Part shown: in pieces, positions 1 to 64,000 of the stretch
Numbering within the stretch: position 1 is the first letter of the stretch
Layout: each line of letters opens with the position of its first letter
Origin: an uncultured Gammaproteobacteria bacterium
GTDB lineage: Bacteria; Patescibacteriota; Patescibacteriia; Magasanikbacterales; JBBTQS01
Direction: 5' to 3'
Assembly: GCA_965230935.1 (NCBI GenBank)
Contig: OZ246400.1
Coordinates: forward strand, 173,705 to 237,704
Length of the DNA stretch: 64,000 nucleotides
Program-made: the position numbers and the translations under genes
The notes under the pieces: generated by a model
What the model was told of the DNA's origin: nothing
Seen by the model: only the letters and a program-made list of their open reading frames with translations
The model's database searches: none

Positions 1-1
1 A

Positions 2-523
2 GAGACTGATCATCAAAAAGGAAATCCGGATGCTCCGGTTGTTATCGTTGAGTATAGTGATTTTGAGTGTAGTTTTTGTGCATCACATGCGCCAATTATG
101 CAGCAGCTAGTGAATGATCTTGGAGATCAGTTTGTGTTTGTGTATCGTCATTTCCCACTCCGAGGCAATCATCCTAATGCGCAAATATCAGCACAAGCAG
201 CAGAGGCTGCAGCGCTTCAAGGACAATTTTGGCCAATGCACGATCTTTTGTTCGAACAACAAGCAGCGTGGAGTGCAATCGCTGATCCAGCCGAGGTGTT
301 TGTAGGATATGCACAAGAGTTAGGATTAGATCCTGATCAATTCAGATCAGACCTCACAAGCACTTCCACACGCAACCGAGTTAACGATGATTATACTGAT
401 GCGATTCGTCTCGGGTTGCAAAGTACACCAACCTTCTTTATTAATGGAGAAAAATTAGAACGACCACTACAATATGCAGGATTTAAAGCACGTATCGAAG
501 CCGCAGCAGTTCCTCAAGAATAA
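2..523 (+). CDS. DsbA-family thiol:disulfide oxidoreductase (5' end outside window)
   Basis: Frame is open from the window edge (ETDHQKGNPDAPVVIVEYSDFECSFCASHAP...). Thioredoxin-fold CxxC motif CSFC. Stop TAA at 521-523. Confidence 0.8.
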   Translation, partial: ETDHQKGNPDAPVVIVEYSDFECSFCASHAPIMQQLVNDLGDQFVFVYRHFPLRGNHPNAQISAQAAEAAALQGQFWPMHDLLFEQQAAWSAIADPAEVFVGYAQELGLDPDQFRSDLTSTSTRNRVNDDYTDAIRLGLQSTPTFFINGEKLERPLQYAGFKARIEAAAVPQE

Positions 524-542
524 TCAATGGATCATACTCACC

Positions 543-944
543 ATGTTTGTGGTGGCATTGATTGGATTTATTGATGCGGCATACTTGACCATCGAACATT
601 ATCGGGGGAGTGCCGTGCTATGTAGTCTTGTTGAAGGATGCCATGCGGTACTTTCCAGTGCCTACGCTACTATTTTTTGGGGAATACCAACAGCACTCCT
701 TGGGGTATTGTTCTACCTTGGAATGCTTGTAGTTATTTTTTGGACATGGCAAAGCACCATGGCAAAGTGGTTGTTGTTATATTGTTGGGTAACAATTCCC
801 GCGTTGTTGTGGACAGGGTGGATGGTGTATCTTCAGTTATTTGTTTTGGACGCTATTTGTCAGTATTGTATGGTTTCAGCAGCAACCTCGACAATACTCT
901 TTATCTTCGCTATGGTACTGCTGCGAGCTAACCAACGCACATAA
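543..944 (+). CDS. Vitamin K epoxide reductase (VKOR) family membrane protein
   Basis: Multi-TM protein with a loop Cys pair (CSLVEGC) and a CQYC motif. Classic DsbA-VKOR adjacency. The ORF track starts at ATG 474, overlapping dsbA by 50 nt; ATG 543 is more plausible. Confidence 0.75.
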   Translation: MFVVALIGFIDAAYLTIEHYRGSAVLCSLVEGCHAVLSSAYATIFWGIPTALLGVLFYLGMLVVIFWTWQSTMAKWLLLYCWVTIPALLWTGWMVYLQLFVLDAICQYCMVSAATSTILFIFAMVLLRANQRT

Positions 945-946
945 GT

Positions 947-1357
947 ATGGATTTCCCACTTCCTGAAACACAGAAAAACCCAAAAGTATTTTTGCAGCGC
1001 GCAGGCTATCATGAGTTTGTCGATCCTAATACTGGAGATCGCAGCTTTGTGAGGCGGCTTAGCCAAGATTTTTATCCGCGATTTCATATTTATATTGATG
1101 AAGATCAACGCGGCACGATTATCAGTCTTCATATTGATCAAAAACATCATGTCTATGATGGTGTACGCGCACATGCCGGGGAGTATAGTGGTCCGGTTGT
1201 TGAGCAAGAAGCAGCACGCTTGAAAGACGCAGCAGAAAATCCAGATGCACTTGTAAAGCTTGCCAAAGTGGATACTGGGGCAAAGCCCAAGTTCAAACCC
1301 GGTGGAATCATTACTGATCGAACCGCGAAGGATTTGCGTAAAAAACTTGGCATTTAA
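947..1357 (+). CDS. hypothetical protein
   Basis: 136-aa ORF tightly packed between flanking genes. No motif recognised. Confidence 0.6.
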   Translation: MDFPLPETQKNPKVFLQRAGYHEFVDPNTGDRSFVRRLSQDFYPRFHIYIDEDQRGTIISLHIDQKHHVYDGVRAHAGEYSGPVVEQEAARLKDAAENPDALVKLAKVDTGAKPKFKPGGIITDRTAKDLRKKLGI

Positions 1358-1359
1358 CT

Positions 1360-2082
1360 ATGCAATATTTTTTAGCCCCATTTCATGCACTCTCGTTCCT
1401 GAAGAGTCACGGGACGCTATGGCGGTATGTGGCGTGGCCATTTGGCATTACAATTGCGGTTGTGGTCCTTTCGTATAATTTTATTATTGGTTGGGTGCAC
1501 GATATGGTGGGGGGATTGTTTGATCATGGGATGTTGTGGTTTATCCTCGCGGTTGTCGTGACACTGGGTTTTGCAATTGTGTCCTTTTATTTATTTACCT
1601 TTTTCCTTAATTTAATCTCCGGTCCGTTTAATGAGGTGTTGTCTGAAAAGGTTGAGGAGATTGTGCATCCAAGTCATCATCATAAGAGTAACGCGTTTTC
1701 TTGGGCTGCACTGGGGAATACCTATTTACGTACTATCACCGCTGAAGTACAGCGCATGGTCATATTCGGAGCACTGATTGTTTTAATATTTGCCCTGTCT
1801 TTTTTCTTGGCTGGTTCAGTGTTTACCTTACTCAGCGGACTAGTATCAATATTCTTTCTGATGTTTGAATTTATTGATTATCCACTCGCACGACACGAAT
1901 GGAGTTTTTGGCAAAAATTACAATTTGTGAGTAAACATTGGTTACCACTCGTATTATTTGGCCTTGGTCTTTCAGTGTTTTTACTTATTCCGATTCTAAA
2001 TCTCTTGTTTATTCCAGTAGCCGTCATTTCTGGAACACGACTTGTCTTGCAACTTCACCCCAAACATCGTAGGGTGAAGTAG
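1360..2082 (+). CDS. hypothetical integral membrane protein (possibly EI24/CysZ-like)
   Basis: 240-aa ORF with about 4-5 hydrophobic helices. Family assignment is a weak impression only. Confidence 0.6.
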   Translation: MQYFLAPFHALSFLKSHGTLWRYVAWPFGITIAVVVLSYNFIIGWVHDMVGGLFDHGMLWFILAVVVTLGFAIVSFYLFTFFLNLISGPFNEVLSEKVEEIVHPSHHHKSNAFSWAALGNTYLRTITAEVQRMVIFGALIVLIFALSFFLAGSVFTLLSGLVSIFFLMFEFIDYPLARHEWSFWQKLQFVSKHWLPLVLFGLGLSVFLLIPILNLLFIPVAVISGTRLVLQLHPKHRRVK

Positions 2083-2083
2083 T

Positions 2084-3862
2084 ATGAATGATATTGCGCA
2101 AATTAAGGACCGCCTTGATGTGGTGGAGTTGTTAAGTGAGTATTTGCAACTCAAGCAAGCAGGGGCTAATTGGAAGGGGTTATGTCCATTTCACAATGAA
2201 AAAACTCCTTCGTTTATGGTGTCGCGCGAAAAGCAAATTTGGCATTGTTTTGGTTGTGGAAAGGGCGGAGATATTTTTGAGTTTATTCAAGAGATTGAGG
2301 GCATGGAGTTCGTCGAGGCGCTTACTGTTTTGGCACAACGGGCAGGGGTCACACTCCAGCGTGACGGATCATATTCAAAAGAGGCAACCGACAAACGAAA
2401 TCGTCTGCGAGAAGTCCTGTCGCTCGCTGCGCAGTTTTATCACACGGTTTTGCGTGACTCAGATGCTGCACAAGAGGCGCGAGCATATCTTGAGCGCCGG
2501 GGGGTGAATCAAAACATGATCGAGCAGTTTCAGATTGGTTTTATTCCTGAACCAAAAGATTCTTGGACAGTACTCACTGATTTTTTAACCAAAAAGAAAG
2601 GGTATGGAGTAGAGGAGTGTATTGCCGCTGGGATCAGTAAGCGCAATGACCGTGGGCGTGTGTATGACACGTTTCGTGCTCGGGTGATGTTTCCACTATG
2701 CGATGTTCATGGTTCAGTAGTTGGGTTTACCGGACGTCTGTTGCAAGACCAGGATGGCGTTGGTAAGTATGTGAATACGCCACAGACCGAGTTGTTTGAT
2801 AAAAGTCAAGTGTTGTATGGATTGCATTTTGCAAAGCAGTCGGCTAAACAGGCAGGATATTTTGTGTTAGTTGAAGGGCAGTTGGATGTGATTGCCGCAC
2901 ATCAGATTGGTATGAGTAATGTCGTGGCCGCATCAGGCACTGCGCTTACTGATCGACATGTGCAGATATTAAAACGATATGTTCCACAAATTCGAGTAGC
3001 ATTTGATAATGATAGTGCTGGAGAACGTGCTGCTAAGCATGGAATTGATTTGGCACTTGAAGTAGGACTTGATGTGCGTGTTATTCAAATTCCTGAGGAC
3101 GCAGGTGAAGATCCAGACGCTTGTATTCAGCGCGACCCTGATGTGTGGAAACAAGTAGTACAGCAAGCAAAACCAGTTTTTGAATACTATATTGATCGGT
3201 ATGTTACTCCAGAGGTTCGTTCTGACCCGCAACAGTTGCGACAGGTGAGTGATATGCTTGCACAAGAATTAGCCCGCATTAGCGATCCGGTTTTGGTTGA
3301 TTTTTGGGCGCAGAAAATTAGCATTGCATTGGGTGCAAGTATTGAAAGTGTCAAACAAAAGGCGCAGCTGTCTGCTAAAAAAAAGCAGCGGTATACCACG
3401 AATACCACTCCTGTCAAAACACCATCAACACCACCGGCTAAGAAGACGCGAGGAGAAAAACTTGGTCAGTATCTTTTGATGATTTTAGTCAAAGCTCCTG
3501 AGCTTATTGCGCAAGAACAACTCGATCCAATGGTGTTTGTTTCAGCGAAGGATCAACAGCTTTACAGATATCTTCAGGCACAGTATACTAGTAACCAACA
3601 TCATGAATCTGATACTACAGATCGCAATGTATCTGAGATCAAGAATCATCTAGCGGCTATCGAGCTTCTCGCGCAGGAGAAGCTATTTACCTTTTCGCAA
3701 GAGCAGCTCCTTAATGAATTTACAACTGCTCGCCAAGAGCTTACCAAGCTCTGGCAGCAATATCAGCGTGATTTGCTCACGCAAGAGATTCGTGCAGCTG
3801 AAGATCGAGGAGATCATGAGCGCGCGGAAGAACTTATTCAGGCGTACCAAGCTATTTCATAA
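2084..3862 (+). CDS. dnaG: DNA primase
   Basis: CHC2 zinc finger ([11 protein letters not shown]...[10 protein letters not shown]) and TOPRIM region ([20 protein letters not shown]). Precedes rpoD as in the classical dnaG-rpoD arrangement. Confidence 0.95.
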
Positions 3863-3864
3863 TT

Positions 3865-5370
3865 ATGCCGAAAAAAGCAACGTCAAAGACTAAGAAGAAG
3901 ACCAGAAAGACCACGGCGAAGACTCCAAAGAAGAAAGTCGCTTCCACACGTAAGAGTGCAAAAAAGAAGCCTGCTAAAAAGACAGCTGCAAAGCGCGTAG
4001 TGAAGACCACAAAGAAAAAAGCAGTTAAGAAAACCACCAAGAAAACGGTGGTTAAGAAGGTTGTAAAGAAAAAGACTGCTGTCAAAAAACGCGTTACTAA
4101 AAAGCCAATAAAAAAGACACGTAAGGTTTCAGGTACTCGTGCGAAAAAGGCACCTAAGAAGGCCATTAAGAAAACCACTCGTACAACAGCTCGCAAAAAG
4201 GCAGCGACCAAAAAAACGTCACGAACCACCCGTAAAGCTGTTGTAAAAGCACCAACGCGCAGAGTCAAGGCAAAACCACCAACACGCGATACCATTGATC
4301 GGTTGATGCGCAAAGCATTCCAGCGCGGTTTTGTCACAGAAAATGAAATTTTATATTCCTTTGTTGCAGTAGAGGATTATGTGGATTTTTACGAAGGGCT
4401 GCTTGATGAGTTAGAGAATCGAGGGCTCAAGGTTGTTGAAATGAAAGAGGGTCTTTTGGGTCGCCAAAAAGATCAAGAAGATTTTCGTGATGAGTTTCAT
4501 GTTGAAGCAATCATTGATAAGGCAAAGAAGATTAATTTTACCGATATCACGGCAGATTCGATTCAAATGTATTTGCGCGAAATCGGAAAAATTCCACTGT
4601 TGAATGCCGAGCAAGAGGTTGCACTTTCAAAGCGCAAAGAAAAAAATGAACGTGCTGCAGAGTTAGCATTGATTGTTGCTAACCTTCGTTTGGTGGTTTC
4701 GATTGCCAAAAAGTTTGTCGGAAAGAATTTGACCTTGTTGGATTTGATTCAGGAAGGAAACATTGGTTTGTTTCGAGCGGTGAAAAAGTTTGAGTATCGA
4801 AAAGGGTATAAGTTTTCGACCTATGCAACGTGGTGGATTCGACAAGCAATCACTCGTGCACTTGCGGATCAATCACGTACGATTCGTATTCCTGTACACA
4901 TGGTCGAGACCATCAACAAGTTTTCTCAGATTCAGCGACGATTGTTGCAGGATTTGGGGCGTGATCCTACTCCTGAGGAAATCGCGGCTGAGATGGGACA
5001 AGATGTGAAAAAAGTTAAACACATTATTAAGATTTCTCAAGACACGGTTTCACTTGAAGTTTCAGTTGGAGAGGACGACGACGATTCAAGTTTGCAGGAC
5101 TTCATCGAAGATGTGAAAAACATCTCTCCTGACCGTGCTGCCGCTCTTGAGCTGCTCAGCGATTATGTGTACGAAGCTATTGTGGATCTCGCACCTCGTG
5201 AGCAAAAGATTTTGGAAATGCGATTTGGTTTAAAAGACGGTATTTCGCACACGCTTGAGGAGGTAGGACGTGAGTTTGATGTAACACGTGAGCGTATTCG
5301 ACAGATCGAAGCCAAGGCGCTTGAGAAGATTCAGGCAATGCCGATTATTGAGAAGTTGCGAGACTACTAA
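3865..5370 (+). CDS. rpoD: RNA polymerase sigma-70 factor with ~140-aa lysine-rich N-terminal tail
   Basis: Sigma-70 regions 1.2, 2, 3 and 4 ([36 protein letters not shown]; C-terminal [20 protein letters not shown]). N-terminus is a K/T/A-rich low-complexity tail instead of the acidic region 1.1. Confidence 0.93.
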
Positions 5371-5384
5371 TTTAATACACCGTT

Positions 5385-6245
5385 TTGCTCTTTATGAAGT
5401 ACATTACTGCAATGAAGGGAGCTGGGTTAGCCCTAATCTTTTTTGCGATTGTTGGATATGTCGTAAAAGATTCCCCTCGCTTAAGTGAAGGGGCAGAAAT
5501 AATTCTAACGGTCTCTACATTTTTGTTTGCTATTTTTGCTGGGTTTTATATTTCTCGATTAAATGATCGTTATGGAAAGATGACCGACTTGATTGCCTCA
5601 GAAGATGCGAAGTGGCTTTCGTTTTATGAGCTTTCACATTTTTACCCAAAAACATTTGTAAAGAAAGTAGAAGAGACGTTAGACAAATATTATATTGTTG
5701 CGTACGATTTTGAACTTGGAAGCTGTTATAAATACAACGCAAAGTATTTTCATGAATTTTTTGCCTTACTGCGTGAAGTAAAGATACCAAAAAATTCAAA
5801 GAGCGAAGATGTATTCGATGACATGTTGGGTATCCTTGGTGATATTGAAGATATGAGAAATAAAAGCGCTGTTATTGCAAACGAGCGATTGAATCCTGGG
5901 CAATGGACCATGATTATTGTATTGTCTTTGATTATCATTTTCAGTATTTTTCAACTGAATATTCCAAGTGCATACTATTGGCTCACCACAGTACTGTTCT
6001 CAACCGTTATTGTGACAATAGTGCTCACCATGCGTGACCTACAGAACTTCCGATTGAATGAGATCGAATTACTCGGTGAATCAGGACAAGAGGTGCTCGA
6101 AGCAATCGGCAGACCTCGTTATTACAATAAGCGCTATATTGAAAAAGATATGCATAGCATACCAAAACATATTAAGGAGTATCGCTTAGGTCGACACAAG
6201 CCAGGTTCGAAGACTTTTGATATAATCGTTGTACAACATAAATAA
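5385..6245 (+). CDS. hypothetical membrane protein
   Basis: 286-aa ORF with N-terminal and C-terminal TM helix pairs. No motif recognised. Confidence 0.6.
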   Translation: MLFMKYITAMKGAGLALIFFAIVGYVVKDSPRLSEGAEIILTVSTFLFAIFAGFYISRLNDRYGKMTDLIASEDAKWLSFYELSHFYPKTFVKKVEETLDKYYIVAYDFELGSCYKYNAKYFHEFFALLREVKIPKNSKSEDVFDDMLGILGDIEDMRNKSAVIANERLNPGQWTMIIVLSLIIIFSIFQLNIPSAYYWLTTVLFSTVIVTIVLTMRDLQNFRLNEIELLGESGQEVLEAIGRPRYYNKRYIEKDMHSIPKHIKEYRLGRHKPGSKTFDIIVVQHK

Positions 6246-6268
6246 GCCTAAACACTAACGGTAGTCAT

Positions 6269-8224
6269 ATGGAAGAACAACATAATCCATCTGCAGGTGC
6301 CACCCCACCTCCAGCACCCACACCTGAATCAACACCTCCGCCCCCGCTAGCGGCTGAACCACCAAAGCCGCCCACCCCAGAACCAGCTGCTGCTGGGTAT
6401 CAGCCGTCATATAGCAGCACCCCAACAAGCTATGATTCCGGTGGGGCAAAAGAGCAGCATGCAAGTAAGACATGGATTTTCGTGCTGCTTGGGATAATTG
6501 TGGTAGCGGCGCTTGTTTTCGCCGGGTGGTGGTTTTTAAAGGATGGTTTTGGCAAAGCCAAGACTCCGGATGAGTTGTTTTTGGGTGCAATAACGACACT
6601 GATGAGCGCAGATGATACCAGCATGCAAATTGATATACCATTTGATACGTTGTTGGCAGTATCAGGGGACTATAGTGAGACTGCTGAAGACTCACTCGAT
6701 GAATATGGACTTAAGTTTGATGGTGCCAAGGTTATGTTACAGGCACAGACAGCGTATACTGAGACATTGCGTGCTAATGCAAACACATCAATATCAATTG
6801 TTGTCCCGGAAACTGACACTGCAGTTGGGTTTGGTGTTCGGGTAGTAGATGGCGATATCTTTGTTCAGTTGTCAGAATTTAAGGTTGAAGAGTTTCCTTT
6901 TTCTCTTGATGCATTGACCGGCACCTGGATTGAGTTCAATATTGCTGAGATTATGGAACAGTTTGCTGCCGGTGCAGGGGATGATTCATCTTCAGTCGAG
7001 GTTGCAAGCGAACTTCAGGCAGGAGAATATCTTACACTTGATCGTGGGGTTGCGCTTGATCTGTTTCAGGAACAATATACTAAGCATAAACCATTTGTGA
7101 TTACTGCTGATGCGCAGGCAAGTACCGACGATATTGCAGCGTTGCGGGTTCAGGTAAGTGGTCAGTTTAGTCCATTCGTGTACGAGTTGCTTGATAAGAC
7201 TGTTACCTGGCAGCTCAATGAGATTGATGTGGCGATTGGTGAATATCAGAAAGATGGTGAGCAGGTTGCGGTTGGTGTTCTAGAAGGCTATCGTATGTCG
7301 CTGGTTGAGTCTTCAGGAGAACATGGTGAGCTTTTGGCAGAGCAGATTGTTGATTTTGTGGGACAAATTATGCCAGCAGCAGAAGGCGACGCTAGTTCTT
7401 CGTCCGGATTTAGTTTCGACACACCAGAGAGCGCTGATTTGGCTATTGAAGAGGCGATCTTGACCCTATTTGTCGATACTGATAGTGGAGAACCAACACA
7501 AGCAACATTGGATTTCGTCTATGTTGATGCAAGCACTCATGATCCAATTACACTGCAATGGGATGGCATCAATACTGGGTTAAAGATTACGAAGCCAGAG
7601 AATAGTAAGACTATTGAGGAAATGTTGCCAGTGGTGATGGGGATTGTCTTTGGGGGGTTAGGTGGTGAGTTTGGTGCGACGTTTGGTTCGGAAGATGGTG
7701 ATCAGGAGGGTACGCTTATTGAAGGCGAGTTGTTTGAAAGTCAAACCCCAAACACTCTTGATTCTGATGGAGATGGGATAAGTAATCGTGATGAGCTTGG
7801 TATTTGGGGTACAAATAAAGATTTAGTTGACTCTGATTTTGATGGCTACGATGACAAAACTGAGTTGGAAAACGGATTTAACCCATTAGGTCAAGGCAAA
7901 CTTGAGGTAAGCCCATTATTTTTTGGTGAGTGGCGTGGTGGTGCAACTTTCGGAATCAGCGATACTACCGCGGTGTTAGTGATTTCGTCTGATGGTACGT
8001 TTACAACGTATGAAGAAAAAGACGATGGAACAGAAGAGGTGGGATCGCGAGAAAATGGAGTATGGACTCAAGATGGTATGCGATTAAAGTTGGTAGTAGA
8101 AGATGGTCCCGAGTCGCTCTTTGGGTATCTTGAGAATACAACCAAGCTCGAGTTGGTGTTCTTTATGGATGGTAATGAATTTGATCCAGACGGGTTTGAG
8201 CTAGCACGCTTCGCAAAAGAGTAA
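6269..8224 (+). CDS. hypothetical type-II membrane protein with Pro-rich N-terminus and Ca-binding-like Asp-rich motif
   Basis: N-terminal PPAPTPESTPPPP region, one TM helix (WIFVLLGIIVVAALVFAGWWF), and a large extracytoplasmic domain. Thrombospondin-type-3-like DxDxDG run (DSDGDGISNRDELGIW...DSDFDGYDDKTELENGFNP). Confidence 0.7.
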   Translation: MEEQHNPSAGATPPPAPTPESTPPPPLAAEPPKPPTPEPAAAGYQPSYSSTPTSYDSGGAKEQHASKTWIFVLLGIIVVAALVFAGWWFLKDGFGKAKTPDELFLGAITTLMSADDTSMQIDIPFDTLLAVSGDYSETAEDSLDEYGLKFDGAKVMLQAQTAYTETLRANANTSISIVVPETDTAVGFGVRVVDGDIFVQLSEFKVEEFPFSLDALTGTWIEFNIAEIMEQFAAGAGDDSSSVEVASELQAGEYLTLDRGVALDLFQEQYTKHKPFVITADAQASTDDIAALRVQVSGQFSPFVYELLDKTVTWQLNEIDVAIGEYQKDGEQVAVGVLEGYRMSLVESSGEHGELLAEQIVDFVGQIMPAAEGDASSSSGFSFDTPESADLAIEEAILTLFVDTDSGEPTQATLDFVYVDASTHDPITLQWDGINTGLKITKPENSKTIEEMLPVVMGIVFGGLGGEFGATFGSEDGDQEGTLIEGELFESQTPNTLDSDGDGISNRDELGIWGTNKDLVDSDFDGYDDKTELENGFNPLGQGKLEVSPLFFGEWRGGATFGISDTTAVLVISSDGTFTTYEEKDDGTEEVGSRENGVWTQDGMRLKLVVEDGPESLFGYLENTTKLELVFFMDGNEFDPDGFELARFAKE

Positions 8225-8246
8225 CATTGTTGTTTGACAAATTTGT

Positions 8247-8285
8247 AAAAGAGCGTACAATTGTGGTGCGCTCTTTTGGTTTTTG
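8247..8285 (+). terminator. rho-independent terminator after 6269-8224 gene
   Basis: Stem aaaagagcg / cgctctttt followed by a T-tract. Confidence 0.7.
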
Positions 8286-8372
8286 CACCAAGAGAAATAA
8301 GCGTTCCGGGGTAGCAACTTCGTAGCTACCCCTCCATTCGCAAACTAAAATACAAGCATTTTAGTTGCTCAT

Positions 8373-8447
8373 TCCGGGGTAGCTCAGTGGTAGAGCAGTT
8401 GGCTGTTAACCAATTGGCCGCGGGTTCGAGTCCCGCCCCCGGAGCCA
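8373..8447 (+). tRNA. tRNA-Asn (anticodon GTT)
   Basis: Cloverleaf readable by hand: acceptor tccgggg/ccccgga, D-arm tagctcagtggtagagca, anticodon loop ctGTTaa, T-arm gcgggttcgagtcccgc, encoded CCA. Confidence 0.9.
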
Positions 8448-8450
8448 ATA

Positions 8451-8487
8451 CAAAAGACACTCAATTAGGGTGTCTTTTGTGTTTTTT
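8451..8487 (+). terminator. rho-independent terminator after tRNA-Asn
   Basis: caaaagacac / gtgtcttttg stem followed by a T-run. Confidence 0.75.
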
Positions 8488-8568
8488 CTTCGGAGATAAG
8501 GCACGCTGAAATGTGATTCTGTGATGTTTCTGTGGTAAGATATTTGTATTAAAATATAATTCTCTCTT

Positions 8569-9360
8569 ATGAAAAGATTATACATACTAGGCATGTCTTG
8601 TTTAGTTTTATTTGGTGCGGGTTGTGTAGATGTGCTTAATTACGCAAAAGAGGATTCTGAATTAAATCCAGTACAAGTAGGTTTGGCAAATTTTGATCTT
8701 ACTGGTGTTCAGCCGTTTAATGATCGTAATTCCATGAAAGGTCCTCATACTTTACAATTCACAGGGGAAGGCATGGTTATCTGGGAGGAGCACACTAAAA
8801 AGGCGCCGCCGTATAAAAGAAATGAGTGGCGTTGGTTCGGTTTTGAATTTAATACTACGGAAAAAACAGTTGAAGTTAAAGATTTTGGCATACAAACAAC
8901 TTCCAAAAAGTACCAAGGAAAAACTCGTATGAATACCTGTAGAGAACTTGAAGAACCGTTTGTCAGACACTACAGGTTTATTGATTGTAGTAAAGGCAAA
9001 TCAGCGTTGATATATATGAAAGATGATGATTTTACAAAAAATGAATGGTTTATGCAGGTAAGAGAATCATCTAGTGGGAAAGTTTTGTATGAAAAGGAGA
9101 TTGATGAAGAAGGGTTTAACACCTGGAACCAGGCAAGGGGCAAATTTTTAGATGATGTGCTGTATTATCAATCAGCAAAAGGTAAGGTGGTAGAATTACG
9201 CATGATAGATGGAGCTTCACGAGTACTATTGGATGTAGAGCGGACAGTGGCAGATTGGGATGTTAATGGAGAGCTGCTGATATATTCACAGTCGACAATA
9301 GAAGCTGAGCAAGATTATTCTGTCTATGATAGCTATCTATATGTTGTGGAGTACAATTAA
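8569..9360 (+). CDS. hypothetical lipoprotein
   Basis: Signal peptide with lipobox (MKRLYILGMSCLVLFGAGC). Confidence 0.7.
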   Translation: MKRLYILGMSCLVLFGAGCVDVLNYAKEDSELNPVQVGLANFDLTGVQPFNDRNSMKGPHTLQFTGEGMVIWEEHTKKAPPYKRNEWRWFGFEFNTTEKTVEVKDFGIQTTSKKYQGKTRMNTCRELEEPFVRHYRFIDCSKGKSALIYMKDDDFTKNEWFMQVRESSSGKVLYEKEIDEEGFNTWNQARGKFLDDVLYYQSAKGKVVELRMIDGASRVLLDVERTVADWDVNGELLIYSQSTIEAEQDYSVYDSYLYVVEYN

Positions 9361-9646
9361 TTTTGTAAAACAAGATTGTTAAGGCTTGTTTGCTTTGGTC
9401 ATTCCAAACACGCTGGATATTCTGAGACAAGTAAGACGATCAGCAGGATTTCCTTCAGGCATAGTAAATTGGTTAGTTACTTATTATGTAAGTAGTGATA
9501 AGTGTGTATTCTTAAGTAAACTCTTCACTTATCACTTTCTTGTTAGAATAATTTGAGGTTTGGATCTGTGTGACGGGTTTCAAATATACTCTTGCGAAAT
9601 GTGATTTTGTATCCTATGCTAGGTGTGTTAATCAAAATTTTATTCT

Positions 9647-9868
9647 ATGAGCAAAACATTCACATGCCACGAACTTGGTGGGACCTGTGAACAAACATTT
9701 ACCGGTAACACTTTGATGGAAATTGCCCAGCAAGCTATGGGACATATGCAAGCGGATGCTGGGCATATGGAGCGCATTAAGAATCTAGAGAAAGAAACAG
9801 GCGAGACTAAAGAACAGTGGTTCGCGCGCATGCAAAAAGAATTTGATAAGAGAGAGGAGAATAAGTAG
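9647..9868 (+). CDS. DUF1059-family small metal-binding protein
   Basis: 73 aa with FTCHELGGTCEQ...MGHMQADAGH pattern typical of DUF1059. Confidence 0.65.
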   Translation: MSKTFTCHELGGTCEQTFTGNTLMEIAQQAMGHMQADAGHMERIKNLEKETGETKEQWFARMQKEFDKREENK

Positions 9869-9881
9869 TGCAGTCTCATAT

Positions 9882-11006
9882 ATGAGTAACCCAAAACAAA
9901 TAGCAAAAGAGTTACTTGCCCAAGCCGATATACAAATAAATGGTAGTCGGCCGTGGGATTTACAGGTTCATAACGAAGATGTTTTTGCGCGTACCATGCG
10001 TGAAGGTTCTCTCGGTTTTGGAGAGAGTTACATGGATGGTTGGTGGGATGTTGAGCAATTGGACGAATTTTTCTCGCGTATTTTAGGCGCGCGTCTTGAG
10101 CAGAAAGTTCAGCCAAGTTTCAAAATGCTCATGACCTATTTGGGGGTCAAATTGTTTAACCCCCAAACTAAATCTCGCGCAAAACAAGTAGGAGAGCAAC
10201 ACTATGATGTTGGTGATGATTTATATGAGCGCATGCTGGATAAACGCATGACGTATACGTGTGGCTACTGGAAGGATGCAGATAACCTTGATGATGCGCA
10301 AGAGGCCAAACTAGATTTAGTATGTCGCAAGATCGGTTTAAAAGAGGGTGACAAAGTCCTTGATATTGGTTGCGGTTGGGGAAGTTTTGCGATTTATGCT
10401 GCACAAAAATATGGTGCACATGTTGTGGGAGTAACAATTTCAAAAAATCAAGTAGAAACTGGAATGGAACGAGCACAAGGATTGCCGGTTGAGTTACGCT
10501 TTCAAGATTATCGCGATGTCACCGAGAAATTTGATCATGTGGTAAGTCTTGGGATGTTTGAGCATGTTGGTGAGCGCAATTACCGTGAATATTTTGAAGT
10601 CGTAAATCGCGTACTAAAAAATAATGGTTCGTTTTTGCTCCACACTATTGGTGGTCTTAAATCAGTTTCAACAACTGACCCATGGATTGCTAAGTATATT
10701 TTTCCAAACTCAATGTTGCCAAGTGCAGCGCAGATTACCAAAGCGGTTGAAGGTCTTTTTGCAATTGAGGATTGGCATAACTTTGGTGCAGATTATGATC
10801 ATACGCTTATGGCGTGGATGACAAATGTTGATGAGGCGTGGAAAGAGCTTGTTGCGCAAAATCCAAACTACACGGATCGGTTTTATCGTATGTGGAAGTT
10901 TTATCTGATGAGCTGCGCCGGTTCGTTTCGGTGTCGTAAAAATCAGTTGTGGCAAATTGTATTGCATAAAACCGGTGTGCCCGGCGGATATACCTCTGTC
11001 CGCTAG
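9882..11006 (+). CDS. cfa: cyclopropane-fatty-acyl-phospholipid synthase family SAM-dependent methyltransferase
   Basis: VLDIGCGWGSFAIYAA (SAM motif I), FDHVVSLGMFEHVG, and the CFA-synthase C-terminal region. ATG 9882 has an AGGAGA SD upstream; the ORF track starts at TTG 9843. Confidence 0.85.
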   Translation: MSNPKQIAKELLAQADIQINGSRPWDLQVHNEDVFARTMREGSLGFGESYMDGWWDVEQLDEFFSRILGARLEQKVQPSFKMLMTYLGVKLFNPQTKSRAKQVGEQHYDVGDDLYERMLDKRMTYTCGYWKDADNLDDAQEAKLDLVCRKIGLKEGDKVLDIGCGWGSFAIYAAQKYGAHVVGVTISKNQVETGMERAQGLPVELRFQDYRDVTEKFDHVVSLGMFEHVGERNYREYFEVVNRVLKNNGSFLLHTIGGLKSVSTTDPWIAKYIFPNSMLPSAAQITKAVEGLFAIEDWHNFGADYDHTLMAWMTNVDEAWKELVAQNPNYTDRFYRMWKFYLMSCAGSFRCRKNQLWQIVLHKTGVPGGYTSVR

Positions 11007-11170
11007 TACATGCGTTGGAACTGAACATGGTATACTGCATTGCATATGCAACGGGTCATTCTTTACCGATCCGAATGTGCTACTTTCGACGGTATTGGTG
11101 ATTTTCCCATGGTCACTACTTGTCTCGCCGTATAAGGCATTTATGAAAAAACGGGTGTAGTCCTCACTAA

Positions 11171-11467
11171 TCAAAGTGCCCCTTCAGCGCGCAATAATGC
11201 GCGTTTTTGTTTCGAGCCGCCACGATTATATTCACCAACAGTGCCATCAGAGCGAATAACACGATGGCAAGGGATTGAGGGATTATAGTTATGCTTCATG
11301 ATTGTCCCTACAGCGCGAGCAGCACCAGGACTGCCTGCTTGTGCAGCCACTTGTGCATACGTCATAGTTTGTCCTTTGGGGATTTTGGCTACAATGGCGA
11401 GCACTCGTTGGGTAAATGAAGGGCTTGTTTGCATATGCATGAGTATATCAGGTACAATCAAGTTCAA
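11171..11467 (-). CDS. methylated-DNA-protein-cysteine methyltransferase (MGMT) DNA-binding/active-site domain protein
   Basis: PCHRVI active-site motif and a helix-turn-helix (TYAQVAAQAGSPGAARAVG). Standalone C-terminal domain. The true start is probably an internal Met (11440 or 11434). Confidence 0.8.
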   Translation of the reverse strand: MNLIVPDILMHMQTSPSFTQRVLAIVAKIPKGQTMTYAQVAAQAGSPGAARAVGTIMKHNYNPSIPCHRVIRSDGTVGEYNRGGSKQKRALLRAEGAL

Positions 11468-11472
11468 CTACT

Positions 11473-12648
11473 ATGAACTTTCAAGAACAATCAATTCAAA
11501 AACATAAGGAGGTCCAAGGAAAACTGGAGACGGTTTCAAAAATGAAGATTAAGAACACTGATGACTTGTCTGTGGCGTACTCACCTGGAATTGCCGGACC
11601 GAGTAAGGTGATTGCGCAGGACGCGTCAGCTGCATATGACCTTACCATCAAGGCCAATACTGTGGCAGTGGTGAGTGATGGTAGCGCAGTACTTGGTTTG
11701 GGTAATATCGGGCCAGAAGCGGCGCTTCCAGTGATGGAAGGGAAGGCAGTGTTATTTAAAGAGTTTGGCGGAGTAAATGCATTTCCAATTTGTTTGGCAA
11801 CGCAAGACACAGAGGAGATTATTAAAACAGTAAGGCTGATTGCCCCAGGTTTCGGTGGAATTAATCTCGAAGACATCTCAGCACCACGGTGTTTTGAAAT
11901 TGAAGAGCGTTTGCAAGATTTAGGCATTCCGGTGTTTCATGATGATCAGCATGGAACCGCAATTGTGATGCTAGCAGGACTTATGAATGCGTCTCGTGTA
12001 GTGGGGAAGAGTATGCAATCCATGCGCGTGGTGATTAGTGGTGCTGGAGCCGCAGGAACTGCAATTGCAAAATTACTCTGTTGTATGTGGAAAGAGGATA
12101 ATGTGTGTGTCGGAGTAAAGGATGTTATTGTGTGTGATTCGCGGGGTATGTTGAGCACTGATCGTGATGATTTAAATGATGCGAAGTTAGCACTCGCAAA
12201 GATGAGCAATCGAGAAGGAAGATCGGGAAGTTTGGCTGATGCTGTGGTCGGTGCTGATTTATTTATCGGTGTTTCCATTGGTGGTCTACTTACGGCTGAG
12301 ATGGTACAAACCATGGCTAAAGATCCTATTGTATTTGCTATGGCAAACCCTGTCCCTGAGATTATGCCAGATGTAGCAAAACAGGCCGGTGTGTCGGTTA
12401 TGGCAACTGGACGAAGTGATTTTCCCAATCAGGTGAACAATGTGCTGGTATTCCCGGGAATCTTTAAGGGGGCGCTTTCGGTTCGGGCAACACGAGTTAC
12501 TGAGAAGATGAAGTTGGTCGCTGCACAAACCTTAGCTGGTTTGGTCGATGAGCCAACTGCTGAAAAAATTATTCCAGCACCGCTTACTCCTGGTGTAGCG
12601 GATGCCATTGCACAATCAGTAGCGCAAGCATGGGAGTCTGCAAAATAA
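11473..12648 (+). CDS. NAD(P)-dependent malic enzyme (short form)
   Basis: DLSVAYSPGIAGP, GxGxxG NAD-binding region (VVISGAGAAGTAIAKLL), and NPVPEI motif. Confidence 0.9.
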   Translation: MNFQEQSIQKHKEVQGKLETVSKMKIKNTDDLSVAYSPGIAGPSKVIAQDASAAYDLTIKANTVAVVSDGSAVLGLGNIGPEAALPVMEGKAVLFKEFGGVNAFPICLATQDTEEIIKTVRLIAPGFGGINLEDISAPRCFEIEERLQDLGIPVFHDDQHGTAIVMLAGLMNASRVVGKSMQSMRVVISGAGAAGTAIAKLLCCMWKEDNVCVGVKDVIVCDSRGMLSTDRDDLNDAKLALAKMSNREGRSGSLADAVVGADLFIGVSIGGLLTAEMVQTMAKDPIVFAMANPVPEIMPDVAKQAGVSVMATGRSDFPNQVNNVLVFPGIFKGALSVRATRVTEKMKLVAAQTLAGLVDEPTAEKIIPAPLTPGVADAIAQSVAQAWESAK

Positions 12649-12655
12649 ATACCAT

Positions 12656-13219
12656 ATGAACAAAACAAAGATTGCACTTTCCGGAATTGCTGGTTCGTTT
12701 TCAGAAGAAGCTGCTCGCATTTATGCAAGCAGAGCTGGTTTTGAACCTGAGTGCGTTTTTGCCGTTGATATGGAAGGGGTTTTGCAATCTATTGATCAAG
12801 ATAAAGTTGAACTTGGTATTTTCCCAGTAGTAAACTCTCGAGGAGGGTTGGTACAAAGTGCATTCCATGCCATGGGAAAGCACACCTTTACTGTTCACGA
12901 TGAATTGTGGATGGAGGTGTACCAATGTTTATTGGTACAAAAGGGGACGACGACGGAGCAGATTACCAAGATCGCAAGTCATCCTCAAGCAATTGCCCAG
13001 TGTGAGCGGCATATTCGCCAGCATCATCCTGATGCTGAGCTTATCTACTGGGATGACACAGCAAAAGCTGCTCAGGATTTGGCACAGGGCGAATTTGACG
13101 CAACCACTGCAGTGATTGCACCATCACGTTCAGCACAGATTTATGATTTAGAAATTTTGGAAAAAGGAATTCAGGATAACCACCCCAATCTTACTACATT
13201 TATTGTGGTAAAAGCATAA
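12656..13219 (+). CDS. prephenate dehydratase (PDT domain only, no ACT domain)
   Basis: PDT-domain pattern (IALSGIAGSFSEEAA...PVVNSRGG...SHPQAIAQC). The ORF stops before any ACT domain. Confidence 0.7.
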   Translation: MNKTKIALSGIAGSFSEEAARIYASRAGFEPECVFAVDMEGVLQSIDQDKVELGIFPVVNSRGGLVQSAFHAMGKHTFTVHDELWMEVYQCLLVQKGTTTEQITKIASHPQAIAQCERHIRQHHPDAELIYWDDTAKAAQDLAQGEFDATTAVIAPSRSAQIYDLEILEKGIQDNHPNLTTFIVVKA

Positions 13220-13253
13220 TCAAAAAAACACCACGAGTGATGTTCTTTTGAAT

Positions 13254-13272
13254 GCCGACGTAATGCGTCGGC
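13254..13272. terminator. bidirectional hairpin between convergent genes 12656-13219 and 13305-14228
   Basis: gccgacg-taatg-cgtcggc perfect 7-bp stem. On the minus strand it is followed by a U-rich run. Confidence 0.6.
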
Positions 13273-13304
13273 TCGTTGTGTTGTTGGTGTGTGTCCTCAG
13301 ACGA

Positions 13305-14228
13305 TCAGGCGAACACCGAGGCGCCGCGGAACTGACGCATGACCCCACCTTTGAGGAAGGACAGATCACGCGACAAACGCAGTAGGTGCGCCAACTGCCG
13401 CTCAGTCTTGGTGCTCATCTTCTTGTGGTGTCGCTCCCAGAGCTCGGGCTGGGTGGCCGGATCAGGCACCTGGTAGCGCTGATCCTCGTGAGCCGGCAAC
13501 ACCGGAGCGATGCATTCGCCAAAGTGTTCGACCAAGGCCGCCAAAGGGAACACCTCCTCCACGCCCATGAGGTGGTAGTGAACCTCCTCGTCCTTGACCG
13601 GCGAGTAGCCGATCACCGCGGTATGCGCACGTTTGTACTCGTCCTTGGGCATGCCGGCCAGGTGCGGGGGGAACCCGCCCATGTCCAGCAGCGTCGGGTT
13701 GTGCCAGATGGCCATGGTGTTGGCAATGCGCCCCTCGAGAATCGACTCGGTGAGCTCGTTGATCGCCAGACCGGTAACCATGGCACCCTGCTCGAGCGCT
13801 GCCCACATGGCGTCGAAGTTCTCCTGCGTCAGGTACGGTTGAGCTTCTGTAGACGCGATCATGGAGAACTCACACCCATGCTGCAGCTGGATCCGCACTC
13901 CCTGATTGAGGATCGCGCAGTACAGGTCACCATAGGTGACGATGTGAACGGCCACATCAGCGACTCCGCTTTGCTTCATGGCATCGCACAGCGCCGCGTG
14001 TGTCTCGCCGCAGTCACTCTTGGCGTACCCATGTGCAGCCCAGACCAGCACGTCGACTCGCTTAAGGCGACTCAGCTGGTTGGCAAGGGTAAGCTGGTTG
14101 GCAGCACGGATCATCTCTACGACCTGTGCACACCGCTTCGGGACATCTTCTGCCTTCGTGGCAAAAGTGCGTAGGACAAGTCCTACATTGCGCACGCGCA
14201 TATTGCGCGGCTTGACCGAATTGGTCAT
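13305..14228 (-). CDS. hypothetical protein, high-GC cassette gene D
   Basis: 307-aa ORF with GGAGG SD 9 nt before ATG 14228. Body is strongly GC-rich with GC-rich codons. No domain recognised. Confidence 0.75.
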   Translation of the reverse strand: MTNSVKPRNMRVRNVGLVLRTFATKAEDVPKRCAQVVEMIRAANQLTLANQLSRLKRVDVLVWAAHGYAKSDCGETHAALCDAMKQSGVADVAVHIVTYGDLYCAILNQGVRIQLQHGCEFSMIASTEAQPYLTQENFDAMWAALEQGAMVTGLAINELTESILEGRIANTMAIWHNPTLLDMGGFPPHLAGMPKDEYKRAHTAVIGYSPVKDEEVHYHLMGVEEVFPLAALVEHFGECIAPVLPAHEDQRYQVPDPATQPELWERHHKKMSTKTERQLAHLLRLSRDLSFLKGGVMRQFRGASVFA

Positions 14229-14381
14229 TGGTTTCCTCCATAGTACTTCCCCAACGCATCAGGGAAATACGCAGTTGGCTTCTCACCGTACGACACTAGT
14301 CAGTTATCTGTCTTCTCCCTAACGCATCAGGAAAAATCAAGAACTGAGGGAACCGCGCCCCTACCGCTTGGCAAGACAAAA

Positions 14382-14409
14382 AGTATAGCAAAATTACTCC
14401 TTTTGTCAA
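14382..14409 (-). promoter_or_regulatory. sigma70-like promoter for gene D (minus strand: TTGACA-16-TATACT)
   Basis: Minus-strand reading ctaTTGACAaaaggagtaattttgcTATACTttt. About 145-nt leader to ATG 14228. Confidence 0.6.
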
Positions 14410-14487
14410 TAGTTTTCACAAGAAAGTTCTTTGTATTTCAGAAAATATGGTAGACTGCAGACAGTAATTTCAGCCAAATATTAGGAT

Positions 14488-16146
14488 ATGCCAATTAAAC
14501 ACAGCACGTCAGCGCTTACTAAAGAGCAGCACGAAACGCAAGATGCTCGGTATGCCCAAAATCATCAGTACGACTACATCATTGTTGGGACAGGAAATAC
14601 ATCATTGACTGTTGGGGCCTTGCTTGCCCGATCTGGTGCACGGGTATGTATGCTTGAGGCACACGATATACCTGGAGGTTATGCCCAAACCTTTACGATG
14701 GGTAAGTATAAATTTTGCGCACAAATTCATTACACTTGGGGATGTGCACCAGGAGGAAAGATTTACAAATTTTTGAAAAAACTTGGATTGGAAAAAGACG
14801 TCTCATGGGAGCTATATGATCGCGAGGGATATGATCATATGGTGATGCCTGATGGTACACAGGTTAAAATTCCGTATGGATGGGATCGACTCGTCGAAAA
14901 TGTAGCAACAGCCTATCCGCATGAGCGAGAGGGGATGGAAAAGTTTGTGGGTATTGCTCGAATGATTCGAGGACAGATGGCACATTTTCCATCGCGTGGC
15001 GAGCCGTGGTATCGATACGTTACAAAGGGATGGAGATTGACTGGATTGGCACGTTATCGTAACAAAACTCTTCAAGATGTATTTGATGAGTGTGGGCTTG
15101 GCAAAGAAGCACGCGCAGTGCTTAGTGCCAATGCCGGAGATTTGATGTCACCTCCAAAGGAGCTAAGCTTTTTACTCTACATCGCATTATTTGGTGGATA
15201 TAACACTGGCGCGTATTATCCAACTCATGATTTTAAACACTATATTGATCGAGTTGCTTCTGTTATTACAGATAGTCCAGGATGTCACATTTATTATGAA
15301 ACTGAGGCGGTAAAAATTGATGTACAGGGAAATCAAGCTACTGCAGTACACACACGCAATGGCAAAACATTTACGGCACCGACTATTATTTGTGGTATGG
15401 ATCCACAAGCTGCTGCACACGAACTGATCGGGTGGGATAAGGTTCCACAAGGGTATCAGAAGAAATTATCATATTCATATTGTCCGTCCGGTATGACAAT
15501 GTATGTAGGATTCAAACCTGGATTTGACTTGCGTGAGTATGGTTTTGGGAAGTTTAATATTTGGCACTTAGAGCAATGGGATATGAATGCTTCTTGGAAG
15601 CAACAGCTTTCCGGTGATTTTAGTGCCCCGTGGATGTTTATGTCCACACCTACGCTGCATAGTGATAAAAGCGGGAATGCACCACAAGATTCTCAGATTT
15701 TAGAGATTGCATCACTTACTGATTTTGATTCGTTCAAAAAAGCGCAGGATGCAAGTTATGGTGAGTATTCAAAAAAGAAAATGGCGCTCATGGAACGATT
15801 AATTGATTTGGTACAGGAAAAATATATTCCAAACATGCGAGATCATATCGCGCTTAAGTTTGCTGGCACGCCGGTAACAAATTTTGATTTTGTAAAAGCA
15901 CCATACGGCACAGCATATGGTGCCGCAATGATTCCATCCCAAACAGGGCTAAACCGTTTGCAAGCATCGACCCCGTGGAAAAATTTGTATTGGAGTAATC
16001 AATCAGCTGGATATCCCGGGATGTATGGTACGGTCAGTACCGGTATGTCTTTGTATACGACGCTAACCGGCGATCATTTTTTGGATGAGATGGAACAAAA
16101 GAGTGATGATGAGATGATTGCTGCAATTATGACAGAGATTCGATAA
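14488..16146 (+). CDS. FAD-dependent oxidoreductase, phytoene desaturase/CrtI-like family
   Basis: N-terminal dinucleotide-binding fold (YDYIIVGTGNTSLTVGALLARSGARVCMLEAHDIPGG). Length and C-terminal pattern match the CrtI/amine-oxidase family. Confidence 0.8.
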   Translation: MPIKHSTSALTKEQHETQDARYAQNHQYDYIIVGTGNTSLTVGALLARSGARVCMLEAHDIPGGYAQTFTMGKYKFCAQIHYTWGCAPGGKIYKFLKKLGLEKDVSWELYDREGYDHMVMPDGTQVKIPYGWDRLVENVATAYPHEREGMEKFVGIARMIRGQMAHFPSRGEPWYRYVTKGWRLTGLARYRNKTLQDVFDECGLGKEARAVLSANAGDLMSPPKELSFLLYIALFGGYNTGAYYPTHDFKHYIDRVASVITDSPGCHIYYETEAVKIDVQGNQATAVHTRNGKTFTAPTIICGMDPQAAAHELIGWDKVPQGYQKKLSYSYCPSGMTMYVGFKPGFDLREYGFGKFNIWHLEQWDMNASWKQQLSGDFSAPWMFMSTPTLHSDKSGNAPQDSQILEIASLTDFDSFKKAQDASYGEYSKKKMALMERLIDLVQEKYIPNMRDHIALKFAGTPVTNFDFVKAPYGTAYGAAMIPSQTGLNRLQASTPWKNLYWSNQSAGYPGMYGTVSTGMSLYTTLTGDHFLDEMEQKSDDEMIAAIMTEIR

Positions 16147-17410
16147 TGCCGGTGGCTACTCGTTTGCCATTCCAGAGTGCTCCTTCAGTCCACGGACTAT
16201 TGAGATAATCCCCACAGAGCCAAACATTGCGTTGTCCTTGCTCGTGAGTCAAAAATTCATGTGCATTGGTCAGCAATTCTTGGTTAAATTTTGGCATGGC
16301 ATGTGTCCAGCGCTGTAGATCATGTGGAGTGAGATCATCTTTACTTACCCAAGGGCACACTTTTGGAAATTCTTCTAGTACCGCTTTCCAAATTTCATCA
16401 TCAGATTTGGTGAGCATCTCTTGAGCATACCCATCATGGAGCCACGTGCATAACAGTTGTTTGCCGTTGCTACGTAAGTCATCACCTTTCATCACCTCAT
16501 TAGAGATACCGGAGAATTTTGTATTTTGAACGTATGGAATCCACGTAATTGAGGTTTTGGGCAAACTATCTGCTGCGACCTGAAACGCAACACTTACTGA
16601 GCTTGCATATTCAGTTTGCTCAAGTAGTTGTTGCTGGATTGGTGTTTTCTTTTTAAGGATTTGATTGCTTATCGGAGCAGTGGTGGCGAGTACCACAGTA
16701 TCGTATTGCTCTGCATCACGCTCAGTCTGAACAGTCCACATATCACCTTGTAAGGTGATTGAATGTACTGGCGTATTGGTTCGCACATCAAGATGTTTAG
16801 CAAGTGCTTCTGGTAAAACACTCATTCCTCCAGCGATACGATGGAGGTCCCACGCTGTCTTGTCTTTTTTAACTGATTGCATCACTGCGACAAAAGCTGC
16901 GGCACTTGCTTCAGTTGCCCGATGGAATTGATATGCAGCAGTAAATGGATCAACTATATAATCTGCTATTTCCTGATTCAGATGCGTGATCGCATAGTCG
17001 TACGCATTATCAGTATTGTACTCCATTGCCGTTTCAAGATCTCGAAAATCAGCATCTTCACTCATTTTGCGATAGGTATTTGCTAAAACAAGGTTTGATT
17101 TAAGAGAAAGTGTTTTGTGTACTGGTTTGATAGAACCATTTTTAAAAATTCCATAGGAGCAAAAATCCATTGGCATCCAGTCCAGATTAAGTTCATCAAC
17201 ATACTCCAACATATTGGTGTAATTGGGAATCAGGTGGGTAGCACCAATATCAAAAATAAGCCCATCTTTTTCGCGCGAACGCATGCGTCCGCCAACTGTG
17301 GAATCAGCTTCAAACACTGTGACGTCTTGGCCGGCCTTTTTAAGTTCATATGCGCAAACGAGTCCGGCAATACCTGCGCCTATAATTGCAATGCGAGGAG
17401 TTATTTTCAT
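16127..17410 (-). CDS. FAD-dependent amine oxidase / protoporphyrinogen-oxidase-like protein
   Basis: RIAIIGAGIAGLVCAYELKKAGQDVTVFEADSTVGGR Rossmann motif. Convergent with, and overlapping, the previous gene by 20 nt. Confidence 0.8.
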   Translation of the reverse strand: MKITPRIAIIGAGIAGLVCAYELKKAGQDVTVFEADSTVGGRMRSREKDGLIFDIGATHLIPNYTNMLEYVDELNLDWMPMDFCSYGIFKNGSIKPVHKTLSLKSNLVLANTYRKMSEDADFRDLETAMEYNTDNAYDYAITHLNQEIADYIVDPFTAAYQFHRATEASAAAFVAVMQSVKKDKTAWDLHRIAGGMSVLPEALAKHLDVRTNTPVHSITLQGDMWTVQTERDAEQYDTVVLATTAPISNQILKKKTPIQQQLLEQTEYASSVSVAFQVAADSLPKTSITWIPYVQNTKFSGISNEVMKGDDLRSNGKQLLCTWLHDGYAQEMLTKSDDEIWKAVLEEFPKVCPWVSKDDLTPHDLQRWTHAMPKFNQELLTNAHEFLTHEQGQRNVWLCGDYLNSPWTEGALWNGKRVATGIIESLS

Positions 17411-17450
17411 ACGTAATTGGTTGTGCAGATCATACCACGCTCACCATCTC

Positions 17451-17479
17451 TTGACGAGGTTATGTAAGTTTTATACACT
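17451..17479 (+). promoter_or_regulatory. sigma70-like promoter for gene A (TTGACG-17-TACACT)
   Basis: cTTGACGaggttatgtaagttttaTACACTg, followed by a leader hairpin and SD. Confidence 0.6.
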
Positions 17480-17508
17480 GCAATCTCCCACTCATCAACA
17501 ATGGGAGA

Positions 17509-18576
17509 TTGGAGGTCGCTTTGAGCACACCTGAGCCTGCGGGCAAACCTGCGGTCCGGATTGTCCAGGCCGTGGACCAACCGAACATCAGCAAAGCGAT
17601 CCACGCATTGCTGTTGTTCTTCGAGGAGCGTAACTGGGTCGACAACGACGCCATGATCCTGGAGCTCGGTCGTGCGCTGCACGAGGGTCATCAGTGTTGG
17701 GCACCGGTGTACGATCGGGACGCGGTCGGGACGCGGCTCATCTACGTACTGCCGTTCGACGGAGCGCAAGGACAGCGTCGCAGCGCCACGCGCTGCGTCT
17801 GGGTGTCCACCGCACGAGCGGATCTGATGGTCGAGCACATGATCGAACTTACCACCGGGCCATACGGTCGTGGTCGTAAGGCGCCGTCGGAGGGCATGTT
17901 CATCCAGGACACCGCAGCAACCGATCACCTCAACGAGTGTATCGGTCGCAAGATCGGTCGTCCGTGGGAGGTCGCTGACATTGCGTATACCGCGTCGCAG
18001 ACTTTGGCCGCGTGGTGGGCGGAGCAGCACCCGGTTCCGGCGACGCGCCGACCGGGACGCCGCGAGCGACTCAGTGAAGAGTTGTTGGGACACGTCAGGG
18101 AAGCACTGCGTTCGTCACAGCAGTTCGCCGTGGCCCCACCGCGTGGGTCGAGTGGCATGGGTTTTTACGTCCTGCCGATCGACCAGTGGACGCTCCAGCG
18201 CTGCATCGGGATAACGCTCAACGGCCACGCTGCCGAGGATTTGTCCCGGGATCTCGCCGGTCGGATTCGTTTGCACCTTGGCGACCGTTGGGAGCTGGGT
18301 GGCGACGAGGGTCCGGTGGAGGCCGAGTCCGATGTCATGAGCGTGAGTTCGGACGAGATCGAGTTCGAGCTCGAGTTCGACGACGATGCGGATGACGACG
18401 CGGACGACGAGAACGTCGCAGAGGCCGTGGTAGTTTCGCAGGTTGTCTCCGGTGACGAGCCGACGCAGGAGGCCACGCCGAGTGCCGGCACTGCTCCCAC
18501 TGACGAGCAGATGTCCACCCCAGCTGAGGACGGCAAAGGGCGCTCCGAGGGCAACCCTCCGGTTGGCCCGGCGTAA
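17509..18576 (+). CDS. hypothetical protein with acidic C-terminal tail, high-GC cassette gene A
   Basis: 355-aa ORF. Likely real start is TTG 17521, 5 nt after GGAGG (17511-17515). GC-rich codons. C-terminal EFELEFDDDADDDADDE low-complexity region. No domain recognised. Confidence 0.75.
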   Translation: MEVALSTPEPAGKPAVRIVQAVDQPNISKAIHALLLFFEERNWVDNDAMILELGRALHEGHQCWAPVYDRDAVGTRLIYVLPFDGAQGQRRSATRCVWVSTARADLMVEHMIELTTGPYGRGRKAPSEGMFIQDTAATDHLNECIGRKIGRPWEVADIAYTASQTLAAWWAEQHPVPATRRPGRRERLSEELLGHVREALRSSQQFAVAPPRGSSGMGFYVLPIDQWTLQRCIGITLNGHAAEDLSRDLAGRIRLHLGDRWELGGDEGPVEAESDVMSVSSDEIEFELEFDDDADDDADDENVAEAVVVSQVVSGDEPTQEATPSAGTAPTDEQMSTPAEDGKGRSEGNPPVGPA

Positions 18577-18608
18577 CTTTAGCCATCACACAACACACAC
18601 AACATGAA

Positions 18609-18637
18609 GAACGCGCAAACAAGCGCGCTCTTTGTAT
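18609..18637 (+). terminator. hairpin terminator after gene A
   Basis: gaacgcgc-aaacaa-gcgcgctc stem followed by tttgtattct. Confidence 0.65.
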
Positions 18638-18710
18638 TCTGGACAAAAGTAATTTGTTATAGTATGTATAAGATACCTGCATAAGAGATAGTGCAGGAAG
18701 AGGAGATCAG

Positions 18711-19478
18711 ATGTCACATGACGAATCGGCAGCGCCCCCGCAAGTGCCGATTGAGGAGGCCATTGTTGGGTTTTGCGCCCACATTGGATTGGTCGCCCGG
18801 AGTTCGTTTGGCGAGGAGTTGGTTGCTGCGGTGTGCCGAAAGGCCGTCTGCGCGATCGACATACAACCAGACTGGGATCAACGGGCAGTCTTTCGCGTAC
18901 CAGCAAAGCACGACCGTGTCTCGGGCGTGTTCGCAGTGATCTTGCTCGACGACGCGCTGAGCGAGTCGCTGACCAATGACTTCAATGAGCTTCTGCTGGG
19001 CTATGGCGGCTCAGGAGAAGGAGATGTTGATCACTGGAGTCAGACGACCAAGCTCACCCGCGCGGTTCGTGGGCTCAAGAGCTGGTTCAAGGACAGAGGC
19101 ATCCGTCTGGAGGTTGGGGATATCAACAGCTTTGTCACCGCCTGGGAAACTGGTGAGGTGAGAGAGTGGTCGTTTGATCAAGGTCGTGGAGCACCGGTGA
19201 TTGCGTTCGTCGTGCGTCCGTACGATGCCCCCAGAGACGAACGACGAAACAGTGAAGTTTGCGTCGAGGTGCACTGGGGTGACAGGCTCAACCACGAGTT
19301 GACTGCTGGTCTGAACCAGATGATCGACGATGCGTTGGGCCCCGATCTTCACTGGGACGTTCGGCGAACCACGGATGAGGACGCGTCTACGTCTGCCCAT
19401 TTTGCTGCACAGGAGGTGGCAGCCATCGGGGGGCAACAGCGGGAGCAACCGCGCCGTCGCAGCGCTGTGGGCGAGTAA
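18711..19478 (+). CDS. hypothetical protein, high-GC cassette gene B
   Basis: 255-aa ORF. ATG preceded by GGAAGAGGAG SD. GC-rich codons. No domain recognised. Confidence 0.75.
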   Translation: MSHDESAAPPQVPIEEAIVGFCAHIGLVARSSFGEELVAAVCRKAVCAIDIQPDWDQRAVFRVPAKHDRVSGVFAVILLDDALSESLTNDFNELLLGYGGSGEGDVDHWSQTTKLTRAVRGLKSWFKDRGIRLEVGDINSFVTAWETGEVREWSFDQGRGAPVIAFVVRPYDAPRDERRNSEVCVEVHWGDRLNHELTAGLNQMIDDALGPDLHWDVRRTTDEDASTSAHFAAQEVAAIGGQQREQPRRRSAVGE

Positions 19479-19502
19479 CTCAACACAACACACAACACAG
19501 GG

Positions 19503-19529
19503 CCTCCGCTACAACTTAGTGGAGGTTTT
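19503..19529 (+). terminator. hairpin terminator after gene B
   Basis: cctccgcta-caact-tagtggagg 9-bp stem followed by TTTT. Confidence 0.7.
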
Positions 19530-19537
19530 GTAATATC

Positions 19538-19566
19538 TTGACAGGAAAGCTGTCGCATAGTATAGT
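19538..19566 (+). promoter_or_regulatory. consensus sigma70 promoter for gene C (TTGACA-17-TATAGT)
   Basis: cTTGACAggaaagctgtcgcatagTATAGTc. Confidence 0.7.
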
Positions 19567-19590
19567 CTCTTCTCTCCTCATTGCATTGCT

Positions 19591-20238
19591 TTGATTAACT
19601 ACCGGGGAGGGAAGGGGGCTAACACCTTGAGTGAAGATTGGCGCGGCTTTGTCGCGGCACGTGAGGAAGATCGCGTTGCTGCGCTTGGTGCCGCAATGTC
19701 TCATCTGATGCAGCGAGTGGGGTTCATTGACCCCAAATCGCCTGGGGACAAGAAGTCTCGGAAGGCGCTTGCACAGATGGGGTCGGCATTGGCTGCCATG
19801 ATCAGTGCCGCCCGTTCCGGTGACGTGTACATCACGGTGCTGCAGGGCGAGCAGACAGGTTCCGACGTGCTGATCCAGGTGTTGCCATTCGCCCCGACTA
19901 TGATCGGCGATGGCGACGATGCCGCGTTGGATCTGAGCATGCCGCGTCGCACTCGCGAGCGGCTGGTCATGGTCTACACTCTCTCGCCGAACGGCACTGA
20001 CCGTGGCTTCGAGTTCTCTCTGGATCTCACCACCAGCTTCAACACAGGTGTGCAGCAGGTCATCGACGTGCAGCACACATCACTCCTGCAACGAGGTTTG
20101 AGGCCCAGGGAGCGATCCGAGTCCCCCCCGGCACCAAATGGCTGGTTGACCTGGGAGGACTGGCTCGAGGAGTCGGCACGACGCGCCGAGCAGTCGGGGA
20201 CTGGAGGCGAGGAGGTCGAGGAGTCCTCAGGCTCCTGA
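19591..20238 (+). CDS. hypothetical protein, high-GC cassette gene C
   Basis: ORF from TTG 19591. More likely start is TTG 19627, 8 nt after the GGGGAGGGAAGGGGG SD-like run. GC-rich codons. No domain recognised. Confidence 0.7.
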   Translation: MINYRGGKGANTLSEDWRGFVAAREEDRVAALGAAMSHLMQRVGFIDPKSPGDKKSRKALAQMGSALAAMISAARSGDVYITVLQGEQTGSDVLIQVLPFAPTMIGDGDDAALDLSMPRRTRERLVMVYTLSPNGTDRGFEFSLDLTTSFNTGVQQVIDVQHTSLLQRGLRPRERSESPPAPNGWLTWEDWLEESARRAEQSGTGGEEVEESSGS

Positions 20239-20272
20239 TCACTCACAACAACAACCACACCACAACGGCAGG

Positions 20273-20297
20273 CCCGGCGTATACGCGACGGGTTTTC
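20273..20297 (+). terminator. hairpin terminator after gene C
   Basis: cccggcgtatacgcgacggg (contains the 10-nt palindrome gcgtatacgc) followed by TTTT. Confidence 0.6.
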
Positions 20298-20331
20298 CAA
20301 TTCTAAAGAGAAAATATGCTATGATGCCATT

Positions 20332-21087
20332 ATGTTAACAACAGCAGAAAGAAAATCAATTATTCAGCTTCATCAGAAAAAGTTTCGTGATCAGCGGGGC
20401 GAATTTATTGTTGAAGGTGAAAAAGGAGTATTAGAGGTACTACAATCCTCGTATAAAATTCTTGATCTGATAATCGAGGAGTCCCACAAAGGAAAGTTTG
20501 AATCTATTGAAGCATTAGCAATCGAACAGAAGATTAGTCCAACATGGTGTGGGAAAAAAGACGCTGCTTTGATTAAGACCACTGATACATTTCCTGGTGT
20601 GTTGGCGGTAGTGGCAAAGTCGACTTCCCACAAAAAACAGGACGATAGAGTCATCCTTATGCTCGATGCCATTGCTGATCCTGGAAATCTTGGCACTATT
20701 ATCCGCAGTGCGCATTGGTTTGGGATTACAACTATTATCCTAAGTGATCATTGTGTAGATCCATATAATCCCAAAGTGGTTCGTGCGAGTATGGGTTCGC
20801 TCTTTCATGTTGATTTGGTTCAACCTGATTTTCCTGAAGAGTTTATCAAATCGTATCAGGATGCTGGGTATCATATTGTGGTACTTGATGCTAATGGAAA
20901 GACACCAAGCAAAATGAGCGCAAATAAAAAATCTTTATATATTTTGGGAAGTGAATCACACGGGGTTCGAGATTCTTTTGCAACACTTGCCGATGAGTCT
21001 GTTGCTATTGCTGGAGATGGGTCAGCTGAATCTTTGAATGTTGCAGTTGCCGCTGGTATTTTACTGTATCATGTTGCGAGTCGGTAG
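20332..21087 (+). CDS. TrmH/SpoU-family RNA 2'-O-methyltransferase (RlmB-like)
   Basis: SpoU methylase motifs (LDAIADPGNLGTIIRSAHWFG; SESHGV; AIAGDGSAESLNVAVAAGILLY) plus an N-terminal substrate-binding region. Confidence 0.85.
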   Translation: MLTTAERKSIIQLHQKKFRDQRGEFIVEGEKGVLEVLQSSYKILDLIIEESHKGKFESIEALAIEQKISPTWCGKKDAALIKTTDTFPGVLAVVAKSTSHKKQDDRVILMLDAIADPGNLGTIIRSAHWFGITTIILSDHCVDPYNPKVVRASMGSLFHVDLVQPDFPEEFIKSYQDAGYHIVVLDANGKTPSKMSANKKSLYILGSESHGVRDSFATLADESVAIAGDGSAESLNVAVAAGILLYHVASR

Positions 21088-21104
21088 TGATGCGCTGATG
21101 CTGG

Positions 21105-21821
21105 TTATGTTTTCTTCAAAAGTTTGAGTTCTTTTTTGGTAAGTTCCCGTGAATGACCAACTGGAAGTCGGTCAAGAAGTAGTTTCCCGATTCGGATTCG
21201 TTTAAGGGAATCAATACCAAGATGTACCGCAGCACACATACGTCGAATTTGTCGTTTCTTTCCTTGGGTAATAATAATACGCATGGTGTGTGCATCGACT
21301 TTAGTAGCTTGCTTTGCTGTTACCACGCCATCACCATCAGCAATGTCAACCCCTGCTTTAAGTTGGTGTATATGTTCCGGAGTAATCTCATTTTTTGTAA
21401 CAATCTCATATTCTTTTTCATGTTCAAACTTCGGATGACTGAGTTGCTGAGTAAGTTCACCATCAGTGGTGAGTATCATTAATCCCGAGCTGTTCTTGTC
21501 TAATCTTCCAATGGAAAATAATCGAACATCGCTTTTGACTAAACTATAGATATTTTTCTCACCAGAAAACCGCGCATGCGTACTGACATATCCAACGGGT
21601 TTATGGAGCATGAGATAGATATGAACGGTCATTTGATCAACACGATTGCCATCAACTGTTACAATATCTTCCGGATGAACGCGACTGGTAACCGTCGCCA
21701 CCTTGCGATTGATACGGACACGTTTTTCACGGATTAGTTTTTCTGCTCGTCGACGGGAACAGATTCCGGCATTGGCAATATATTTTTGAAGATTCTCCGG
21801 TTTTGATTGTTGTTTTGACAT
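21105..21821 (-). CDS. pseudouridine synthase, RsuA/RluB family
   Basis: N-terminal S4 domain (ANAGICSRRRAEKLI) and catalytic GRLDKNSSGLMILT motif. Confidence 0.88.
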   Translation of the reverse strand: MSKQQSKPENLQKYIANAGICSRRRAEKLIREKRVRINRKVATVTSRVHPEDIVTVDGNRVDQMTVHIYLMLHKPVGYVSTHARFSGEKNIYSLVKSDVRLFSIGRLDKNSSGLMILTTDGELTQQLSHPKFEHEKEYEIVTKNEITPEHIHQLKAGVDIADGDGVVTAKQATKVDAHTMRIIITQGKKRQIRRMCAAVHLGIDSLKRIRIGKLLLDRLPVGHSRELTKKELKLLKKT

Positions 21822-21912
21822 ATACCCTTATCATACGCGTAAGTGTTCAGCTTGAAAAGCGCGTATGCAAACACGCCATCGGTTGGGATGGGTGTTGCGT
21901 TGTGGGTGTTGG

Positions 21913-22239
21913 TTAAAAATATGCGGCCAGATGGTCGAGGAGTTCTGGGTTTGCACGCAGGTGTGCCAAGGTTTGGTCACGACGAGCCGTTGTGGTGTAC
22001 CACGTCAAAAAAGACTTTACCGCCATGGTGTACGGGCTGGTTTCGGGTCGTGAAACATGCGCGTCAAGGCACGCTTGAATCCAATCACCAAGCAAATCCA
22101 TTTGTGTTGCCGTAAGTCTACGAACAACAAATCGCGTGCTATATGGGTACAAGTCGAGAACGCGATGCCAGTGCAACTTTGGTGTACTCTTTACCAGCAC
22201 TGTGATAAGGGGTTGGTGCACGGGTTGGAGTCGTCGCAT
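21913..22239 (-). CDS. hypothetical small protein (uncertain)
   Basis: 108-aa ORF directly downstream of the Cys-rich lipoprotein, overlapping it in another frame. The C-terminal 60 aa read protein-like. The start may be an internal Met. Confidence 0.3.
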   Translation of the reverse strand: MRRLQPVHQPLITVLVKSTPKLHWHRVLDLYPYSTRFVVRRLTATQMDLLGDWIQACLDAHVSRPETSPYTMAVKSFLTWYTTTARRDQTLAHLRANPELLDHLAAYF

Positions 22240-22496
22240 GGTACATCAGCGATTTGGTCACTGATCACACTGACACATGACTGGCTCAGTGGATCCCACC
22301 AGGTGTCGATGCATGGGGTCGGGCTCACACAGATCGTTTCAGCCGGCGAGGGTTCACTTGTCGGCGCAATAGCCTGCCTGTGCGTGCATGGTTCTGATTC
22401 AATAGTAGTATGTTCATCTGACCCGACTTCACATCCCAACAATAAGATACTTAAGATGATTTGTGGTTTCATATGCTCCTTGTCCAACATCAGCAA
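22191..22496 (-). CDS. small secreted Cys-rich lipoprotein sharing the DDxNPCT motif
   Basis: Probable start at Met 22472 (MKPQIILSILLLGC lipobox; AAGGAG upstream). Mature part has 8 Cys and ends ...VPCDDSNPCTNPLSQCW. Signal-peptide codons are AT-rich; the Cys-rich part is GC-rich. Confidence 0.6.
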   Translation of the reverse strand: MLMLDKEHMKPQIILSILLLGCEVGSDEHTTIESEPCTHRQAIAPTSEPSPAETICVSPTPCIDTWWDPLSQSCVSVISDQIADVPCDDSNPCTNPLSQCW

Positions 22497-22560
22497 TTAG
22501 AGTACTATACAAGCACATTGCGAGCAGATCAAGATCTATTCTGCGTATAACCTGTTTATT

Positions 22561-23451
22561 ATGAGTGAAAAAATCGCCATCCTTGGTGCCGGGGCATTTG
22601 GTCAAGCACTGGGGCATCTGTTGATTAAACCCGGACATACTGTTACCTTTTGGGATGTTGACACCAAAAAGCTCAATCATGGAAAGACATGTGATCAAGT
22701 GGTTCAAGAAGCAGATATTATTTTTTTTGCAGTGCCGTCATGGTGTTTACGAGAAAGTATTGGCATGGTATTGCCGTGTGTGAAACCAGAAGCCGTCTTT
22801 GTGTCAGTTTCAAAAGGGATTGAGAAAAAAACATGTGCAACCACTGATCAGATTTTTTCTGAAGAAATCAATGGAGATCGCGCAGTAGCCTATCTTTCCG
22901 GACCAATGCTTGCAGCGGAGATTGTGCAGGACAAACCCACTGGTGCACTGATTGCTTCAAAAGACATTGCTATTGCTAAGCGGATTGGTGGACTGTTTAC
23001 GAATACTGGTTTGCGTACCGTCACCAGCACTGATGTGCGAGGTGTTGCACTCTGTGGTGTGTTGAAGAATATTTACACTATTGGTATGGGAATGGCGCAT
23101 GCATTGCGACTCGGGGATAATGCAAAGGGATTTATTTTGTCTCAAGCGATTCATGAGATGGTTGCTATTGCGGTCAAGCTTGGTGGTACAAAAGAAACCA
23201 TGTTTGGTGCAGCAGGATTGGGTGATCTGATCACTACCTCTGCTGGAATGTATTCACGAAATTTTACCTTTGGATACACATTTGTGCGTAGTAGTGATGG
23301 ACAGGTTACTGCAGAGGGTGCGAAGTCATTTTTGCAACTGCAGCAGATGATTGGAGATACTACTCCGTATCCATTGCTTGATCAACTTATTGAGGTACTT
23401 GAGCGCAAGATCACTCCACAGCAATTCTTTACTCGTTACTTTGCGTCTTAA
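22561..23451 (+). CDS. gpsA: NAD(P)H-dependent glycerol-3-phosphate dehydrogenase
   Basis: IAILGAGAFGQALG Rossmann motif and GpsA-length C-terminal domain (GLGDLITT). Confidence 0.88.
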   Translation: MSEKIAILGAGAFGQALGHLLIKPGHTVTFWDVDTKKLNHGKTCDQVVQEADIIFFAVPSWCLRESIGMVLPCVKPEAVFVSVSKGIEKKTCATTDQIFSEEINGDRAVAYLSGPMLAAEIVQDKPTGALIASKDIAIAKRIGGLFTNTGLRTVTSTDVRGVALCGVLKNIYTIGMGMAHALRLGDNAKGFILSQAIHEMVAIAVKLGGTKETMFGAAGLGDLITTSAGMYSRNFTFGYTFVRSSDGQVTAEGAKSFLQLQQMIGDTTPYPLLDQLIEVLERKITPQQFFTRYFAS

Positions 23452-23513
23452 TTGGGCTGTGGTACAGTAAAGATTAAGCATATGCTTAACTATTAATTTC
23501 ATTATATATTTCT

Positions 23514-23747
23514 ATGAAAGTAACAGTTTACTCAACACCTACTTGCCCATATTGTAAAATGGCAAAAGAATACTTTGATTCAAAAAAGGTAGAATACACT
23601 GATATTGACGTCTCCGCAGATAGCAAAGCTGCGCAGGAGATGGTGCAAAAGTCCGGACAAATGGGTGTTCCAGTTATTGTAATGGGGGACGAGGTGTTGG
23701 TTGGCTTTGACCAAGCTAAAATTGATGAAGTACTTACTAACGCATAA
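23514..23747 (+). CDS. glutaredoxin-like protein
   Basis: 77 aa with a CPYC active site (VYSTPTCPYCKMAKEY). Confidence 0.85.
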   Translation: MKVTVYSTPTCPYCKMAKEYFDSKKVEYTDIDVSADSKAAQEMVQKSGQMGVPVIVMGDEVLVGFDQAKIDEVLTNA

Positions 23748-23749
23748 TT

Positions 23750-24364
23750 ATGGCATTTGAACCAAAGTCGTTTTCACCAAAACAAAAACCTAAAGGACTT
23801 TCGGAAGATGCGATCAGTATTCATCATGATACGCTGTATGCTGGGTATGTAAAAAAAGCAAATGCAATTGGAGACGCCCTTGCTGAATTTGTTTCCGGAG
23901 TTCGATCACTTGATGGCTCAAACCCAACCTATAGTGACTTGCGTGGCATTAAGGAGAGTGAAACGTTTGCGCGCAACGGTATGTATCTGCACGAGTGGTA
24001 TTTTGATGTGCTGGGTGGGAGTGGTGAGCCGATTGGTGAGCTTGCAGATGCGCTGGCACAACAATATGGCTCGCTTGAGACATTTCTTGCATATTTTAAA
24101 GCCAATGGAATGGTTGCACGTGGATGGGCGGTTCTGTGCTGGGACACCAAAGCAGCTAAGTTACAGGTGTATACCGGCGATGCGCATAATCAAGGCGGAG
24201 TGTGGGGCGCGATCCCGATTATCGTGTTGGACGTTTATGAGCATGCGTACTTTATGGATTATGGAAGCAAACGTGGTGAGTACATTGATGATTTTCTCGC
24301 GAGTGTAGATTGGGAGCGCGCAACAGAGCTTTATACTCACGCTAAACAAATAACTATTTCATAA
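23750..24364 (+). CDS. Fe/Mn superoxide dismutase
   Basis: HHDTLYAGYV N-terminal motif and DVYEHAYFMDYG C-terminal signature (SOD DVWEHAYY box). Confidence 0.88.
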   Translation: MAFEPKSFSPKQKPKGLSEDAISIHHDTLYAGYVKKANAIGDALAEFVSGVRSLDGSNPTYSDLRGIKESETFARNGMYLHEWYFDVLGGSGEPIGELADALAQQYGSLETFLAYFKANGMVARGWAVLCWDTKAAKLQVYTGDAHNQGGVWGAIPIIVLDVYEHAYFMDYGSKRGEYIDDFLASVDWERATELYTHAKQITIS

Positions 24365-24365
24365 T

Positions 24366-24914
24366 ATGAGCTGTTGTCAAGAAGGATTTATCCCAACGTT
24401 TCAGGTTGGCCACCCAGCACCAAACTTTGAAGAAATGGCCTATGTTGCCGGAGAGTTTAAAACAGTCACGTTGTCAGATTACCGGGGCAAATGGGTAGTG
24501 TTATTTTTCTACCCACTTGATTTTACCTTTGTGTGTCCAACGGAGATTAAAGGATTTGCACAGTCTGCGGAGGAATTTGAAAGTCGCAATGCAGTCGTGC
24601 TTGGTGCGTCGACTGACAGTGAACATTCACATAAAGCATGGTTTGAAAAAGACATGCCCGAAGTGAAATTTCCAGTGATTGCTGATACTGCGCATCGGGT
24701 AAGCGATGCATATGGTGTTTTGGTTGAAGAAAAGGGTATTGCACTGCGCGGAACCTTTATTATTGATCCCGAGGGTGTGTTGCGCTATCAGCTCGTATCT
24801 GATTTGGATGTTGGGCGTTCTATTGAAGAGACGCTGCGAGTGCTTGATGCGTTGCAAAATGGTGGACTGTGTCCAATCGGTTGGAAAAAAGGCGACCCTA
24901 CACTTAATGCCTAA
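24366..24914 (+). CDS. 2-Cys peroxiredoxin (AhpC/TSA family)
   Basis: FYPLDFTFVCPTEI peroxidatic-Cys motif and a C-terminal resolving Cys (GGLCP). Confidence 0.88.
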   Translation: MSCCQEGFIPTFQVGHPAPNFEEMAYVAGEFKTVTLSDYRGKWVVLFFYPLDFTFVCPTEIKGFAQSAEEFESRNAVVLGASTDSEHSHKAWFEKDMPEVKFPVIADTAHRVSDAYGVLVEEKGIALRGTFIIDPEGVLRYQLVSDLDVGRSIEETLRVLDALQNGGLCPIGWKKGDPTLNA

Positions 24915-24919
24915 TTTTC

Positions 24920-25507
24920 ATGAGCAAAGAAATCGTGATTGATATTGAAACCCAGACCGGCTTTGGTGAAGTAGAGGGTGGCATAAAGGGGTTGCGAGTC
25001 TCTATTGTGGTTATTTATCAGTACGAAACCAATCAGTTTCGTGCATTTCGTGAGGAAGAATTATCCGGACTCTGGCCAATCTTAGAAAACGCAGATCGAA
25101 TCATTGGGTATAATTCGATCCATTTTGATGTTCCAGTACTTAATAATTACTATGCCGGGAACCTTCTTGATTTTCCGCAACTCGATATGTTGCGCGTGGT
25201 AAAAGACAGTCTTGGTACTCGACTTAAGTTAGATGATATTGCAAAGGCTACACTGAAGATTGCGAAAAGCGGCCATGGGCTTGATGCTGTGAAGTGGTTT
25301 CAAGAAGGGAATTGGGACGATCTTATCAAATATTGTAAAGATGATGTGGAAATTACTCGCGATGTGTACGAGTTTGGTAAAAAGAACAAGCAATTGTTTT
25401 ACAATGACATTATGAGTGGGCAACTCCGTCCGTTTCCTGTGAATTTTGATCCACCAGAAGTGGCAGCGCAAACACCAAAAAATGTGAATTTGTCTTTGCC
25501 GTTGTAA
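24920..25507 (+). CDS. DEDD-family 3'-5' exonuclease (PolB-exonuclease-like, predicted)
   Basis: IDIETQTG (Exo I), YNSIHFDVPVL (Exo II) and YCKDDVEITRDVYEF (Exo III)-like motifs. Confidence 0.6.
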   Translation: MSKEIVIDIETQTGFGEVEGGIKGLRVSIVVIYQYETNQFRAFREEELSGLWPILENADRIIGYNSIHFDVPVLNNYYAGNLLDFPQLDMLRVVKDSLGTRLKLDDIAKATLKIAKSGHGLDAVKWFQEGNWDDLIKYCKDDVEITRDVYEFGKKNKQLFYNDIMSGQLRPFPVNFDPPEVAAQTPKNVNLSLPL

Positions 25508-25508
25508 T

Positions 25509-26108
25509 ATGCGACTTATTCTTGTCCGACATGGGCAAACCAACCAAAATTTTAAAGGTATTTTGCAAGGGCAAAGTGTGCAAAGTCGTTTGAGTAATTT
25601 TGGTAAGGAGCAGTGCGAAAAATTAGCCAAACGCCTACAAAATGAAGCGATTACCGTTGCAATGAGCAGCGATCTTGATCGTGCGGTTGAAAGTGCGCAG
25701 ATTCTGTTGCAGTATCATCCAGATGTATCATTGCAAAAAACAATGCAATTGCGTTCGCAAAATCATGGGAAATACGAAGGTGGCTTAATGCAAGCCATGA
25801 AAGACGATCGAAATGCTGCACCATCTCCATACAATTTTGCAGCACAAGATGGAGAGTCCATACGTGATGTATACACACGCGTGCAGCAGTGGTTTACGTC
25901 ACTTTATCAACAGTATCCCGAGCAAGTACTATTAGCGGTGACTCATCGGCCAGTACTCGTGATACTTAATCTTATTTTGCATCACGCAGAACTGGAGCAA
26001 TACGAAGAATTTAATACTATCCAAAATGCAAGCGTAACTGTGGTGAGTCAAGATGCACCTGATCATTGGGAGATTGAGCTCACCAATGATACATCACATT
26101 TACACTAA
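25509..26108 (+). CDS. histidine phosphatase (phosphoglycerate mutase family)
   Basis: LVRHGQT catalytic motif. Confidence 0.8.
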   Translation: MRLILVRHGQTNQNFKGILQGQSVQSRLSNFGKEQCEKLAKRLQNEAITVAMSSDLDRAVESAQILLQYHPDVSLQKTMQLRSQNHGKYEGGLMQAMKDDRNAAPSPYNFAAQDGESIRDVYTRVQQWFTSLYQQYPEQVLLAVTHRPVLVILNLILHHAELEQYEEFNTIQNASVTVVSQDAPDHWEIELTNDTSHLH

Positions 26109-26800
26109 GAGAAGATTTCAAAAAAGATATTCTTTGCAAGTACCCCTTGTTCGAGTAATCTTTTTCGCATATCAATTACCATCTTTGGGCTTCCACATAA
26201 GTAAAAGTGCGAGTCAGGATTTTGGGCAATTTTATCGCAATGTTCCGTTACCCGCCCATGCGTTCCTTGCCAAGTTTCTTGTGCATCTGACAAGCAGATC
26301 GTGTAATCAAACCAGGAGTTTTTTTCCTTAAACGCTTCAAGTTTTTCTTTCCAAAAAATATCATCTTCATGGCGCAAGCCAAACCATATGTGGACAGCAG
26401 GGGCATCGGTGATGGTGTGCACCATTGCCATGATTGGTGCAATGCCAGTTCCGGTGACAATATATTGGATAGGCTTGGTACTCTCACGAAGAACAAAATG
26501 ACCTTGTGGCCCATCAAACGTAATGACATCGCCAACGCTCATTTGTTTGAAATAGTTACTTGCAGCTCCTCCGGGGAGGTATTTGTATGTTAGCAATAGG
26601 GTTTGCGGCTCAGTAGGGGATGATGCAATAGAATACGAGCGAGTCACAACTTTGTCTTTTTGGGGCACATGCACATTGATAAATTGACCAGCGGTAAAAG
26701 AAAAAGCAGGTTCAGATGCTACTGAAAGCACGAGTTCGTGTACGTGATCGGTAAGCTGGTTTTTCGCGACAACGGTGGCAGTATGTTTTGGTTTATCCAT
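26105..26800 (-). CDS. FAD/NAD(P)-binding ferredoxin-NADP-reductase-like oxidoreductase
   Basis: RSYSIAS FAD-binding motif and a GTGIAP NAD-binding motif. Confidence 0.8.
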   Translation of the reverse strand: MDKPKHTATVVAKNQLTDHVHELVLSVASEPAFSFTAGQFINVHVPQKDKVVTRSYSIASSPTEPQTLLLTYKYLPGGAASNYFKQMSVGDVITFDGPQGHFVLRESTKPIQYIVTGTGIAPIMAMVHTITDAPAVHIWFGLRHEDDIFWKEKLEAFKEKNSWFDYTICLSDAQETWQGTHGRVTEHCDKIAQNPDSHFYLCGSPKMVIDMRKRLLEQGVLAKNIFFEIFS

Positions 26801-26811
26801 ATGGTTGCGTC

Positions 26812-26839
26812 TTGACAGGAAAAGGAGGATGGTTTAGAG
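26812..26839 (+). promoter_or_regulatory. candidate promoter for Rrf2-nifS-nifU operon (TTGACA-16-TAGAGT)
   Basis: cTTGACAggaaaaggaggatggttTAGAGTg. An inverted repeat (ataccaaaaaggtat) follows it. Confidence 0.45.
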
Positions 26840-26881
26840 TGCTGATATCATACCAAAAAGGTATGAATTTATCAAGTATTC

Positions 26882-27277
26882 ATGCTTGCATTAACCAAAC
26901 AAGTAGATTACGCAATTCAGCTTATTGGCGGTTTAAAGGGTCTCAAAGAAAATGAGACTGTATCTTTGCGCACGTTTGCTTATGAGTCTAGCATTTCCTT
27001 CCCATTTCTTCAACGGATCGCTCGTCAATTAAAGCAAGCAGGAATTATTGTATCCCAAAAAGGCAAAGATGGGGGATATCGTTTGGCACGTGAGCCACGA
27101 TCAATCACGGTGCAAGATTTAGTTGACGCAATTGAAGGTAAGACCGGTATCGCCGCGTGTATTAGTAATCCAGGATCGTGTGGATTTGAAGATATGTGTA
27201 GTAGTAAAGATGTTATTGAAGTACTTAATTTTGAAATTTCAGAGTTATTGCGCAGCGTAACTGCGGCCGACTTTTAA
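26882..27277 (+). CDS. Rrf2-family transcriptional regulator (IscR-like)
   Basis: N-terminal wHTH (TKQVDYAIQLIG..., VSLRTFAYESSISFPFLQRIARQLKQAGIIVSQKGKDGGYRLAR) and a C-terminal Cys cluster (CISNPGSCGFEDMC). Confidence 0.88.
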   Translation: MLALTKQVDYAIQLIGGLKGLKENETVSLRTFAYESSISFPFLQRIARQLKQAGIIVSQKGKDGGYRLAREPRSITVQDLVDAIEGKTGIAACISNPGSCGFEDMCSSKDVIEVLNFEISELLRSVTAADF

Positions 27278-27280
27278 TCT

Positions 27281-28591
27281 ATGTTAGGAACTATAATCCC
27301 AAAAGAGCAGCGCAAGGAGGTGTACCTTGATCATGCTGCAGCCACACCAATGGCTGAGGAAGTTATCGACGCAATGCAGCCGTACTTTACTCAACACTAT
27401 GGCAATCCCGGAGGGTTATATCGTAAAGGTCGTGAGGCTATGCAAGCGATTTCTGCCGCACGTGCGAAAGTGGCAAAACTATTTTGTACACAACCAGAGC
27501 AAATTTTGTTTGTAGGAAGTGGTACGGAAAGTGATAACTTGGCAATCTTTGGTATTGCGCGAGCGTATTCAGCACAGGGGAAACATATTGTGTCGAGTGC
27601 AATTGAGCATCATGCCGTACTGCATCCACTTAAGCAACTTAAAAAAGAGGGGTATGAAATAAATAACGCGGTTGTCGGTGTTGACGGGCAGATAACCCCT
27701 GAGGCAGTAATTGAGCAATTACGCGAAGATACCATTCTTGTCTCTGTTATGTACGCCAATAATGAGATCGGTACTATCAATCCCATTGCTGGTATTGGCC
27801 GTGCGATCTTGAAATGGAAAAAAGAACATGGACGCAAACCTACTGATGCTCCTTTTTTTCACACCGATGCATGTCAGGCATCAGGAGCATTGGAACTTTC
27901 TGTCGAAAAACTCCATGTTGATTTGATGACCATCAACGGTTCAAAGATCTATGGGCCAAAGGGGGTGGGAGTATTATATGCACGACGAGGGGTTCGATTG
28001 CAAAAAATGATCTACGGAGGTACTCAGGAGTTTCGCAAGCGTGCCGGGACGGAGAATGTAGCGAGTATTGTTGGTTTGGCGACTGCGCTTGAGTTCATGC
28101 AGCAGCACAAAACGTCAGAAAACACACGGTTGATTGGACTGCGGGATTGGTTTACTACCGAGGTGCTCAAGCGTATTCCCAAAACAGTCCTTAATGGACA
28201 CGCGATTGATCGTTTGCCAAATAACATTAATATTTCTTTCCTTGATATTGAAGGAGAGGCATTGATTTTGTATCTGGACGAGTACGGCATTAGTGTATCT
28301 ACTGGTAGTGCTTGCACGTCCGAGACACTTGATCCCTCTCATGTCATTGTCGGGATTGGGAAACCATATGAATATGCCCATAGCAGTATGCGCTTTACGC
28401 TTGGCAAAGACACCACACAAGAGGATCTTGAATATGTGCTTACTGTCCTTGAGCCAACAGTCAAATTTTTGCGTACGATCTCGCCAGTGAATGTATCCAT
28501 GGAAGCAGATAGTAAAGACGTCACACTCCAGTCTGCATTTGTGGACGATGGCGTGCCACATTTTGTTAAAAAACAACAACGTAATACATAG
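27281..28591 (+). CDS. cysteine desulfurase (NifS/IscS family)
   Basis: Class-V aminotransferase; PLP-Lys region (TINGSKIYGPKGVG) and SGSACTS active-site Cys loop. Confidence 0.92.
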   Translation: MLGTIIPKEQRKEVYLDHAAATPMAEEVIDAMQPYFTQHYGNPGGLYRKGREAMQAISAARAKVAKLFCTQPEQILFVGSGTESDNLAIFGIARAYSAQGKHIVSSAIEHHAVLHPLKQLKKEGYEINNAVVGVDGQITPEAVIEQLREDTILVSVMYANNEIGTINPIAGIGRAILKWKKEHGRKPTDAPFFHTDACQASGALELSVEKLHVDLMTINGSKIYGPKGVGVLYARRGVRLQKMIYGGTQEFRKRAGTENVASIVGLATALEFMQQHKTSENTRLIGLRDWFTTEVLKRIPKTVLNGHAIDRLPNNINISFLDIEGEALILYLDEYGISVSTGSACTSETLDPSHVIVGIGKPYEYAHSSMRFTLGKDTTQEDLEYVLTVLEPTVKFLRTISPVNVSMEADSKDVTLQSAFVDDGVPHFVKKQQRNT

Positions 28592-28592
28592 T

Positions 28593-29276
28593 ATGAATAG
28601 CAAACCAAAACCAATGCAGCCAACAGCAAAGGCCGGTGCTGATGTGGTAAACGAACATACCGGTCAGCAATGGGTGTACTCACCGATTGTAAAAGATCAC
28701 TTTTTCAATCCACGAAATCTTTTGCTGGATGAGCCAGATGATGCCAATTTTGATGCTCGCGGGACTGTGGGATCACCTGCCTGTGGGGATGTAATGGACA
28801 TTTGGTTAACCGTCGATCCGAAAACTGATTGCATTGCAGATCTAAAGTGGAAAACATTTGGGTGCGGCTCTGCTATTGCAGCAACCTCGATGTTCTCAGT
28901 AATGCTCACTGAAAATGGCGGTATGAAACTTGATGACGCACTCAATGTTCGACCACAAGATATTATGGTGCGCTTGGGTGGGTTGCCGAATCGCAAAATC
29001 CATTGTTCAGTTTTAGCTGATAAAGCATTTCATAAGGCAGTAAACAACTATTTTCGAAATTCAGGACAGACAGATCGTATTGTGGTGGAAGGAAAGCGAG
29101 TTATTGATCCAGCAACGAACACTACGGACAAGGATATTGAAGAGGCGGTTCTTGAAGGTGCACAAAATCTTGAAGAGGTTCAAGAAAAACTTAAAGTGGC
29201 AATTGGTGCTGATCTCGGAGTTCGCGAGGATGTTGAAAAGTTAATCAGATTTTACTCAGAGAAATATTATGGCTAA
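28593..29276 (+). CDS. NifU/IscU-like Fe-S cluster scaffold protein
   Basis: Three conserved Cys (GSPACGD; FGCGSAIA; HCSVLA). ATG 28593 is immediately after the nifS stop; the track ORF starts earlier (28491) inside nifS. Confidence 0.88.
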   Translation: MNSKPKPMQPTAKAGADVVNEHTGQQWVYSPIVKDHFFNPRNLLLDEPDDANFDARGTVGSPACGDVMDIWLTVDPKTDCIADLKWKTFGCGSAIAATSMFSVMLTENGGMKLDDALNVRPQDIMVRLGGLPNRKIHCSVLADKAFHKAVNNYFRNSGQTDRIVVEGKRVIDPATNTTDKDIEEAVLEGAQNLEEVQEKLKVAIGADLGVREDVEKLIRFYSEKYYG

Positions 29277-29336
29277 TGTTGATTTTTCCTCTGGTTACCA
29301 GTATGCTGGTGGTGCAGATTTCTTAATATAAATAAT

Positions 29337-29639
29337 ATGGATACTCCTGAGACACCTTCAGCAAAATCACAAGATGAGTTTGAGTTTACTGCAGATGTGA
29401 AACCACGCAAAACCGGGAAGATACGGAAGATTGTTGTTGATCAAGACGGCTGCATTGGCGCGGGAAGTTGTGTTGCCGTAACTCCGGGCGTATTTCAATT
29501 GGATGATGAAGATAAAGCATATATCGTTGATCCAGAATCAGCAGATGACGACATGTTGCTGATGTCTGCACAAAGTTGTCCAGTATTGGCGATCCATTTA
29601 TACGATGAAGAGGGGAATAAAATTTTCCCAGAAGCCTAA
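29337..29639 (+). CDS. ferredoxin (single-cluster, CxxGxC...CP type)
   Basis: DQDGCIGAGSCVAVTP ... SCPVLAI pattern of mono-cluster ferredoxins. Confidence 0.7.
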   Translation: MDTPETPSAKSQDEFEFTADVKPRKTGKIRKIVVDQDGCIGAGSCVAVTPGVFQLDDEDKAYIVDPESADDDMLLMSAQSCPVLAIHLYDEEGNKIFPEA

Positions 29640-29641
29640 AT

Positions 29642-30313
29642 ATGCTTGGCACGCTTTTTGTTGTTGGCACACCGATTGGAAATTTATCAGATTGTAGTGC
29701 TCGCACGCTTGAAACACTCAAGCGTGTTTCATATATTTTGGCCGAAGATACGCGAGTAGCGAAAAAACTACTCACCCATTTTGCTATCTCCACACCAGCG
29801 AAGCGTCTTGATATGCACAGTAGTGCAAAAACATTTTCGCTAACACTTGCTGATTTGCAATCTGGTAAAGATGTTGCATTGATTAGTGACGCCGGCACGC
29901 CGACAATTGCTGATCCTGGGGCGCAATGTATTGCCTATGTGCTGCAACATGAACCCACACTTGTGGTGAGTCCAATTCCCGGACCAAGCGCACTCACTGC
30001 AGCACTCTCTGTTGCTGGTTTTCCAAGTAGTTCATTTACCTTCTATGGGTTTGCTCCGGCGAAAAAAGGTAGGCACAATTTTTTTAAACGAATCGCTAAT
30101 CGCGCTGAAGTTGTGGTTTTGTTTGAGTCGGTGCATCGCATTACCAAAACACTCCAAGAGCTTAAAGAGCACATCGGTGATCGCCCGGTAATAGTTGCGC
30201 GTGAATTGACGAAACAATTTGAAACAGTATATCGTGGAAGTATTGCAACGATTCTCGAAAATGGAATTGTTGAAAAAGGCGAGTTTGTCATTGTGGTTTC
30301 CCCGAAAAAATGA
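29642..30313 (+). CDS. rsmI: 16S rRNA (cytidine1402-2'-O)-methyltransferase
   Basis: Tetrapyrrole-methylase fold with the characteristic N-terminus (LFVVGTPIGNLSDCSARTLETLKRVSYILAEDTR). Confidence 0.85.
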   Translation: MLGTLFVVGTPIGNLSDCSARTLETLKRVSYILAEDTRVAKKLLTHFAISTPAKRLDMHSSAKTFSLTLADLQSGKDVALISDAGTPTIADPGAQCIAYVLQHEPTLVVSPIPGPSALTAALSVAGFPSSSFTFYGFAPAKKGRHNFFKRIANRAEVVVLFESVHRITKTLQELKEHIGDRPVIVARELTKQFETVYRGSIATILENGIVEKGEFVIVVSPKK

Positions 30314-30602
30314 CATCATTAGTTCTGATGGTTCTGAGAAAATAAAAACGAGGCTCCCCAAACGTAGTGCGTTCGCAGCGTACGCTGTAGAGGAGCCCCG
30401 CAACAGGTGCAGCCGACTTGGTCCCGCGGCCAAGCCAACGGTTTGCCTGAGCAGTCTCAGAAGCAGTGTCTTACAACACGGCCAGAGAACCGTCTGGTTC
30501 CGTCTGGTCCCATTCAGTTCCGAGGAGATATGTGGCCGGAGCGCACGCGCTCACTCCTCAAAAACTGCCCAAGTGGTGCAAGTATATTACTAAACCGTAT
30601 AT
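30314..30602. other. 290-bp GC-rich non-coding island (candidate structured RNA or decayed high-GC remnant)
   Basis: No credible ORF. Visibly GC-rich against AT-rich flanks. Tandem CCGTCTGGT x2 at 30492-30511 and several short palindromes (cgtacg, gcgcgc). Confidence 0.4.
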
Positions 30603-32135
30603 ATGTCAAGCAGAAAATCAAATTCTCGATTCTATATCACCACACCGATCTACTATATTAATGACCGTCCCCATATTGGGCATGCCTATACCACGATCAT
30701 TGCTGATGTGCTTGCACGTTATCACCGCATGTGCGGTAAAGAGGTGGTATTTGTAACCGGTACTGATGAGAACTCTCAAAAAAGTGTTGAAGCAGCGAAG
30801 AAGAGTGGTGTTGAAGCAGTGGGCACGTATATTGATGAAATGGCAGCTATTTGGGAGCAGACCTGGGATTCAATTGGTATTACCAACACAGATTTTATTC
30901 GCACCACACAACCACGACATATTGAAGGGGTTCGTGTGTTTTATGAGCACGTATTTGCCGCAGGGGATATTTACAAGGGTGAATACGTCGGTCTGTATTG
31001 TGTCGGGTGCGAAGCTTTTTATAAAGAAAGTGATCTAGACGAGCAAGGGCATTGTCCAGATCACAAGACTCCACCACAAAAACTTACTGAGGAAAATTGG
31101 TTTTTCAAACTTTCTGCATATCGCGAAAAATTACTGGCATACATCGAAGCAAACCCAGATTTTGTGCAGCCAGTTTCTCGTCGAAATGAGGTGGTCAACT
31201 ACATTACCCATCACATGGAGGACATCAGCATCTCTCGTCAGTCGCAAGAGTGGGGGATTCCGGTTCCAAATGACGAAACACAAGTACTGTATGTGTGGTT
31301 TGATGCATTGCTTAATTATATAACTGCACTTGGATATGGTGCTGATGATCGTGGTGCATTCGAAAATTTTTGGCCGGCTGATATCCAGTTGGTTGGGAAG
31401 GATATTTTGAAATTTCACTGTGCCTTGTGGCCGGCAATGCTTATGAGCGCAGGTGTTGCTCCACCAAAACAAGTATTTGCCCATGGATTTTTTACGATCA
31501 ATGGGCAAAAAATGAGCAAGACGCTTGGCAATGTGATTGATCCGGTTGAAATTGGTAACCAATATGGTTTGGATGCCTTGCGGTACTTCTTTATGCGTGA
31601 GATTAAATTTGGTGAGGATGGGGATTTTTCAACGGAGAAGTTGGCTAAGCGGTATCAAAAAGATCTTGGAGATGAGCTGGGCAATTTAGTTTCGCGTGTG
31701 GTGACCATGATGCACAAGTTCGCCGAAGGTGCTATTCCTAAAACTGATGACTCCAAACTATTTGACAGCGCGGCTCCTTGGAAAACTTATCAGCATACTA
31801 TTGAGAAGTTTGACTTTTTTAAAACCATAGAAGTTATTTGGGGGATTGTAGGTGAGGCAAATCGTTTGATTACTGATGAAAAACCGTGGGAGCTCGCCAA
31901 AACAAACAATCCTAAGCTCGGTGGTGTGTTATACTATCTCGCAGATGCGCTGTATCATATAGCATGGATGTTAACTCCGATCATGCCTGAGACTGCAGAT
32001 AAGATGTTGGCACAATTGGGTTGTGATGTTGCGCAAGAGCGTGCACGCGCATTGGCGGATGTGCAAACGTCCCATATTAGTACTGGACAGTCAGTTGGTG
32101 CGTCTGAAATTTTATTTCCTAAACATGAAACATAA
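30603..32135 (+). CDS. metG: methionyl-tRNA synthetase
   Basis: HIGH motif (PHIGHAYT), CxxC zinc knuckle (CVGCEAFY...HCPDH), KMSKT motif. Confidence 0.95.
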   Translation: MSSRKSNSRFYITTPIYYINDRPHIGHAYTTIIADVLARYHRMCGKEVVFVTGTDENSQKSVEAAKKSGVEAVGTYIDEMAAIWEQTWDSIGITNTDFIRTTQPRHIEGVRVFYEHVFAAGDIYKGEYVGLYCVGCEAFYKESDLDEQGHCPDHKTPPQKLTEENWFFKLSAYREKLLAYIEANPDFVQPVSRRNEVVNYITHHMEDISISRQSQEWGIPVPNDETQVLYVWFDALLNYITALGYGADDRGAFENFWPADIQLVGKDILKFHCALWPAMLMSAGVAPPKQVFAHGFFTINGQKMSKTLGNVIDPVEIGNQYGLDALRYFFMREIKFGEDGDFSTEKLAKRYQKDLGDELGNLVSRVVTMMHKFAEGAIPKTDDSKLFDSAAPWKTYQHTIEKFDFFKTIEVIWGIVGEANRLITDEKPWELAKTNNPKLGGVLYYLADALYHIAWMLTPIMPETADKMLAQLGCDVAQERARALADVQTSHISTGQSVGASEILFPKHET

Positions 32136-32142
32136 TTAACGT

Positions 32143-32676
32143 ATGTGGAAAGAAATTTTTAACCCCGATGTATTTTTGTTTGTAGTGCTTTTTGGGTTCA
32201 CCATGTTTGGTTGGTGGGTTGGAGTTATTCATGCGATTGGATCAGTGGTAGGAACGGTTGCCGGTGCATTTGTCGCAACGCACTACAATAATCAAATCAC
32301 TGATTGGGTGTTGTCGAAAATGGATTTTCCAGAAAGTACGGCACATGTGTTGGTATTCTTTATTACGTTTTTTATTGTGAACCGGTTGGTTGGGCTGGTG
32401 TTTTGGATGATCGATCGGTCAGTAAAATTTGCCCGGTTTATTCCGTTTCTTAAATCCATTAATCGCATGTTAGGTGCGATGTTTGGGTTTGTTGAAGGAG
32501 TATTGGTACTTGGTCTGGGGATTGCATACCTTTCCGCATTTCCATTTGGTGCAGGGCTGACTCAGTTTTTCGAGCATTCAACAGCAGCACCTTGGCTGGT
32601 CGATACGGCTGGTGTATTGTTCCCACTGCTGCCAGAGGCATGGGAAAAAGTGGAACACCTTTTTAAGGAGGTATAA
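32143..32676 (+). CDS. CvpA-family membrane protein
   Basis: 4-TM small protein with CvpA-like organisation. Confidence 0.65.
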   Translation: MWKEIFNPDVFLFVVLFGFTMFGWWVGVIHAIGSVVGTVAGAFVATHYNNQITDWVLSKMDFPESTAHVLVFFITFFIVNRLVGLVFWMIDRSVKFARFIPFLKSINRMLGAMFGFVEGVLVLGLGIAYLSAFPFGAGLTQFFEHSTAAPWLVDTAGVLFPLLPEAWEKVEHLFKEV

Positions 32677-32678
32677 CT

Positions 32679-33533
32679 ATGGAATTATTTGATACGCACT
32701 GTCATGTACATTTCAATGCCTATAAGGACGACATGCACGATGTCGTTTCTCGTTCTTTGGCCAAAGGAGTACAGATGGTGACAATTGGGACACAAAAAGA
32801 TACCAGCCGAGCTGGCGTAGAACTTGCCCGGCAGTATGATGGACTGTGGGCTGCAGTCGCGCTTCATCCTAACCACTTGTTTCCTGTGCACATTGATGAA
32901 GATGAGGTTCCGTTTATCACGCGTGAAGAAGATTTTGATTATACGTATTATAAAGAACTTGCCCAAGACCCAAATGTTGTAGCAATTGGGGAGTGTGGTC
33001 TTGATTGGTATCGGATTCCTGATGATCGGGATATCGAAGAAGTAAAAGCAAGGCAATTTCAAGTATTTGCTCAACATCTTGATTTGGCTACAGATGTGCG
33101 TTTGCCAGTAATTATTCATTGTCGTGATGCGCATGCTGAGTGTGCTGAAGTTTTGGAAAAATACATTGCTGAGGGCAAGCTAGATCGCAGAGGAATCATT
33201 CATTGTTTTACCGGAACACTTGATGAAGCGATGCGTTATATTGATCTTGGATTTGTGATTTCTATTCCGGGGATTATTACCTTTCCTCCTAAAAAAGGAG
33301 ATGGACTCACGCCACTACAAGAAGTGGTAAAACAAATTCCACTTGAGCATATGGTTATTGAAACCGATGCTCCATACCTCACACCAGTACCATATCGTGG
33401 TAAGCGCAATGAACCGTGGTATGTGCAGTTTGTTGCACAAACCATTGCTGAGTTAAAAGGCATTTCTACTGAAGAGGTCGCCCGTACCACGACACAAACA
33501 GCAAAAAAATTATTTGACCTTATCAAGATATGA
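32679..33533 (+). CDS. TatD-family metal-dependent DNase/hydrolase
   Basis: LFDTHCHV N-terminal motif, GECGLD, HCR/HCF motifs. Confidence 0.9.
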   Translation: MELFDTHCHVHFNAYKDDMHDVVSRSLAKGVQMVTIGTQKDTSRAGVELARQYDGLWAAVALHPNHLFPVHIDEDEVPFITREEDFDYTYYKELAQDPNVVAIGECGLDWYRIPDDRDIEEVKARQFQVFAQHLDLATDVRLPVIIHCRDAHAECAEVLEKYIAEGKLDRRGIIHCFTGTLDEAMRYIDLGFVISIPGIITFPPKKGDGLTPLQEVVKQIPLEHMVIETDAPYLTPVPYRGKRNEPWYVQFVAQTIAELKGISTEEVARTTTQTAKKLFDLIKI

Positions 33534-34315
33534 ACATCATGGAACAAAAGATTCAGGACATTGCCCGTGAAGCCGGAAAGATCACCATGCAATATTTTCG
33601 AAAAGCTGATTTGCAGCAAAAGGGAAAAACAAGTAAGTCAGATATTGTTACCGAAGCGGATTTAGCGGCTGATGCATATGTGAAGCAGGAAATTCAAAAG
33701 TATTTTCCTGAGCATGGCATTATCTCCGAAGAGCTTGATGACTATCAAACTGATGCTGAATATGTATGGACCATTGATCCGGTTGATGGTACGCGAAATT
33801 TTGCAAGTGGGTTTCCGTTGTTTGCAGTAATGCTTGCTACTGTGCGCAACGGCGAAGTAATACTCAGTGCTGTGTACCAACCTTTTTTTGACGTGATGTA
33901 CTTTGCGAAAAAAGGGGAGGGGGCGTTTAAAAACGGAAAGAATATCACTTGTTCGACAACTGATGAGCATTCTTTTGCCTACGGATGTCTTGGCACCAAC
34001 CTCAATCAACCGGAGATTGCATCCGCATGGAAAAAATTGATCAACCAAGACGACCGCGATGGTCTATGGGTAAATGCTCTTGGGTGTGCTGGGTTTGTTC
34101 AACCGATGACTGCTGATGGCACTCGTGATTGGGTATATCAGGTTGCAGGCGGTATTTGGGATGTGGCTCCCGGCTATTTACTCCTAAAAGAGGCAGGCTG
34201 TACTGTCACCCATGTTGATGGCACACCATGGAAGTTTGCCCAAGGAGTAAAAGACATTTTGGCTGCCAATCCAAAGCTTCATCCACAGATTGTTCACATT
34301 TTGGCTAAATCTTAA
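33530..34315 (+). CDS. inositol monophosphatase family protein
   Basis: WTIDPVDGT metal-binding motif and C-terminal WDVAPG motif. Confidence 0.88.
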   Translation: MNIMEQKIQDIAREAGKITMQYFRKADLQQKGKTSKSDIVTEADLAADAYVKQEIQKYFPEHGIISEELDDYQTDAEYVWTIDPVDGTRNFASGFPLFAVMLATVRNGEVILSAVYQPFFDVMYFAKKGEGAFKNGKNITCSTTDEHSFAYGCLGTNLNQPEIASAWKKLINQDDRDGLWVNALGCAGFVQPMTADGTRDWVYQVAGGIWDVAPGYLLLKEAGCTVTHVDGTPWKFAQGVKDILAANPKLHPQIVHILAKS

Positions 34316-34359
34316 GGATTTGTGATGCTTGGGATTTGTTGTTCAAAATCAAAACTTTC

Positions 34360-34388
34360 TTGACAAAAAAGTAGAATTTGGCTACAAT
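34360..34388 (+). promoter_or_regulatory. consensus sigma70 promoter of the atp operon (TTGACA-17-TACAAT)
   Basis: tcTTGACAaaaaagtagaatttggcTACAATac. Confidence 0.75.
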
Positions 34389-34689
34389 ACAGCCGTTCTA
34401 TTTTCTTTTTTTAAAGCCTGTGGATAACGAATTACCTAAAACTGGTAAAAAATCTTCAGGAATCGGTGCTAACTATACCAGGTTTGCTCTACGAATTGTT
34501 GCAGATTTTGGAGCTACTATTGCTGTCCCAGTTGTGCTTTTTGCCTGGATCGGTAAGCGTCTAGACACCAAATATGATACTGCACCTTGGTTGTTGATCA
34601 CTGGTTTTGTGCTTGCAGCAGTTATCTCGGTATTGAGTATCAGAAAAAAAGCAAAAAAACTCGGTAAAGAATTTGAGAAGATGAATTAA
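34378..34689 (+). CDS. AtpZ/AtpI-like small membrane protein (ATP synthase protein I family)
   Basis: Two TM helices (RFALRIVADFGATIAVPVVLFAWIGKRLD...PWLLITGFVLAAVISVL) immediately upstream of atpB. The track ORF begins at a TTG inside the -10 box; the real start is probably a downstream non-ATG codon (e.g. GTG 34420). Confidence 0.6.
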   Translation: MATIQPFYFLFLKPVDNELPKTGKKSSGIGANYTRFALRIVADFGATIAVPVVLFAWIGKRLDTKYDTAPWLLITGFVLAAVISVLSIRKKAKKLGKEFEKMN

Positions 34690-34696
34690 GTTACGT

Positions 34697-35494
34697 ATGG
34701 AAATACCACTTGCTGCAGAAGCAATTTTCCACATTGGCTCATGGCCAGTGACCAACTCCATGATTAATGCATGGATCGCAGTGGTGTTTTTTGTACTTAT
34801 TGGTCTGGCGGTTCGCAACAAAAAAGCAGCGGTCCCGCGAGGAATCCAAAACGTGATGGAAGCAATAGTCGAGTTTATGACTGACTTTATTGTAAAACTC
34901 GTAGGAGATCGAAAGCGTGCTGAACAATTTTTGCCAATTGTAGGCACGTTGTTTTTATTTATCCTCATAAGTAACTGGATGGGGCTTATTCCTGGCACCG
35001 GAACCATCGGCATTTGGGAAATGCATCATGGTAAGATCGTATTGGTTCCATTTTTGCGTCCTGCTGGATCAGATCTCAACATGACGCTTGCTATGGCACT
35101 GTTGGCAGTGACGGTCTCTCATTTTGCCGGGATTGTTGCTATTGGATTTTTCAAACACCTCAACAAATTTGTACAGCTTGGTTCAGTATTTAAAAGCATT
35201 ACCAAAGGACCATTGGCAATCTTTGTAGCGCTCATCGAATTTGTGGTTGGACTTATTGAGATCGTCAGTGAAGTTGCTAAAGTGGTTTCACTCTCTTTGC
35301 GTTTGTTTGGAAACATCTTCGCCGGAGAAGTGCTGCTTACCGTGATGATTGGCTTGATTGCCTATGGTGTTCCAATTCCGTTTATGTTTATGGAGTTGAT
35401 TGTGGGATTTGTACAAGCGTTGGTGTTTGCTGGTTTAGTCTTGGTGTATTTAATGGTCGCGGTTTCAGAACCGCACGAACAAGAAGCCCATTAG
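34697..35494 (+). CDS. atpB: F0F1 ATP synthase subunit a
   Basis: Conserved subunit-a essential Arg region (SLSLRLFGNIFAGE). Confidence 0.95.
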   Translation: MEIPLAAEAIFHIGSWPVTNSMINAWIAVVFFVLIGLAVRNKKAAVPRGIQNVMEAIVEFMTDFIVKLVGDRKRAEQFLPIVGTLFLFILISNWMGLIPGTGTIGIWEMHHGKIVLVPFLRPAGSDLNMTLAMALLAVTVSHFAGIVAIGFFKHLNKFVQLGSVFKSITKGPLAIFVALIEFVVGLIEIVSEVAKVVSLSLRLFGNIFAGEVLLTVMIGLIAYGVPIPFMFMELIVGFVQALVFAGLVLVYLMVAVSEPHEQEAH

Positions 35495-35607
35495 TGAGTT
35501 GTGGTTGGTCTTGGCCTAAGGGAGCAAGACCAACCGTAATTCATTAAGCGTAGTATTCGGAGGTTAAAAATCCAAGTTCCCCTCCAGAAGAACCGCAGGA
35601 GAATTTT

Positions 35608-35826
35608 ATGGACGCAGAAATGATGCGTTTGCTCAGCAAGGCACTGGTAATGGCCATCGGTGGTTTTGCACCAGCACTTGCGATCGGTAAGCTTGTTGCA
35701 AAAGCCATGGAGGCTATTGGTCGCAACCCAGAGGCCGCAGGTAAAGTGTTTGTTCCCATGCTTTTGGGCGCAGCGTTTGCTGAAGCGATCGCGATTTACG
35801 CACTGGTTATTGCATTTACCCTGTAA
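35608..35826 (+). CDS. atpE: F0F1 ATP synthase subunit c
   Basis: 72-aa hairpin proteolipid with conserved carboxylate ([15 protein letters not shown]). Confidence 0.93.
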
Positions 35827-35876
35827 TTAAACCGTTCTTGTGGTGCGCGTGCGCACCACAGATAACCGTTTGAATT

Positions 35877-36440
35877 ATGATTGATATTGTCCATGCCGCA
35901 GAGATTGCCAAAGACGCTGCACATGCAGTGGAGGCAACCGCAAGTGCAAACCCGATTGGAACATTTGGGTTAAATCTTAAGTTGTTTATTGCCCAGTTGG
36001 TCAACTTTGCAATTGTGTTGTTGGTGTTGTGGAAATGGGTATACAAACCATTGCTTAAGATTTTACGAGAGCGAACTGATACCATTGAAAAATCACTTGC
36101 CGATGCAAAACAAATTGAACAAGATCGTCTTGCAGCAGATGAAACAACGGCGGCACAGATTAAACAAGCTAAAGAAGAGGCGCGTGCAATCATTGCGCAA
36201 TCTGCAGAAAAAGCAGAGGCACTTGCGCTTGCAGGTAAGGAAAAAGCAACACAAGAAGTGGAGCAATTGGTGGCACAAGCGAAAGCGCAAATCGCAAGTG
36301 AGCGCACAGCAATGAAAGAAGAGTTAAAAGCTGAGACGATGACGCTGGCGGTAGCGGTAGCGCAAAAGATTTTGCAGGAGAAGATTGACACTAAGGCAGA
36401 CGCGACGCTAATTGCTAAAGCAGTTGATTCAGTGAAATAA
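35877..36440 (+). CDS. atpF: F0F1 ATP synthase subunit b
   Basis: N-terminal TM helix followed by a long charged coiled coil. Position between atpE and atpH. Confidence 0.85.
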   Translation: MIDIVHAAEIAKDAAHAVEATASANPIGTFGLNLKLFIAQLVNFAIVLLVLWKWVYKPLLKILRERTDTIEKSLADAKQIEQDRLAADETTAAQIKQAKEEARAIIAQSAEKAEALALAGKEKATQEVEQLVAQAKAQIASERTAMKEELKAETMTLAVAVAQKILQEKIDTKADATLIAKAVDSVK

Positions 36441-36441
36441 T

Positions 36442-36825
36442 ATGCGCATGACACCGCAACAACTAGGACAGGGATTGTACGAGTTGCTCGCTGATTTGCC
36501 GCGCAACAAGCAGGAGGGAATAATTACTGCGTTTGCAGCGTGGTTGAAGAAACAAGGAAAACTCCATTGGGGAAAATCAATCGCCCGAGCTGTGCAGCAG
36601 TATGGAGATGTTCAAGAGACCAAACAGCGTGTTGAAGCAACGGTGGCGCGTGAGATGCCTGAGCGAGAAGCGGCAGAATTAAAAGTTGCGCTTGAGAAAG
36701 CACTTAGTGCAAAAGAAGTTCGTCTGCATGTTGATGAGCAACTCATCGGCGGAGCAGTTATTCAAAAAGGATTCACCATAATCGATGCAAGTGTAAAAGG
36801 ACAATTGAATCGCCTGCATTCATAA
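36442..36825 (+). CDS. atpH: F0F1 ATP synthase subunit delta (OSCP)
   Basis: Short (127 aa) delta subunit with the C-terminal [12 protein letters not shown] pattern. Position between atpF and atpA. Confidence 0.8.
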
Positions 36826-36836
36826 TCTATACGTAT

Positions 36837-38330
36837 ATGTCAACAAAACAGATTGTAGAATCATTACAAAAACACATTGAGCAGTTTGATACCAATGTTG
36901 AAGTCGCCCAAGTCGGCACTGTTATTGAGGTAGGTGATGGAATTGCGCGCATGAGCGGACTTACCGAGTGTGGGGCAATGGAGATGCTCGAGTTTACTGA
37001 TGGTACGACCGGTGTAGCGCTGAACCTTGAGGAGGAAACTGTTGGGGCGATTATCCTAGGTGAGTACACCGGTATTACCGAAGGTTCGACCGTGAAACGA
37101 ACCGGTAAGATTTTGTCCGTGCCAGTCGGTGAACAAATGCTTGGTCGCGTGGTGAGTCCGTTAGGTGAGGCCAAAGATGGTAAGGGAGAGATTAAAAGCA
37201 AGCAACAATATCCAATTGAGAAGATTGCTCCTGGCGTGATGAAGCGTGAGCCGGTTGATACTCCGGTGCAAACTGGTATTAAGGCAATTGACTCCATGAT
37301 TCCAATTGGTCGTGGGCAACGTGAGTTGATTATTGGAGATCGTCAAACTGGTAAAACCGCTATCGCAGTCGACACGATTATTAACCAAGCCAAGGGAGAC
37401 ATGATCTGTATTTACGTAGCGATTGGTCAGAAAGAATCAAAAGTTGCTCGTATTGTAAATAAACTTGAAGAAGCAGGCGCCATGGATAACACTATCGTAG
37501 TGGTAGCTGGTGCATCAGATCCTGCAGCACTTTCCTTTATTGCACCATACTCCGGGTGTGCCATGGGAGAGTATTTTATGGATCAAGGAAAAGATGTTTT
37601 GGTTGTATATGATGATTTGACCAAACAAGCTTGGGCATATCGTGAGGTTTCACTATTGCTCCGTCGTCCGCCAGGGCGTGAGGCATATCCTGGTGATGTA
37701 TTTTATTTGCACTCTCGTTTGCTTGAGCGCGCCGCGAAGATGAGTAAAGAGCATGGTGGAGGATCACTCACCGCACTACCGATCATCGAAACCCAAGGTG
37801 GTGATGTGTCAGCATATATTCCAACAAACGTGATCTCAATTACTGATGGGCAAATTTACCTCGAGTCCGATCTGTTTTATCGTGGTATTCGCCCAGCACT
37901 TAATGTAGGATTATCTGTGTCTCGTGTTGGTTCAGCAGCACAGATTAAGGCGATGAAAAAAGTCGCCGGACCGCTTCGACTTAACTTGGCGCAGTTTCGA
38001 GAGCTTGAAGCGTTTGCCCAGTTTGCTACTGACTTGGATGACGCTACTCGTCAGCAGATTGAACGAGGAAAGCGTATGGTAGAGATGCTCAAACAGCCAC
38101 AATACGAACCAATGGACGTAGCAAACCAGGTTGCCATTATCTATGCGATTACCAATGGATTTTTGGATGAGGTTGACGTTGATAAAGTTGCGGAGTGGGA
38201 ATCAGCACTTCACGCATACTTTGCTCAGCAAGAAGCTGATTTACTTGCTGAAATTGTAACTGGGGATTGGAAAGAAGTTGAACCAAAATTGAAGAGCGCG
38301 ATTGAAGAGTTTGTGCAATCACAGCAATAA
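36837..38330 (+). CDS. atpA: F0F1 ATP synthase subunit alpha
   Basis: Walker A ([11 protein letters not shown]) and alpha-subunit signature regions. Confidence 0.97.
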
Positions 38331-38344
38331 GCCTTGTACTCACT

Positions 38345-40694
<2,350 letters not shown>

Positions 40695-40696
40695 TT

Positions 40697-41125
40697 ATGG
40701 AAAAATCTCGACTGCAATTTACTATTGTCACTCCTGAGTCAACAATCTTTGACGGATCTGTTGGTCAAGTTTCAATTATGACTGCAGCCGGAGAAATTAC
40801 CGTGTTGCCACATCACATTCCATTGCTTGGAATTTTGACTCCGGGTGAGCTTAAGATTCAAGATGATAGTGGTGAGGAATTACACATCGCAGTAGCAGGT
40901 GGTTTTGTAGAAGTGGCAGCTGATAATCATGTGACGGTTTTGGCTGATGCGGCAGAGCGCGCTGATGAGATTGACTTGGAGCGTGCGCAACAAGCACAAG
41001 AGCGTGCTCGTATTGCGCTTGAGAAAAAACAATTTGCTAATGATATCGAATTTGCCGCGCTGCAAGCCGCACTTGAGAGATCGCTTAGTCGGATTAAAGT
41101 TGCACGGAAACGCCGAAGGAAATAG
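40697..41125 (+). CDS. atpC: F0F1 ATP synthase subunit epsilon
   Basis: N-terminal beta-sandwich and C-terminal helical hairpin. Position after atpD. Confidence 0.9.
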   Translation: MEKSRLQFTIVTPESTIFDGSVGQVSIMTAAGEITVLPHHIPLLGILTPGELKIQDDSGEELHIAVAGGFVEVAADNHVTVLADAAERADEIDLERAQQAQERARIALEKKQFANDIEFAALQAALERSLSRIKVARKRRRK

Positions 41126-41164
41126 GACAACGTAGTGATGCAAAAATTACTTTAGAATAAGAGA

Positions 41165-41205
41165 AAAAAAGACGAATCTGTGTTATAGATTCGTCTTTAA
41201 TTTTA
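41165..41205 (+). terminator. rho-independent terminator of atp operon
   Basis: aaagacgaatc-tgtgttata-gattcgtcttt perfect 11-bp stem followed by a T-run. Confidence 0.8.
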
Positions 41206-41213
41206 GCTAAATA

Positions 41214-41242
41214 TTGACAAATATTCAATTTTAATGTATTGT
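41214..41242 (+). promoter_or_regulatory. sigma70-like promoter for Cys-rich lipoprotein gene (TTGACA-17-TATTGT)
   Basis: aTTGACAaatattcaattttaatgTATTGTg. Followed by a GC-rich structured leader (ggccacagtggcc palindrome; gccatg...catggc stem). Confidence 0.55.
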
Positions 41243-41337
41243 GCTACCTTATAGGAGGGCCACAGTGGCCAGCCATGCGGCGATGATTCCATGGCATGAA
41301 GCTGTGGGTTCTTTGACAATTAGAGGGGGTTCGAAAG

Positions 41338-43989
41338 ATGAATCGAATAGCTATTACCCTTGCCTTTGCCGCCCTGATCGCAGGGTGTGCAGACGCATCG
41401 GTAGATCCAGGAACGGTCGAGTGTTTCGGCGAGGCCTGTGCCAAGCCGGACGCCGATACGACCGGTGGTGGGGAGGTAGTCCCTCCGGATACCACACCGG
41501 ATGTCGGCGACACCGGTGATGACAGTGATGATCCGGATGTGCTCGAGACCGACGACGGTGCTGAGGTGGACGACATCAATGACGCCGATACGGCCGTCGA
41601 GGATGTGGACATCGACGTTCCGGACGAGGGTGATGATGGCGACACGCCGGATGTGCCCGAGACCAACGACGGTGCTGAGGTGGACGACACCGAGGACACC
41701 GACGAGACGACGGACACGGACGAGACCGATACGCCTGTTGATCCCTGCGATGGGGTCGACTGCACGGACGACAACCCGTGCACCATCGACGAGACGTGCG
41801 TGGATGGCGAGTGTGTCAGCTCGCCGGTCGTCTGCAACGATGACAATCCGTGTACGGACGATGCGTGCGTCGTGATTGAAGGTGGGTGCGTGTATACCCC
41901 GAACGCAGTGCTGTGTGAGGATGGCGACCCGTGTACGCTGGAGGACGCCTGTGTGGACGGTTCCTGTGCGCCTGGCGCACCGAAGATCTGCCAGGATGCC
42001 AACTTCTGCACCGTGGATGCGTGCGACCCGGTTTCCGGGGAGTGTGCCTTCGTGGTCGTGCCCGAGCCCTGCGATGATGGGAACGAGTGTACGCAGGAGG
42101 AGGTGTGTCAGCAGGACGCCACGTGTGGCAACGGGGCGGAAGTGGAGTGCGCAGACGAAGATCCGTGCACGAACGACAGCTGCAATCCGGACTCGGGTTG
42201 TGTGTTTGCTCAGAAGGAGTGCGACGACGAAGATCCGTGCACCGTTGACTTGTGCGAGACCGAGTCTGGCGAGTGTACCTTCGTGATCGTGCCGGAGTGC
42301 AAATGCGCTCCTGAGCAGTGTACGGACGACAACCCGTGCACGTCGGACGTGTGCAACCCGCTCGACGGGTCCTGCTCCTTCCCGTTCAACACGGAGCCGT
42401 GTGACGATGGCGACCCGTGTACGTTGGAGGACGCCTGTGCGGACGGTTCCTGTGCGCCTGGCGCGCCCAAGTCGTGTATCAGTGAGAACATCTGCCTGAG
42501 CGCGAGCTGCAATCCGGAGACGGGGAGCTGTGAGCTGAGTGAGAACACCGCGCCGTGTGACGATGGCGATGCGTGCACCCAGGAAGATGTGTGTAACGAA
42601 GGTTCGTGCGCTGGCGTGCTGATGGTGTGTACGGACGACAACCCGTGCACCGAAGGCGACACGTGCAATGGCGGCACTTGCGCCGCCGGGGAAGCCAAGG
42701 TCTGCGAAGACGGTAACCCCTGCACGGTTGGTGCGTGCGACCCGGATTCCGGGGAGTGCGCGTTTTCCCCGGACAACGGGGGAAGCTGCACGGACGACAA
42801 CCCGTGCACCAACGACGTCTGCCAGGACGGGGAGTGTGTGAGCGAGGCCAACAGCGCCTGCTGCACTGAAGACGCGCAGTGCGCTGACGAGCTGGCCTGT
42901 ACGCAGGACCAGTGCGTGGAGCAGTTGTGTAAGAACTTCGTCATTCCGGGCACCGGGCATTGCCTTATCGAGGAGGTGTGTATTCCGGAAGGGGTGGTCA
43001 ATTCGGCCAACGACTGTGAGGCTTGCACCTCGATGGTCAACCCCAACGGGTGGAGCCCGCTTGTGGATGGGAGCGATTGCGAAGATGGACAGGCGTGCAC
43101 CGAAGGCGACACGTGCAATGGCGGCACTTGCGCCGCCGGGGAAGCCAAGGTCTGCGAAGACGGTAACCCCTGCACGGTTGGTGCGTGCGACCCGGATTCC
43201 GGGGAGTGCGCGTTTTCCCCGGACAACGGGGGAAGCTGCACGGACGACAACCCGTGCACCAACGACGTCTGCCAGGACGGGGAGTGTGTGAGTACCACAG
43301 TCGCGTGCGACGACGGTCTCCCATGCACTCTGGATTCGTGTGACGAGGCGGGCGAGTGTCAGTACGAGCCCAAGACGTGTGACGACTCCAATCCGTGCAC
43401 CATCGATTCGTGCGAGCAGAGCACCGGCGATTGCGTAGGTGAGCTTGCTACGGTGAAGTTCCAGGACATCACCGCGGCCAAGTGCCTCACGCTTCCGCCG
43501 TTCATGCCATGGTTCGCGTTTGATGACTTCGATGACTCGGAGTCGCCCAATTCGAACATCTGGCACTGCGGTCACGACTGCCTGAACATCGACGCGGCCT
43601 GCCAGTCGCAAGTCGGTACGATCCGTCCCGGGTTTACGCACAACGGGGACCAGCACACCTTTACCATCGACCCGCAAGCAGCGTTTCCGGAACTTGACGG
43701 CATGACCATCTCGGCCGCCTTCACGTTCCGCAGGCAAGGGGTAACGCCCAACGACCTGACGCCGCCTGAGGTTGTGGTGAAGCAGACCATCGACGGAATC
43801 GAAACGGTGCTTGCCTCGCAGTTCCTGGGCAAATCACCGAACAACAATTTCGATTTCCTGGTCGAGTTCCTGGTTGGTGATGGTTTGGTCACGGTGTACT
43901 ACACGCCCAACGACTTCATCCCCGACTCGGAACGCACGCTGCACATCATGCTCGACTCGAACATCGAGCTGCAGCCTGTGTGTCCCTGA
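41338..43989 (+). CDS. large Cys-rich tandem-repeat lipoprotein (CxDDNPCTxDxC repeats, slime-mold/Dicty-CTDC-like)
   Basis: Lipoprotein signal (MNRIAITLAFAALIAGC), acidic D/E/T-rich linker, then roughly 20-25 repeats of about 22-25 aa with 4 Cys each (e.g. CTDDNPCTIDETCVDGECV). C-terminal roughly 170-aa Cys-poor domain. GC-rich codons. High-GC cassette gene E. Confidence 0.85.
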   Translation: MNRIAITLAFAALIAGCADASVDPGTVECFGEACAKPDADTTGGGEVVPPDTTPDVGDTGDDSDDPDVLETDDGAEVDDINDADTAVEDVDIDVPDEGDDGDTPDVPETNDGAEVDDTEDTDETTDTDETDTPVDPCDGVDCTDDNPCTIDETCVDGECVSSPVVCNDDNPCTDDACVVIEGGCVYTPNAVLCEDGDPCTLEDACVDGSCAPGAPKICQDANFCTVDACDPVSGECAFVVVPEPCDDGNECTQEEVCQQDATCGNGAEVECADEDPCTNDSCNPDSGCVFAQKECDDEDPCTVDLCETESGECTFVIVPECKCAPEQCTDDNPCTSDVCNPLDGSCSFPFNTEPCDDGDPCTLEDACADGSCAPGAPKSCISENICLSASCNPETGSCELSENTAPCDDGDACTQEDVCNEGSCAGVLMVCTDDNPCTEGDTCNGGTCAAGEAKVCEDGNPCTVGACDPDSGECAFSPDNGGSCTDDNPCTNDVCQDGECVSEANSACCTEDAQCADELACTQDQCVEQLCKNFVIPGTGHCLIEEVCIPEGVVNSANDCEACTSMVNPNGWSPLVDGSDCEDGQACTEGDTCNGGTCAAGEAKVCEDGNPCTVGACDPDSGECAFSPDNGGSCTDDNPCTNDVCQDGECVSTTVACDDGLPCTLDSCDEAGECQYEPKTCDDSNPCTIDSCEQSTGDCVGELATVKFQDITAAKCLTLPPFMPWFAFDDFDDSESPNSNIWHCGHDCLNIDAACQSQVGTIRPGFTHNGDQHTFTIDPQAAFPELDGMTISAAFTFRRQGVTPNDLTPPEVVVKQTIDGIETVLASQFLGKSPNNNFDFLVEFLVGDGLVTVYYTPNDFIPDSERTLHIMLDSNIELQPVCP
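42644..42842 (+). repeat. 199-bp perfect direct repeat, copy 1 (inside Cys-rich lipoprotein gene)
   Basis: Identical base-for-base to 43094-43292. Encodes CTEGDTCNGGTCAAGEAKVCEDGNPCTVGACDPDSGECAFSPDNGGSCTDDNPCTNDVCQDGECVS. Confidence 0.95.
43094..43292 (+). repeat. 199-bp perfect direct repeat, copy 2
   Basis: Identical to 42644-42842. The 450-nt offset is exactly 150 codons, so recombination between copies would be in-frame. Confidence 0.95.
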
Positions 43990-44020
43990 CCCTCAAGACA
44001 ACAACAAACCTACAACAGTA

Positions 44021-44055
44021 AGAGCTCTCCTTTCCAGGAGGGCTCTTTCTATTTA
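44021..44055 (+). terminator. hairpin terminator after Cys-rich lipoprotein gene
   Basis: agagctctcc-tttcca-ggagggctct 10-bp stem followed by ttctatttatt. Confidence 0.7.
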
Positions 44056-44084
44056 TTGCGTTTTAACGCGTTTTCCTTCACAAT

Positions 44085-47039
44085 ATGGCCATGGATATTT
44101 TGGGATCACTTAATGCTCAACAAAAAGAAGCGGTACTCCATCGTGGAAGCCCGCTGATGATTGTTGCTGGCGCCGGAACCGGAAAAACAACGGTATTAAC
44201 ACGCCGTATTGCACATATTATTACGCACGATACCGTACCGCCGAAGAATATTATGGCAGTTACGTTTACCCAAAAAGCTGCGGCTGAATTAGTAACTCGC
44301 ATTGGAGAGTTTATTCCTGAGGCACCCTACGAAATGGTCGCTGGGACATTTCATGGTGTATGCGAGGGGATTTTGCGCGAGTACGGTCATGATATTGGAT
44401 TGCCAGTTGGGTTTACGGTACTTACTGAACACCAAGCGTGGATGTTGGTAAAACAACATCTGAGTGAATTTGATTTGCAGTATTATCGCCCGCGGGGGAA
44501 TCCAACACAATTTGTACAATCACTCCTTACACACTTTTCAAGATGTAAAGATGAACTTGTAACGTGGCAAGCATACATAGATTATGTCGAAGAACTTAGG
44601 CTCAATACCGATACTGCCACTGAACAATTCACTCAAGAGTATCAACGGTTATCAGAACTTGCTCATGCATATAAAACGTACGAAGAATTATTGTTGAAGA
44701 ATTCATATCTTGATTTTGGTTCGTTGTTACTCTATACCGTCGAGTTAATCCAAAATCGACCAAACATTCTTGAAAAACTTCAAGAAAAATTTGCTCATAT
44801 CATTGTTGATGAGTTTCAAGATACCAACTATGCACAGTATTCACTGTTACAAACCCTTTGTGATTCTTCAAAAAATAATCCACCAGAGATTACTGTGGTA
44901 GGGGATGACAATCAAAGTATTTATCGTTTTCGCGGAGCAACGATTGGGAACATTTTGCGGTTTACCGATGATTTCCCGAAAACAAAGCAGGTGGTACTTA
45001 TCCAAAATTACCGTTCTACTCAAGGAATTTTGGATCTTGCATACCAACTCATTAGCCATAACAATCCGCATACACTTGAATCCAGATTGAAAATTGACAA
45101 ACAACTTGTTGCACAACGTACCGGGACATCAGCGGTACAATACATCACGAGTACTGATGCCTACAGTGAGTGCATACGTATTGCACAGCACATTAATGTG
45201 GTGCATGACTCTGGAGCACCATGGAATAGCATCGGTATTCTTATCCGAGCGCATCATCATGCAGAAGAGTTTAAAAGCGTATTACCAAAGCAAGGAATCC
45301 CGATTGCTGTTCATGGTCCAGGAGGATTTTTTGAACACCCAATCGTGCTGTATTGTTTGGCTGTTCTAACCATTATTACCAACGCGCATGAATCCCAGGC
45401 GTTGTTTTCTGTTCTGGATTATCCACCATTTCGACTCCATCATGAAGACCGGATGGCATTGATACAGTTTGCAAAACGTAAAGGGATTTCGCTATATCAG
45501 GCATGTCAAAATCACCAGCAAGTCACTCTTTCAGATCAAGGTCACGCACAAATAGAAAAGCTGGCGAGTGATTTGCGGTTTGTCGCAGATCTACGAAGTC
45601 GAGTCGGGATATCTGAATGTATCATCCAATGGTTGGAACGGAGCGGCGCTATGCAATATTTTGCAAAGGCGCAAGAAGATGGTTCTATCGAGGAGCCTTT
45701 TGTCGCACTAGAGTCATTTTGTATTTACAGTAAAGAGTTCGAGCGACTTCACACTATTAAAAGTGTAGAAGCATTTCTGGCTTGGCACGATGATGTGTTG
45801 GCTTCAGGAGGATACGATCAACAGCAAGAAGTACAGCGACAGACTGATGCGGTTCAAATTATGACTGTTCATGGAGCCAAGGGGTTGGAATTTGATCATG
45901 TCATCTTGCCGCAATTGGTCCATTTACGTTTTCCGACACGTGCCCGACGCGAAAAAATTCCGATCCCTGAAGCAATCCGAATGCATAAAGAAAATGCAGC
46001 AAGTGAACATATTCTTGAAGAGCGTCGATTAGCATATGTGGCGATTACCAGAGCACGTGATTCACTTTTGCTTTCTCATGCAAGCAACTATGGTGGGAAG
46101 ACAACGCGCAAGCCATCGCAATTTATTACCGAGATGGGATTGGATGAACTCCCAGATACACAGACAATCTCAATAGTCTCATCTGAAGCTCCAACACCAC
46201 CTGCAGCTCGCAAACCAAAGGCTCATATCGTTGGACAACAGCGCACCCCAAAACGAATGTCATTCTCTCAATTGCAAACATATGTGCGTTGTCCGTTGCA
46301 GTACAAATATCGATATGTGCTGCGCGTTCCAACTGAAGGAAATCATGCCTTAAGTTTTGGTTCAACTATTCACAATACATTGCAGGCATGGATGGAGAAA
46401 CTCAAGATACTGCGAAGTGCGCAACAGCAAGGACTATTTGATACTCCGCAAAATACGAGTAGCGATGATGGCAGTGTGCCTGATGTGCAAGAGTTATTGA
46501 ATATCTATCATGAAAAATGGATTGATGATTGGTATCAAAATGAACAACAAAAAAAGGAGTATCAAGATCATGGTGTACAAATATTGAAAACATTTTACGA
46601 ACACCACCAACCTTTTCCACAACTTCCACAAGCGATTGAACAATCGTTTACCATTCCGATTGGAAATTGTACTTTTACCGGAAGAATTGATAGAATAGAT
46701 AAAAATGAGCAAGGGGTCACGATCATTGATTACAAGACCGGTGAGCCAAAAACAACATTACAAAAAATTGATAAGCAGCAATTGCACTTGTATCATCTTG
46801 CGCTTAAGCGTGACCCACGACTTGCATATCTTGGTCCGGTGAACTCACTTGAGTACTGGTATCTGAAAGATCATAGTATAGCAACCATCCCTGCTGACAC
46901 AGAGCTACTACTTGAATTTGAACAAGAGGTAATCACCGTTACTGACCAGATAGCTGCTCAAGAATTTGATCCCAAGCCAAACCCATTTACATGTCGCAGT
47001 TGCGACTTTAAAACCATTTGTCCGTATCGTAAATTGTAA
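44085..47039 (+). CDS. UvrD/PcrA-family helicase fused to a C-terminal PD-(D/E)XK (RecB/Cas4-like, 4-Cys) nuclease domain
   Basis: Helicase motif I (AGAGTGKTTVLTRRIA) and further UvrD-like motifs. C-terminus has a Cys cluster (FTCRSCDFKTICPYR) typical of Cas4/AddB-type nucleases. Confidence 0.85.
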   Translation: MAMDILGSLNAQQKEAVLHRGSPLMIVAGAGTGKTTVLTRRIAHIITHDTVPPKNIMAVTFTQKAAAELVTRIGEFIPEAPYEMVAGTFHGVCEGILREYGHDIGLPVGFTVLTEHQAWMLVKQHLSEFDLQYYRPRGNPTQFVQSLLTHFSRCKDELVTWQAYIDYVEELRLNTDTATEQFTQEYQRLSELAHAYKTYEELLLKNSYLDFGSLLLYTVELIQNRPNILEKLQEKFAHIIVDEFQDTNYAQYSLLQTLCDSSKNNPPEITVVGDDNQSIYRFRGATIGNILRFTDDFPKTKQVVLIQNYRSTQGILDLAYQLISHNNPHTLESRLKIDKQLVAQRTGTSAVQYITSTDAYSECIRIAQHINVVHDSGAPWNSIGILIRAHHHAEEFKSVLPKQGIPIAVHGPGGFFEHPIVLYCLAVLTIITNAHESQALFSVLDYPPFRLHHEDRMALIQFAKRKGISLYQACQNHQQVTLSDQGHAQIEKLASDLRFVADLRSRVGISECIIQWLERSGAMQYFAKAQEDGSIEEPFVALESFCIYSKEFERLHTIKSVEAFLAWHDDVLASGGYDQQQEVQRQTDAVQIMTVHGAKGLEFDHVILPQLVHLRFPTRARREKIPIPEAIRMHKENAASEHILEERRLAYVAITRARDSLLLSHASNYGGKTTRKPSQFITEMGLDELPDTQTISIVSSEAPTPPAARKPKAHIVGQQRTPKRMSFSQLQTYVRCPLQYKYRYVLRVPTEGNHALSFGSTIHNTLQAWMEKLKILRSAQQQGLFDTPQNTSSDDGSVPDVQELLNIYHEKWIDDWYQNEQQKKEYQDHGVQILKTFYEHHQPFPQLPQAIEQSFTIPIGNCTFTGRIDRIDKNEQGVTIIDYKTGEPKTTLQKIDKQQLHLYHLALKRDPRLAYLGPVNSLEYWYLKDHSIATIPADTELLLEFEQEVITVTDQIAAQEFDPKPNPFTCRSCDFKTICPYRKL

Positions 47040-47041
47040 TT

Positions 47042-47332
47042 ATGCAATCTCTTTCCGATGACCTGCACAAACGAGTTGCCAAAGCCGGCATCACCAAACA
47101 AGTTGAGGCTTCAGCTATTATTGAACAGGCAACCGAAGCGCTCAAGAAGGTGATGAAAGAACATGCATCCCATATTCGTCCACAATATGTTAAAAATGGC
47201 ACCCTTACCGTTACGTGCGATTCAGCGGCTATTGCACATCAACTTAAACTTCAGGAGCCTCAAATTTTAGCGGAAATTCACAACAATAGCGGTTCAACAA
47301 CCACAGTTGAGCGTATTCGCTATCTATTGTAG
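47042..47332 (+). CDS. DUF721 (DciA-like) protein
   Basis: NGTLTVTCDSAAIAHQLKLQEPQILAEIHN matches the DUF721 core (G.L.V...S.AWA.EL..L.P.IL..LN). Confidence 0.7.
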   Translation: MQSLSDDLHKRVAKAGITKQVEASAIIEQATEALKKVMKEHASHIRPQYVKNGTLTVTCDSAAIAHQLKLQEPQILAEIHNNSGSTTTVERIRYLL

Positions 47333-47388
47333 AGGATCTTGCGCAAAACCAACATCTGCAGTATCCTGCCAAGTAGGCAGGTGTTTGT

Positions 47389-47793
47389 TTGCCAATATTG
47401 GCATCTATGACTTTACGACAATATTTGCTTGTGATGAGCTTTGCTACATTGCTATGCTTGATAGCATTGGGGTTTGTGATTTTTATGATTGACCCCTTTG
47501 AATCAAATCTCCTCGGCGTGGTGCTCTTTTATGCAAGCTTCTTTCTCTCAGTGCTGGGTGTCTTTTCATTGGTAGGGTTTGGTATTGAGAGCCTAGTGTT
47601 TAAACGAGAAACCATTATTTTTCGGAAGGTCAAAAAAAGTTTTCGCCAAGGGGTGTTGTTTGCCACATTACTTTGTGTTGTGTTGGCGTTAGCACACGCC
47701 CAAATGTTGTTTTGGTGGACGATTTTACTCTTGGCTATCGGCTTGAGCTGCATTGAATTTGTGTGGTCTCGAGAAAAACGTATTCGATCGTAA
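47389..47793 (+). CDS. hypothetical membrane protein
   Basis: 134 aa with four hydrophobic helices. Confidence 0.55.
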   Translation: MPILASMTLRQYLLVMSFATLLCLIALGFVIFMIDPFESNLLGVVLFYASFFLSVLGVFSLVGFGIESLVFKRETIIFRKVKKSFRQGVLFATLLCVVLALAHAQMLFWWTILLLAIGLSCIEFVWSREKRIRS

Positions 47794-47795
47794 CT

Positions 47796-49031
47796 ATGAT
47801 ATTCAAACAATCAAAACTCTTTACCAAGACAAGTAAAGAAAATCCAAAAGACGAAGTAAGTATTAATGCACAGCTCCTTTCTCGAGCGGGATACATTGAT
47901 AAGGTCATGGCCGGAGTGTACTCATATCTCCCGCTTGGTTTGCGCGTACTTACTAAGATCGCAAAAATTGTGCGATCTGAAATGGATGGCATTGGCGCGC
48001 AAGAGCTGTTGTTGCCAGCGCTTCATCCAAAAGAATATTATCTCGCAACCAAGCGCTGGGAAGCGATTGATGTATTGTTTAAACTCGAAGGCGCAGGGAG
48101 TAAAGAACTTGCGCTTGGATCAACGCACGAAGAGATTGTCACACCACTGTTGCAAAAATTCGTACATTCGTATAAGGATCTACCAACAGCGGTATATCAA
48201 ATTCAAACAAAGTTCCGAAATGAACCACGGGCAAAATCAGGGCTACTTCGTGGTCGCGAATTTTTGATGAAAGATTTGTACAGTTTTCATAGAGATCAAG
48301 CTGATTTTGAACAGTATTATACAACAGTAACTGAAGCGTATCACCGTGTATTTGCCCAGTGTGGACTTGATGCAAAGTACACAGCTGCAGACGGAGGGGT
48401 GTTTAGTAAGTTCTCTCATGAATTTCAAGTGTTTACTCCCCATGGTGAGGATATGGTGTTTAGCTGTGGCGCGTGTGATGTGCATACCAACAAAGAATTA
48501 GTGAGTGACAATACATGTGAGCAGTGTGGGGGAGAGCGTGAGGAAAATAAAGCAATTGAGGTGGGAAATATTTTCCCATTGAAGACAAAGTTTTCTACTG
48601 CATTTGATTTTACCTATCCTGATGAGAAAAATACCCAACAAGAGATTCTTATGGGGTGCTATGGCATCGGAGTTAGTCGACTGATGGGAGCTATTGTTGA
48701 GGTGCATCATGACGACGCTGGTATTATTTGGCCGAAGGAAGTGGCGCCATATGATGTGCATGTGATTGCCCTGGGTCAGGACGAGGCGGTCATGAAAAAA
48801 GCGCAAGAGATAGCGATTACCCTTTCAGAACATGGAAAAGATGTGCTACTTGATGATCGTGATGTGCGTGCAGGAGTGAAGTTTGCTGATAGTGATTTGA
48901 TTGGCCTACCAGTCCGTGTTGTGGTAAGTTCGGGATTGCTTGAGAACAATCAAGTTGAAGTCAAAGAGCGAATCGCTGTTGAGGCTACCACCTTGGATGA
49001 AGCACAACTGTATAGCCAGTGGGGCTTTTAA
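47796..49031 (+). CDS. proS: prolyl-tRNA synthetase (short form, no insertion editing domain)
   Basis: Class-II motifs (FRNE, GRE...DLYSF, GCYGIGVSRL) and a C-terminal anticodon-binding domain. ATG 47796 follows the upstream stop. Confidence 0.92.
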   Translation: MIFKQSKLFTKTSKENPKDEVSINAQLLSRAGYIDKVMAGVYSYLPLGLRVLTKIAKIVRSEMDGIGAQELLLPALHPKEYYLATKRWEAIDVLFKLEGAGSKELALGSTHEEIVTPLLQKFVHSYKDLPTAVYQIQTKFRNEPRAKSGLLRGREFLMKDLYSFHRDQADFEQYYTTVTEAYHRVFAQCGLDAKYTAADGGVFSKFSHEFQVFTPHGEDMVFSCGACDVHTNKELVSDNTCEQCGGEREENKAIEVGNIFPLKTKFSTAFDFTYPDEKNTQQEILMGCYGIGVSRLMGAIVEVHHDDAGIIWPKEVAPYDVHVIALGQDEAVMKKAQEIAITLSEHGKDVLLDDRDVRAGVKFADSDLIGLPVRVVVSSGLLENNQVEVKERIAVEATTLDEAQLYSQWGF

Positions 49032-49052
49032 AACACAACAAATACAAAAACA

Positions 49053-50108
49053 ATGATTAAGAATTTTTTTGGAAAATTCAGCAAGGATCTTGCTATTGAT
49101 CTTGGTACATCAAATACATTGGTGTATGTAAAGGACAAGGGGATTGTGGTTCAAGAACCTTCTGTCGTGGCGGTGAATGTCCGTACTGAGCAGATTTTGG
49201 CAGTGGGAAACGAAGCAAAAAATATGTTGGGGAAAACCCCGAAGCATATTGTGACCACGCGGCCGTTGATTAATGGGGTGATTTCTGATTTTGAAGTCAC
49301 TGAGCGCATGCTCAAATATTTTATTGACAAAGTACATGAGGACGAATTTACATTTGTCCCCCGACCACGAATTGTGATTTCAGTACCGCTGGGTATTACT
49401 GAAGTAGAACGTAAAGCAGTGGAGGATGCGGTTATTGCCGCCGGAGCGCGTGAAGTATTTACTGTAGAAGAGCCTATGGTAGCGGCAATCGGCGCGCGCA
49501 TGTCAGTTGAAGATCCGATTGGAAGTATGATTGTCCAAATTGGAGGAGGAAATACGCAAATTGCTATTATCTCACTTGAGGGAATCGTCAGTTGGCGAAC
49601 CAGCCTTATTGCCGGGGATGAAATGACGAAAAATATCGTACAGTATACTCGTGAAGTATTTGGATTATATCTGGGCACCGCGCATGCAGAGAACATTAAA
49701 ATCGCCATTGGTTCGGCGCAACAAGCAGAAGAAGTCACTGAATATCCGGTTCGTGGTCGAGATGTGTTAAGTGGATTGCCACGTGAAGTTATGATTGATA
49801 GTACGCATGTCTTTCGAGCAATTTCGCGCAGTATCGAAAAAATCATTGAAGAGATTAAAGCCACGCTTGAGGTAACGCCTCCTGAAGTGGTCGCTGATAT
49901 TCATGAGCGAGGGATTGTGCTCTCTGGTGGTGGTGCGATGTTACGTGATTTGGATAGTGTGATCTCACAAGCGATCGGTATTCCGGTGCGGGTGGTAGAT
50001 GACCCGATTACGTGTGTGGTTCGTGGGAACGGTATTTTGCTTGAAGATGAGCGTCTGCGCAAAGAAGTTGCACTTCCTTCGGCAAAAGAAGAATCAATTA
50101 CTGTGTAG
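49053..50108 (+). CDS. mreB: rod-shape-determining protein MreB
   Basis: Actin-fold motifs (DLGTSNTLVYV, GGGTQIAI...). Confidence 0.95.
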   Translation: MIKNFFGKFSKDLAIDLGTSNTLVYVKDKGIVVQEPSVVAVNVRTEQILAVGNEAKNMLGKTPKHIVTTRPLINGVISDFEVTERMLKYFIDKVHEDEFTFVPRPRIVISVPLGITEVERKAVEDAVIAAGAREVFTVEEPMVAAIGARMSVEDPIGSMIVQIGGGNTQIAIISLEGIVSWRTSLIAGDEMTKNIVQYTREVFGLYLGTAHAENIKIAIGSAQQAEEVTEYPVRGRDVLSGLPREVMIDSTHVFRAISRSIEKIIEEIKATLEVTPPEVVADIHERGIVLSGGGAMLRDLDSVISQAIGIPVRVVDDPITCVVRGNGILLEDERLRKEVALPSAKEESITV

Positions 50109-50114
50109 TCGTAT

Positions 50115-50918
50115 ATGCGAACACGTCGTCAAATCAGATGGTGGTATCTGATTGGGATCTTAGCTATTGTGATCGGCTTGGGAGCTCTTGGTGCACTCCG
50201 TCCATTGCGCAGCGCAATTATTCAGAGTGTTACGCCACTGCAGCGCTTTTTTTATCAACGTGGCATTGCAGACACGCCAGCAAGTTTGACTGAGCTAAGT
50301 CGTCAAGAATTGATTACAAAAGTAACTGAGCTAGAGAATCAAATTGTACGCATGCAGCAAGAATATGTGACAGAGGCACTGCAACAAGAGGAATATCAGA
50401 CGCTTCAGCAAATAACACAATTCACCTCACGCCTTGATAATTACCGCAGTGTCTCTGCCAACGTCATCGGCCTGGGGGCGAACCAAGATCCATCAGTGAT
50501 TATTATTGATAAAGGAGCGCAGAACAGTGATGTTGTGCTTGGTGCTCCGCTCGTGTCTCCAGAAGGTGCATTTATTGGAACTGTTGCCGAGTTGTATGAC
50601 AGAGTCTCGCATGTTCGATTACTGACTAATCCTCGAGCAGCAGTCAGTGTCTCTGCGATTGACAGCACAGAACCGGTCGGCATGGTACAGGGACGTTTTG
50701 GATTATCTGCTGGACTCTCGCTTGTACCCAAAACCGTATCTATTGCTCCAGGAGATTTAGTGTATACCTCAGGGTTAGATAGTCGTATTCCACCTGGAAT
50801 TCTTGTCGCAGAAGTGGAAACGATTGAAGAAGAACCTAACACTCAATTTTTTCATGGTCTGGTTAATTTACGGTTTTTACCACAAACACTTCATGTGGTA
50901 AGTGTGCTGCTTGAGTAA
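50115..50918 (+). CDS. mreC: rod-shape-determining protein MreC
   Basis: N-terminal TM and coiled coil followed by beta-rich domains. Position after mreB. Confidence 0.85.
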   Translation: MRTRRQIRWWYLIGILAIVIGLGALGALRPLRSAIIQSVTPLQRFFYQRGIADTPASLTELSRQELITKVTELENQIVRMQQEYVTEALQQEEYQTLQQITQFTSRLDNYRSVSANVIGLGANQDPSVIIIDKGAQNSDVVLGAPLVSPEGAFIGTVAELYDRVSHVRLLTNPRAAVSVSAIDSTEPVGMVQGRFGLSAGLSLVPKTVSIAPGDLVYTSGLDSRIPPGILVAEVETIEEEPNTQFFHGLVNLRFLPQTLHVVSVLLE

Positions 50919-50923
50919 CTACT

Positions 50924-51427
50924 ATGCGTAAACTTATTCTCGCCAGTTTACTTTTTATCAGTATTATCGTGCTGCAGTTTGGTGTACTCAATGCATTTGC
51001 ACATCCGATCTCAGCAATTAATATTCCTGTAGCGCTAGCACTGACTATGATTTATTTTGAAACAGCACGCGACAGTTGGGCATGGCCACTGTTATTTGGT
51101 GTGGTGTGGGATGCACTGAGTCCAAATGGATTTGGAGTATTTATTATGACATTTATTCTTTCCTGGTTGATTATTCGTACCGTGTTTTTGCGTGTGGTAA
51201 CCAATATGACATGGTACTCCTACATTGCATTTTCTGCGTTTGGTGTGGTGGTATGGTATACCATATATAGTATTGTGGTATTGGTGTGGAATCAAGCACT
51301 TGCGATTCCGCTCAGTCATCTTTGGGAAATTGTAGTTCCTGCCGCAATTGCCACTTGGGTGCTCGCATTATTTTTGTATAGCATATTTCGTATTGCTATG
51401 CGTTCGCTAATGCCGACACATATTTAA
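50924..51427 (+). CDS. mreD: rod-shape-determining protein MreD
   Basis: Small polytopic membrane protein. Position between mreC and pbp2. Confidence 0.75.
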   Translation: MRKLILASLLFISIIVLQFGVLNAFAHPISAINIPVALALTMIYFETARDSWAWPLLFGVVWDALSPNGFGVFIMTFILSWLIIRTVFLRVVTNMTWYSYIAFSAFGVVVWYTIYSIVVLVWNQALAIPLSHLWEIVVPAAIATWVLALFLYSIFRIAMRSLMPTHI

Positions 51428-51429
51428 CT

Positions 51430-53430
51430 ATGCCATGGTTTTTTCGTAAAAAAAATCGTAAAGGCGCTGATGATTTGTTTTTTAGTGGCTCACCTGAAAA
51501 ACGATATTTTTCTGTCGAGGGGAAATATCGCTATAATTGGGTACAAGCATTCTTTTCAAAAAATGAACCACTTGATGAAGCGGTTGGCTCGCGGGAGCGG
51601 TTTCTTGGTAATTCACTGACCAAAAAGAAAATCATGATTATTGGTGGAGTTTTTTGGATGTTGCTTTTTGCATTGATGTGGCGAGTGGGGGACTTGCAGC
51701 TATTCCGGGGGAGGGATTTGTTACTTGCTGCTGAAGATAATCGGTTTCGATTTTATGCCCAACCGGCGCAACGTGGCATTATTTATGATCGCAATGGTAT
51801 ACCACTTGTCAAAAATTTGCCCACATTTGCTTTAGCTATTTCTCCTCGAGACATCCTGCCATATCCTGAACGTCGCCAAACCATTAATGAACTTTTAGAA
51901 TTGTCTGATGAACAAGCAATTGCAATTTTTGATATTCCAAATGCACTGCAGCAAGAGTCACTTATTGTAAAAGAGAATATGAGTTTTGAGGAGGCATTGC
52001 AGATTAAAGTTGCTGGAGCGGCAATTCCCGGGATATATTTATTTGACACGTCATATCGAGAATACCTTCTTGACTCGAGCAAGAGTTTGGCGCATGTACT
52101 TGGCTATGTTGGAAAGATGAGCGCTGCAGAATGGGATGAAGTTCGTCAAGATGAAGCACGACTACAAGATCTTTCATATGAACCTACCGATACCATTGGA
52201 AAACAAGGGATTGAAAAGACGTATGAGCAGATTTTGCGCGGTGTGTTTGGTAAGGTTCAGGTTGAAGTAGATGCCCAAGGAAGACAAGGCCGGCAGATCA
52301 ACAGTGTGCGCGCAATTCCTGGCGAGTCGGTTATTTTGAGTTTGGACGCCAATATTCAGTCAGAATTGGAGTCAATCATGGAGCGCTGGATGCAGACGAT
52401 GGGGAAGGCGCGCGGTTCAGCAGTAGCTATTAATCCACAAAATGGAGAGGTGCTCGCACTGGTTTCATTACCAACTTATGATAGCAATGCGTTTGTACAA
52501 GGATTAGATGCTGATGAATTCGCTCAGATTCTTGAGGATGAAGATCGACCGTTATTTGCTCGAGCAATTGGTGGGCAATATCCATCCGGATCAGTGGTAA
52601 AACCATTTGTGGCTGCTGCAGCACTCCAAGAGGGGATTATCACGTCGAACTCCACGTTTGCAAGTACCGGTGGTTTGCAAGTCGCTCGATGGTTTTTTAA
52701 AGATTGGAAAGCAGGTGGACATGGCTTGGTAAATGTTCGCAAAGCAATTGCTGATTCGGTAAACACATTCTTTTATATTGTTGGTGGTGGGTATAACACT
52801 GTTTCCGGGCTAGGAGTTGAACGCATCAACGCATACTTACAACAGTTTGGTTTTGGACAAACAACCGGGATTGATTTACCAGGAGAGATTGATGGGTTTA
52901 TTCCTACGCCAGATTGGAAAGAATCGACCAAAGAGGAGATTTGGTATATCGGCGACACGTACAATTTGTCAATTGGTCAGGGTGATTTTCTTACCTCACC
53001 ACTTCAGATGACGGTGGCCACTGCCGCAATTGCCAATGGTGGAACGTTGTATAAACCGCGGTTGGTTCAGGGGATTGCTCGATCAGGAAATATCATCTCA
53101 AATGCATTTGAGCCAGAGATTACCAACGCCAAGATGATTGCTCCAGAACACATTCAAACAATCAGGGAGGGCATGCGCCAAACCGTGACTCGAGGAACTG
53201 CAATCGGACTTTCTGGATTGCCGGTTGCTGTTGCAGCAAAAACCGGGACAGCCCAGTGGAGCAGTCTTGCTGATCCTCATGCGTGGTTTACCAGTTTTGC
53301 TCCTTATCAAAGGCCGGAAATCGCATTGACGGTTATGATTGAGGAAGGAGAAAGTGGTGGAGTCATCTCAGCTCGAATTGCCCGAGAGTTCTATAGCTGG
53401 TGGGCGCAATATCGTACCACCTCGCCTTGA
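51430..53430 (+). CDS. mrdA: penicillin-binding protein 2 (elongasome transpeptidase)
   Basis: PBP dimerisation domain plus transpeptidase motifs (SGSVVKP, SxN, KTGTA). Downstream of mreBCD. Confidence 0.9.
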   Translation: MPWFFRKKNRKGADDLFFSGSPEKRYFSVEGKYRYNWVQAFFSKNEPLDEAVGSRERFLGNSLTKKKIMIIGGVFWMLLFALMWRVGDLQLFRGRDLLLAAEDNRFRFYAQPAQRGIIYDRNGIPLVKNLPTFALAISPRDILPYPERRQTINELLELSDEQAIAIFDIPNALQQESLIVKENMSFEEALQIKVAGAAIPGIYLFDTSYREYLLDSSKSLAHVLGYVGKMSAAEWDEVRQDEARLQDLSYEPTDTIGKQGIEKTYEQILRGVFGKVQVEVDAQGRQGRQINSVRAIPGESVILSLDANIQSELESIMERWMQTMGKARGSAVAINPQNGEVLALVSLPTYDSNAFVQGLDADEFAQILEDEDRPLFARAIGGQYPSGSVVKPFVAAAALQEGIITSNSTFASTGGLQVARWFFKDWKAGGHGLVNVRKAIADSVNTFFYIVGGGYNTVSGLGVERINAYLQQFGFGQTTGIDLPGEIDGFIPTPDWKESTKEEIWYIGDTYNLSIGQGDFLTSPLQMTVATAAIANGGTLYKPRLVQGIARSGNIISNAFEPEITNAKMIAPEHIQTIREGMRQTVTRGTAIGLSGLPVAVAAKTGTAQWSSLADPHAWFTSFAPYQRPEIALTVMIEEGESGGVISARIAREFYSWWAQYRTTSP

Positions 53431-53475
53431 CAGGAGTGGTAATAGCCGGTATACTTCTTTTATTGTTTATACGCT

Positions 53476-53937
53476 ATGAATACGGTTGTACACATTTCAA
53501 AAGAGGGATTGGCCAAACTTAAAGAGGAATTTGAGGTTTTAAAAATGAAAACCATTCCTGATATTGCGCAAAAAATTGATGAGGCAAAGCAAAATGGTGA
53601 TTTATCAGAAAATGCTGAGTATCAAGAAGCAAAAGAGCGTATGGCATTTGCCCAAGGCAAGTTGCTTGAGCTTGAGCAAAAGATCACTAATGCCCAAATT
53701 ATTACCTATACGGCAAGCGATACGGTTGAAGTTGGTTCTACCGTACAACTCAAAACTGAAGATGGGAGTGAAAAAACCTACCAAATCGTCGGTTCTACTG
53801 AAGCCGACCCGGTTGCTGGTAAGATCTCTAATGAGTCCCCAATTGGTAAAGCATTTATGGGGCACAAAGTCGGGGATGAGGTTGCTGTTGAAAAGCCTTC
53901 GGGGACAACCCGCTATACCATACTTTCCGTTCAATAA
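53476..53937 (+). CDS. greA: transcription elongation factor GreA
   Basis: N-terminal coiled coil with DLSENAEY acidic tip. C-terminal FKBP-like domain. Confidence 0.92.
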   Translation: MNTVVHISKEGLAKLKEEFEVLKMKTIPDIAQKIDEAKQNGDLSENAEYQEAKERMAFAQGKLLELEQKITNAQIITYTASDTVEVGSTVQLKTEDGSEKTYQIVGSTEADPVAGKISNESPIGKAFMGHKVGDEVAVEKPSGTTRYTILSVQ

Positions 53938-54039
53938 GTGGCATCGGGGCGCCAAGGGGCGCTCTTTTGCTTTTTACACATAGTTTTTTGACGAAAACCC
54001 AAGATCGCGATACAATTGAAGGGATTTTTAGCAAAAATT

Positions 54040-55527
54040 ATGAAGAAAAGTGAACAGGAAGTTCGCCAGGAAAAGGCAGAACAACTCCGTGCAAAAGGGA
54101 TTAATCCCTATCCGGCAACTGCAAAACGCACCCATATGGTGTCTGATTTTATCTTGGCACACGAAAAGCTGACTGGTAGCGCAAATGTTGTGTCACTTGC
54201 CGGGCGAATCATGAGTATCCGTGGTCAAGGCGGAGTAAATTTCGTGCACCTTCGTGATGAGAGTGGGGAAGTACAATTGTTTTTTAAAAAGGATGAGCTT
54301 GGCGAAGAGTTGTTTAACCAATTTACTGAATTACTTGATCGAGGAGATTTTATTGATGCTTCTGGTGTTGCGTTTACCACAAAACGTGGAGAAAAAAGTT
54401 TGCTGGTTCAAGAATATACCATTCTTACCAAGACCATTTTGCCACTTCCTGAAAAATGGCATGGGCTACAAGACGTTGAGCAGCGATATCGTAAGCGATA
54501 TCTTGATTTGATCGCAGGTGATGGAGTGATGGAGCGCTTTAAGATCCGCAGCGCTGTGCTTTTTCACATGCGTCAGTTTTTGCACAACGAAGGATATACT
54601 GAAGTGGAAACACCAGTACTGCAGCCGCTATACGGTGGAACATCTGCTCGTCCATTTACTACTCATCACAACTCACTTGATATCAACTTGTACTTACGGA
54701 TTGCATCGGAGTTGTATTTGAAACGACTCACTATTGGTGGAATGGAAAAGGTGTACGAAATTTCACGCGTATTTCGAAACGAGGGCTTAAGCCCGCGACA
54801 CAATCCGGAGTTCACTTTGTTTGAAACTATGGCGGCATATGAAGATTATACCTATAATATGTCGCTGATCGAACGTCTGTATGAACATTGTGCAAAACAA
54901 ATTTTTGGCAAAACACAGATCAAACATGGAGAACACATTCTTGAGATGAAAGCGCCATGGAAGCGAGTTACCATGGTTGATGCCGTTAAAGAAGTGGTTG
55001 GGTGGGATTATCTGTCGTATGACGACGATGCAATTGAACAGGCTAAAGTTGATGCTGCAAAAATGGGGTGTGCTGATGTAGATGGGTTTGCTGATACGCA
55101 ATCACTCGGTGAGTTATTAACCGTACTATTTGAAGAAAAAGTCGAACAAACACTCATTCAGCCCACGATTGTATACCGGTATCCAGTGGAAAGTTCGCCA
55201 CTTGCCAAGGCATGTGAAGATGACCAGCGTTTTGTTGAGCGGTTTGAGCAATACATTCTTGGGCAAGAGCAAGGAAATAATTACTCAGAACTGAATGACC
55301 CTGAAGAGCTTCGTCGTCGTTTTGAAAGCGAAGAAGCAAAAACAAAACGCGGCAAAGCAGTTGATGATGTGCACAGCACTGATTATGATTTTCTTGAAGC
55401 GATTGCACATGGTATGCCACCAACCTCAGGAGCCGGAATCGGCGTTGATCGCATGGTAATGGTGTTTGCCGGTGCAACAACTATTAAAGAAGTGGTTTTA
55501 TTCCCAACAATGAAACCAAAAGAATAG
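54040..55527 (+). CDS. lysS: lysyl-tRNA synthetase (class II)
   Basis: OB-fold N-domain and class-II motifs (FRNEG; GxGxGxDR-like GAGIGVDR). ATG 54040; the track ORF starts at TTG 54016. Confidence 0.93.
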   Translation: MKKSEQEVRQEKAEQLRAKGINPYPATAKRTHMVSDFILAHEKLTGSANVVSLAGRIMSIRGQGGVNFVHLRDESGEVQLFFKKDELGEELFNQFTELLDRGDFIDASGVAFTTKRGEKSLLVQEYTILTKTILPLPEKWHGLQDVEQRYRKRYLDLIAGDGVMERFKIRSAVLFHMRQFLHNEGYTEVETPVLQPLYGGTSARPFTTHHNSLDINLYLRIASELYLKRLTIGGMEKVYEISRVFRNEGLSPRHNPEFTLFETMAAYEDYTYNMSLIERLYEHCAKQIFGKTQIKHGEHILEMKAPWKRVTMVDAVKEVVGWDYLSYDDDAIEQAKVDAAKMGCADVDGFADTQSLGELLTVLFEEKVEQTLIQPTIVYRYPVESSPLAKACEDDQRFVERFEQYILGQEQGNNYSELNDPEELRRRFESEEAKTKRGKAVDDVHSTDYDFLEAIAHGMPPTSGAGIGVDRMVMVFAGATTIKEVVLFPTMKPKE

Positions 55528-55534
55528 GGGGGGT

Positions 55535-56356
55535 ATGGCAAAAACCATTGTGACGCACAAAAATCCTCATGTTGATGATGTGGCAGCCATCTGGATTTTT
55601 TTGCGTTTTATTCCAGCATGGGCAAATGCCAAAATGGTGTTTGTACATGCCGATAGTAAGCAGCGCATGCGTGACACACGAGATAAAATTCATATTGGGG
55701 TTGGTCATGGCGCATTTGATGAACATAAAGGAAACACCAAAGATAGTGCAACAACATTAGTGTGGAAATGGGGCAAGAAAAATCGTAAGTACGCTCTTTC
55801 TACCATTGAGACACGGGCGCTTAAGGAATTAGTGCACTATATCAATGACGAGGACCACGGCTTGCTGTTTGCGCAACAAGCGCGCGAGTTTATGATTGGT
55901 TCGGTGTTTACCTATCTTCCATCAGTTACTAAACAAGGTTCTCGGGGATCTTTACAATTTGGGCTTAAATATCTTGATGCGGTATTTTCAGGTCTCAAAG
56001 AAAAGCACGCGCTGCTCGCTGATTGGCGCAAACGAAAAGAATTTACTACCAAGTGGGGGAGGGGGGTTGCGATTACCACCAAGGTTAGCTCAAAGGTAGT
56101 GGCGCGAGTAGCGTACGCTAAAGGGTTTACTTTATTTGTATATCGAAATCCTGTCTCAAAATACACATCGATTAAGGCGCAAAATAATTCTCGGGTAAAC
56201 TTAACGCGTGCGTATAATGCCGTGAAAAAATTAGAACCCAAAAGCGAATGGTATTTGCACCACAGTAAAAAAATGTTGATTTGCGGTTCTGATGTAGCAG
56301 CAAATCTGTACTTGTCCTCAGCACCTCTGAGTACATTGATTTCTTATCTGCGCTAG
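55535..56356 (+). CDS. hypothetical metal-dependent hydrolase (MYG1/UPF0160-like)
   Basis: THKNPHVDDVAAIWIF...IGVGHGAFDEHK resembles the MYG1 N-terminal metal-binding pattern (THxxxxHxDE...VDVGG.YD..HH). Confidence 0.5.
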   Translation: MAKTIVTHKNPHVDDVAAIWIFLRFIPAWANAKMVFVHADSKQRMRDTRDKIHIGVGHGAFDEHKGNTKDSATTLVWKWGKKNRKYALSTIETRALKELVHYINDEDHGLLFAQQAREFMIGSVFTYLPSVTKQGSRGSLQFGLKYLDAVFSGLKEKHALLADWRKRKEFTTKWGRGVAITTKVSSKVVARVAYAKGFTLFVYRNPVSKYTSIKAQNNSRVNLTRAYNAVKKLEPKSEWYLHHSKKMLICGSDVAANLYLSSAPLSTLISYLR

Positions 56357-56357
56357 T

Positions 56358-57194
56358 ATGAAAAAGGTTTTAGTATTTGGCACATTTGACTTTTTACACC
56401 CAGGACATATTCGATTTTTTACTCAAGCAAAAGCGCTTGGTGATCACCTTACGGTTGTCATTGCTCGTGACAGTACAGCTGCCAAAGTCAAAAAACGAAA
56501 ACCAACCCTTTCCGAACAGGCTCGGCTTGATTTAGTTCGCTCAGTTGCAGCGGTGGACCACGCCATACTTGGGGATAAGGACGATGTGTATAGTTGCCTT
56601 AAAAAGGTTCGACCAAATGTGATCGCTCTTGGGTACGATCAGCACAGATTTACCGGCTCATTACCACAAAAACTAAAATCACTAGGACTTAAAACCCGAA
56701 TTAAACGACTTAAATCACTTAAGCCAGAAAAGTTTAAAAGCAGCAAAGTCAAAAAAATCACTGAAAAGAACGATGCTAAAGTGTTTTTAGTGCCTCTTGC
56801 TATTATCATTAAGGATGGTAAGGTGTTTTTACAACAACGTAATGATCCTGGGACAATAAATCATAAAAAATGGGAATTTCCAGGAGGATCAGTAGAGTGG
56901 GGGGAGACACCGGAGCAGTGCTTGGTTCGCGAGGTAAAAGAAGAGACCGGGTACGATGTTGTTGCGGAAAAACTACTTCCAAAGATCTTTACGAACTATC
57001 GAACCTATCAATGGGGGAGAGTGCAGATCGTGCTAATGCCGTATATTTGTCGGCTCACTTCCTCTGTGCTGAAAATTAGTGATCGGGAAGTTTTGCGGAC
57101 AGGATGGTTCACTATTGCGCAAGCAATTCGAAAGCCGCTGTTACCAAAAAATAAACAAATGTTGCGTATTACCAAACGCATTCAAAATCTATGA
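56358..57194 (+). CDS. nucleotidyltransferase (HxGH cytidylyltransferase-like) fused to NUDIX hydrolase
   Basis: N-terminus VFGTFDFLHPGHIRFF (HxGH). C-terminus has a Nudix box (GGSVEWGETPEQCLVREVKEETGY). Confidence 0.75.
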   Translation: MKKVLVFGTFDFLHPGHIRFFTQAKALGDHLTVVIARDSTAAKVKKRKPTLSEQARLDLVRSVAAVDHAILGDKDDVYSCLKKVRPNVIALGYDQHRFTGSLPQKLKSLGLKTRIKRLKSLKPEKFKSSKVKKITEKNDAKVFLVPLAIIIKDGKVFLQQRNDPGTINHKKWEFPGGSVEWGETPEQCLVREVKEETGYDVVAEKLLPKIFTNYRTYQWGRVQIVLMPYICRLTSSVLKISDREVLRTGWFTIAQAIRKPLLPKNKQMLRITKRIQNL

Positions 57195-58429
57195 TTGATA
57201 TTACATTTATTCGAGAGCATCCGGAGCGAGTAGTAACGTCTCTTAAAAAACGGGGTATTGATACTGACATTGTTGCTCAAGCACAGCATCTTGATGTTGA
57301 TATTCGTAAATTAGAAACGCAGATTAATGAATTGCGCGCACATCGTAAAAAAGGTTCAACGCAAAAACCATCGGAAGATGAAATCACACAAATGCAAAAG
57401 CTCCGGAAACAAATAGGGGAGTTAGAGGAGCAAAAATCTACACTTGATGAACAGTTGTTTGCTGTGATGGCTGCAATTCCAAACCTACTTCACGACGCAG
57501 TTCCTCAAGGCAAAACTGACGAAGACAACGTACTGATTGAAAAAGTGGGGGAGCCTCGTGAGTTTTCTTTTGCTCCTGTCTCACATGAGTCAATCCCAAA
57601 TGTATCTCGTGGAATTGATATCGAGCGAGGAGCAAAAGTGTCGGGAACTCGATTTTACTATCTGAAAGGAAAGGTGGCACTACTTGAACGTGCACTCATG
57701 AATTATGCCATTGACTTTATCACGCAAAAATCTTATGAGCTTGTGTTGCCACCAATTATGGTTAAAGAACCTGCGCTCTATGGAACTGGATACTTTCCTA
57801 ATGGACGCAATGAGGTGTATGCCGTAAATCCTGGGGAGGATGATCTGTACCTTATTGGAACCTCTGAGCAATCACTTATGGCTATGCATACTGATGAAGT
57901 TCTGGATGCCAAGCAACTGCCTATGCGATACGCTGGGTTTAGTCCCTGCTTTCGTCGAGAATCCGGAACGTATGGAAAAGACACCAAGGGGATTATTCGT
58001 GTTCATCAGTTTAATAAGGTGGAAATGGTGGTATTGTGTGCCGCAGCTGACGCCGAGCACATTCATCAAGAAATGGTAGCGATTTCCAAAGAGTTCTACG
58101 CTTCACTTGGCTTGCCGATTCAAATTATGCAGTTATGCTCAGGGGATACTGGAGCACAGGCAGCTCGCACGATTGACGTCGAAGCGTGGTTTCCTTCACA
58201 GCAAAAATATCGAGAGCTTGGGAGCGCAAGCACGACAACTGACTACCAGTCACGGAGGCTTAAAATTCGCCACAAAGATGGGAAGGCAAATGTCTTTGTG
58301 CACACCTTAAATAACACGGTTGCTACTGACCGTGCGATGTTAGCAGTGCTTGAGAATAATCAGCAAGAAGACGGTTCGGTTACTATCCCAGAAGTGTTAG
58401 TACCGTACTGTGGGTTTAGCACTCTCTAA
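57191..58429 (+). CDS. serS: seryl-tRNA synthetase
   Basis: N-terminal coiled-coil arm and class-II core (FRRE, GSAST...). Confidence 0.93.
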   Translation: MIDITFIREHPERVVTSLKKRGIDTDIVAQAQHLDVDIRKLETQINELRAHRKKGSTQKPSEDEITQMQKLRKQIGELEEQKSTLDEQLFAVMAAIPNLLHDAVPQGKTDEDNVLIEKVGEPREFSFAPVSHESIPNVSRGIDIERGAKVSGTRFYYLKGKVALLERALMNYAIDFITQKSYELVLPPIMVKEPALYGTGYFPNGRNEVYAVNPGEDDLYLIGTSEQSLMAMHTDEVLDAKQLPMRYAGFSPCFRRESGTYGKDTKGIIRVHQFNKVEMVVLCAAADAEHIHQEMVAISKEFYASLGLPIQIMQLCSGDTGAQAARTIDVEAWFPSQQKYRELGSASTTTDYQSRRLKIRHKDGKANVFVHTLNNTVATDRAMLAVLENNQQEDGSVTIPEVLVPYCGFSTL

Positions 58430-58444
58430 TACATAAGCGATGCT

Positions 58445-59401
58445 ATGACAGAGTATCGCAGGCGAACATCATTTCAGCGTAGCTGGAAGCAGCGCTCCGG
58501 CCCTCGATCACATCGAGAAGGAAAACACTCAACAAGCGTGCTGCGCTCACCAAAAGTACAGGCAGTGATTTTGGTTGTCCTTATTGTGACATGGATTAGC
58601 ATTTTGTCTTACTATAGCTTTTTTCAAATCCAACATATTGTTATTTCGCGCCCTGATCAGGGAGAAGTGGTGCAGTATCAGCAATTTGTGGAGGAACAAC
58701 TAAGTAAGACACATTTATTGAGTCTGCGATCAAACTTTTTTCTGTTCTCCAAAGAGAATCTCGCAACAAAACTCCACAAGCGTTTTCCTGTTGCCACACT
58801 TGAGATTAATACGGTTTTTCCAAAGACATTGCATATTACCTTGACCGAGGAAAAAGATGAAATTTTAGTGTATGCGCAACAGTCACTATGGCACTATTTT
58901 ACTAATGGTGAGCGACGGTTGGTTCCAGATGACAAAACACCGTATGTCCAAGAAGTCGTCCCTGCGGCTGAACCCCCAGAAGGGGCCGAGGAAGGTGAGG
59001 TAGGGGAGGCAACAACGCAGTTTAGCTCATCAGGAACGTATTTGATCTTACGACGAAATTTTCCAGATCTCCCTGTGGTCTTTTCACCCGATGCACCGGA
59101 AGATTACGTTAGTGAGTTTGCTCAGGAAATTCTACATTTTACGACACAAGTTACTCTCCTCTTTTCTGAAGAGGGGGTAGTGGGTAATGATCAGTGGTTT
59201 TTTGAAAAAGATCCTCACGATATATATCAGCTCAAGGTCACTAGTATAGATGGATGGAAAATTTTTTTTGACACGCGATTTGATCTTGCATCTCAGCTCG
59301 AGAAGCTTAAAAGAGTATTACGTACCGATCCAATTACCACTTTCTCTGAAATAGATGTGCGTTTTGAGGAAACTGTGTTTCTTAAGAGAAAAGATACGTA
59401 A
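58445..59401 (+). CDS. FtsQ/DivIB-like cell-division protein (tentative)
   Basis: Basic cytoplasmic N-terminus, one TM helix, then a POTRA-like segment (IQHIVISRPDQGEVV...FPVATLEINTVFPKTLHITLTEE). Confidence 0.5.
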   Translation: MTEYRRRTSFQRSWKQRSGPRSHREGKHSTSVLRSPKVQAVILVVLIVTWISILSYYSFFQIQHIVISRPDQGEVVQYQQFVEEQLSKTHLLSLRSNFFLFSKENLATKLHKRFPVATLEINTVFPKTLHITLTEEKDEILVYAQQSLWHYFTNGERRLVPDDKTPYVQEVVPAAEPPEGAEEGEVGEATTQFSSSGTYLILRRNFPDLPVVFSPDAPEDYVSEFAQEILHFTTQVTLLFSEEGVVGNDQWFFEKDPHDIYQLKVTSIDGWKIFFDTRFDLASQLEKLKRVLRTDPITTFSEIDVRFEETVFLKRKDT

Positions 59402-59518
59402 ACAAGTCATATCCTAAGACCTATGCTTTTTGAAGTTAGGTTTATATGTGTCGTATAAGATATATTGTGCGACACATTATTACTCCTCCCCTTTAAGCTC
59501 AAATGTAGAGACAATCAC

Positions 59519-60310
59519 CTACCGCTGATATGCAAAAATTAAAAATACCTGTTCCCTTCTCTTAAACGGAAGGCGGTTTGTTGCACTAAACACAGCATCA
59601 AACCCAGCGTCCTCTAGCATCTTTAGCACACTGGACAATGGATAGGGACATTGTCCTTGGTGAAACTCAAATACAATGTTCTTTACCTTGCCAATCACCC
59701 CTGAGCTGCATAAATCATCAATTACCTCCCCCTCTCCCCCTTCGATATCTATTTTGAGTAGATCAACTTGATCCACCTGCTCAACATATGATGAAAGCTT
59801 TTTTGAGGGAACATCAATTGTTTTTTGATCTTGCTCCTCATCACTATTTGATCGTGCCACATGAGAGCGCTCTGGGTGCTCATCTACTACAAATTTGACT
59901 GTACCCTCCCCTGCTTTGGTTAAGGCTACTGCATGAACAGGAATTTCTAGATTTTTTTGTGCGATTTGCGCGTACTCAGGATGCGCTTCAAATGCAACAA
60001 TGTTTGGCTCATGATATTTTTGCTGAAAATACAATGAGCTCAATCCAATATTAGCACCAACATCAAAAATAGTCCGTTTTGAAAAATCAGTAGCGACCCC
60101 GTAAATTTGATCAACAAAAATCTGTTCAAACAGAATCAAAAATGACTTGTAATTATTGATAGTTTGAAACTTCTTTCCAAATAATCGTACTGATTTTGGT
60201 TGAAATGGATACCATAAATACATGCGGAGATGATTAGGCAAAACCCACCATAACCGCTGTCCTAGAATTCGATGAAGATACAATAAAAATCGCTGCATAG
60301 CGTATTGCAA
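59519..60310 (-). CDS. FkbM-family SAM-dependent methyltransferase
   Basis: FDVGANIGLSSLYF motif. Confidence 0.75.
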   Translation of the reverse strand: MQYAMQRFLLYLHRILGQRLWWVLPNHLRMYLWYPFQPKSVRLFGKKFQTINNYKSFLILFEQIFVDQIYGVATDFSKRTIFDVGANIGLSSLYFQQKYHEPNIVAFEAHPEYAQIAQKNLEIPVHAVALTKAGEGTVKFVVDEHPERSHVARSNSDEEQDQKTIDVPSKKLSSYVEQVDQVDLLKIDIEGGEGEVIDDLCSSGVIGKVKNIVFEFHQGQCPYPLSSVLKMLEDAGFDAVFSATNRLPFKRREQVFLIFAYQR

Positions 60311-60388
60311 GTGTACCCCTCCCTTGCAATTTGGTCAATTTGAGCTTGGATTAATTTTTGTGTATACTAGTACTGCTAATTAACTATC

Positions 60389-61696
60389 ATGCACTCTATG
60401 CTGTGCATACAATTAAGAGCTTTCCTCACCTATTTGGTGGCTATTCTAGTTACCAGCATTTTTTTGAGCTCAAGTGTATTTGCTGCTGATTTTTCTGCTG
60501 GAGAGTTAGTAAAAACACCTGGCAACGATGCAGTATACGAAGTCGCAGATGATGGTAGCTCACGATTGGTATTTCAGATGCAAACGGTCTTTGAATCCTG
60601 GTATGGTACCGATTTTTCAACAGTTAAAACCATTTCGCAAGAACAGCTTGCTGATTTGAGTTTGGCCGGCGTAAAATCATTTAAACCCGGTAGCTTGGTG
60701 AAATCTCCGTCACTTGAGGATGTATATCGTGTTAGTGAGCCACTCAAGCTGGAGCTCATCCCTGACGAAGAATCCTTCTTTGCTTATGGGTTTTCATTTG
60801 CAGATGTAAAAGACATTCCTGATGGGTTTTTTACTAGTTACCGTATTGTTGGTACATACAGCCCAGAAAGTGAACAAACTCCTCCGGACAGCGAACCGCA
60901 AGATCCGCAAATCACCCCTGACACTGAGCCCGAGACACCACCAGTATTTGAGGTGCTTTCCCGTGCATTTACTGCAGATTCAACAACTACAGGTGTTGTA
61001 GATGTAGAGACATCACTTAACTCAACGGTAGTACTCACATACACACCCCAGGGAACCACCCTTACACCAAAGACCCAAGAAAGTTTCGATGCAAAAACAT
61101 CTCACTCATTTGCCTTGAGTGATCTTACTCCAGCAACAAAATACGACTATACCCTCACCTACACCAACACCGCTGATAGTGTAATCATTGAAGAATCCGG
61201 AACTTTTGTAAGTCATTATGACTTATTTGTAAGTAGTCATGGGACAGCACCAACTTCAGGTACGTTACGGACTCAAAATGTTGAAGTAGGAAAATTCTTT
61301 ATGTACAACAATACCACTGACGTTCGTATTGTAAACGAACTTTGGTTTAAGTTCGGAACATTGAACAACGCAACGGATAAAGTCTCCAAAACGATTAAGA
61401 TTGTTGATCAGTCCCCTTCTTCGGCAACATTTGGTGAGACCCTTGCATTTAAAACCATTGGAAATGGTACCAGCATCCGCAATAGCTTGAATCTTCAGAA
61501 GTTTAAGTTCCTTAACCTGACCATTGATCCAGGTGCGCAAGGTACCTATAGTATAATCATCTCTAACCTAGAAGGAATTAATGCTGATTTACTTGATGGT
61601 GAGTCATTTATAACATCCATTGAGTATGTTAATACTCTTGGTGATACACAGCTATACATTGGGGATAGTATAATCGGTACAAAATATCACGAATAA
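60389..61696 (+). CDS. hypothetical secreted protein
   Basis: Signal peptide (…ILVTSIFLSSSVFAADF). Pro/Glu/Thr-rich linker. No motif recognised. Confidence 0.65.
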   Translation: MHSMLCIQLRAFLTYLVAILVTSIFLSSSVFAADFSAGELVKTPGNDAVYEVADDGSSRLVFQMQTVFESWYGTDFSTVKTISQEQLADLSLAGVKSFKPGSLVKSPSLEDVYRVSEPLKLELIPDEESFFAYGFSFADVKDIPDGFFTSYRIVGTYSPESEQTPPDSEPQDPQITPDTEPETPPVFEVLSRAFTADSTTTGVVDVETSLNSTVVLTYTPQGTTLTPKTQESFDAKTSHSFALSDLTPATKYDYTLTYTNTADSVIIEESGTFVSHYDLFVSSHGTAPTSGTLRTQNVEVGKFFMYNNTTDVRIVNELWFKFGTLNNATDKVSKTIKIVDQSPSSATFGETLAFKTIGNGTSIRNSLNLQKFKFLNLTIDPGAQGTYSIIISNLEGINADLLDGESFITSIEYVNTLGDTQLYIGDSIIGTKYHE

Positions 61697-61868
61697 AATT
61701 TAACTAAGACAAAAGCAGACTGTACCCTCGATTCACACGGACGGGATAGATTAATCCACCACAGTCAGTGCTCGCAAAACAATACTCGCAAGCCACAACA
61801 TAAAGGCAAAGAGCACAAACAAAAAAATGTGCATGCCAACAAGTTCTGGTTTCTTACTTCCCATAGGA

Positions 61869-63086
61869 TTATTGCAAATAGTTAAGTGGATTCACTGGAA
61901 TACCATTGACCCGTGTTTCAAAATGTAAATGTGGTCCGGTGACAAATGGACCAGCACCAACAGTCCCCGGAGTTCCTCCAGATAGTCCAATGATATCTCC
62001 TCGTGCAACAAAATCTCCTTCATTGACGTCAATTCGTGACATGTGTCCATACAAGGTTGAAACTTGATCTCGATGGACAATCAACGTATACCCAAAACAA
62101 AGATGTGAGCTGCACTTTTTAGCTCGCGCCACAAATCCTGGACCTGCAGCACGAATTGCAGTTCCTTGTGGTGCACGCATATCAAGGCCTGAATGCTCAA
62201 AAACATGACGATATGGATAATCAGGATCATGGAAGTAGGCAGTGATGTAGCGACTTGGCACTGGCCAATCCAAAATCAGCTCTCCAGTGCCGGCAAATGA
62301 ATCACTCTCCTCCAGTTTTTGACGAATTTGTCGCTCGATGGAAACAATATCTGATTCGATTGCTTCATACTGCTGACGCAAATTAGTTACCAGTGAGGTA
62401 AATTTTTGCTCTGAGGACGCTACCTGTTCAATGAGATCTTCTTTTAAGAATTTTTGTGAATCCAAATCAACACGTTTGGCATCAAGTGATTCTGCCAGCT
62501 GTTGTAATGTTTCTTTCTTGAGTTCTTGTTGTTCTTTTTCTGATTCAAGCTCTGCTTTTGCAAGTTTAAGTCGCTGTGTCGTATCAGCAAGTCCGTTATG
62601 GAGTGTCTTAGTGTACTGCACATCAGCAAAAAAATCCGACAACGTTGTGTATCCTGCTAAAATTTCGACGTTACTTTTCTGATCATTACTGTGAATTAAC
62701 TTGATAAAGTCAGTAATGGTACCACGTTGCTGTGCAATCTGTTTGGCACGCTCTTCAACAGCAAATTCAATAGTTTGAATTTCAAGACCGGTCTGCTCAA
62801 GTTGGATATCAGTTGATTCAATGTCAAGCGCGGCTTTTTCAATGCGATTTTCAATTAAAGAAACCTGGTTGTTCAAACTCACGCGTTCAAGTCGTTTTTG
62901 ATTGATGGTTTTTTTATAACGCTCAATCTTTTCTTGGATCACCTGAACCTCTTTGTTCTTTTGTTCTATTTCTTCTCGCAAACCAGCTAATTCGTCTTTT
63001 GAGACCCCAAAACTTTGCGTGCTCAATAATAAAAGCACGACAAGTGAGACACTCATTCCAATTGCTCCCCTCCTAAAGTAAATCAT
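61869..63086 (-). CDS. M23-family metallopeptidase with N-terminal coiled coil (EnvC-like)
   Basis: HxxxD (HSGLDMRA) and HxH (HLHFE) M23 motifs after a long coiled-coil region. Signal/TM at the N-terminus. Confidence 0.88.
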   Translation of the reverse strand: MIYFRRGAIGMSVSLVVLLLLSTQSFGVSKDELAGLREEIEQKNKEVQVIQEKIERYKKTINQKRLERVSLNNQVSLIENRIEKAALDIESTDIQLEQTGLEIQTIEFAVEERAKQIAQQRGTITDFIKLIHSNDQKSNVEILAGYTTLSDFFADVQYTKTLHNGLADTTQRLKLAKAELESEKEQQELKKETLQQLAESLDAKRVDLDSQKFLKEDLIEQVASSEQKFTSLVTNLRQQYEAIESDIVSIERQIRQKLEESDSFAGTGELILDWPVPSRYITAYFHDPDYPYRHVFEHSGLDMRAPQGTAIRAAGPGFVARAKKCSSHLCFGYTLIVHRDQVSTLYGHMSRIDVNEGDFVARGDIIGLSGGTPGTVGAGPFVTGPHLHFETRVNGIPVNPLNYLQ

Positions 63087-64000
63087 GTGCTTGTGTGATT
63101 AACGAAAGTGTATGAGCTTTTCCGTGAATGTCAGCCAATGTAAACGGATCTGGAGAATGCGAAAGTCCGGATAACGCCACACGCATCGGCCAAAGCACCT
63201 CACCATTAGTGTATTCATGCTGCTCAATCCACTGCTTGATAGTCTTCTCAAGAGAGTCAGCAGACCAATTGGCCTCAGTGATTGTCTTTACCAACTCAGC
63301 AAGTTTTTGCAAAACACGCTTAGTATCCGCTGCTGTTGATTTTTTCCAAATGAGCTGCTCTGAGCTAGGAACAATCGGCGCAAACAAAAATCCGGTTTCC
63401 TCCCCCACTTGCGATAACATACTAACTCGTTCTTTTTCCAATTGTACCACCTTTTTGAACCATTGTGCATCAGCGTGTTGAGGTGTGATGAGCCCTTTTT
63501 TTGCAAAGTAGGGCTTCATCAACGACATAAGCTCGTCATCTGTCTTTGTCTGCAAATAGTGACGGTTTAACCAGTCAAGCTTCTCTGTGGAGAAAACTGC
63601 ACCCGCTTTGTTCACTTTGGCAATATCAAACTCAGTAATCAACTCATCCATTGAGTAAATCTCTTGATCTCCTCGAGGATTCCAACCAAGCAGTGCAATA
63701 AAGTTAATCAGTGCTTCAGGTAAGTACCCTTTATTGAGAAAATCAATTGCAGCAACATCACCTTGGCGCTTGCTTAACTTTGTTTTATCTGGATTAAGTA
63801 AAAGTGGAATATGACCAAATTGTGGCGGTTTCCAGCCAAACGCATTGTACAGTGCTACATGTTTTGGGGTTGAACTAATCCACTCTGGCCCGCGTAACAC
63901 ATGCGTGATACCCATAAGATGATCATCGACCACATTAGCAAAGTGGTACGTTGGGTATCCATCCGATTTTATACACACAAAGTCATCCACTGTTGCGTAA
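63073..64000 (-). CDS. gltX: glutamyl-tRNA synthetase (N-terminus outside window)
   Basis: THVLRGPEWISSTPKH and KLSKRQG (KMSKS-type) motifs. Frame is open to the window edge. Confidence 0.9.
   Translation of the reverse strand, partial: YATVDDFVCIKSDGYPTYHFANVVDDHLMGITHVLRGPEWISSTPKHVALYNAFGWKPPQFGHIPLLLNPDKTKLSKRQGDVAAIDFLNKGYLPEALINFIALLGWNPRGDQEIYSMDELITEFDIAKVNKAGAVFSTEKLDWLNRHYLQTKTDDELMSLMKPYFAKKGLITPQHADAQWFKKVVQLEKERVSMLSQVGEETGFLFAPIVPSSEQLIWKKSTAADTKRVLQKLAELVKTITEANWSADSLEKTIKQWIEQHEYTNGEVLWPMRVALSGLSHSPDPFTLADIHGKAHTLSLITQAHDLL

Follow-up and report, generated by a model that had tools for sequence, protein, structure and literature searches.

The DNA stretch analysed here (64,000 nt, hereafter the window) encodes a primary sigma factor whose N-terminus is almost purely basic, which raises the question whether this tail replaces the acidic region 1.1 that serves as DNA-mimicking auto-inhibitor, as the original prediction had proposed, and, if not, what such a tail might do. 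The gene, rpoD (3865..5370, forward strand; group-1 sigma factor of 501 aa plus stop), belongs to an ultra-small Patescibacteria (CPR; Uhrbacteria-like) bacterium with a genome of 45% GC, and public assemblies hold a protein 100% identical to the RpoD of the window. Transcription in the Patescibacteria, which represent a large share of bacterial diversity, has hardly been studied by experiment, and a literature search retrieved no paper on sigma tails of Patescibacteria/CPR. A conserved tail with +20 to +64 charges on their only housekeeping sigma factor is a concrete and easily testable handle on this process. The gene directly upstream in the ORF list is dnaG (2084..3862, forward strand; primase of 592 aa), and the identical dnaG of locus L081 carries the Pfam domains Zn_ribbon_DnaG, DNAG_N and Toprim. 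The dnaG stop codon is separated from the rpoD start codon by 2 nt (TAAttATG) in the classical dnaG-rpoD order, a spacing which suggests translational coupling. The closest relative (L084) shows the equivalent layout (TAAcatcATG) and a synteny that matches the window, and DnaG C-termini are found upstream of rpoD in other loci, too.

The tail comprises aa 1-142 (3865..4290, forward strand), as delimited by composition, AlphaFold2 and homologues. It consists of 36.6% K, 19% T, 12.7% A, 9.9% V, 9.2% R and 5.6% P, contains 65 K+R versus a single acidic residue (D142) and no aromatics, and has a net charge of +64 and a pI of 12.0; in every 20-aa segment as far as residue 130, the net charge lies between +7 and +11. 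The predicted polybasic low-complexity N-terminus of about 140 aa was thus confirmed by the ORF, its composition and its net charge, and no comparable polybasic tract is present in other credible ORFs of the 64-kb window. The whole protein has a pI of 10.15, while that of the core (aa 143-501) is 5.3. At the DNA level, no other 426-nt segment of the 64 kb contains more A (44.8%, z 4.3), more purines (66%, z 3.7) or less T (12%, z -3.6) than the tail region. Its initial description as unusually A/G-rich is better replaced by A-rich, as G is at 21% compared to 26% in the rest of rpoD. In the AlphaFold2 model, aa 1-140 appear as coil with pLDDT values of 45-54, and the disorder prediction that had been recommended as a check thus describes the tail as intrinsically disordered. 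Searches with the tail alone against Pfam, NCBIfam and the PDB sequences gave no match, a result which is expected for low complexity and therefore uninformative on homology.

A sequence of this kind calls for a closer look at the start codon. The possibility had been raised that translation begins at the internal methionine of DRLMRKAF, placed at about 150 aa; this methionine exists, its exact position being residue 148. If Met148 or a codon nearby were the true start, the lysine-rich part would either remain untranslated as a leader or form a small histone-like gene of its own, and the ATG at 3865 is indeed not preceded by a Shine-Dalgarno (SD) motif. Such a motif is also missing before Met148, however, and as the genes across the window are essentially without SD motifs, this feature is inapplicable to the choice of the start. 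In contrast, several other lines of evidence argue for the upstream ATG. The tail frame is open over 142 codons, whereas only 22 of 20,000 composition-matched shuffles stay open, and both this statistic and the codon usage described below favor translation. Most of the 120 nearest homologues start with MPK, MKK or MPA, the orthologues beginning in the manner of MPKK or MPAKK, and the column of Met148 is occupied by F, I, L or V in 56 of 58 orthologues and by methionine in just two. No stop codon separates tail and core in the 120 homologues or in 22 tail-bearing loci, and a start at Met148 would cut helix 1 of region 1.1 (sigma-1.1) in the AlphaFold2 model. By these sequence criteria the rpoD start codon is not mis-called, and an artefact, to which we assign a negligible probability, is refuted as far as sequence analysis allows.

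The part of the protein following the tail answers the first half of the question. Sigma regions 1.2 (aa 231-261; 4555..4647; PF00140, E 8e-14), 2 (aa 269-339; 4669..4881; PF04542, E 3e-22; -10 recognition and core binding), 3 (aa 348-424; 4906..5136; PF04539, E 9e-23) and 4 (aa 438-490; 5176..5334; PF04545, E 4e-15), all on the forward strand, occur in this order above the Pfam gathering scores and are present in 58/58 aligned orthologues. NCBIfam RpoD/SigA models matched with E 1e-125 and PDB SigA chains with E 1e-100, although the NCBIfam equivalog cut-offs for RpoD were missed (best models 421 bits at a cut-off of 555 and 414 bits at a cut-off of 572). These models were trained on cultured phyla, and the shortfall reflects divergence and is by itself no sign of a different family.

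Sigma-1.1 itself is located at aa 141-206 (4285..4482, forward strand), directly behind the tail, and is followed by an acidic linker of low model confidence (aa 207-230; 4483..4554, forward strand; assigned by charge profile and pLDDT 48-68) leading to region 1.2. The only observation that favors a sigma factor devoid of the DNA-mimic auto-inhibitor is that the protein's own match of aa 141-206 to Sigma70_r1_1 (PF03979) is sub-threshold (15 vs 22.5 bits, E 0.025). However, 47 of 58 orthologues match this family at E<=1e-3 in the same columns, and aa 143-215 have a net charge of -8 and a pI of 4.5. A profile of aa 131-215 retrieved the NMR structure of T. maritima sigma-1.1 (2k6x, E 7e-5); a profile search was needed here, as the single-sequence phmmer search of sigma-1.1 against the PDB gave just E 0.4. 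Furthermore, aa 141/146-501 are colinear with the entire SigA proteins of C. difficile and B. subtilis, and AlphaFold2 predicts aa 141-191 to be folded with pLDDT 90-95 (helices 141-154, 159-165 and 169-185, strands 156-158 and 189-191), a second model agreeing on the topology. A Foldseek search with the sigma-1.1 model ranked B. subtilis SigA and the sigma-1.1 domain 5mww at the top, albeit weakly (E 0.2-0.3; 5mww with E 0.3 and TM 0.40-0.44). The full-length model has a pTM of 0.27 and served only to assess disorder by residue and the fold of sigma-1.1; its unexpectedly low pLDDT in region 2 is probably due to a shallow, redundant alignment. The tail is consequently prepended to sigma-1.1 rather than substituted for it, and the group-1 architecture of regions 1.1, 1.2, 2, 3 and 4 is complete. 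With this, the tempting misreading that sigma-1.1 was lost is corrected, and its replacement by the tail can be dismissed with near certainty.

The same overall layout is found in the SigA proteins of Bacillus and Clostridioides (PDB 7ckq_F, 7l7b_F; NCBIfam PRK09210), which are colinear over their whole length, sigma-1.1 included, with aa 141-501 of the window RpoD and share with it the short, non-E. coli architecture without the large non-conserved insertion. In contrast to the 140 polycationic residues of the window RpoD, however, only 2-25 unremarkable residues precede sigma-1.1 in the Firmicute proteins.

The tail is a lineage-specific trait, as originally suspected. In-frame polybasic N-terminal tails of 44-142 aa with net charges of +10 to +64 are present in all 120 nearest homologues. 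Tails are carried by 22 of 24 sampled members of one Patescibacteria RpoD clade, and they are absent from the sampled Saccharibacteria, Peribacteria, Firmicutes and other outgroups. Two members of the clade (L015 and L021) are genuinely tail-less, and the tail can therefore not be indispensable. The tail-less relatives contain neither a lysine-rich ORF upstream nor a frameshifted or separate tail gene; given this and the in-frame tails of all close homologues, the other origins that had been considered, namely a gene fusion of recent date or a histone gene of its own, are not supported. At the junction to the core lies a motif of 11 residues (aa 132-142; 4258..4290, forward strand), defined by alignment column counts, with the clade consensus [RPK]-Y-[VK]-[KR]-[AST]-x-P-P-[TS]-x-[ED], of which the window RpoD has its own version. 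Its second proline is found in 58/58 orthologues, the first proline in 44/58, the tyrosine in 42/58 and K/R in 50/58, and the motif is absent from tail-less CPR RpoDs.

Sequence and length of the tail are not conserved across the clade; in an alignment with the closest relative, identity is 53% over the tail, with 27 gap columns (shuffle control 41 +/- 4%), and 83% over the core, which aligns without gaps. What is conserved is the K/T/A/P-rich, nearly acid-free character with 0.2-0.45 net charges per residue. This turnover could mean that the tail is a neutral low-complexity expansion, generated by codon slippage and tolerated at a permissive N-terminus. Such a view would be in line with the two tail-less clade members, with the viability of the delta-132 truncation of M. 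tuberculosis sigma-A (PMC10011835) and with traces of repetition, namely a weak tandem array in the window and obvious periodic AAKKPAAKK repeats in two other tails (P0007 and P0013). The array, 15-nt x 2.4, is the only one found, and the window tail is therefore not a recent tandem expansion. Neutrality is at odds with the retention of the tail in 22/24 clade members despite cores diverged to about 57-73% identity and with the near exclusion of acidic residues, since 113 unique tails contain 34% K+R and, outside the junction, only 1.2% D+E although K to E requires a single transition. In addition, the lysine codons of the tail are biased against poly(A) runs: 58% are AAG compared to 34% in 34 other genes (Fisher p 9e-4), and the longest A-run of the tail DNA is 7, with about 10 expected (P 0.03). 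Tail retention, acid exclusion, codon bias and the conserved junction together indicate purifying selection, which on this sequence evidence appears to act on charge, and we consider a neutral origin quite improbable.

For the function of the tail, we favor, with slightly better than even confidence, that of a non-specific DNA-binding arm on sigma and the holoenzyme, a proposal based on physical chemistry and analogy. As sigma-1.1 provides about -8 to oppose +64 charges, intramolecular neutralization of the tail is impossible, and at physiological ionic strength the tail would bind polyanions, above all DNA, non-specifically. The flexible arm might hold free sigma and holoenzyme on the chromosome, favor the promoter search by sliding or hopping, and stabilize promoter complexes by non-specific contacts to the flanking DNA, while sigma-1.1 would still occupy the channel and exert auto-inhibition in the canonical way. 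Growth and shrinkage of the tail probably result from slippage of its lysine-rich, low-complexity codons, with selection for charge and not for sequence.

Several known systems provide the analogies. The C-terminal domain of Streptomyces TopA needs its lysine repeats to bind DNA, the repeats stabilize the enzyme-DNA complex, and such repeats were also noted in the sigma factors HrdB and B. pertussis RpoD (PMC5714199). These actinobacterial tracts (Streptomyces TopA CTD, HupS, FtsK and HrdB, besides B. pertussis RpoD) resemble the window tail as K/A/T-rich segments on DNA-transacting proteins, the likeness being drawn regardless of their position within HrdB and B. pertussis RpoD. The window tail is far more densely charged, contains three isolated units instead of the strict pattern of at least three consecutive K1-2(A/T/N)3-5 units, and comes from a genome of 45% GC, whereas the repeats were tied to GC-rich genomes by their authors (PMC5714199). 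A second parallel is the RNAP-associated protein DdbA of Streptomyces, whose H1-like basic N-terminal domain binds and condenses DNA in vitro (PMC3643593). Like the window RpoD, DdbA combines such a tail with a protein acting on RNAP; its partner domain, however, is DksA-like (RNAP-binding) and not a sigma factor, and the protein belongs to another phylum and shows no homology to the window RpoD. The histone-H1-like appearance claimed for the tail is justified in terms of composition, as the C-terminal domain of linker histone H1 and Chlamydia Hc2 are likewise K/A/T/P-rich, disordered and nearly acid-free, and the tails of 4/58 orthologues match PF07382 (HC2) with E values down to 2.6e-10. The window RpoD itself gave no match at E<=1 to PF07382 or the Pfam H1 models and lacks repeated S/T-P-K-K or S/T-A/T-A-K-K motifs (one TPKK, no [ST][AT]AKK). 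The resemblance is compositional and no evidence of common descent.

The sigma-A proteins of M. tuberculosis and M. smegmatis, too, begin with an N-terminal extension that is long (about 205-225 aa), disordered and specific to their lineage. It contains no defined folded sigma-1.1, and its functionally critical part (aa 132-179) is acidic, whereas the window tail is basic throughout and followed by a canonical sigma-1.1. In M. tuberculosis sigma-A, the first ~100 residues are basic. In a phmmer search that included full-length M. tuberculosis SigA chains, the tail matched no PDB chain, and M. tuberculosis SigA aligns with the window RpoD only from aa 265 of the latter. The mycobacterial extension affects both transcription output and complementation: its deletion lowered the Vmax of transcription about 100-fold (PMC11888270), but transcription and complementation persisted when the first 42, 92 or 132 residues were removed, and a deleterious effect was confined to loss of the acidic segment 132-179 (PMC10011835). 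An N-terminal extension can hence be dispensable in standard assays.

Instead of DNA, the tail might engage acidic protein surfaces and act as an electrostatic regulator of the sigma cycle, which tunes auto-inhibition, core binding, ejection of sigma-1.1 or sigma release by docking on sigma-1.1 and the linker, on the acidic GEDDDDSS loop of region 3 or on acidic patches of the RNAP core. The tail covalently adjoins the acidic sigma-1.1 (net -8), the conserved junction motif suggests a specific contact, and one report describes altered sigma release upon deletion of sigma-1.1 (PMC12478191). On the other hand, +64 charges are far above any acidic partner surface on sigma, and the length spread of 44-142 aa together with the unconserved sequence speaks against most of the tail docking through a defined interface. 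We therefore regard this role as rather unlikely; it and DNA binding are not mutually exclusive. Lower still, and comparable to a neutral origin, we rate the possibility that the tail binds RNA, polyphosphate or other polyanions, forms a transcription condensate by coacervation with nucleic acids, or links RNAP with ribosomes or nascent RNA, in cells of very small size. By composition alone, the tail is expected to bind any polyanion, it is disordered according to AlphaFold2, and disordered regions rich in lysine typically drive complex coacervation; yet sigma works at promoters on DNA, which is the dominant fixed polyanion that it meets.

A more far-reaching version of the DNA-binding arm, which we consider a rather doubtful extrapolation, is that the tail and the invariant-proline junction arose at the base of the Parcubacteria/Uhrbacteria-type Patescibacteria as an innovation which defines the clade and made the primary sigma factor a resident of the chromosome. 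In its free form, sigma might then be stored on DNA and recruit the core at this site, or it might stay tethered to DNA during the whole transcription cycle, substituting for accessory DNA-contact or initiation factors lost from genomes of roughly 1 Mb, and Y-x-K-x-x-P-P-[ST]-x-E could serve as a new element for specific contact with RNAP or DNA.

In a broader survey, N-terminal polybasic tracts were found in 26 of 150 diverse representative primary-sigma clusters; from the lengths (537-925 aa) and from one cluster with members named Bacilli or Clostridia, we infer that the non-CPR clusters among them represent other phyla. Since lysine-rich extensions of primary sigma factors were already noted in Actinobacteria and Bordetella and polybasic tracts recur in these 26 clusters, the novelty of the window tail is modest, and it is an uncharacterized example of a known theme. 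For the same recurrence, the effect of such tails on the sigma cycle is a question of general scope, which is not peculiar to one genome and was already raised by the work on mycobacterial sigma-A. Finally, the ORF list contains an F/V/L-rich ORF of 161 aa antisense to the tail (3852..4337, reverse strand). The lack of stops in its frame is explained by the rarity of TTA, CTA and TCA on a sense strand with 12% T, and the ORF is most likely a by-product of this T-poor strand and not a gene.

The rpoD gene (3865..5370, + strand) encodes a protein of 501 aa and lies in a chromosomal segment of 45% GC with ordinary housekeeping genes, including those for VKOR, EI24/CysZ, DnaG, aminoacyl-tRNA synthetases, F-type ATP synthase, MreB, PBP2, SOD, and AhpC. 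A protein 100% identical to this RpoD occurs in public assemblies (contigs of up to 0.93 Mb), and its near-homologues, where named, are labelled Candidatus Uhrbacteria or 'Patescibacteria group', which places the organism among the CPR/Patescibacteria. With all regions present and dnaG-rpoD synteny, RpoD belongs to the group-1 sigma family; it scores lower than the NCBIfam equivalog cut-offs require, which is expected of a divergent CPR protein.

The N-terminal 142 aa (nt 3865-4290), here called the tail, are composed of K (36.6%), T (19%), A (12.7%), V (9.9%), and R (9.2%) without any aromatic residue. With 65 basic residues versus a single acidic one (net +64, pI 12), the polybasic K/T/A/R tail of the original prediction is real. 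Among the 426-nt windows of the whole 64 kb, its DNA ranks first for A (z = 4.3) and has the highest purine (z = 3.7) and the lowest T content (z = -3.6), which is a trivial result of the AAR/ACN/GCN codons; of its description as A/G-rich, the A-richness holds and the G-richness does not. The frame across the tail stayed open in just 22 of 20,000 composition-preserving shuffles. AAG accounts for 58% of the lysine codons in the tail versus 34% in 34 other genes (p 9e-4), and the longest A-run is 7 where about 10 is expected (P 0.03), both consistent with a translated region under selection against poly(A) slippage or stalling.

The rpoD ATG is located 2 nt past the dnaG stop codon (TAAttATG), and the closest relative (protein P0002 of locus L084) has kept this synteny with TAAcatcATG, followed by MPAKKK. 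A mis-called start, with translation beginning at the internal Met148 (DRLMRKAF), is contradicted by the orthologues, which start upstream in the polybasic stretch: polybasic N-termini of 44-142 aa (net +10 to +64) are in frame in 120/120 best homologues, most of which begin with MPK, MKK, or MPA, and 56 of 58 orthologues have F, I, L, or V in the column of Met148, a buried position in helix 1 of sigma-1.1. The annotated start (ATG 3865) is right. No Shine-Dalgarno motif was found upstream of this ATG or of Met148, a criterion that is inapplicable here because other genes of the window also lack the motif. Such motifs are essentially absent before gene starts of the window (20 starts listed), and many adjacent genes, such as dnaG and rpoD, are spaced by 0-4 nt, which suggests coupling or SD-independent initiation.

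It had been proposed that the tail replaces the acidic region 1.1; instead, an acidic, folded sigma-1.1 directly follows it. Residues 143-215 have a net charge of -8 and a pI of 4.5. Pfam Sigma70_r1_1 matches aa 141-206 below threshold (E 0.025) and the same alignment columns at E<=1e-3 in 47 of 58 orthologues (best 1e-9). A profile of aa 131-215, built from 27 orthologues and searched against structures, retrieved T. maritima sigma-1.1 (NMR structure 2k6x, E 7e-5), C. difficile SigA at its N-terminus (E 6e-4), and, more weakly, B. subtilis sigma-1.1 (5mww). In the search with the whole protein, residues 14-388 of C. difficile SigA and 19-369 of B. subtilis SigA align with aa 141-501 and 146-501, respectively, and positions 12-368 of the 370 in the NCBIfam model PRK09210 with aa 140-501. 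AlphaFold2 models aa 1-140 as coil (pLDDT 45-54) and aa 141-191 as a helix-strand-helix-helix-strand domain (pLDDT 90-95), which was obtained again when the region was modelled in isolation; Foldseek with the sigma-1.1 model placed B. subtilis SigA and 5mww on top, as weak matches. By colinearity, profile matches, and the AlphaFold2 model, RpoD is thus a complete SigA of the Firmicute type, extended by 140 residues at its N-terminus.

The orthologue comparison originally suggested as a check recovered tails in all 120 best homologues. The 113 unique tails (median 68 aa) contain 34% K+R, only 1.2% D+E outside the last 12 residues, and 0.19-0.45 charges per residue, that of the window being the longest and densest. 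Against the closest relative, the core (aa 143-501) is 83% identical with zero gaps, the tail 53% with 27 gap columns (shuffled tails 41 +/- 4%); these alignments indicate that tail composition is kept while sequence and length turn over fast. Among GTDB loci (one genome per species), those of Uhr-, Kerfeld-, Falkow-, Morani-, Yanofsky-, and Parcubacteria-type carry tails of 44-123 aa with net charges of +14 to +41, and none was found in Saccharibacteria, Peribacteria, Firmicutes, Dormiibacterota, Armatimonadota, or Thermoleophilia. Tail-bearers form one clade in a neighbour-joining tree of sigma cores, with a tail in 22 of 24 members; in the other two (loci L015 and L021) it is truly missing, as dnaG ends shortly before the gene and there is no K-rich frame. 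Just before sigma-1.1, tail-bearers share the junction motif [RPK]-Y-[VK]-[KR]-[AST]-x-P-P-[TS]-x-[ED] (here 4258-4290, RpoD aa 132-142), whose second proline is present in 58/58 orthologues (alignment A1) and which was not found in tail-less CPR RpoDs. The tail may represent neutral low-complexity drift, and its loss from two clade members, a caution for any DNA-binding role, would fit a dispensable segment; however, the near absence of acidic residues, the lysine codon bias, and the clade-wide retention oppose pure neutrality.

The tail is translated, disordered, polycationic, under selection for charge, and joined to an intact sigma-1.1. Its charge of +64 would exceed what the roughly -8 of sigma-1.1 could neutralise, leaving it free to bind polyanions, chiefly DNA, non-specifically. 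It is most likely a flexible DNA-binding arm that tethers sigma and holoenzyme to the chromosome, which we infer from its charge and by analogy; such an arm could help in promoter search and add non-specific contacts to flanking DNA in promoter complexes, and sigma-1.1 would retain its usual role alongside it. In Streptomyces TopA, lysine repeats are required for DNA binding by the CTD and stabilise the enzyme-DNA complex (PMC5714199), and RNAP-associated DdbA binds and condenses DNA by an H1-like N-terminal domain (PMC3643593). In M. tuberculosis, sigma-A that lacks its disordered first 205 aa gives a Vmax about 100-fold lower (PMC11888270). As a caution, the same protein tolerates shorter N-terminal deletions, of up to 132 residues, and its critical part is acidic (PMC10011835). 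Less likely alternatives are that the tail regulates the sigma cycle electrostatically, that it binds RNA or polyphosphate, or that it forms condensates.

The tail is no member of the H1/Hc2 families by profile, departs from the strict pattern of actinobacterial lysine repeats, and is not homologous to the mycobacterial sigma-A extension. In composition, and probably in function, it resembles all three. Among primary sigma factors, HrdB and B. pertussis RpoD had already been noted to carry lysine-rich tracts (PMC5714199). When 1.84 billion cluster representatives were searched exhaustively with HMMER, 26 of the 150 best carried an N-terminal polybasic tract, so that such N-termini are recurrent on primary sigmas. 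About half of the 26 are of CPR size (403-465 aa), and the others are much longer, at 537-925 aa. The long ones include the primary sigmas P0155, P0166, P0182, P0256, P0257, and P0268 (tracts of 120-340 aa, net +54 to +88), which apparently come from outside the CPR-sized group; members of the P0182 cluster are named Bacilli or Clostridia. The charge of the window tail (+64-66) is among the highest, exceeded only by that of P0257 (+88 spread over 342 aa). Literature searches yielded no description of such a tail in Patescibacteria. The window tail is real and well supported, and an undescribed yet unsurprising example of a known phenomenon.

Several other features of the window were observed. 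The DnaG inter-domain linker (aa about 440-470, window 3400-3460) contains a short K/T/P-rich basic stretch, far weaker than the RpoD tail. A protein of 651 aa (6269-8224, +), whose N-terminus is rich in P, A, and T and whose C-terminal part is acidic, has one predicted transmembrane segment and had no match in Pfam; it is conserved beside rpoD in the identical contig L081. A CMAS-type (cyclopropane-fatty-acid/mycolic-acid synthase family) methyltransferase (9843-11006, +) and an adjacent SOD and AhpC pair (23750-24914, +) represent lipid-modification and oxidative-stress genes within a CPR genome. The ORF at 41338-43989 (+) encodes a predicted lipoprotein of 883 aa (lipobox LIAGC), extremely acidic and rich in Cys, whose C-x-D-x-N-P-C-T repeats gave a match to Pfam Dicty_CTDC in 7 stretches (E 1e-35). 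Its gene lies in a GC island (about 41500-44000; 62-64% versus 45% in the window), which suggests horizontal acquisition, and contains an internal duplication with copies about 450 nt apart; the long antisense ORF (41320-43737, 805 aa) is probably an artefact of GC richness.

Follow-up and report, generated by a model that had tools for sequence, protein, structure and literature searches.

How five markedly GC-rich genes came to lie among the housekeeping genes of an AT-leaning genome was the question raised by this locus. The window, by which we mean the whole stretch of 64,000 nucleotides that was analyzed, derives from the small genome of an uncultivated Patescibacteria (CPR) bacterium and contains five or six genes of this sharply GC-rich type. 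An earlier note had described five of them as compositionally foreign, mobile, donor-derived or engineered cassettes.

Composition and expression signals of the GC-rich units

Gene D (13305 to 14228, minus strand; GC, 0.61; GC3, 0.76) encodes a GT-A-fold, glycosyltransferase-like protein of 307 aa. Genes A (17521 to 18576; GC, 0.64; GC3, 0.75), B (18711 to 19478; GC, 0.59; GC3, 0.65) and C (19627 to 20238; GC, 0.62; GC3, 0.72), all on the plus strand, encode ORFans of 351, 255 and 203 aa, those of A and C having acidic tails; no homologues of A, B or C were found among billions of proteins. Gene E (41338 to 43989, plus strand; GC, 0.62; GC3, 0.76) encodes an 883-aa lipoprotein with the lipobox LIAGC, an acidic linker and at least nine Dictyostelium-type Cys repeats, and a perfect 199-nt duplication lies inside the gene. 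The likely true starts of A and C are TTG codons at 17521 (not 17509) and 19627 (not 19591), and a Logan assembly annotates the C product as 203 aa.

GC content was 0.59 to 0.64 and GC3 was 0.65 to 0.76 in these five ORFs, versus 0.37 to 0.46 and 0.31 to 0.48 in the remaining ORFs of ≥150 aa (n = ∼45), with zero overlap of either distribution, a sharper separation than the earlier note had claimed. Both G-ending and C-ending codons were elevated in every codon family, and one codon usage profile was common to all five; in A to C, arginine was high and lysine low. The GC-rich blocks stopped at the ORF borders, and the spacers, including those between A, B and C, were AT leaning. The units were placed at operon boundaries between housekeeping genes, and their description as autonomous single-gene units unlike the tightly packed host operons held up in both composition and signals. 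A further unit, F (21867 to 22472, minus strand; GC, ∼0.50), has an AAGGAG Shine-Dalgarno (SD) site, an interrupted A/C-rich box (21881 to 21912) and a hairpin (21867 to 21898). It contains a 93-aa lipoprotein ORF (22191 to 22472) with one Dicty-like repeat and a second ORF (21913 to 22239) that overlaps the first out of frame, and is probably a sixth, decaying member.

A near-consensus promoter for every unit had been claimed. Such promoters were present upstream of D (14382 to 14409, minus strand; TTGACA, 16-nt spacer, TATACT; 11/12 consensus match), C (19538 to 19566, plus strand; TTGACA, 17-nt spacer, TATAGT; 11/12) and E (41214 to 41242, plus strand; TTGACA, 17-nt spacer, TATTGT; 10/12). 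The site upstream of A was weak (17451 to 17479, plus strand; TTGACG, 17-nt spacer, TACACT; 9/12), and the match for B fell below 9/12. The E promoter sits a short way downstream of the atpC terminator (41168 to 41198), and the atp operon likewise has an 11/12 promoter. Leader hairpins near the SD site, also part of the earlier description, were present but no stronger than in dinucleotide shuffles, and no leader motif common to the five units was found.

The SD sites set these genes apart from the host genes. They were GGAGG for D (14235 to 14239) and A (17511 to 17515), GAGGAG for B (18700 to 18705), a G-rich tract for C (19604 to 19618) and GAGGGGG for E (41323 to 41329), with duplex energies of −9.1 to −12.3 kcal/mol. 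The host median was +0.2; an SD site was lacking in 35 of 39 host genes, and only 4 of the 39 reached −6. The start region (−25 to +35) of A, C and D was more stable than that of 38/38 host genes. Among other CPR genes in general, SD strength was only weakly linked to GC3 (rho = −0.11).

Behind all five stop codons, the claimed CAACA/ACAAC box followed by a terminator was confirmed. An A/C-only run of 13 to 23 nt began 3 to 10 nt past the stop: ACACACACCAACAACACAAC for D (13275 to 13294, minus strand) and, on the plus strand, CACACAACACACACAACA for A (18587 to 18604), CAACACAACACACAACACA for B (19481 to 19499), CACAACAACAACCACACCACAAC for C (20244 to 20266) and ACAACAACAAACCTACAACA, with one T inside, for E (43998 to 44017). 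Each run was followed by a hairpin and T-tract typical of an intrinsic terminator, at 18604 to 18635 for A, 19497 to 19531 for B, 20267 to 20298 for C and 44020 to 44047 for E (a 12-bp stem), all on the plus strand; D shares a bidirectional hairpin (13254 to 13272) with the convergent prephenate dehydratase gene. The boxes were predicted to be single stranded and the terminators to fold, with a marginal gain in predicted terminator folding from the box. The boxes were free of start codons, stop codons, ribosome-binding motifs and self-pairing potential. Among the other 3' flanks, the sole comparably A/C-rich one was the proS-mreB spacer (49032 to 49052), which has no terminator. No A/C box was detected in another 18 kb of this genome or seen in other CPR lineages.

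The D family and its leader RNA

Only D had relatives with which the history of these features could be followed. More than 50 natural homologues were found, all in Patescibacteria. D had the highest GC3 of its neighborhood at 21 of 36 loci, versus an expectation of 4.5 (Wilcoxon P = 2e-6), although the excess was absent in about a third of loci. Its GC3 topped that of the host even in GC-rich hosts (0.90 versus 0.65 in L027). Four loci at which gene order is conserved showed an excess of +0.12 to +0.32. For the pairs L029/L032, L027/L031 and L020/L024, the dS of neighboring genes was >1.8 or saturated, while D had a dS of 0.7 to 1.2 and kept a GC3 of 0.68 to 0.87. SD sites were stronger in D homologues than in their neighbors (P = 9e-6), and most homologues were followed by a terminator of their own. 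Close relatives in the D tree sat in hosts of very different GC content, and the tree conflicted with neighbor identities, so D is exchanged laterally within CPR.

These comparisons of sequences indicated that the odd composition of D is an old, actively maintained trait and not the mark of a recent import. Uptake from a high-GC partner, a scenario offered earlier, is refuted for D because a CPR-only family has retained its raised GC3 at loci of conserved gene order through saturating synonymous divergence. The scenario found no support for A, B, C and E; A, B and C lack homologues altogether, which leaves no candidate donor. The earlier note had also held that the same composition in low-GC relatives would speak against its reading and point to amino acid bias alone. 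Relatives of D do share its composition, but the cause lies at the codon level. GC-rich, SD-led single genes with their own terminators were detected in related genomes as well, one of them at the junction that holds A here.

A leader RNA model built for the D family gave 19 matches, every one directly 5' of a D gene. The leader is ∼60 nt long. A variable hairpin that covaries is enclosed by the conserved junction nucleotides GAU and CUACCAA, and the initial Gs of the SD site are paired in the closing helix. Double-sided compensatory cells numbered 17, compared to 4.7 in shuffles, and none of 500 shuffles scored as high. At least 19 D homologues thus carry a covarying leader RNA that is predicted to sequester the ribosome-binding site. 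No Rfam 15 family matched it, even at an E value of ≤10. In its structural pattern, the SD-pairing closing helix resembles those of translational riboswitches (preQ1-II, SAM-II and guanidine-III), although unlike these the D-family leader falls outside Rfam 15.

The D leader in this window (14229 to 14381, minus strand; ∼150 nt) lacks the hairpin and gave a nonsignificant score against covariance model R2 (7.7 bits; E = 1.6 at 14226 to 14267). It contains CCUGAUGCGUURGGGA twice (14248 to 14267 and 14316 to 14335) and is possibly a remnant of the family motif that lacks P1.

Known systems and alternative origins

Phage morons of the HK97 gene 15 type (Juhala/Hendrix; PMC3594210, from which the definition of a moron is taken) resemble these units: each is one gene that brings its own promoter and factor-independent terminator, lies between functional gene blocks, differs from its surroundings in GC content and often has no assigned function. 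The units, however, occupy a cellular chromosome rather than a prophage and are flanked by housekeeping operons. They further differ in having a common A/C box and SD sites, which the host lacks, and the unusual composition of D is an ancient trait that has been kept, not a sign of recent transfer. Genomic islets and horizontally acquired ORFans likewise stand at operon borders, deviate in GC, GC3 and codon usage and encode orphan or lineage-restricted proteins. DNA acquired by bacteria is usually AT richer than the host; the units are GC rich, their blocks coincide with ORF borders, no donor was found and the D family contradicts the amelioration model. Integron cassettes are likewise short single-ORF units in series with a hairpin element behind each, as in A-B-C, but are usually promoterless, whereas a promoter accompanies each unit; attC core sites (RYYYAAC and GTTRRRY) and an integrase are missing here, and the hairpins are not conserved from one unit to the next.

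In the Bacteroidota and some cyanobacteria, SD sites are rare and a few SD-led genes are kept. The combination of mostly SD-less genes and a strong-SD minority recurs here and thus implies two initiation modes in one cell; unlike in those groups, the minority is also GC rich, single gene and 3' marked, a link that to our knowledge is undescribed. Hfq and Crc bind A-rich ARN or "CA motif" sites (AAnAAnAA), and CA repeats act as translational enhancers. By analogy, the A/C boxes could be compared with these single-stranded A/C-rich tracts, AACAACAA being present in the C and E boxes with a near match in D. The A and B boxes, which are of the (CA)n/CAACA type, do not fit ARN, and the A/C boxes lie between stop codon and terminator, not at the ribosome-binding site as Hfq/Crc sites do.

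The neat layout, in which promoter and ribosome-binding site precede the ORF and an unstructured spacer and terminator follow it, looks like a synthetic-biology design, but the chance that the units are engineered cassettes, or a chimeric assembly of high-GC reads onto a CPR contig, is negligible. Contigs with 100% identity spanning the unit junctions were present in ENA assemblies (two samples) and Logan assemblies, the same sequence is on record within a 931-kb contig attributed to NCBI and ENA, and several assemblers recovered it independently from two environmental samples; it is therefore a real metagenome contig and not synthetic. These independent assemblies already refute an artefact, the AT-leaning spacers between the GC-rich ORFs bear host-like signals, and more than 50 natural D homologues show the same syndrome, so the earlier suggestion of engineering was dropped. 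We also find it very unlikely that the codon usage and SD sites of these genes are matched to a GC-rich, SD-using bacterial host of the episymbiont, which would receive and read their DNA or mRNA as in the case of T-DNA. All of their expression signals differ from the style of the CPR genome, and D holds to such signals phylum-wide; but transfer machinery and border sequences were not evident, the mechanism has no precedent and the conserved, ribosome-binding-site-sequestering leader of D implies regulation in cis, inside the cell that makes the RNA. The E and F lipoproteins, which have bacterial lipoboxes, could moreover plausibly belong to the surface of the CPR cell itself. GC-biased gene conversion at recombination hot spots, in which a Chi-like or RecA-preferred site would be provided by the G/T-rich box strand and frequent allele replacement would raise GC in the adjacent gene, fits the conflict of D identities with those of neighbors in conserved-order loci, which suggests allele swapping, and a GC3 excess that is directional at any host GC. 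Natural competence is presumed for CPR bacteria, GT-rich DNA is favored by RecA and Chi, and recombining bacterial genes have raised GC3. This account is nonetheless improbable, as the excess halts at start and stop codons without decay into the flanks, its size (+0.3 to 0.4 GC3) is far above that reported for bacterial biased gene conversion and lineages without the box have an equally GC-rich D.

A more substantial alternative, if still a rather doubtful one, is recent, repeated acquisition from one unsampled SD-using donor or vehicle of ∼60% GC (a CPR lineage, plasmid or phage); A/C-box terminators would be normal for the donor's genes, and the units would be true morons or islets, not yet ameliorated. 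Such an origin is possible for A to C and E, which have no homologues. Near-identical codon usage, 3' box and SD style in all five genes, the resemblance of the A-to-C amino acid makeup to a high-GC proteome and the frequency of ORFans such as A, B and C among mobile-element genes argue for it. So do the D transfers between CPR hosts differing in GC, a different GC-rich gene in L049 at the junction that holds A here and, in L052, paralogous GC-rich cassettes with a 56-nt repeat on their flanks. The intermediate GC and frameshift of F look like the amelioration and decay of an import and count against our preferred explanation. Conversely, none of the collections searched, viral contigs and plasmids included, yielded a homologue for A, B, C or E. 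Within the window, neither flanking repeats nor an integrase or other recombinase nor attC-like sites were found, and the earlier label of "mobile" was not sustained. The confinement of GC-rich blocks to ORFs, even between A, B and C, and the ancient syndrome of D, kept in conserved gene order and exceeding the host GC3 even in GC-rich hosts, also weigh against a recent donor.

A proposed separate expression class

We tentatively favor, with slightly less than even confidence, the interpretation that the units are natural, autonomous accessory transcription units, a chromosomal counterpart of phage morons forming a distinct GC-rich, SD-dependent class. Each would run from a sigma-70-type promoter through a strong-SD leader and GC-rich ORF to an A/C-only single-stranded spacer (20 to 30 nt) and an intrinsic terminator, with promoter and terminator shielding it from its neighbors. 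The ordinary genes, AT leaning and tightly packed, would use SD-less initiation. The GC-richness of D may be upheld by selection or biased conversion at synonymous sites, and we infer the same cause for A to C, E and F. The A/C box would most likely keep the terminating ribosome away from the terminator hairpin, offer a lineage-specific factor a single-stranded site to bind, or do both.

In the proposed mechanism, GC-rich mRNA that is structured near the start codon would be barred from the default, unstructured-leader mode of initiation and would therefore depend on pairing between the SD site and 16S rRNA. Such dependence would make each gene separately controllable by leader structures that mask its ribosome-binding site, and the D family, with its conserved covarying leader, may be an example of this control.

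GC-rich genes in an AT-leaning genome

A sliding profile of the window placed GC islands at 13.0-14.5, 17.5-20.3 and 41.3-44.0 kb, with a GC content of 0.55-0.64 on a background of ∼0.43. Per-ORF statistics gave GC and GC3 values of 0.61 and 0.76 for gene D (13305-14228, minus strand), 0.64 and 0.75 for A (17521-18576), 0.59 and 0.65 for B (18711-19478), 0.62 and 0.72 for C (19627-20238), and 0.62 and 0.76 for E (41338-43989), compared with ranges of 0.37-0.46 and 0.31-0.48 for the remaining window ORFs of at least 150 aa. The figures for A and C were calculated from the starts first assigned to these genes, 17509 and 19591; the likely starts are TTG codons at 17521 and 19627, each with a strong Shine-Dalgarno sequence 5-8 nt before it. 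There was zero overlap between the five genes and the remaining ORFs in either measure, and the GC richness estimated by eye in the earlier note was confirmed as a complete separation. Codons ending in G or C were raised across every codon family, with a near-identical shift in all five genes, and the A, B and C proteins were low in lysine and high in arginine, which is the make-up of high-GC proteomes. That the genes are real is supported by their order of GC3 > GC1 > GC2 and by the way in which a single ORF fills each island exactly. High-expression codon bias was rejected as a cause, as GC3 was ordinary in the window's atp, rpoD and oxidative-stress genes, and a design against MazF-type (ACA-cutting) enzymes was rejected because ACA was not depleted in the ORFs.

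The exact proteins were encoded on contigs of ENA assemblies ERZ930061 and ERZ930065 (PRJEB17505), which are two environmental metagenomes, and also on Logan assemblies of two runs and a 931-kb contig attributed to NCBI and ENA. Where GC-rich DNA meets AT-leaning DNA, the fetched contigs matched the window with 100% identity, which excludes a construct or a chimera. The suggestion that these are engineered cassettes was therefore dismissed, and a synthetic or chimeric origin was ruled out. We inferred from the D family and from how compact the gene content is that the organism is a Patescibacteria (CPR) bacterium, of which 82 kb of genome sequence was examined (the 64-kb window and 18 kb more).

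Searches with proteins A, B and C detected no homologues other than themselves in 5.8 billion protein clusters (A and C) or 1.84 billion representatives (B), and there were no matches in Pfam, PHROGs, NCBIfam or PADLOC. A single-sequence AlphaFold2 model of B was uninformative (pLDDT 37). Paralogy among A, B, C and D was rejected, with no significant similarity detected; a loose, recurring hhhVLPxD-like motif was seen by eye only. The E protein is a lipoprotein with at least nine Dictyostelium-type Cys repeats (Pfam PF00526, E 1e-35). Its gene contains a perfect direct duplication of 199 nt (42644-42842 and 43094-43292, spaced 450 nt), which indicates a very recent repeat expansion in a surface lipoprotein gene. 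No relatives of E were found in viral contigs or plasmids and no plasmid matches were found for D or E. The absence of matches in PHROG, PADLOC, IMG/VR and PLSDB led us to reject a phage, plasmid or defence origin. A sixth, probable unit, F (21867-22472, minus strand), combines a Shine-Dalgarno sequence (AAGGAG) with an ORF for a 93-aa lipoprotein that has a single Cys repeat like those of E; this ORF is overlapped out of frame by a second ORF and followed by an interrupted A/C-rich box and then a hairpin. The GC content of ∼0.50 and the frame break suggested that this unit is decaying.

Predicted signals for expression of the GC-rich units

A run of 13-23 nt consisting only of A and C and rich in CAACA/ACAAC (the A/C box) followed the stop codon of all five genes and was itself followed by a GC-rich hairpin and a T-tract. 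Each gene thus has its own predicted factor-independent terminator, at a distance of 22-32 nt from stop codon to hairpin. The A/C boxes were predicted to be single stranded and the terminators to fold. No A/C box was present at any other terminator of the window or in the further 18 kb from the same genome, and hence the earlier observation of a CAACA/ACAAC box and hairpin terminator behind all five ORFs was upheld, with ordinary window terminators lacking the box. One other 3' flank in the window was comparable, namely, the 21-nt proS-mreB spacer (49032-49052; AAACACAACAAATACAAAAACA), which is nearly A/C-only, lacks a terminator and may, as an unstructured tract, enhance initiation that does not use a Shine-Dalgarno sequence. 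This spacer shows that A/C-rich tracts occur outside the GC-rich units as well. After D homologues and in other CPR lineages only short A-rich spacers, and no A/C boxes, were found, and the box appears to be confined to this lineage.

By its composition the A/C box contains neither start nor stop codons and no Shine-Dalgarno motif, and it does not pair with itself. The simplest role for it would be that of an inert spacer between the terminating ribosome and the terminator, with that of a binding platform as a further possibility. A role as a thermodynamic insulator was rejected, as terminators folded at ≥0.9 with random spacers and the native box was only marginally better. This small effect on predicted hairpin formation makes a sequence-specific partner plausible.

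The 5' signals were less uniform than had been proposed. A near-consensus promoter, claimed for every unit, was predicted from consensus matches for C and D (11/12 each) and E (10/12), while that of A was weak (9/12) and that of B fell below the 9/12 threshold. The promoter of the atp operon matched as well as those of C and D, indicating that the unit promoters are ordinary host-type promoters. Similarly, the leader hairpin described for each unit survived only in part: small hairpins exist in the five leaders but were not above shuffled controls, no common motif was found among the leaders, and none matched a known RNA family in Rfam.

A discriminator absent from the earlier note was the use of the Shine-Dalgarno sequence. 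Duplex energies with the anti-Shine-Dalgarno sequence had a median of +0.2 kcal/mol in the host genes (the other genes of the window), with 4 of 39 reaching -6, versus computed values of -9.1 to -12.3 kcal/mol for all five GC-rich genes. The start region (-25 to +35) was also more structured in the GC-rich genes than in host genes, and those of A, C and D were more stable than the start regions of all 38 host genes tested. Among the 35 of 39 host genes without a Shine-Dalgarno sequence (e.g., those at 20332, 30603, 36837 and 44085), several start ∼7-10 nt from a -10-like box (20332 and 44085), which suggests that the mRNAs there are leaderless or have very short leaders.

Composition and leader RNA of the D family

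The D protein was assigned a Rossmann-like GT-A alpha/beta fold, with residues D72 and D101 invariant, and had no match by sequence in Pfam, NCBIfam or PDB. All named homologues were from Patescibacteria, and loci labelled as other taxa in the genome collection had low-GC contexts. Comparison of D homologues with neighbouring genes at 36-39 loci of this collection detected a GC3 excess in D with a mean of +0.12 and a maximum of +0.37 (Wilcoxon P = 2e-6), the excess being absent at about a third of loci. D was the gene with the highest GC3 within ∼10 kb at 21 of 36 loci, where 4.5 were expected, and the excess persisted in GC-rich hosts (e.g., GC3 of 0.90 versus 0.65). The Shine-Dalgarno sequences of D homologues were stronger than those of their neighbours (P = 9e-6), and an own terminator was usually found within a few tens of bases downstream. 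Tandem D paralogues (two or three) occur in some CPR genomes (locus L016, 2282-4280; L017, 1683-4850; L036, 6001-7735), and these copies, unlike single-copy D genes, have no GC3 excess.

Four genomes agree in gene order upstream of D; their neighbouring genes were 47-67% identical, and D had an excess of +0.12 to +0.32 in 4/4. In three closer pairs with conserved order, the synonymous sites of the neighbours were saturated (dS >1.8 or undefined), while D had a GC3 of 0.68-0.87 in both members and a dS of 0.7-1.2. Decay of composition toward that of the host, the expectation for amelioration, was not seen for D in the conserved-order loci although there had been ample time for it, indicating that something maintains GC at the synonymous sites of D. 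In the tree of D, hosts that differ widely in GC content carried close relatives, and the identities of D disagreed with those of its neighbours; these results indicated that the history of D is not purely vertical. Two causes of its GC richness were rejected. At locus L005, the genes for ribosomal protein S2, EF-Ts and L31 were at or below the typical GC3 of the locus and D was highest, which argues against high-expression codon bias, and conserved antisense ORFs were not implicated, being no longer than after synonymous shuffling.

The regions upstream of D homologues shared the arrangement GAU-[hairpin]-CUACCAA-YUGGAGG. This leader of ∼60 nt consists of a 4-bp closing helix, the junctions GAU and CUACCAA and, between them, a variable, covarying hairpin, and the 3' strand of the closing helix takes in the first Gs of the Shine-Dalgarno sequence. 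Covariance models from an initial 9 and later 16 sequences gave 19 matches in 648 kb, all 19 directly 5' of D genes (L031, 5908-5967; L020, 5930-5988 and a second copy at the end of this locus, 7101-7160; L037, 5915-5985; L006, 3270-3335; and about 15 further loci). Standard pairs made up 92% of the pair counts, versus ≤54% for slid controls, and double-sided (compensatory) changes numbered 17, where shuffles gave 4.7 and 0 of 500 reached the observed count; as the alignment was fitted to the model, these counts lean towards structure. Covariation read by hand was clear (CCAG/CUGG, CCAA/UUGG, CAGA/UCUG and UCCAU/AUGGA). No family in Rfam 15 matched, even at E ≤10. From these sequence features, the leader is a candidate riboswitch-like element that would control translation by occlusion of the Shine-Dalgarno sequence. 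The match at the homologous position of the window's D gene (14226-14267, minus strand) was weak (7.7 bits, E 1.6): GAU and UGGAGG were present, together with two copies of CCUGAUGCGUURGGGA, and the central hairpin was missing.

Origin and significance of the units

By definition, a phage moron is a one-gene insert that brings its own promoter and terminator and deviates from its surroundings in GC content (PMC3594210). The units resemble morons in being single-gene, with a predicted own promoter and terminator and deviant GC, but differ in lying in a cellular chromosome beside dnaG, rpoD, atp, aminoacyl-tRNA synthetase and other housekeeping genes and not in a phage or prophage. Morons are also absent from the same position in related genomes; in one distant relative, the site of gene A is taken by a different GC-rich gene. 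Upstream of gene A lie two convergent amine-oxidase/FAD genes, phytoene desaturase-like (14488-16146, plus strand, and 16127-17410, minus strand), whose 3' ends overlap by 20 nt. A search with the amine-oxidase protein detected 36 loci at 36-61% identity, and in relatives sharing the gene pair (45-61% identity), which proved too distant for a comparison of empty sites, gene order beyond the pair was lost. Many genomes keep the pair, among them some of high GC content that probably lie outside the CPR (L065-L073). Directly after the pair in L049/L076, and hence in the position of gene A, is a secreted-protein gene (13105-13677; GC3 of 0.86) that is unrelated to A and has its own predicted promoter, Shine-Dalgarno sequence and two terminators. 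The junction after the amine-oxidase pair is a possible hot spot for units of this type. Outside the D family, strong GC3-high outliers were limited to ∼9 of 411 ORFs, all without Pfam domains; in a second, overlapping set (GC3 excess >0.12), 4 of 11 were led by a Shine-Dalgarno sequence versus ∼8-11% of ORFs with little or no excess.

The 3' flanks of the units also differ from those of integron cassettes in lacking RYYYAAC and GTTRRRY cores (by eye), and their hairpins are unrelated to each other. No integrase was found in the window or within 10 kb on either side, and an integron or repeat-bounded cassette was rejected because the window has no shared repeats besides the A/C box. The proposal that the units are mobile cassettes was thus not supported, with neither integrase, attC cores nor shared flanking repeats in the window. 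Elsewhere, in a related CPR-like contig (L052, 1429-9940), eight copies of an intergenic repeat of ∼32-56 nt (containing AATTCGATCCAAAATTCCGGATTCCGGATCTGACCCCA) flank single genes, two paralogous GC-rich cassettes among them, in a cassette-array-like arrangement. In the window's own genome, ∼1-2 kb left of the window start (L046, 6953-7700, minus strand), there are two consecutive non-coding stretches with a GC content of ∼0.5, each behind a near-consensus promoter (TTGACA..TATAGT and TTGACA..TAGTAT) and the first ending in a terminator; these look like structured RNA genes, e.g., RNase P, SRP, 6S or tmRNA.

Atypical composition is routinely taken as recent horizontal transfer. The main rival account is that a single unsampled, GC-rich and CPR-related donor or element was the recent source of all units. 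This account would explain why codon usage and box are common to the units and why unit F is decaying, but is a misfit with compositional borders that coincide exactly with the ORFs and with the long-term behaviour of D. Uptake from a high-GC partner, as the earlier note had speculated, was refuted for D by the Patescibacteria affiliation of its named homologues and the maintenance of its GC3, and for A, B and C it was without support, with no donor in the collections searched. A more radical and very improbable reading, that the genes are tuned for reading by a GC-rich host cell, has no direct support and is opposed by the cis-acting leader of D. The best-supported account is that the GC-rich genes form a separate expression class. 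Under this account, the GC-rich, structured mRNAs of the units would depend on the Shine-Dalgarno site and each unit would be insulated and individually controllable, the default of the genome being initiation without a Shine-Dalgarno sequence on AU-rich leaders. The GC richness may be held by selection acting on the structure or stability of the mRNA, by selection for a particular mode of decoding, or by biased gene conversion where loci are often exchanged.

A wider extension, which we consider rather improbable, would be that Patescibacteria have two translation regimes, one AT-leaning and without Shine-Dalgarno sequences and the other comprising a few insulated, GC-rich, Shine-Dalgarno-dependent genes. 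The composition of the latter would have been held for a very long time by synonymous selection (phylum-wide for the D family and in this lineage for A, B, C, E and F), the genes would be switched individually via access to the ribosome-binding site, in the D family by an undescribed riboswitch-like leader, and in this lineage the 3' A/C box would mark the class and bind a dedicated factor.

The D family breaks the rule equating atypical composition with recent transfer phylum-wide, being GC-rich and of lower synonymous divergence beside saturated neighbours, and its anomaly coincides with a ribosome-binding site otherwise unused by the host genome. New leads are a candidate riboswitch class upstream of a CPR-specific putative glycosyltransferase and the A/C box as a defined 3'-UTR element. 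If these findings generalise, genes of this kind in CPR genomes would be misassigned by methods that predict islands, and CPR would translate a handful of genes, probably ones with a role at the cell surface or in relation to the host, through a channel that is separate and controllable.

Follow-up and report, generated by a model that had tools for sequence, protein, structure and literature searches.

The window, by which is meant the whole 64-kb stretch of DNA that was analysed, carries on its minus strand a G+C-rich gene, gene D, and next to it a divergently oriented gene for a CrtI-like oxidoreductase. Between the two lie the promoter of gene D and its leader, and the leader contains a repeated sequence of about 20 nt. 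The features of the locus are:

13305 to 14228, minus strand: gene D, 307 aa, GC 0.61, GC3 0.76
14229 to 14487: intergenic region between gene D (13305 to 14228, minus strand) and the divergent CrtI-like oxidoreductase gene (14488 to 16146)
14235 to 14239, minus strand: Shine-Dalgarno (SD) sequence GGAGG, 6 nt upstream of ATG 14228
14382 to 14409, minus strand: sigma-70-like promoter, with TTGACA at 14409-14404, a 16-nt spacer and a TG-extended TATACT at 14387-14382

The promoter had been proposed in a preliminary description of this DNA, as TTGACA-16-TATACT on the minus strand at 14409 to 14382, and a consensus scan confirms it: 11 of the 12 consensus positions match, the TG extension is present, and it is the sole sigma-70-like site between positions 13000 and 15000. 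Homologous loci show TTGACA...TATAAT at a similar distance upstream. Read from the position of the promoter, transcription would start near 14375, which gives a leader of about 147 nt to ATG 14228; the length of about 145 nt proposed earlier is thus borne out, given this start. Two further elements are found in the vicinity. A 15-nt inverted repeat (14331-14345 and 14425-14439, 80% complementary) straddles the promoter, one arm being within the leader and the other upstream of the -35 hexamer. The second is a GTTC(T/C)TT box, which follows the -10 hexamer at a distance of a few nucleotides in many loci of Patescibacteria (here designated by L numbers; they include L017, L019, L033, L059, L061, L067, L080, L081 and L095) and has its window counterpart at 14345-14339. 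At L061 the box stands directly 5' of the SD, in a leader without a riboswitch-like motif. The box may be a general start-site or 5'-UTR element of Patescibacteria.

What does gene D encode? The protein is a GT-A-fold (Rossmann-like), glycosyltransferase-like protein. It has no Pfam or NCBIfam match, and a profile search of PDB sequences gave no match. Protein searches found 53 homologues, the nearest 50% identical; those that carry names are hypothetical proteins of Patescibacteria, and to judge from these sequences the family appears to be restricted to this group. The public gene call (P0001) starts at Met10 (position 14201, 298 aa), and the protein from another assembly (P0054) has 307 aa. 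ATG 14228 is the likely start, because it is the sole candidate with an SD (GGAGG).

Two homologous loci were checked for gene context. In both (L021 and L031) the gene D homologue is found among genes for GT4 and GT2 glycosyltransferases, UDP-glucose dehydrogenase, an NAD-dependent epimerase and an LPG_synthase_TM protein. Gene D of the window is isolated and lacks this glycan-cluster context. It is also compositionally foreign, with a GC3 of 0.76 versus 0.35-0.38 in its neighbours. The GC3 excess is an oddity of the family at large: it recurs in the homologues of other AT-rich loci of Patescibacteria, L003, L007, L010, L023, L073 and L080 (e.g. 0.89 versus a locus GC of 0.47 in L007, and 0.81 versus 0.40 in L073), and is absent from the loci that are richest in AT (L009, L088). 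The window has two more G+C-rich islands, at 17400-20000 and 41000-44000 (0.51-0.63 versus about 0.43). Open reading frames 17407-18093 (minus strand) and 17509-18576 (plus strand) overlap on opposite strands, with GC3 values of 0.63 and 0.75, and have no Pfam or NCBIfam match.

The direct repeat in the leader consists of one copy at 14248-14267 and another at 14316-14335, identical at 18 of 20 positions and spaced 68 nt from start to start; these make up the one direct-repeat family reported by the repeat tool. Among 300 dinucleotide shuffles of 14229-14409, the highest match of any 20-mer repeat was 15/20, and none of the shuffles reached 18/20. The tandem repeat of about 20 nt that was noted in the leader is therefore real. 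Its geometry, however, differs from that first given. The earlier coordinates were off by 2-6 nt, as AACGCATCAGGGAAA is located at 14253-14267 and AACGCATCAGGAAAA at 14321-14335; the spacing of about 60 nt is measured as 68 nt; and the end of the gene-proximal copy is 6 nt upstream of the SD rather than at the earlier distance of about 20 nt.

Are there other copies? A genome search for the 20-mer had been suggested, and within the 64-kb window, at three or fewer mismatches, these two copies alone are found (0 expected); 11-mer and 20-mer searches of the same DNA yielded no extra copies above chance. Other copies of the window locus (L001, L002) are 100% identical over 5 kb and offer no strain variants. 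No comparable 20-nt repeat is present in 12 homologous leaders, where repeats are 10-16 nt long and placed elsewhere. The 18-mer TCCYTGATGCGTTRGGGA has seven single exact matches in IMG/VR viral contigs (L109-L115), none of which carries two copies. By a rough estimate, seven is about the number expected by chance.

Of importance is that the repeat unit is self-complementary solely when G-U pairs are allowed, i.e. it is an RNA palindrome on the gene D strand. Each copy has the form UUUCCCUGA-UGCG-UUGGGGAA, and the distal unit can be read as UUUUCCUGAUG followed by CGUUAGGGAGA. As each copy is an RNA palindrome, the leader RNA can form either one 22-bp helix or two 9-bp hairpins. The folds described here are predictions of a thermodynamic model. 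The sense leader has a minimum-free-energy fold of -53.5 kcal/mol (z -3.13, 1 of 200 shuffles), whereas the antisense strand gives -34.1 kcal/mol (z -0.39), and the folding signal therefore belongs to the sense transcript. The predicted parts of the leader RNA are listed in transcript order:

14359 to 14376, minus strand: 5'-terminal hairpin UCUUGCC AAGC GGUAGGG of the minimum-free-energy fold
14346 to 14354, minus strand: anti-SD strand GGUUCCCUC, pairing with GGAGGAAACC (SD and flank) at a probability of 0.98
14312 to 14336, minus strand: distal repeat copy UUUUUCCUGAUGCGUUAGGGAGAAG, which contributes the 5' strand to the 22-bp helix or folds on itself as a 9-bp hairpin (UGCG loop)
14269 to 14311, minus strand: 43-nt spacer between the copies, which caps the long helix and has two small predicted hairpins
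14246 to 14267, minus strand: proximal repeat copy UUUCCCUGAUGCGUUGGGGAAG, which contributes the 3' strand to the 22-bp helix or folds on itself as the second hairpin
14240 to 14245, minus strand: unpaired junction UACUAU, which separates the long helix from the SD

In the minimum fold the distal copy pairs with the proximal copy over 22 consecutive base pairs. Eight of these are G-U, and the helix can exist only in gene-D-sense RNA for that reason. The state with two hairpins, 9 bp each with UGCG loops, is less stable than the minimum by 4.5 kcal/mol. GGUUCCCUC (14354-14346) is predicted in both states to pair with GGAGGAAACC and bury the SD, the bases of which are paired at p>=0.98 in the model. 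Forcing the SD open costs 7.9 kcal/mol, versus 3.2+-1.9 kcal/mol in shuffles of the upstream part, 1 of 100 of which reach the observed cost; in ten leaders of the gene D family the cost is 3.1-7.1 kcal/mol. The four substitutions that distinguish the two copies all preserve pairing (U-G to C-G, U-A to U-G, U-G to U-A and U-A to U-G). All four are transitions, and such differences between the copies are weak evidence for pairing at the RNA level. Structure prediction had been proposed as a check, and it shows a leader that folds unusually well in the sense orientation with its SD predicted to be paired. An attenuator of the terminator type, also suggested at the outset, finds no support, as there is no hairpin followed by a U-run on the minus strand in 14229-14376.

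Some additional pairings and reading frames were noted near the start codon. A map with P1 formed by UUUUUCC and GGAGGAA, together with a P2 limited to the inner 12 bp, is less favourable than the minimum by 14 kcal/mol and was rejected as the main state (P1 and P2 are the helices of the family motif described below). A 5-bp hairpin, UGACC/GGUCA (14213-14227, minus strand), takes in the UG of the start codon together with the first codons. There is also a 23-codon upstream open reading frame that begins with GUG (14224-14295, minus strand); its UGA overlaps the AUG of gene D (AUGA), and it is without an SD of its own.

Is the leader of the window unique, or does it have relatives among the leaders of homologous genes? 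Upstream regions were read in 34 genome and 72 metagenome loci that encode gene D homologues, and about half of the homologues share a conserved leader. The order of its parts is a promoter, a helix P1 of 4-9 bp, a 5' junction RAU, a hairpin P2 and a 3' junction YUACCRA. The 3' strand of P1 runs into the SD, GGAG, and P2 is variable except for the G-C and C-G pairs with which it begins. RNAalifold, applied to a MAFFT alignment of 22 leaders, recovered both P1 and P2 unprompted, with compensatory changes in 10 of 11 pairs. In this alignment 87.9% of cells are paired, as compared with 70.0+-1.8% with shuffled partners (0 of 500) and at most 59% with slid partners, and the covariation score is 0.588 versus 0.253 (0 of 500). 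An alignment of 35 sequences gives 88.7% paired versus 70.1% when shuffled (0 of 500), a figure biased toward the model as this alignment is model-fitted. P1 variants illustrate the compensation: CCAG/CUGG, CCAA/UUGG, CCAU/AUGG, CCAC/GUGG, UCAG/CUGA, CAGA/UCUG, GUUUU/AAAAC and CUAAA/UUUAG. Single-sequence folds of many leaders give the same helices, and Type III homologous leaders start with a hairpin, as does the leader of the window.

The covariance model R1 has 35 matches, of 21-64 bits, in 90 loci, and 34 of these immediately precede a homologue or paralogue of gene D. The remaining match (L015, 5095-5153) is a near-identical second copy of the motif before the next gene; that gene starts MKVTVV, and the contig ends there. 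Other arrangements are seen as well: L102 (826-4399) has gene D paralogues in a tandem array of three, the third of which is preceded by the motif, and in L037 (2065-2129) the motif stands before a homologue of 415 aa that is extended at its N terminus. Conservation is high in the unpaired strands. The U, A, C, C and final A of the junction are found in 32-35 of the 35 sequences, the C and final A of YUACCRA are invariant (35 of 35), and an invariant C-G pair flanks the near-invariant unpaired strands RAU and YUACCRA. The lineages that carry the motif, as labelled in the records, are Paceibacteria, Moranbacteria, Parcubacteria and Saccharibacteria. Some other homologues, among them those of L003, L038 and L013, have variant junctions that the model misses, and the leader family is therefore heterogeneous.

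The motif has no counterpart in the sources consulted. Rfam 15 at the gathering threshold finds nothing but tRNAs in 16 homologous loci, and in E-value mode it gives no credible match for two representative leaders. A full-text literature search revealed no description of such a motif, nor of any riboswitch motif from Patescibacteria. The leader motif of the gene D family thus is apparently both conserved in Patescibacteria and undescribed.

The leader of the window was compared with this family. It is positioned, at 14376-14229, as are 34 of the 35 matches, i.e. directly 5' of gene D, on the sense strand and after a sigma-70-like promoter. The order of its parts agrees also: the closing helix lies over the SD and is followed by a junction with GAU at its end, then by an inner helix and finally by the junction UACUAU. 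The predicted closing helix, GGUU.CCCU with GGAG.GAAACC, has a probability of 0.98; its 5' strand is 10 nt from the inner helix, not 3, and the models leave it unaligned. GAU occurs three times in the leader, at 14338-14336 before the long helix and as part of GAUGC inside each copy, and no single placement of GAU fits both the junction and the closing pairs of P2. The window junction (G)UACUAU, as compared with YUACCRA, has U for the invariant C and U for the invariant A.

Searches with the family models do not detect the window leader. With filters off, R1 and R2 give 6.4 bits or less, at E values of 0.18-0.33 that refer to only 241 nt, whereas family members score 21-64 bits; these sub-significant matches are local to each single copy, which resembles a miniature P1-plus-GAU hairpin with an SD-like 3' strand. 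With three family profiles, nhmmer shows no match at the window leader even at E<=100, and no relative of the leader was found in the collections searched. Rfam was no more informative. The only hit in the whole window at the gathering threshold is a tRNA-Asn at 8373; in E-value mode the only one in the leader is RT-17, on the opposite strand, with 16.6 bits versus a threshold of 40.4 (E 1.2); and the sense strand of the leader has no match even at E<=10. Membership in a known family, for which an Rfam/Infernal scan had been proposed, is thus not indicated by Rfam 15. Elsewhere in the window R1 has a sole match, at 29619-29684 (plus strand, 18.3 bits, a rough E of 0.03). This is probably a false positive, because it spans the stop codon of a ferredoxin-like open reading frame (29337-29639) and the ATG and conserved GTPIGN codons of the next one (29642-30313).

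How can the leader of the window then be viewed? From the modelled folds and the family comparison, it is best read as a divergent, expanded leader for translational control that would work like the family motif. We infer that it descended from the family motif or works like it, and that the repeat would matter for regulation. The anti-SD strand GGUUCCCUC would be the counterpart of the 5' strand of P1, and the junction UACUAU would be the positional counterpart of the YUACCRA strand. The suggestion of an alternative-pairing, riboswitch-like leader, made in the preliminary description, gains in plausibility from the z value of -3.13, the predicted pairing of the SD at p>=0.98 and the covariation of the family motif, and its support comes by way of inference.

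It is on balance probable that both copies are parts of a structured 5' leader RNA through which the translation of gene D is controlled, as the predicted folds suggest. In the family, formation of P1 would hide the SD and thereby bring about translational control. The conserved internal loop is a likely site for a small molecule, and the motif would then be a riboswitch, probably an OFF switch because P1 often has only 4 bp. Alternatively, the internal loop may bind a protein, possibly the gene product itself. In the window a strong helix of 8 bp would hold the SD, and the duplicated palindromic unit would supply a very stable inner helix, or else twin hairpins that exchange partners; the inner helix may have been expanded by duplication of a hairpin. 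The leader has three pyrimidine tracts and three SD-like purine tracts, and thus alternative pairings that free the SD are conceivable. A bolder proposal, put forward tentatively as a possibility, is that the motif constitutes a new class of metabolite-sensing riboswitch restricted to Patescibacteria and that the window has a derived form, where the inner hairpin was duplicated into a module, of twin hairpins or a long helix, that would change conformation and so tune access to the SD. Such a riboswitch would probably report on a nucleotide-sugar or envelope-precursor pool, since homologues of gene D are situated in glycan-synthesis clusters.

Could the repeat instead be neutral, a by-product of slippage during replication or of a local duplication in tandem, in a leader whose gene was acquired horizontally? 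Such a leader may still occlude the SD, with the second copy having no role. We regard this as rather unlikely, although several observations fit it: there are only two copies in the 64-kb window and both are in one leader, no homologous leader has a comparable 20-nt repeat, gene D looks foreign by its GC3 (0.76 versus 0.35-0.38) and stands outside the glycan-cluster context of its homologues, and the family models do not detect the leader. Against a neutral origin is the finding that base pairing survives each of the four substitutions between the copies. The leader also folds as one coherent, strand-specific structure (z -3.13 versus -0.39), which is weak evidence on this point because a duplicated hairpin is expected to fold anyway.

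Two other explanations assign a function to the copies. They may be DNA operators, a pair of sites downstream of the promoter that a dimeric transcription factor binds and that act as a roadblock or through a DNA loop and possibly also affect the divergent CrtI-like gene. The presence of two near-identical 20-bp sites, spaced by 68 bp, in the intergenic region that the divergent genes share is compatible with this, as is the weak dyad TTCCC-N9/10-GGGAA in each site. The dyad, however, is good only with G-U pairs; as DNA it mismatches at 4 of 11 positions (7 of 11 are Watson-Crick), and the repeat tool, at the settings employed, finds no inverted repeat inside a copy. The repeated protein-binding site envisaged in the preliminary description is on these grounds disfavoured for DNA. 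In addition, folding shows a strand specificity that would not be expected of a DNA site; both sites are at about +40 to +130, inside the transcribed leader; 68 bp amount to 6.5 helical turns, so that the sites are on opposite faces of the helix; and no regulator gene is adjacent, the neighbours being enzymes. The operator explanation is thus improbable. The other possibility is a ligand sensor of the guanidine-II (mini-ykkC) type, made up of the twin hairpins. The guanidine-II riboswitch has two tandem, similar hairpins with ACGR loops that kiss when the ligand is bound. The near-identical hairpins of the window leader, their identical UGCG loops with a self-complementary central GC, and the abutment of the second hairpin on the SD are reminiscent of this arrangement. 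But there is no Rfam match of the sense strand at E<=10, the loops are UGCG and not ACGR, the duplex between copies is predicted to be more stable than the hairpins, and the SD is sequestered by a third element rather than by the second hairpin. A sensor of this type is very improbable here. The structured leader RNA that controls translation remains the preferred reading of the repeat.

Patescibacteria (Candidate Phyla Radiation) have tiny genomes with few recognizable regulators, and to our knowledge almost nothing has been reported on how they control gene expression. A strongly covarying leader RNA before a GT-A-fold enzyme of surface-glycan clusters thus represents a concrete regulatory element that can be tested. 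Should a ligand be found, it would help to establish what the enzyme does and what these epibionts sense. For the window itself, an odd repeat is best explained as an RNA structure rather than a DNA site, and the likely start codon of gene D is corrected. The conserved leader motif of the family would seem the more valuable outcome, the window repeat being a one-off with a proposed function.

How does the leader compare with known RNA systems? As in guanidine-II riboswitches, two near-identical hairpins with identical loops can form, the second adjoining the SD; it differs in its loop sequence, and its hairpins compete with a more stable duplex between the copies. RNA thermometers (fourU/ROSE) and other SD-occluding leaders share a pyrimidine-rich strand that pairs with the SD, at a finite cost of opening (3-8 kcal/mol). 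Near-invariant unpaired junction nucleotides across distant lineages, however, are not characteristic of thermometers; Rfam gives no match here, and the closing helix of the window is G-C rich. The anatomy of the family motif is that of a translational riboswitch or of a regulator that binds protein, in which a hairpin has a conserved internal loop and its closing helix covers the SD. The window leader itself does not match the motif model. The family motif has a covarying P1 over the SD, near-invariant unpaired strands and a variable distal hairpin, and the leader of the window displays the same order of parts and a predicted sequestered SD. The motif is tied almost entirely to one gene family (34 of 35 matches), and autoregulation fits this as well as metabolite sensing does.

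Follow-up and report, generated by a model that had tools for sequence, protein, structure and literature searches.

What are three GC-rich genes of no recognizable kind doing, side by side, among the housekeeping operons of a chromosome whose surrounding GC content is about 43%? Very small genomes are thought to discard unneeded DNA. The carrier is probably a Patescibacteria/CPR-like bacterium with a small genome, for which a 931-kb contig is on public record; in a scan of a genome collection the best matches were 38% identical and came from unrelated phyla. The window analyzed, a stretch of 64 kb (64,000 nucleotides), contains in its segment 17451-20297 three GC-rich ORFs, here named A, B and C, all on the + strand and filling 17509-20238. 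An original prediction had described them as a co-oriented tandem trio with individual promoters and terminators, a candidate accessory or novel system, and had suggested as an example a defense or toxin-immunity-like set. The co-orientation and the GC content (0.59-0.64 at 17521-20238) are as described, and so are the flanks, which are amine-oxidase-type FAD genes and a SpoU methylase. On the best reading of the data, A, B and C were acquired horizontally and are orphan accessory genes. Judging from the sequence, it is probable that they are separate foreign GC-rich genes, each an insulated and strongly signalled single-gene unit, and that they belong to a class found genome-wide. Table 1 lists the features on which the analysis was based.

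Table 1. Coordinates of genes A, B and C, their expression signals, and the three other cassettes of the window.
Feature	Position	Strand	Details
A promoter-like site	17451-17479	+	TTGACG-17-TACACT, 9/12 consensus positions (scan)
A leader	17486-17520	+	Small stem-loop; GGAGG SD 5 nt upstream of TTG 17521
Gene A	17521-18576	+	351 aa (355 aa from TTG 17509), pI 4.6
A 3' tract	18587-18604	+	Only C and A, 18 nt
A terminator	18604-18635	+	Hairpin then T-rich run; fold z -3.6
B extended -10	18655-18663	+	TGtTATAGT; by eye, not called by promoter scan
B leader	18676-18710	+	7-bp stem-loop (z -2.9), then GAGGAG SD
Gene B	18711-19478	+	255 aa, pI 4.95, start ATG 18711
B 3' tract	19481-19499	+	Only C and A, 19 nt
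B terminator	19497-19531	+	Hairpin then TTTTG; z -5.3
C promoter-like site	19538-19566	+	TTGACA-17-TATAGT, 11/12 consensus positions (scan)
Gene C	19627-20238	+	203 aa (215 aa from TTG 19591); GGGGAGGGAAGGGGG SD region upstream
C 3' tract	20244-20266	+	Only C and A, 23 nt
C terminator	20267-20298	+	Hairpin then TTTTCC; z -2.6
Cassette D	13220-14409	-	Promoter TTGACA-16-TATACT (14409-14382); ~150-nt structured leader and SD; 307-aa ORF (14228-13305); C/A tract (13294-13275); two hairpins (13272-13220)
Cassette F	21855-22540	-	GC 0.51; TTGATC-17-TATAGT promoter (by eye); AAGGAG SD; 93-aa lipoprotein ORF (22472-22191); 62-aa ORF (22101-21913); C/A-rich tract (21915-21881); weak hairpin and T run by eye
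Cassette E	41214-44050	+	TTGACA promoter-like site; ~90-nt leader; GAGGGGG SD; 883-aa lipoprotein (41338-43989) with Dicty_CTDC cysteine repeats (Pfam E=1e-35); C/A-rich tract (43994-44016); terminator (44017-44050, z -4.7)

GC-rich DNA opens long frames on both strands, and antisense ORFs of 129-228 aa are present here. These antisense frames, together with the lack of homologues and the low-confidence AlphaFold2 models described below, are what one would point to if the three ORFs were chance frames in GC-rich DNA, lay antisense to the real gene, belonged to a structured RNA or had arisen as an artifact of assembly. Such an explanation is very improbable. Shuffled sequences with an open frame as long as the observed one were found in 0 of 3000 cases for A, 5 of 3000 for B and 25 of 3000 for C, and a leave-one-out codon model ranked the annotated frame first of six for each GC-rich gene. 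In every case an SD and a start codon stand at the 5' edge and the stop codon lies just ahead of a tract composed of C and A. Cassette E, whose layout is the same, encodes an unmistakable lipoprotein with a Pfam domain (Table 1), which also speaks for coding genes. The antisense and alternative frames have no Pfam match, and no known RNA family was found by Rfam in the leaders or 3' regions. The junctions of A, B and C are the same in independent assemblies from two sequencing runs, so the trio is not an assembly chimera; all assemblies are identical and represent one clonal population. The original prediction had allowed that the antisense frames might be the real genes, and both the codon model and Pfam say otherwise. 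A, B and C are real protein-coding genes, and the antisense frames are not. As for their starts, the placement of the SD favors TTG 17521 for A and TTG 19627 for C; public gene callers give a shorter A (307 aa) and a C of 180 or 203 aa.

The composition of the three genes sets them apart from their host. Their GC contents are 0.64 (A), 0.59 (B) and 0.62 (C), and their GC3 values are 0.75, 0.65 and 0.72, respectively, the range being 0.65-0.76 for the five GC-rich genes of the window and 0.31-0.42 for host genes. The five GC-rich genes resemble one another in codon preference (r 0.54-0.86), whereas no correlation links them to host genes (r -0.25 to 0.01). Lysine accounts for 1.4-2.0% of residues in A-C, compared with 6.3% on average in the host; the fraction of G+A+R+P exceeds the host maximum. 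An accessory or foreign character is supported by codon usage, amino acid make-up and SD usage, all of which are unlike those of host genes. The GC-rich composition ends abruptly at the edges of the ORFs: the gaps, which had been called AT-rich, have a lower GC content than the ORFs (0.38 after A and 0.45 after B over the first 110 nt), and the promoters are native-looking. Sharp ORF edges combined with native-looking promoters are not predicted by the simple transfer of a donor fragment.

The claim that each gene has its own promoter and terminator held up, with candidate sites at all three genes and significant hairpins after them, although the site of B is an extended -10 seen by eye. Across the cassettes described below, the z values of the 3' hairpins range from -2.6 to -5.3. 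Nowhere else in the window are promoter-like sites as clear, or signals for ribosome binding and termination as strong, as at the GC-rich ORFs; taken as a class, promoter-like sites show no enrichment in the region (12 observed versus 10.5 expected). Since a host tRNA gene uses the promoter TTGACA-16-TACAAT, promoters of the TTGACA type should be readable by the carrier cell. The predicted SD duplexes have energies of -11.8 (A), -9.4 (B) and -13.0 kcal/mol (C), and those of the five GC-rich genes span -9.3 to -13.0 kcal/mol, whereas values of -7.4 kcal/mol or lower occur in 3 of 49 host genes. The leader of A includes a 7-codon uORF (17501-17524) that terminates in overlap with the initiation codon of A, and the stem-loop of this leader alone is not significant (z 0.2); significant 5' stem-loops are found in the leaders of B and D. 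Sequestration of the SD in the leader of C was considered and rejected, the fold being no better than that of shuffled sequences (z +1.7).

The features that follow the three stop codons are not peculiar to the trio. There are six cassettes in the window, A to F, scattered across 30 kb, and they have a common layout: a promoter, a leader with a strong SD, an ORF, a C/A tract of about 20 nt and a terminator. They occur alone or as the trio at four separate sites between housekeeping operons. Downstream of the stop codon, the best-scoring 18-nt segment consists of C or A at 18 of 18 positions in D, A, B and C and at 17 of 18 in E. Among the other ORFs (n=53), none scored 18 and two scored 17, and the latter two correspond to A-rich coding or leader sequence of the following gene. 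Under a strict test, which cassette F failed at the terminator, a C/A tract with a terminator behind it was detected four times in the 64-kb window, compared with a single weak instance in other genomes totalling about 1.5 Mb. Since D, F and E repeat the layout, the trio belongs to a class spread through the genome rather than being a three-gene system. Thus, the trio of the original prediction is real, but as a unit of its own it did not stand, being half of six like-built cassettes. Gene D, which had been named, does exist; what had been missed is that D, E and F belong to the same class, that they share the C/A tract and that their use of SD contrasts with that of the host.

These observations also bear on whether A, B and C make up one functional system, such as a toxin and its immunity protein, an effector and its chaperone, or an anti-phage defense. 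The genes are adjacent, co-oriented and alike in composition, and all three products are acidic with low-complexity tails, which speaks for such a system. On the other hand, a strong terminator and a promoter-like site of its own accompany each gene, and the like-built D, F and E stand singly in the window, so adjacency is not necessary for this class of cassettes. The mutual similarity of A, B and C is at chance level (none significant; in pairwise comparison against shuffled sequences the best was A-B, z 2.2), and searches of PADLOC, Pfam and NCBIfam for described components of defense or toxin-antitoxin families gave no match in A-C. A single three-gene system is hence improbable, and the suggestion of a defense or toxin-immunity-like set finds no support in the terminators between the genes, their dissimilarity or the defense models.

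A possible strand motif, 'hhYVLPxD', in A (twice), B, C and orphans of two related metagenome contigs, L052 and L057, was unsupported by pairwise, jackhmmer and BLAST tests. Jackhmmer searches started from A or from halves of A against 4,701 ORFs retrieved A only, and an all-versus-all BLAST for the motif returned no significant match.

The products proved to be orphans at every depth of search. No relatives of A, B or C were found among about 15 billion known proteins, and each retrieved only itself from 5.8 billion protein clusters. An exhaustive phmmer search with A against 1.84 billion representatives found no genuine homologue; its sole match (P0007, E=8e-5) was a 23-residue stretch repeatedly matched in a repeat protein, which is not homology. 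Pfam, NCBIfam, PHROGs, PADLOC and PDB sequences contained no match to A-C, nor did phage DNA (tblastn against 50,697 phage records) or plasmid DNA. The absence of a recognizable motif stated in the original prediction thus extends to profile and sequence searches, and homology to housekeeping families, a prospect it had raised against its own reading, was looked for with none found. Single-sequence AlphaFold2 models of B (mean pLDDT 36.6) and of the globular part of A (37.7) were unusable. The products are acidic, soluble proteins that end in low-complexity tails and lack a signal peptide or membrane segment. In A the C-terminal third is acidic and of low complexity, in agreement with the acidic tail that had been claimed. 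A role in conflict or in interaction with a partner, be it a host cell, a competitor or a phage, is a possible but doubtful guess; a function in metabolism or housekeeping seems less likely still.

How such genes could have arrived was approached by comparison with known systems. Transfer is attributed up to 13% of genome length in Patescibacteria (PMC12455944), and the islands described there resemble the present cassettes in being foreign-looking genes in very small genomes. That study reports named donors and multi-gene islands and leaves promoters unmentioned (PMC12455944), while here there are single genes with a fixed expression build, no donor and no mobility genes. No homologues of A-C in a donor lineage were found despite good sampling of GC-rich bacteria, and no mobility genes, tRNA target site, attC-like sites or flanking direct repeats were found near the cassettes. 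Among the hallmarks of genomic islands, atypical composition and codon usage are present, while mobility genes, a tRNA target or repeats, and donor homologues are absent. A transposon origin was rejected, flanking repeats being absent. Integron cassettes are also co-oriented tandem single ORFs, often orphan, each followed by a hairpin-forming element, but the units studied here have promoters of their own and their hairpins are ordinary short terminators. An integron array was rejected as well, with no integrase or recombinase domain in the window ORFs examined and no attC cores; the only RYYYAAC ... GTTRRRY pair near the 3' end of a cassette lies inside the coding sequence of B.

A further likeness is to phage morons, which are built with their own promoter, their own terminator and a composition unlike that of the surrounding genome. 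Like them, each cassette sets one ORF between a promoter and a terminator belonging to it (a likeness limited in B, where the promoter is an extended -10 seen by eye only), deviates in composition and is inserted between unrelated genes, and orphan genes are common phage cargo. They could accordingly be remnants of an integrated phage or mobile element. However, the cassettes lie in a cellular chromosome, single or in threes at four separate places among housekeeping operons, with no phage or mobility genes in the 64-kb window or in the roughly 9 kb to either side of it (about 82 kb free of phage genes in all) and no flanking repeats; neither PHROG nor the tblastn search of the phage records gave a match. 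They also differ from morons in being GC-richer than their surroundings, in having a C/A tract before the terminator and in a carrier whose genes lack SD. A phage remnant is therefore unlikely. Agrobacterium T-DNA genes, cited as an analogy only, likewise have composition and translation signals unlike those of the carrier bacterium; in the present case neither border repeats nor transfer genes are in view, the cassettes are dispersed, and their promoters are suited to the carrier.

If A, B and C are separate acquired units, their layout suggests how they may work. The sigma-70 polymerase of the carrier would start at the promoter-like site, which is near-consensus in C, moderate in A and an extended -10 only in B. 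The leader with its strong SD would recruit ribosomes, and the cassette mRNAs would be translated preferentially because almost no native mRNA has an SD. The C/A tract, with no predicted self-pairing and no start or stop codon over its approximately 20 nt, may prevent the ribosome at the stop codon and the GC-rich coding RNA from interfering with the terminator hairpin, and perhaps it is also a candidate protein-binding site. The hairpin and U run would then end the transcript, so that neighboring housekeeping operons would be shielded from read-through. Two GT-rich runs (36013-36032 and 47380-47718) were considered as partner RNAs and rejected; they code for membrane helices.

A more elaborate explanation takes the cassettes as a standard expression module whose genes would serve, or be directed against, a different cell that is GC-rich and uses SD, or as products of a dedicated, undescribed mechanism that captures foreign ORFs and sets them in a constant frame (promoter, SD, C/A tract, terminator). 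It would account for the abrupt composition border at the ORF edges next to native-looking promoters, for the same 3' module after six unrelated ORFs, and for an SD confined to cassette genes in an otherwise SD-less genome, a near-absolute contrast given the host genes counted above. Yet no recombinase, reverse transcriptase or repeat border is nearby, the promoters suit the carrier's own polymerase, the C/A tract is missing in relatives, and much of the picture could result from ordinary transfer with subsequent selection for expression. We consider this explanation quite improbable. In a specific form that is also rather unlikely, a fixed expression frame made up of a native strong promoter, an SD leader, a C/A spacer and a terminator would receive ORFs from a GC-rich partner or donor, or would carry genes acting on or in a GC-rich, SD-using host, with the C/A tract marking the mechanism as a recognition or processing site.

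If they are accessory orphans gained by horizontal transfer, A, B and C are natural candidates for factors that link the organism with a partner, competitor or phage. The five GC-rich ORFs amount to about 9% of the 64-kb window, and so large a share of foreign orphan ORFs equipped with the strongest signals implies importance to the organism. SD-led foreign genes beside SD-less native ones let the use of translation start signals be studied, and the C/A tract, being simple and easy to search for, could help to find the full set of cassettes and the protein or process that reads it.

Relatives of this organism carry comparable genes. The two related metagenome contigs contain GC-rich ORFs with a TTGACA promoter, a structured leader, a strong SD and a terminator, and a clean C/A tract is absent from their cassettes. 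One of the GC-rich ORFs in these relatives has 43% identity to the adjoining gene, which is AT-rich and SD-less, suggesting that a foreign copy was acquired.

Composition, ORF and signal analyses confirmed that the trio A, B and C consists of same-strand, GC-rich, separately framed ORFs. The block has a GC content of 59-64%, against about 43% in the flanking genes. The genes fell into two clean classes by GC3: 0.65-0.76 in A-E (the trio plus D and E, two further GC-rich ORFs) versus 0.31-0.42 in the well-supported host genes. Composition-matched shuffles reached the observed open-frame length in 0 (A), 5 (B) and 25 (C) of 3000 trials each. When codon usage was modelled from the other four GC-rich genes, the annotated frame ranked first of six for every one of them, and the antisense and alternative frames matched no family, so the possibility that the antisense frames are the real genes lost its footing. 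A chimeric assembly is excluded because the sequence and its junctions are identical between assemblies of two runs processed by two pipelines. E shares this build and is unmistakably a lipoprotein, which further supports A-D as protein genes. A, B and C are thus real genes, each framed separately, orphan and foreign in composition. Contigs of two independent assemblies (L003 and L002) begin within the acidic-tail part of A, at 18105 and 18406; these breaks could result from short GAC/GAT repeats or local strain variation.

The encoded proteins also differ from those of the host. Lysine accounts for 1.4-2.0% of residues in A-C compared with a host mean of 6.3%, the G+A+R+P fraction is 0.31-0.34 (host maximum, 0.30) and the F+Y+M+I+N+K fraction is 0.13-0.14 (host minimum, 0.19). 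Since this amino acid make-up lies outside the host range, the genes must have evolved in a GC-rich setting and are not recoded native genes.

Reading of the sequence showed that the same parts frame each of the five ORFs: a promoter-like site, a leader with a Shine-Dalgarno (SD) sequence, the ORF, a tract almost entirely of C and A, and a terminator. The GC-rich composition ends exactly at the ORF edges, and the promoters look native. The units of the trio abut; the T-rich tail of A continues directly into the promoter region of B, and only 8 nt separate the tail of B from the -35 element of C. Significant stem-loops occur in two leaders, those of B and D. In the 150-nt D leader, TTYCCTGATGCGTTRGGGA is present twice, and the copies pair in a stem of about 22 bp (z -2.8); an Rfam search of this leader returned no match, and the paired TTYCCTGATGCGTTRGGGA stem could be a regulatory RNA element. 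The leader of A includes a seven-codon upstream ORF, preceded by a C/A-rich stretch, whose TGA overlaps the TTG start at 17521 (cTTTGAg). This arrangement may represent translational coupling of the type seen in host genes.

Features of the cassettes and related elements. Promoter calls for A, C and D come from a scan, those for B and E from reading by eye; SD strength is the duplex with a generic anti-SD.
Feature	Coordinates	Strand	Promoter	SD duplex (kcal/mol)	3' hairpin z	Remarks
A	17521-18576	+	TTGACG-17-TACACT	-11.8	-3.6	
B	18711-19478	+	extended -10 TGtTATAGT	-9.4	-5.3	
C	19627-20238	+	TTGACA-17-TATAGT	-13.0	-2.6	
D	13305-14228	-	TTGACA-16-TATACT	-9.3	-4.5	
E	41338-43989	+	TTGACA then TATTGT	-12.4	-4.7	883 aa
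F	~22540-21855	-				GC 0.51, between rluB and gpsA
A upstream ORF	17501-17524	+				
D leader	14229-14375	-				
Tandem units, contig L036	7365-8075	-	TTGACA-17-TATAGT; TTGACA-17-TAGTAT			~205 and ~400 nt; GC 0.54
Putative carbonic anhydrase gene and GC-rich copy, contig L052	11848-12836	+				

In the 3' module, a nearly pure C/A run, in which ACAAC recurs, begins 2-10 nt past the stop codon (18-24 nt long in A-E and 35 nt in F, a further cassette), and a hairpin with a T-rich tail comes next. Within the 45 nt past the stop codon, the best 18-nt stretches were 18/18 C/A in A, B, C and D and 17/18 in E. Only two of the 53 other ORFs reached 17/18, in both cases within the A-rich leader or coding sequence of the gene that follows. 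A strict composite test, in which a C/A tract had to be followed by a hairpin of -8 kcal/mol or lower and then a T run, returned four sites in the window; across about 1.5 Mb of other genomes it returned a single one, which was weak. A, B and C belong to a six-unit class with a common, rare 3' module. The tract is free of start codons, stop codons and self-pairing because G and T are absent, and it sets the hairpin 21-33 nt past the stop codon; it would act as a spacer. The remaining long GT or CA runs of the window are located inside membrane-protein genes.

Among 49 host genes, three had an SD duplex of -7.4 kcal/mol or stronger (one of the TatD family at 32679 and ORFs at 55535 and at 35608, the last in the ATP-synthase gene cluster), and most others were near zero. 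Host genes typically start 1-4 nt past the previous stop codon (TAA) or 5-12 nt past a -10 box (e.g., 20332, 17410 on the minus strand, 22561 and 44085), and starts of the latter kind look leaderless. TTGACA-type promoters are used by the host too, for example at the tRNA-Asn gene. The carrier itself should therefore be able to transcribe the cassettes, which bear a translation signal that few of its own genes carry. Taken from their signals, the cassettes would provide strong, insulated expression in the carrier cell.

In the lipoprotein E, a lipobox (LIAGC) and an Asp-rich linker are combined with nine Dicty_CTDC repeats (Pfam, E=1e-35); E is likely a surface or adhesion protein of foreign origin. 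Its cysteine-rich repeats include a near-exact internal duplication, and its C-terminal domain, about 170 aa long, is unique. F consists of two short ORFs, a 93-aa lipoprotein ORF and then a separate 62-aa ORF. One CDDSNPCT repeat in the former is identical to a repeat of E. The order of promoter, SD and C/A tract is that of the other cassettes, with the C/A-rich tract after the 62-aa ORF; the terminator hairpin, read by eye, is weak and has a T run. F could be a unit with two ORFs, or a member of the class that is older or in decay.

Homology searches with A, B and C returned only self-matches among 5.8 billion protein clusters and no match in Pfam, NCBIfam, PHROGs, PADLOC or PDB sequences, and neither the 50,697 phage records nor the 72,556 plasmids searched yielded one. 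When the globular part of A was run exhaustively through phmmer against 1.84 billion representatives, one match came up, dismissed as a short segment aligning over and over within a repeat protein. D had no match in a JGI metagenome scan, on which its orphan status rests less firmly than that of A-C. Pairwise comparison of the A-D sequences detected no relatedness; single-sequence AlphaFold2 models were not usable. The idea of A, B and C as one joint system was unsupported, and a role in conflict or partner interaction is a guess.

The cassettes are placed at operon boundaries, two of the four sites lying between divergently oriented genes. The other genes in the window and about 9 kb on each side are all housekeeping genes or orphans of host composition; integrase, transposase, reverse transcriptase and phage genes are all absent from the same span. 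Neither attC-type cores nor flanking direct repeats of at least 8 nt were found. Contig L036 has two tandem promoter-to-terminator units, located about 1.0-1.7 kb upstream of the first base of the window. Neither contains a convincing ORF or matches Rfam or tmRNA, and both are candidate non-coding RNAs.

With the ATP synthase beta subunit as query, metagenome contigs were recovered at 68-77% identity; 0.2-um groundwater filtrates are the source of several, and none of the contigs encodes relatives of A-E. These matches and the small genome hint at a Patescibacteria-like organism. A survey of aquifer Patescibacteria, in which promoters go unmentioned, put the share of genome length owed to transfer at up to 13% (PMC12455944). 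Two related contigs carry GC3-outlier ORFs built alike (four in L052 and one in L057): a TTGACA promoter, a structured leader and a strong SD precede each GC-rich ORF, and a terminator follows it; a clean C/A tract was not seen in them. Just past atpC in L052, an AT-rich putative carbonic anhydrase gene lacking an SD is followed by a GC-rich copy, 43% identical, with a double SD and its own terminator. Here a foreign copy clearly stands beside a native gene.
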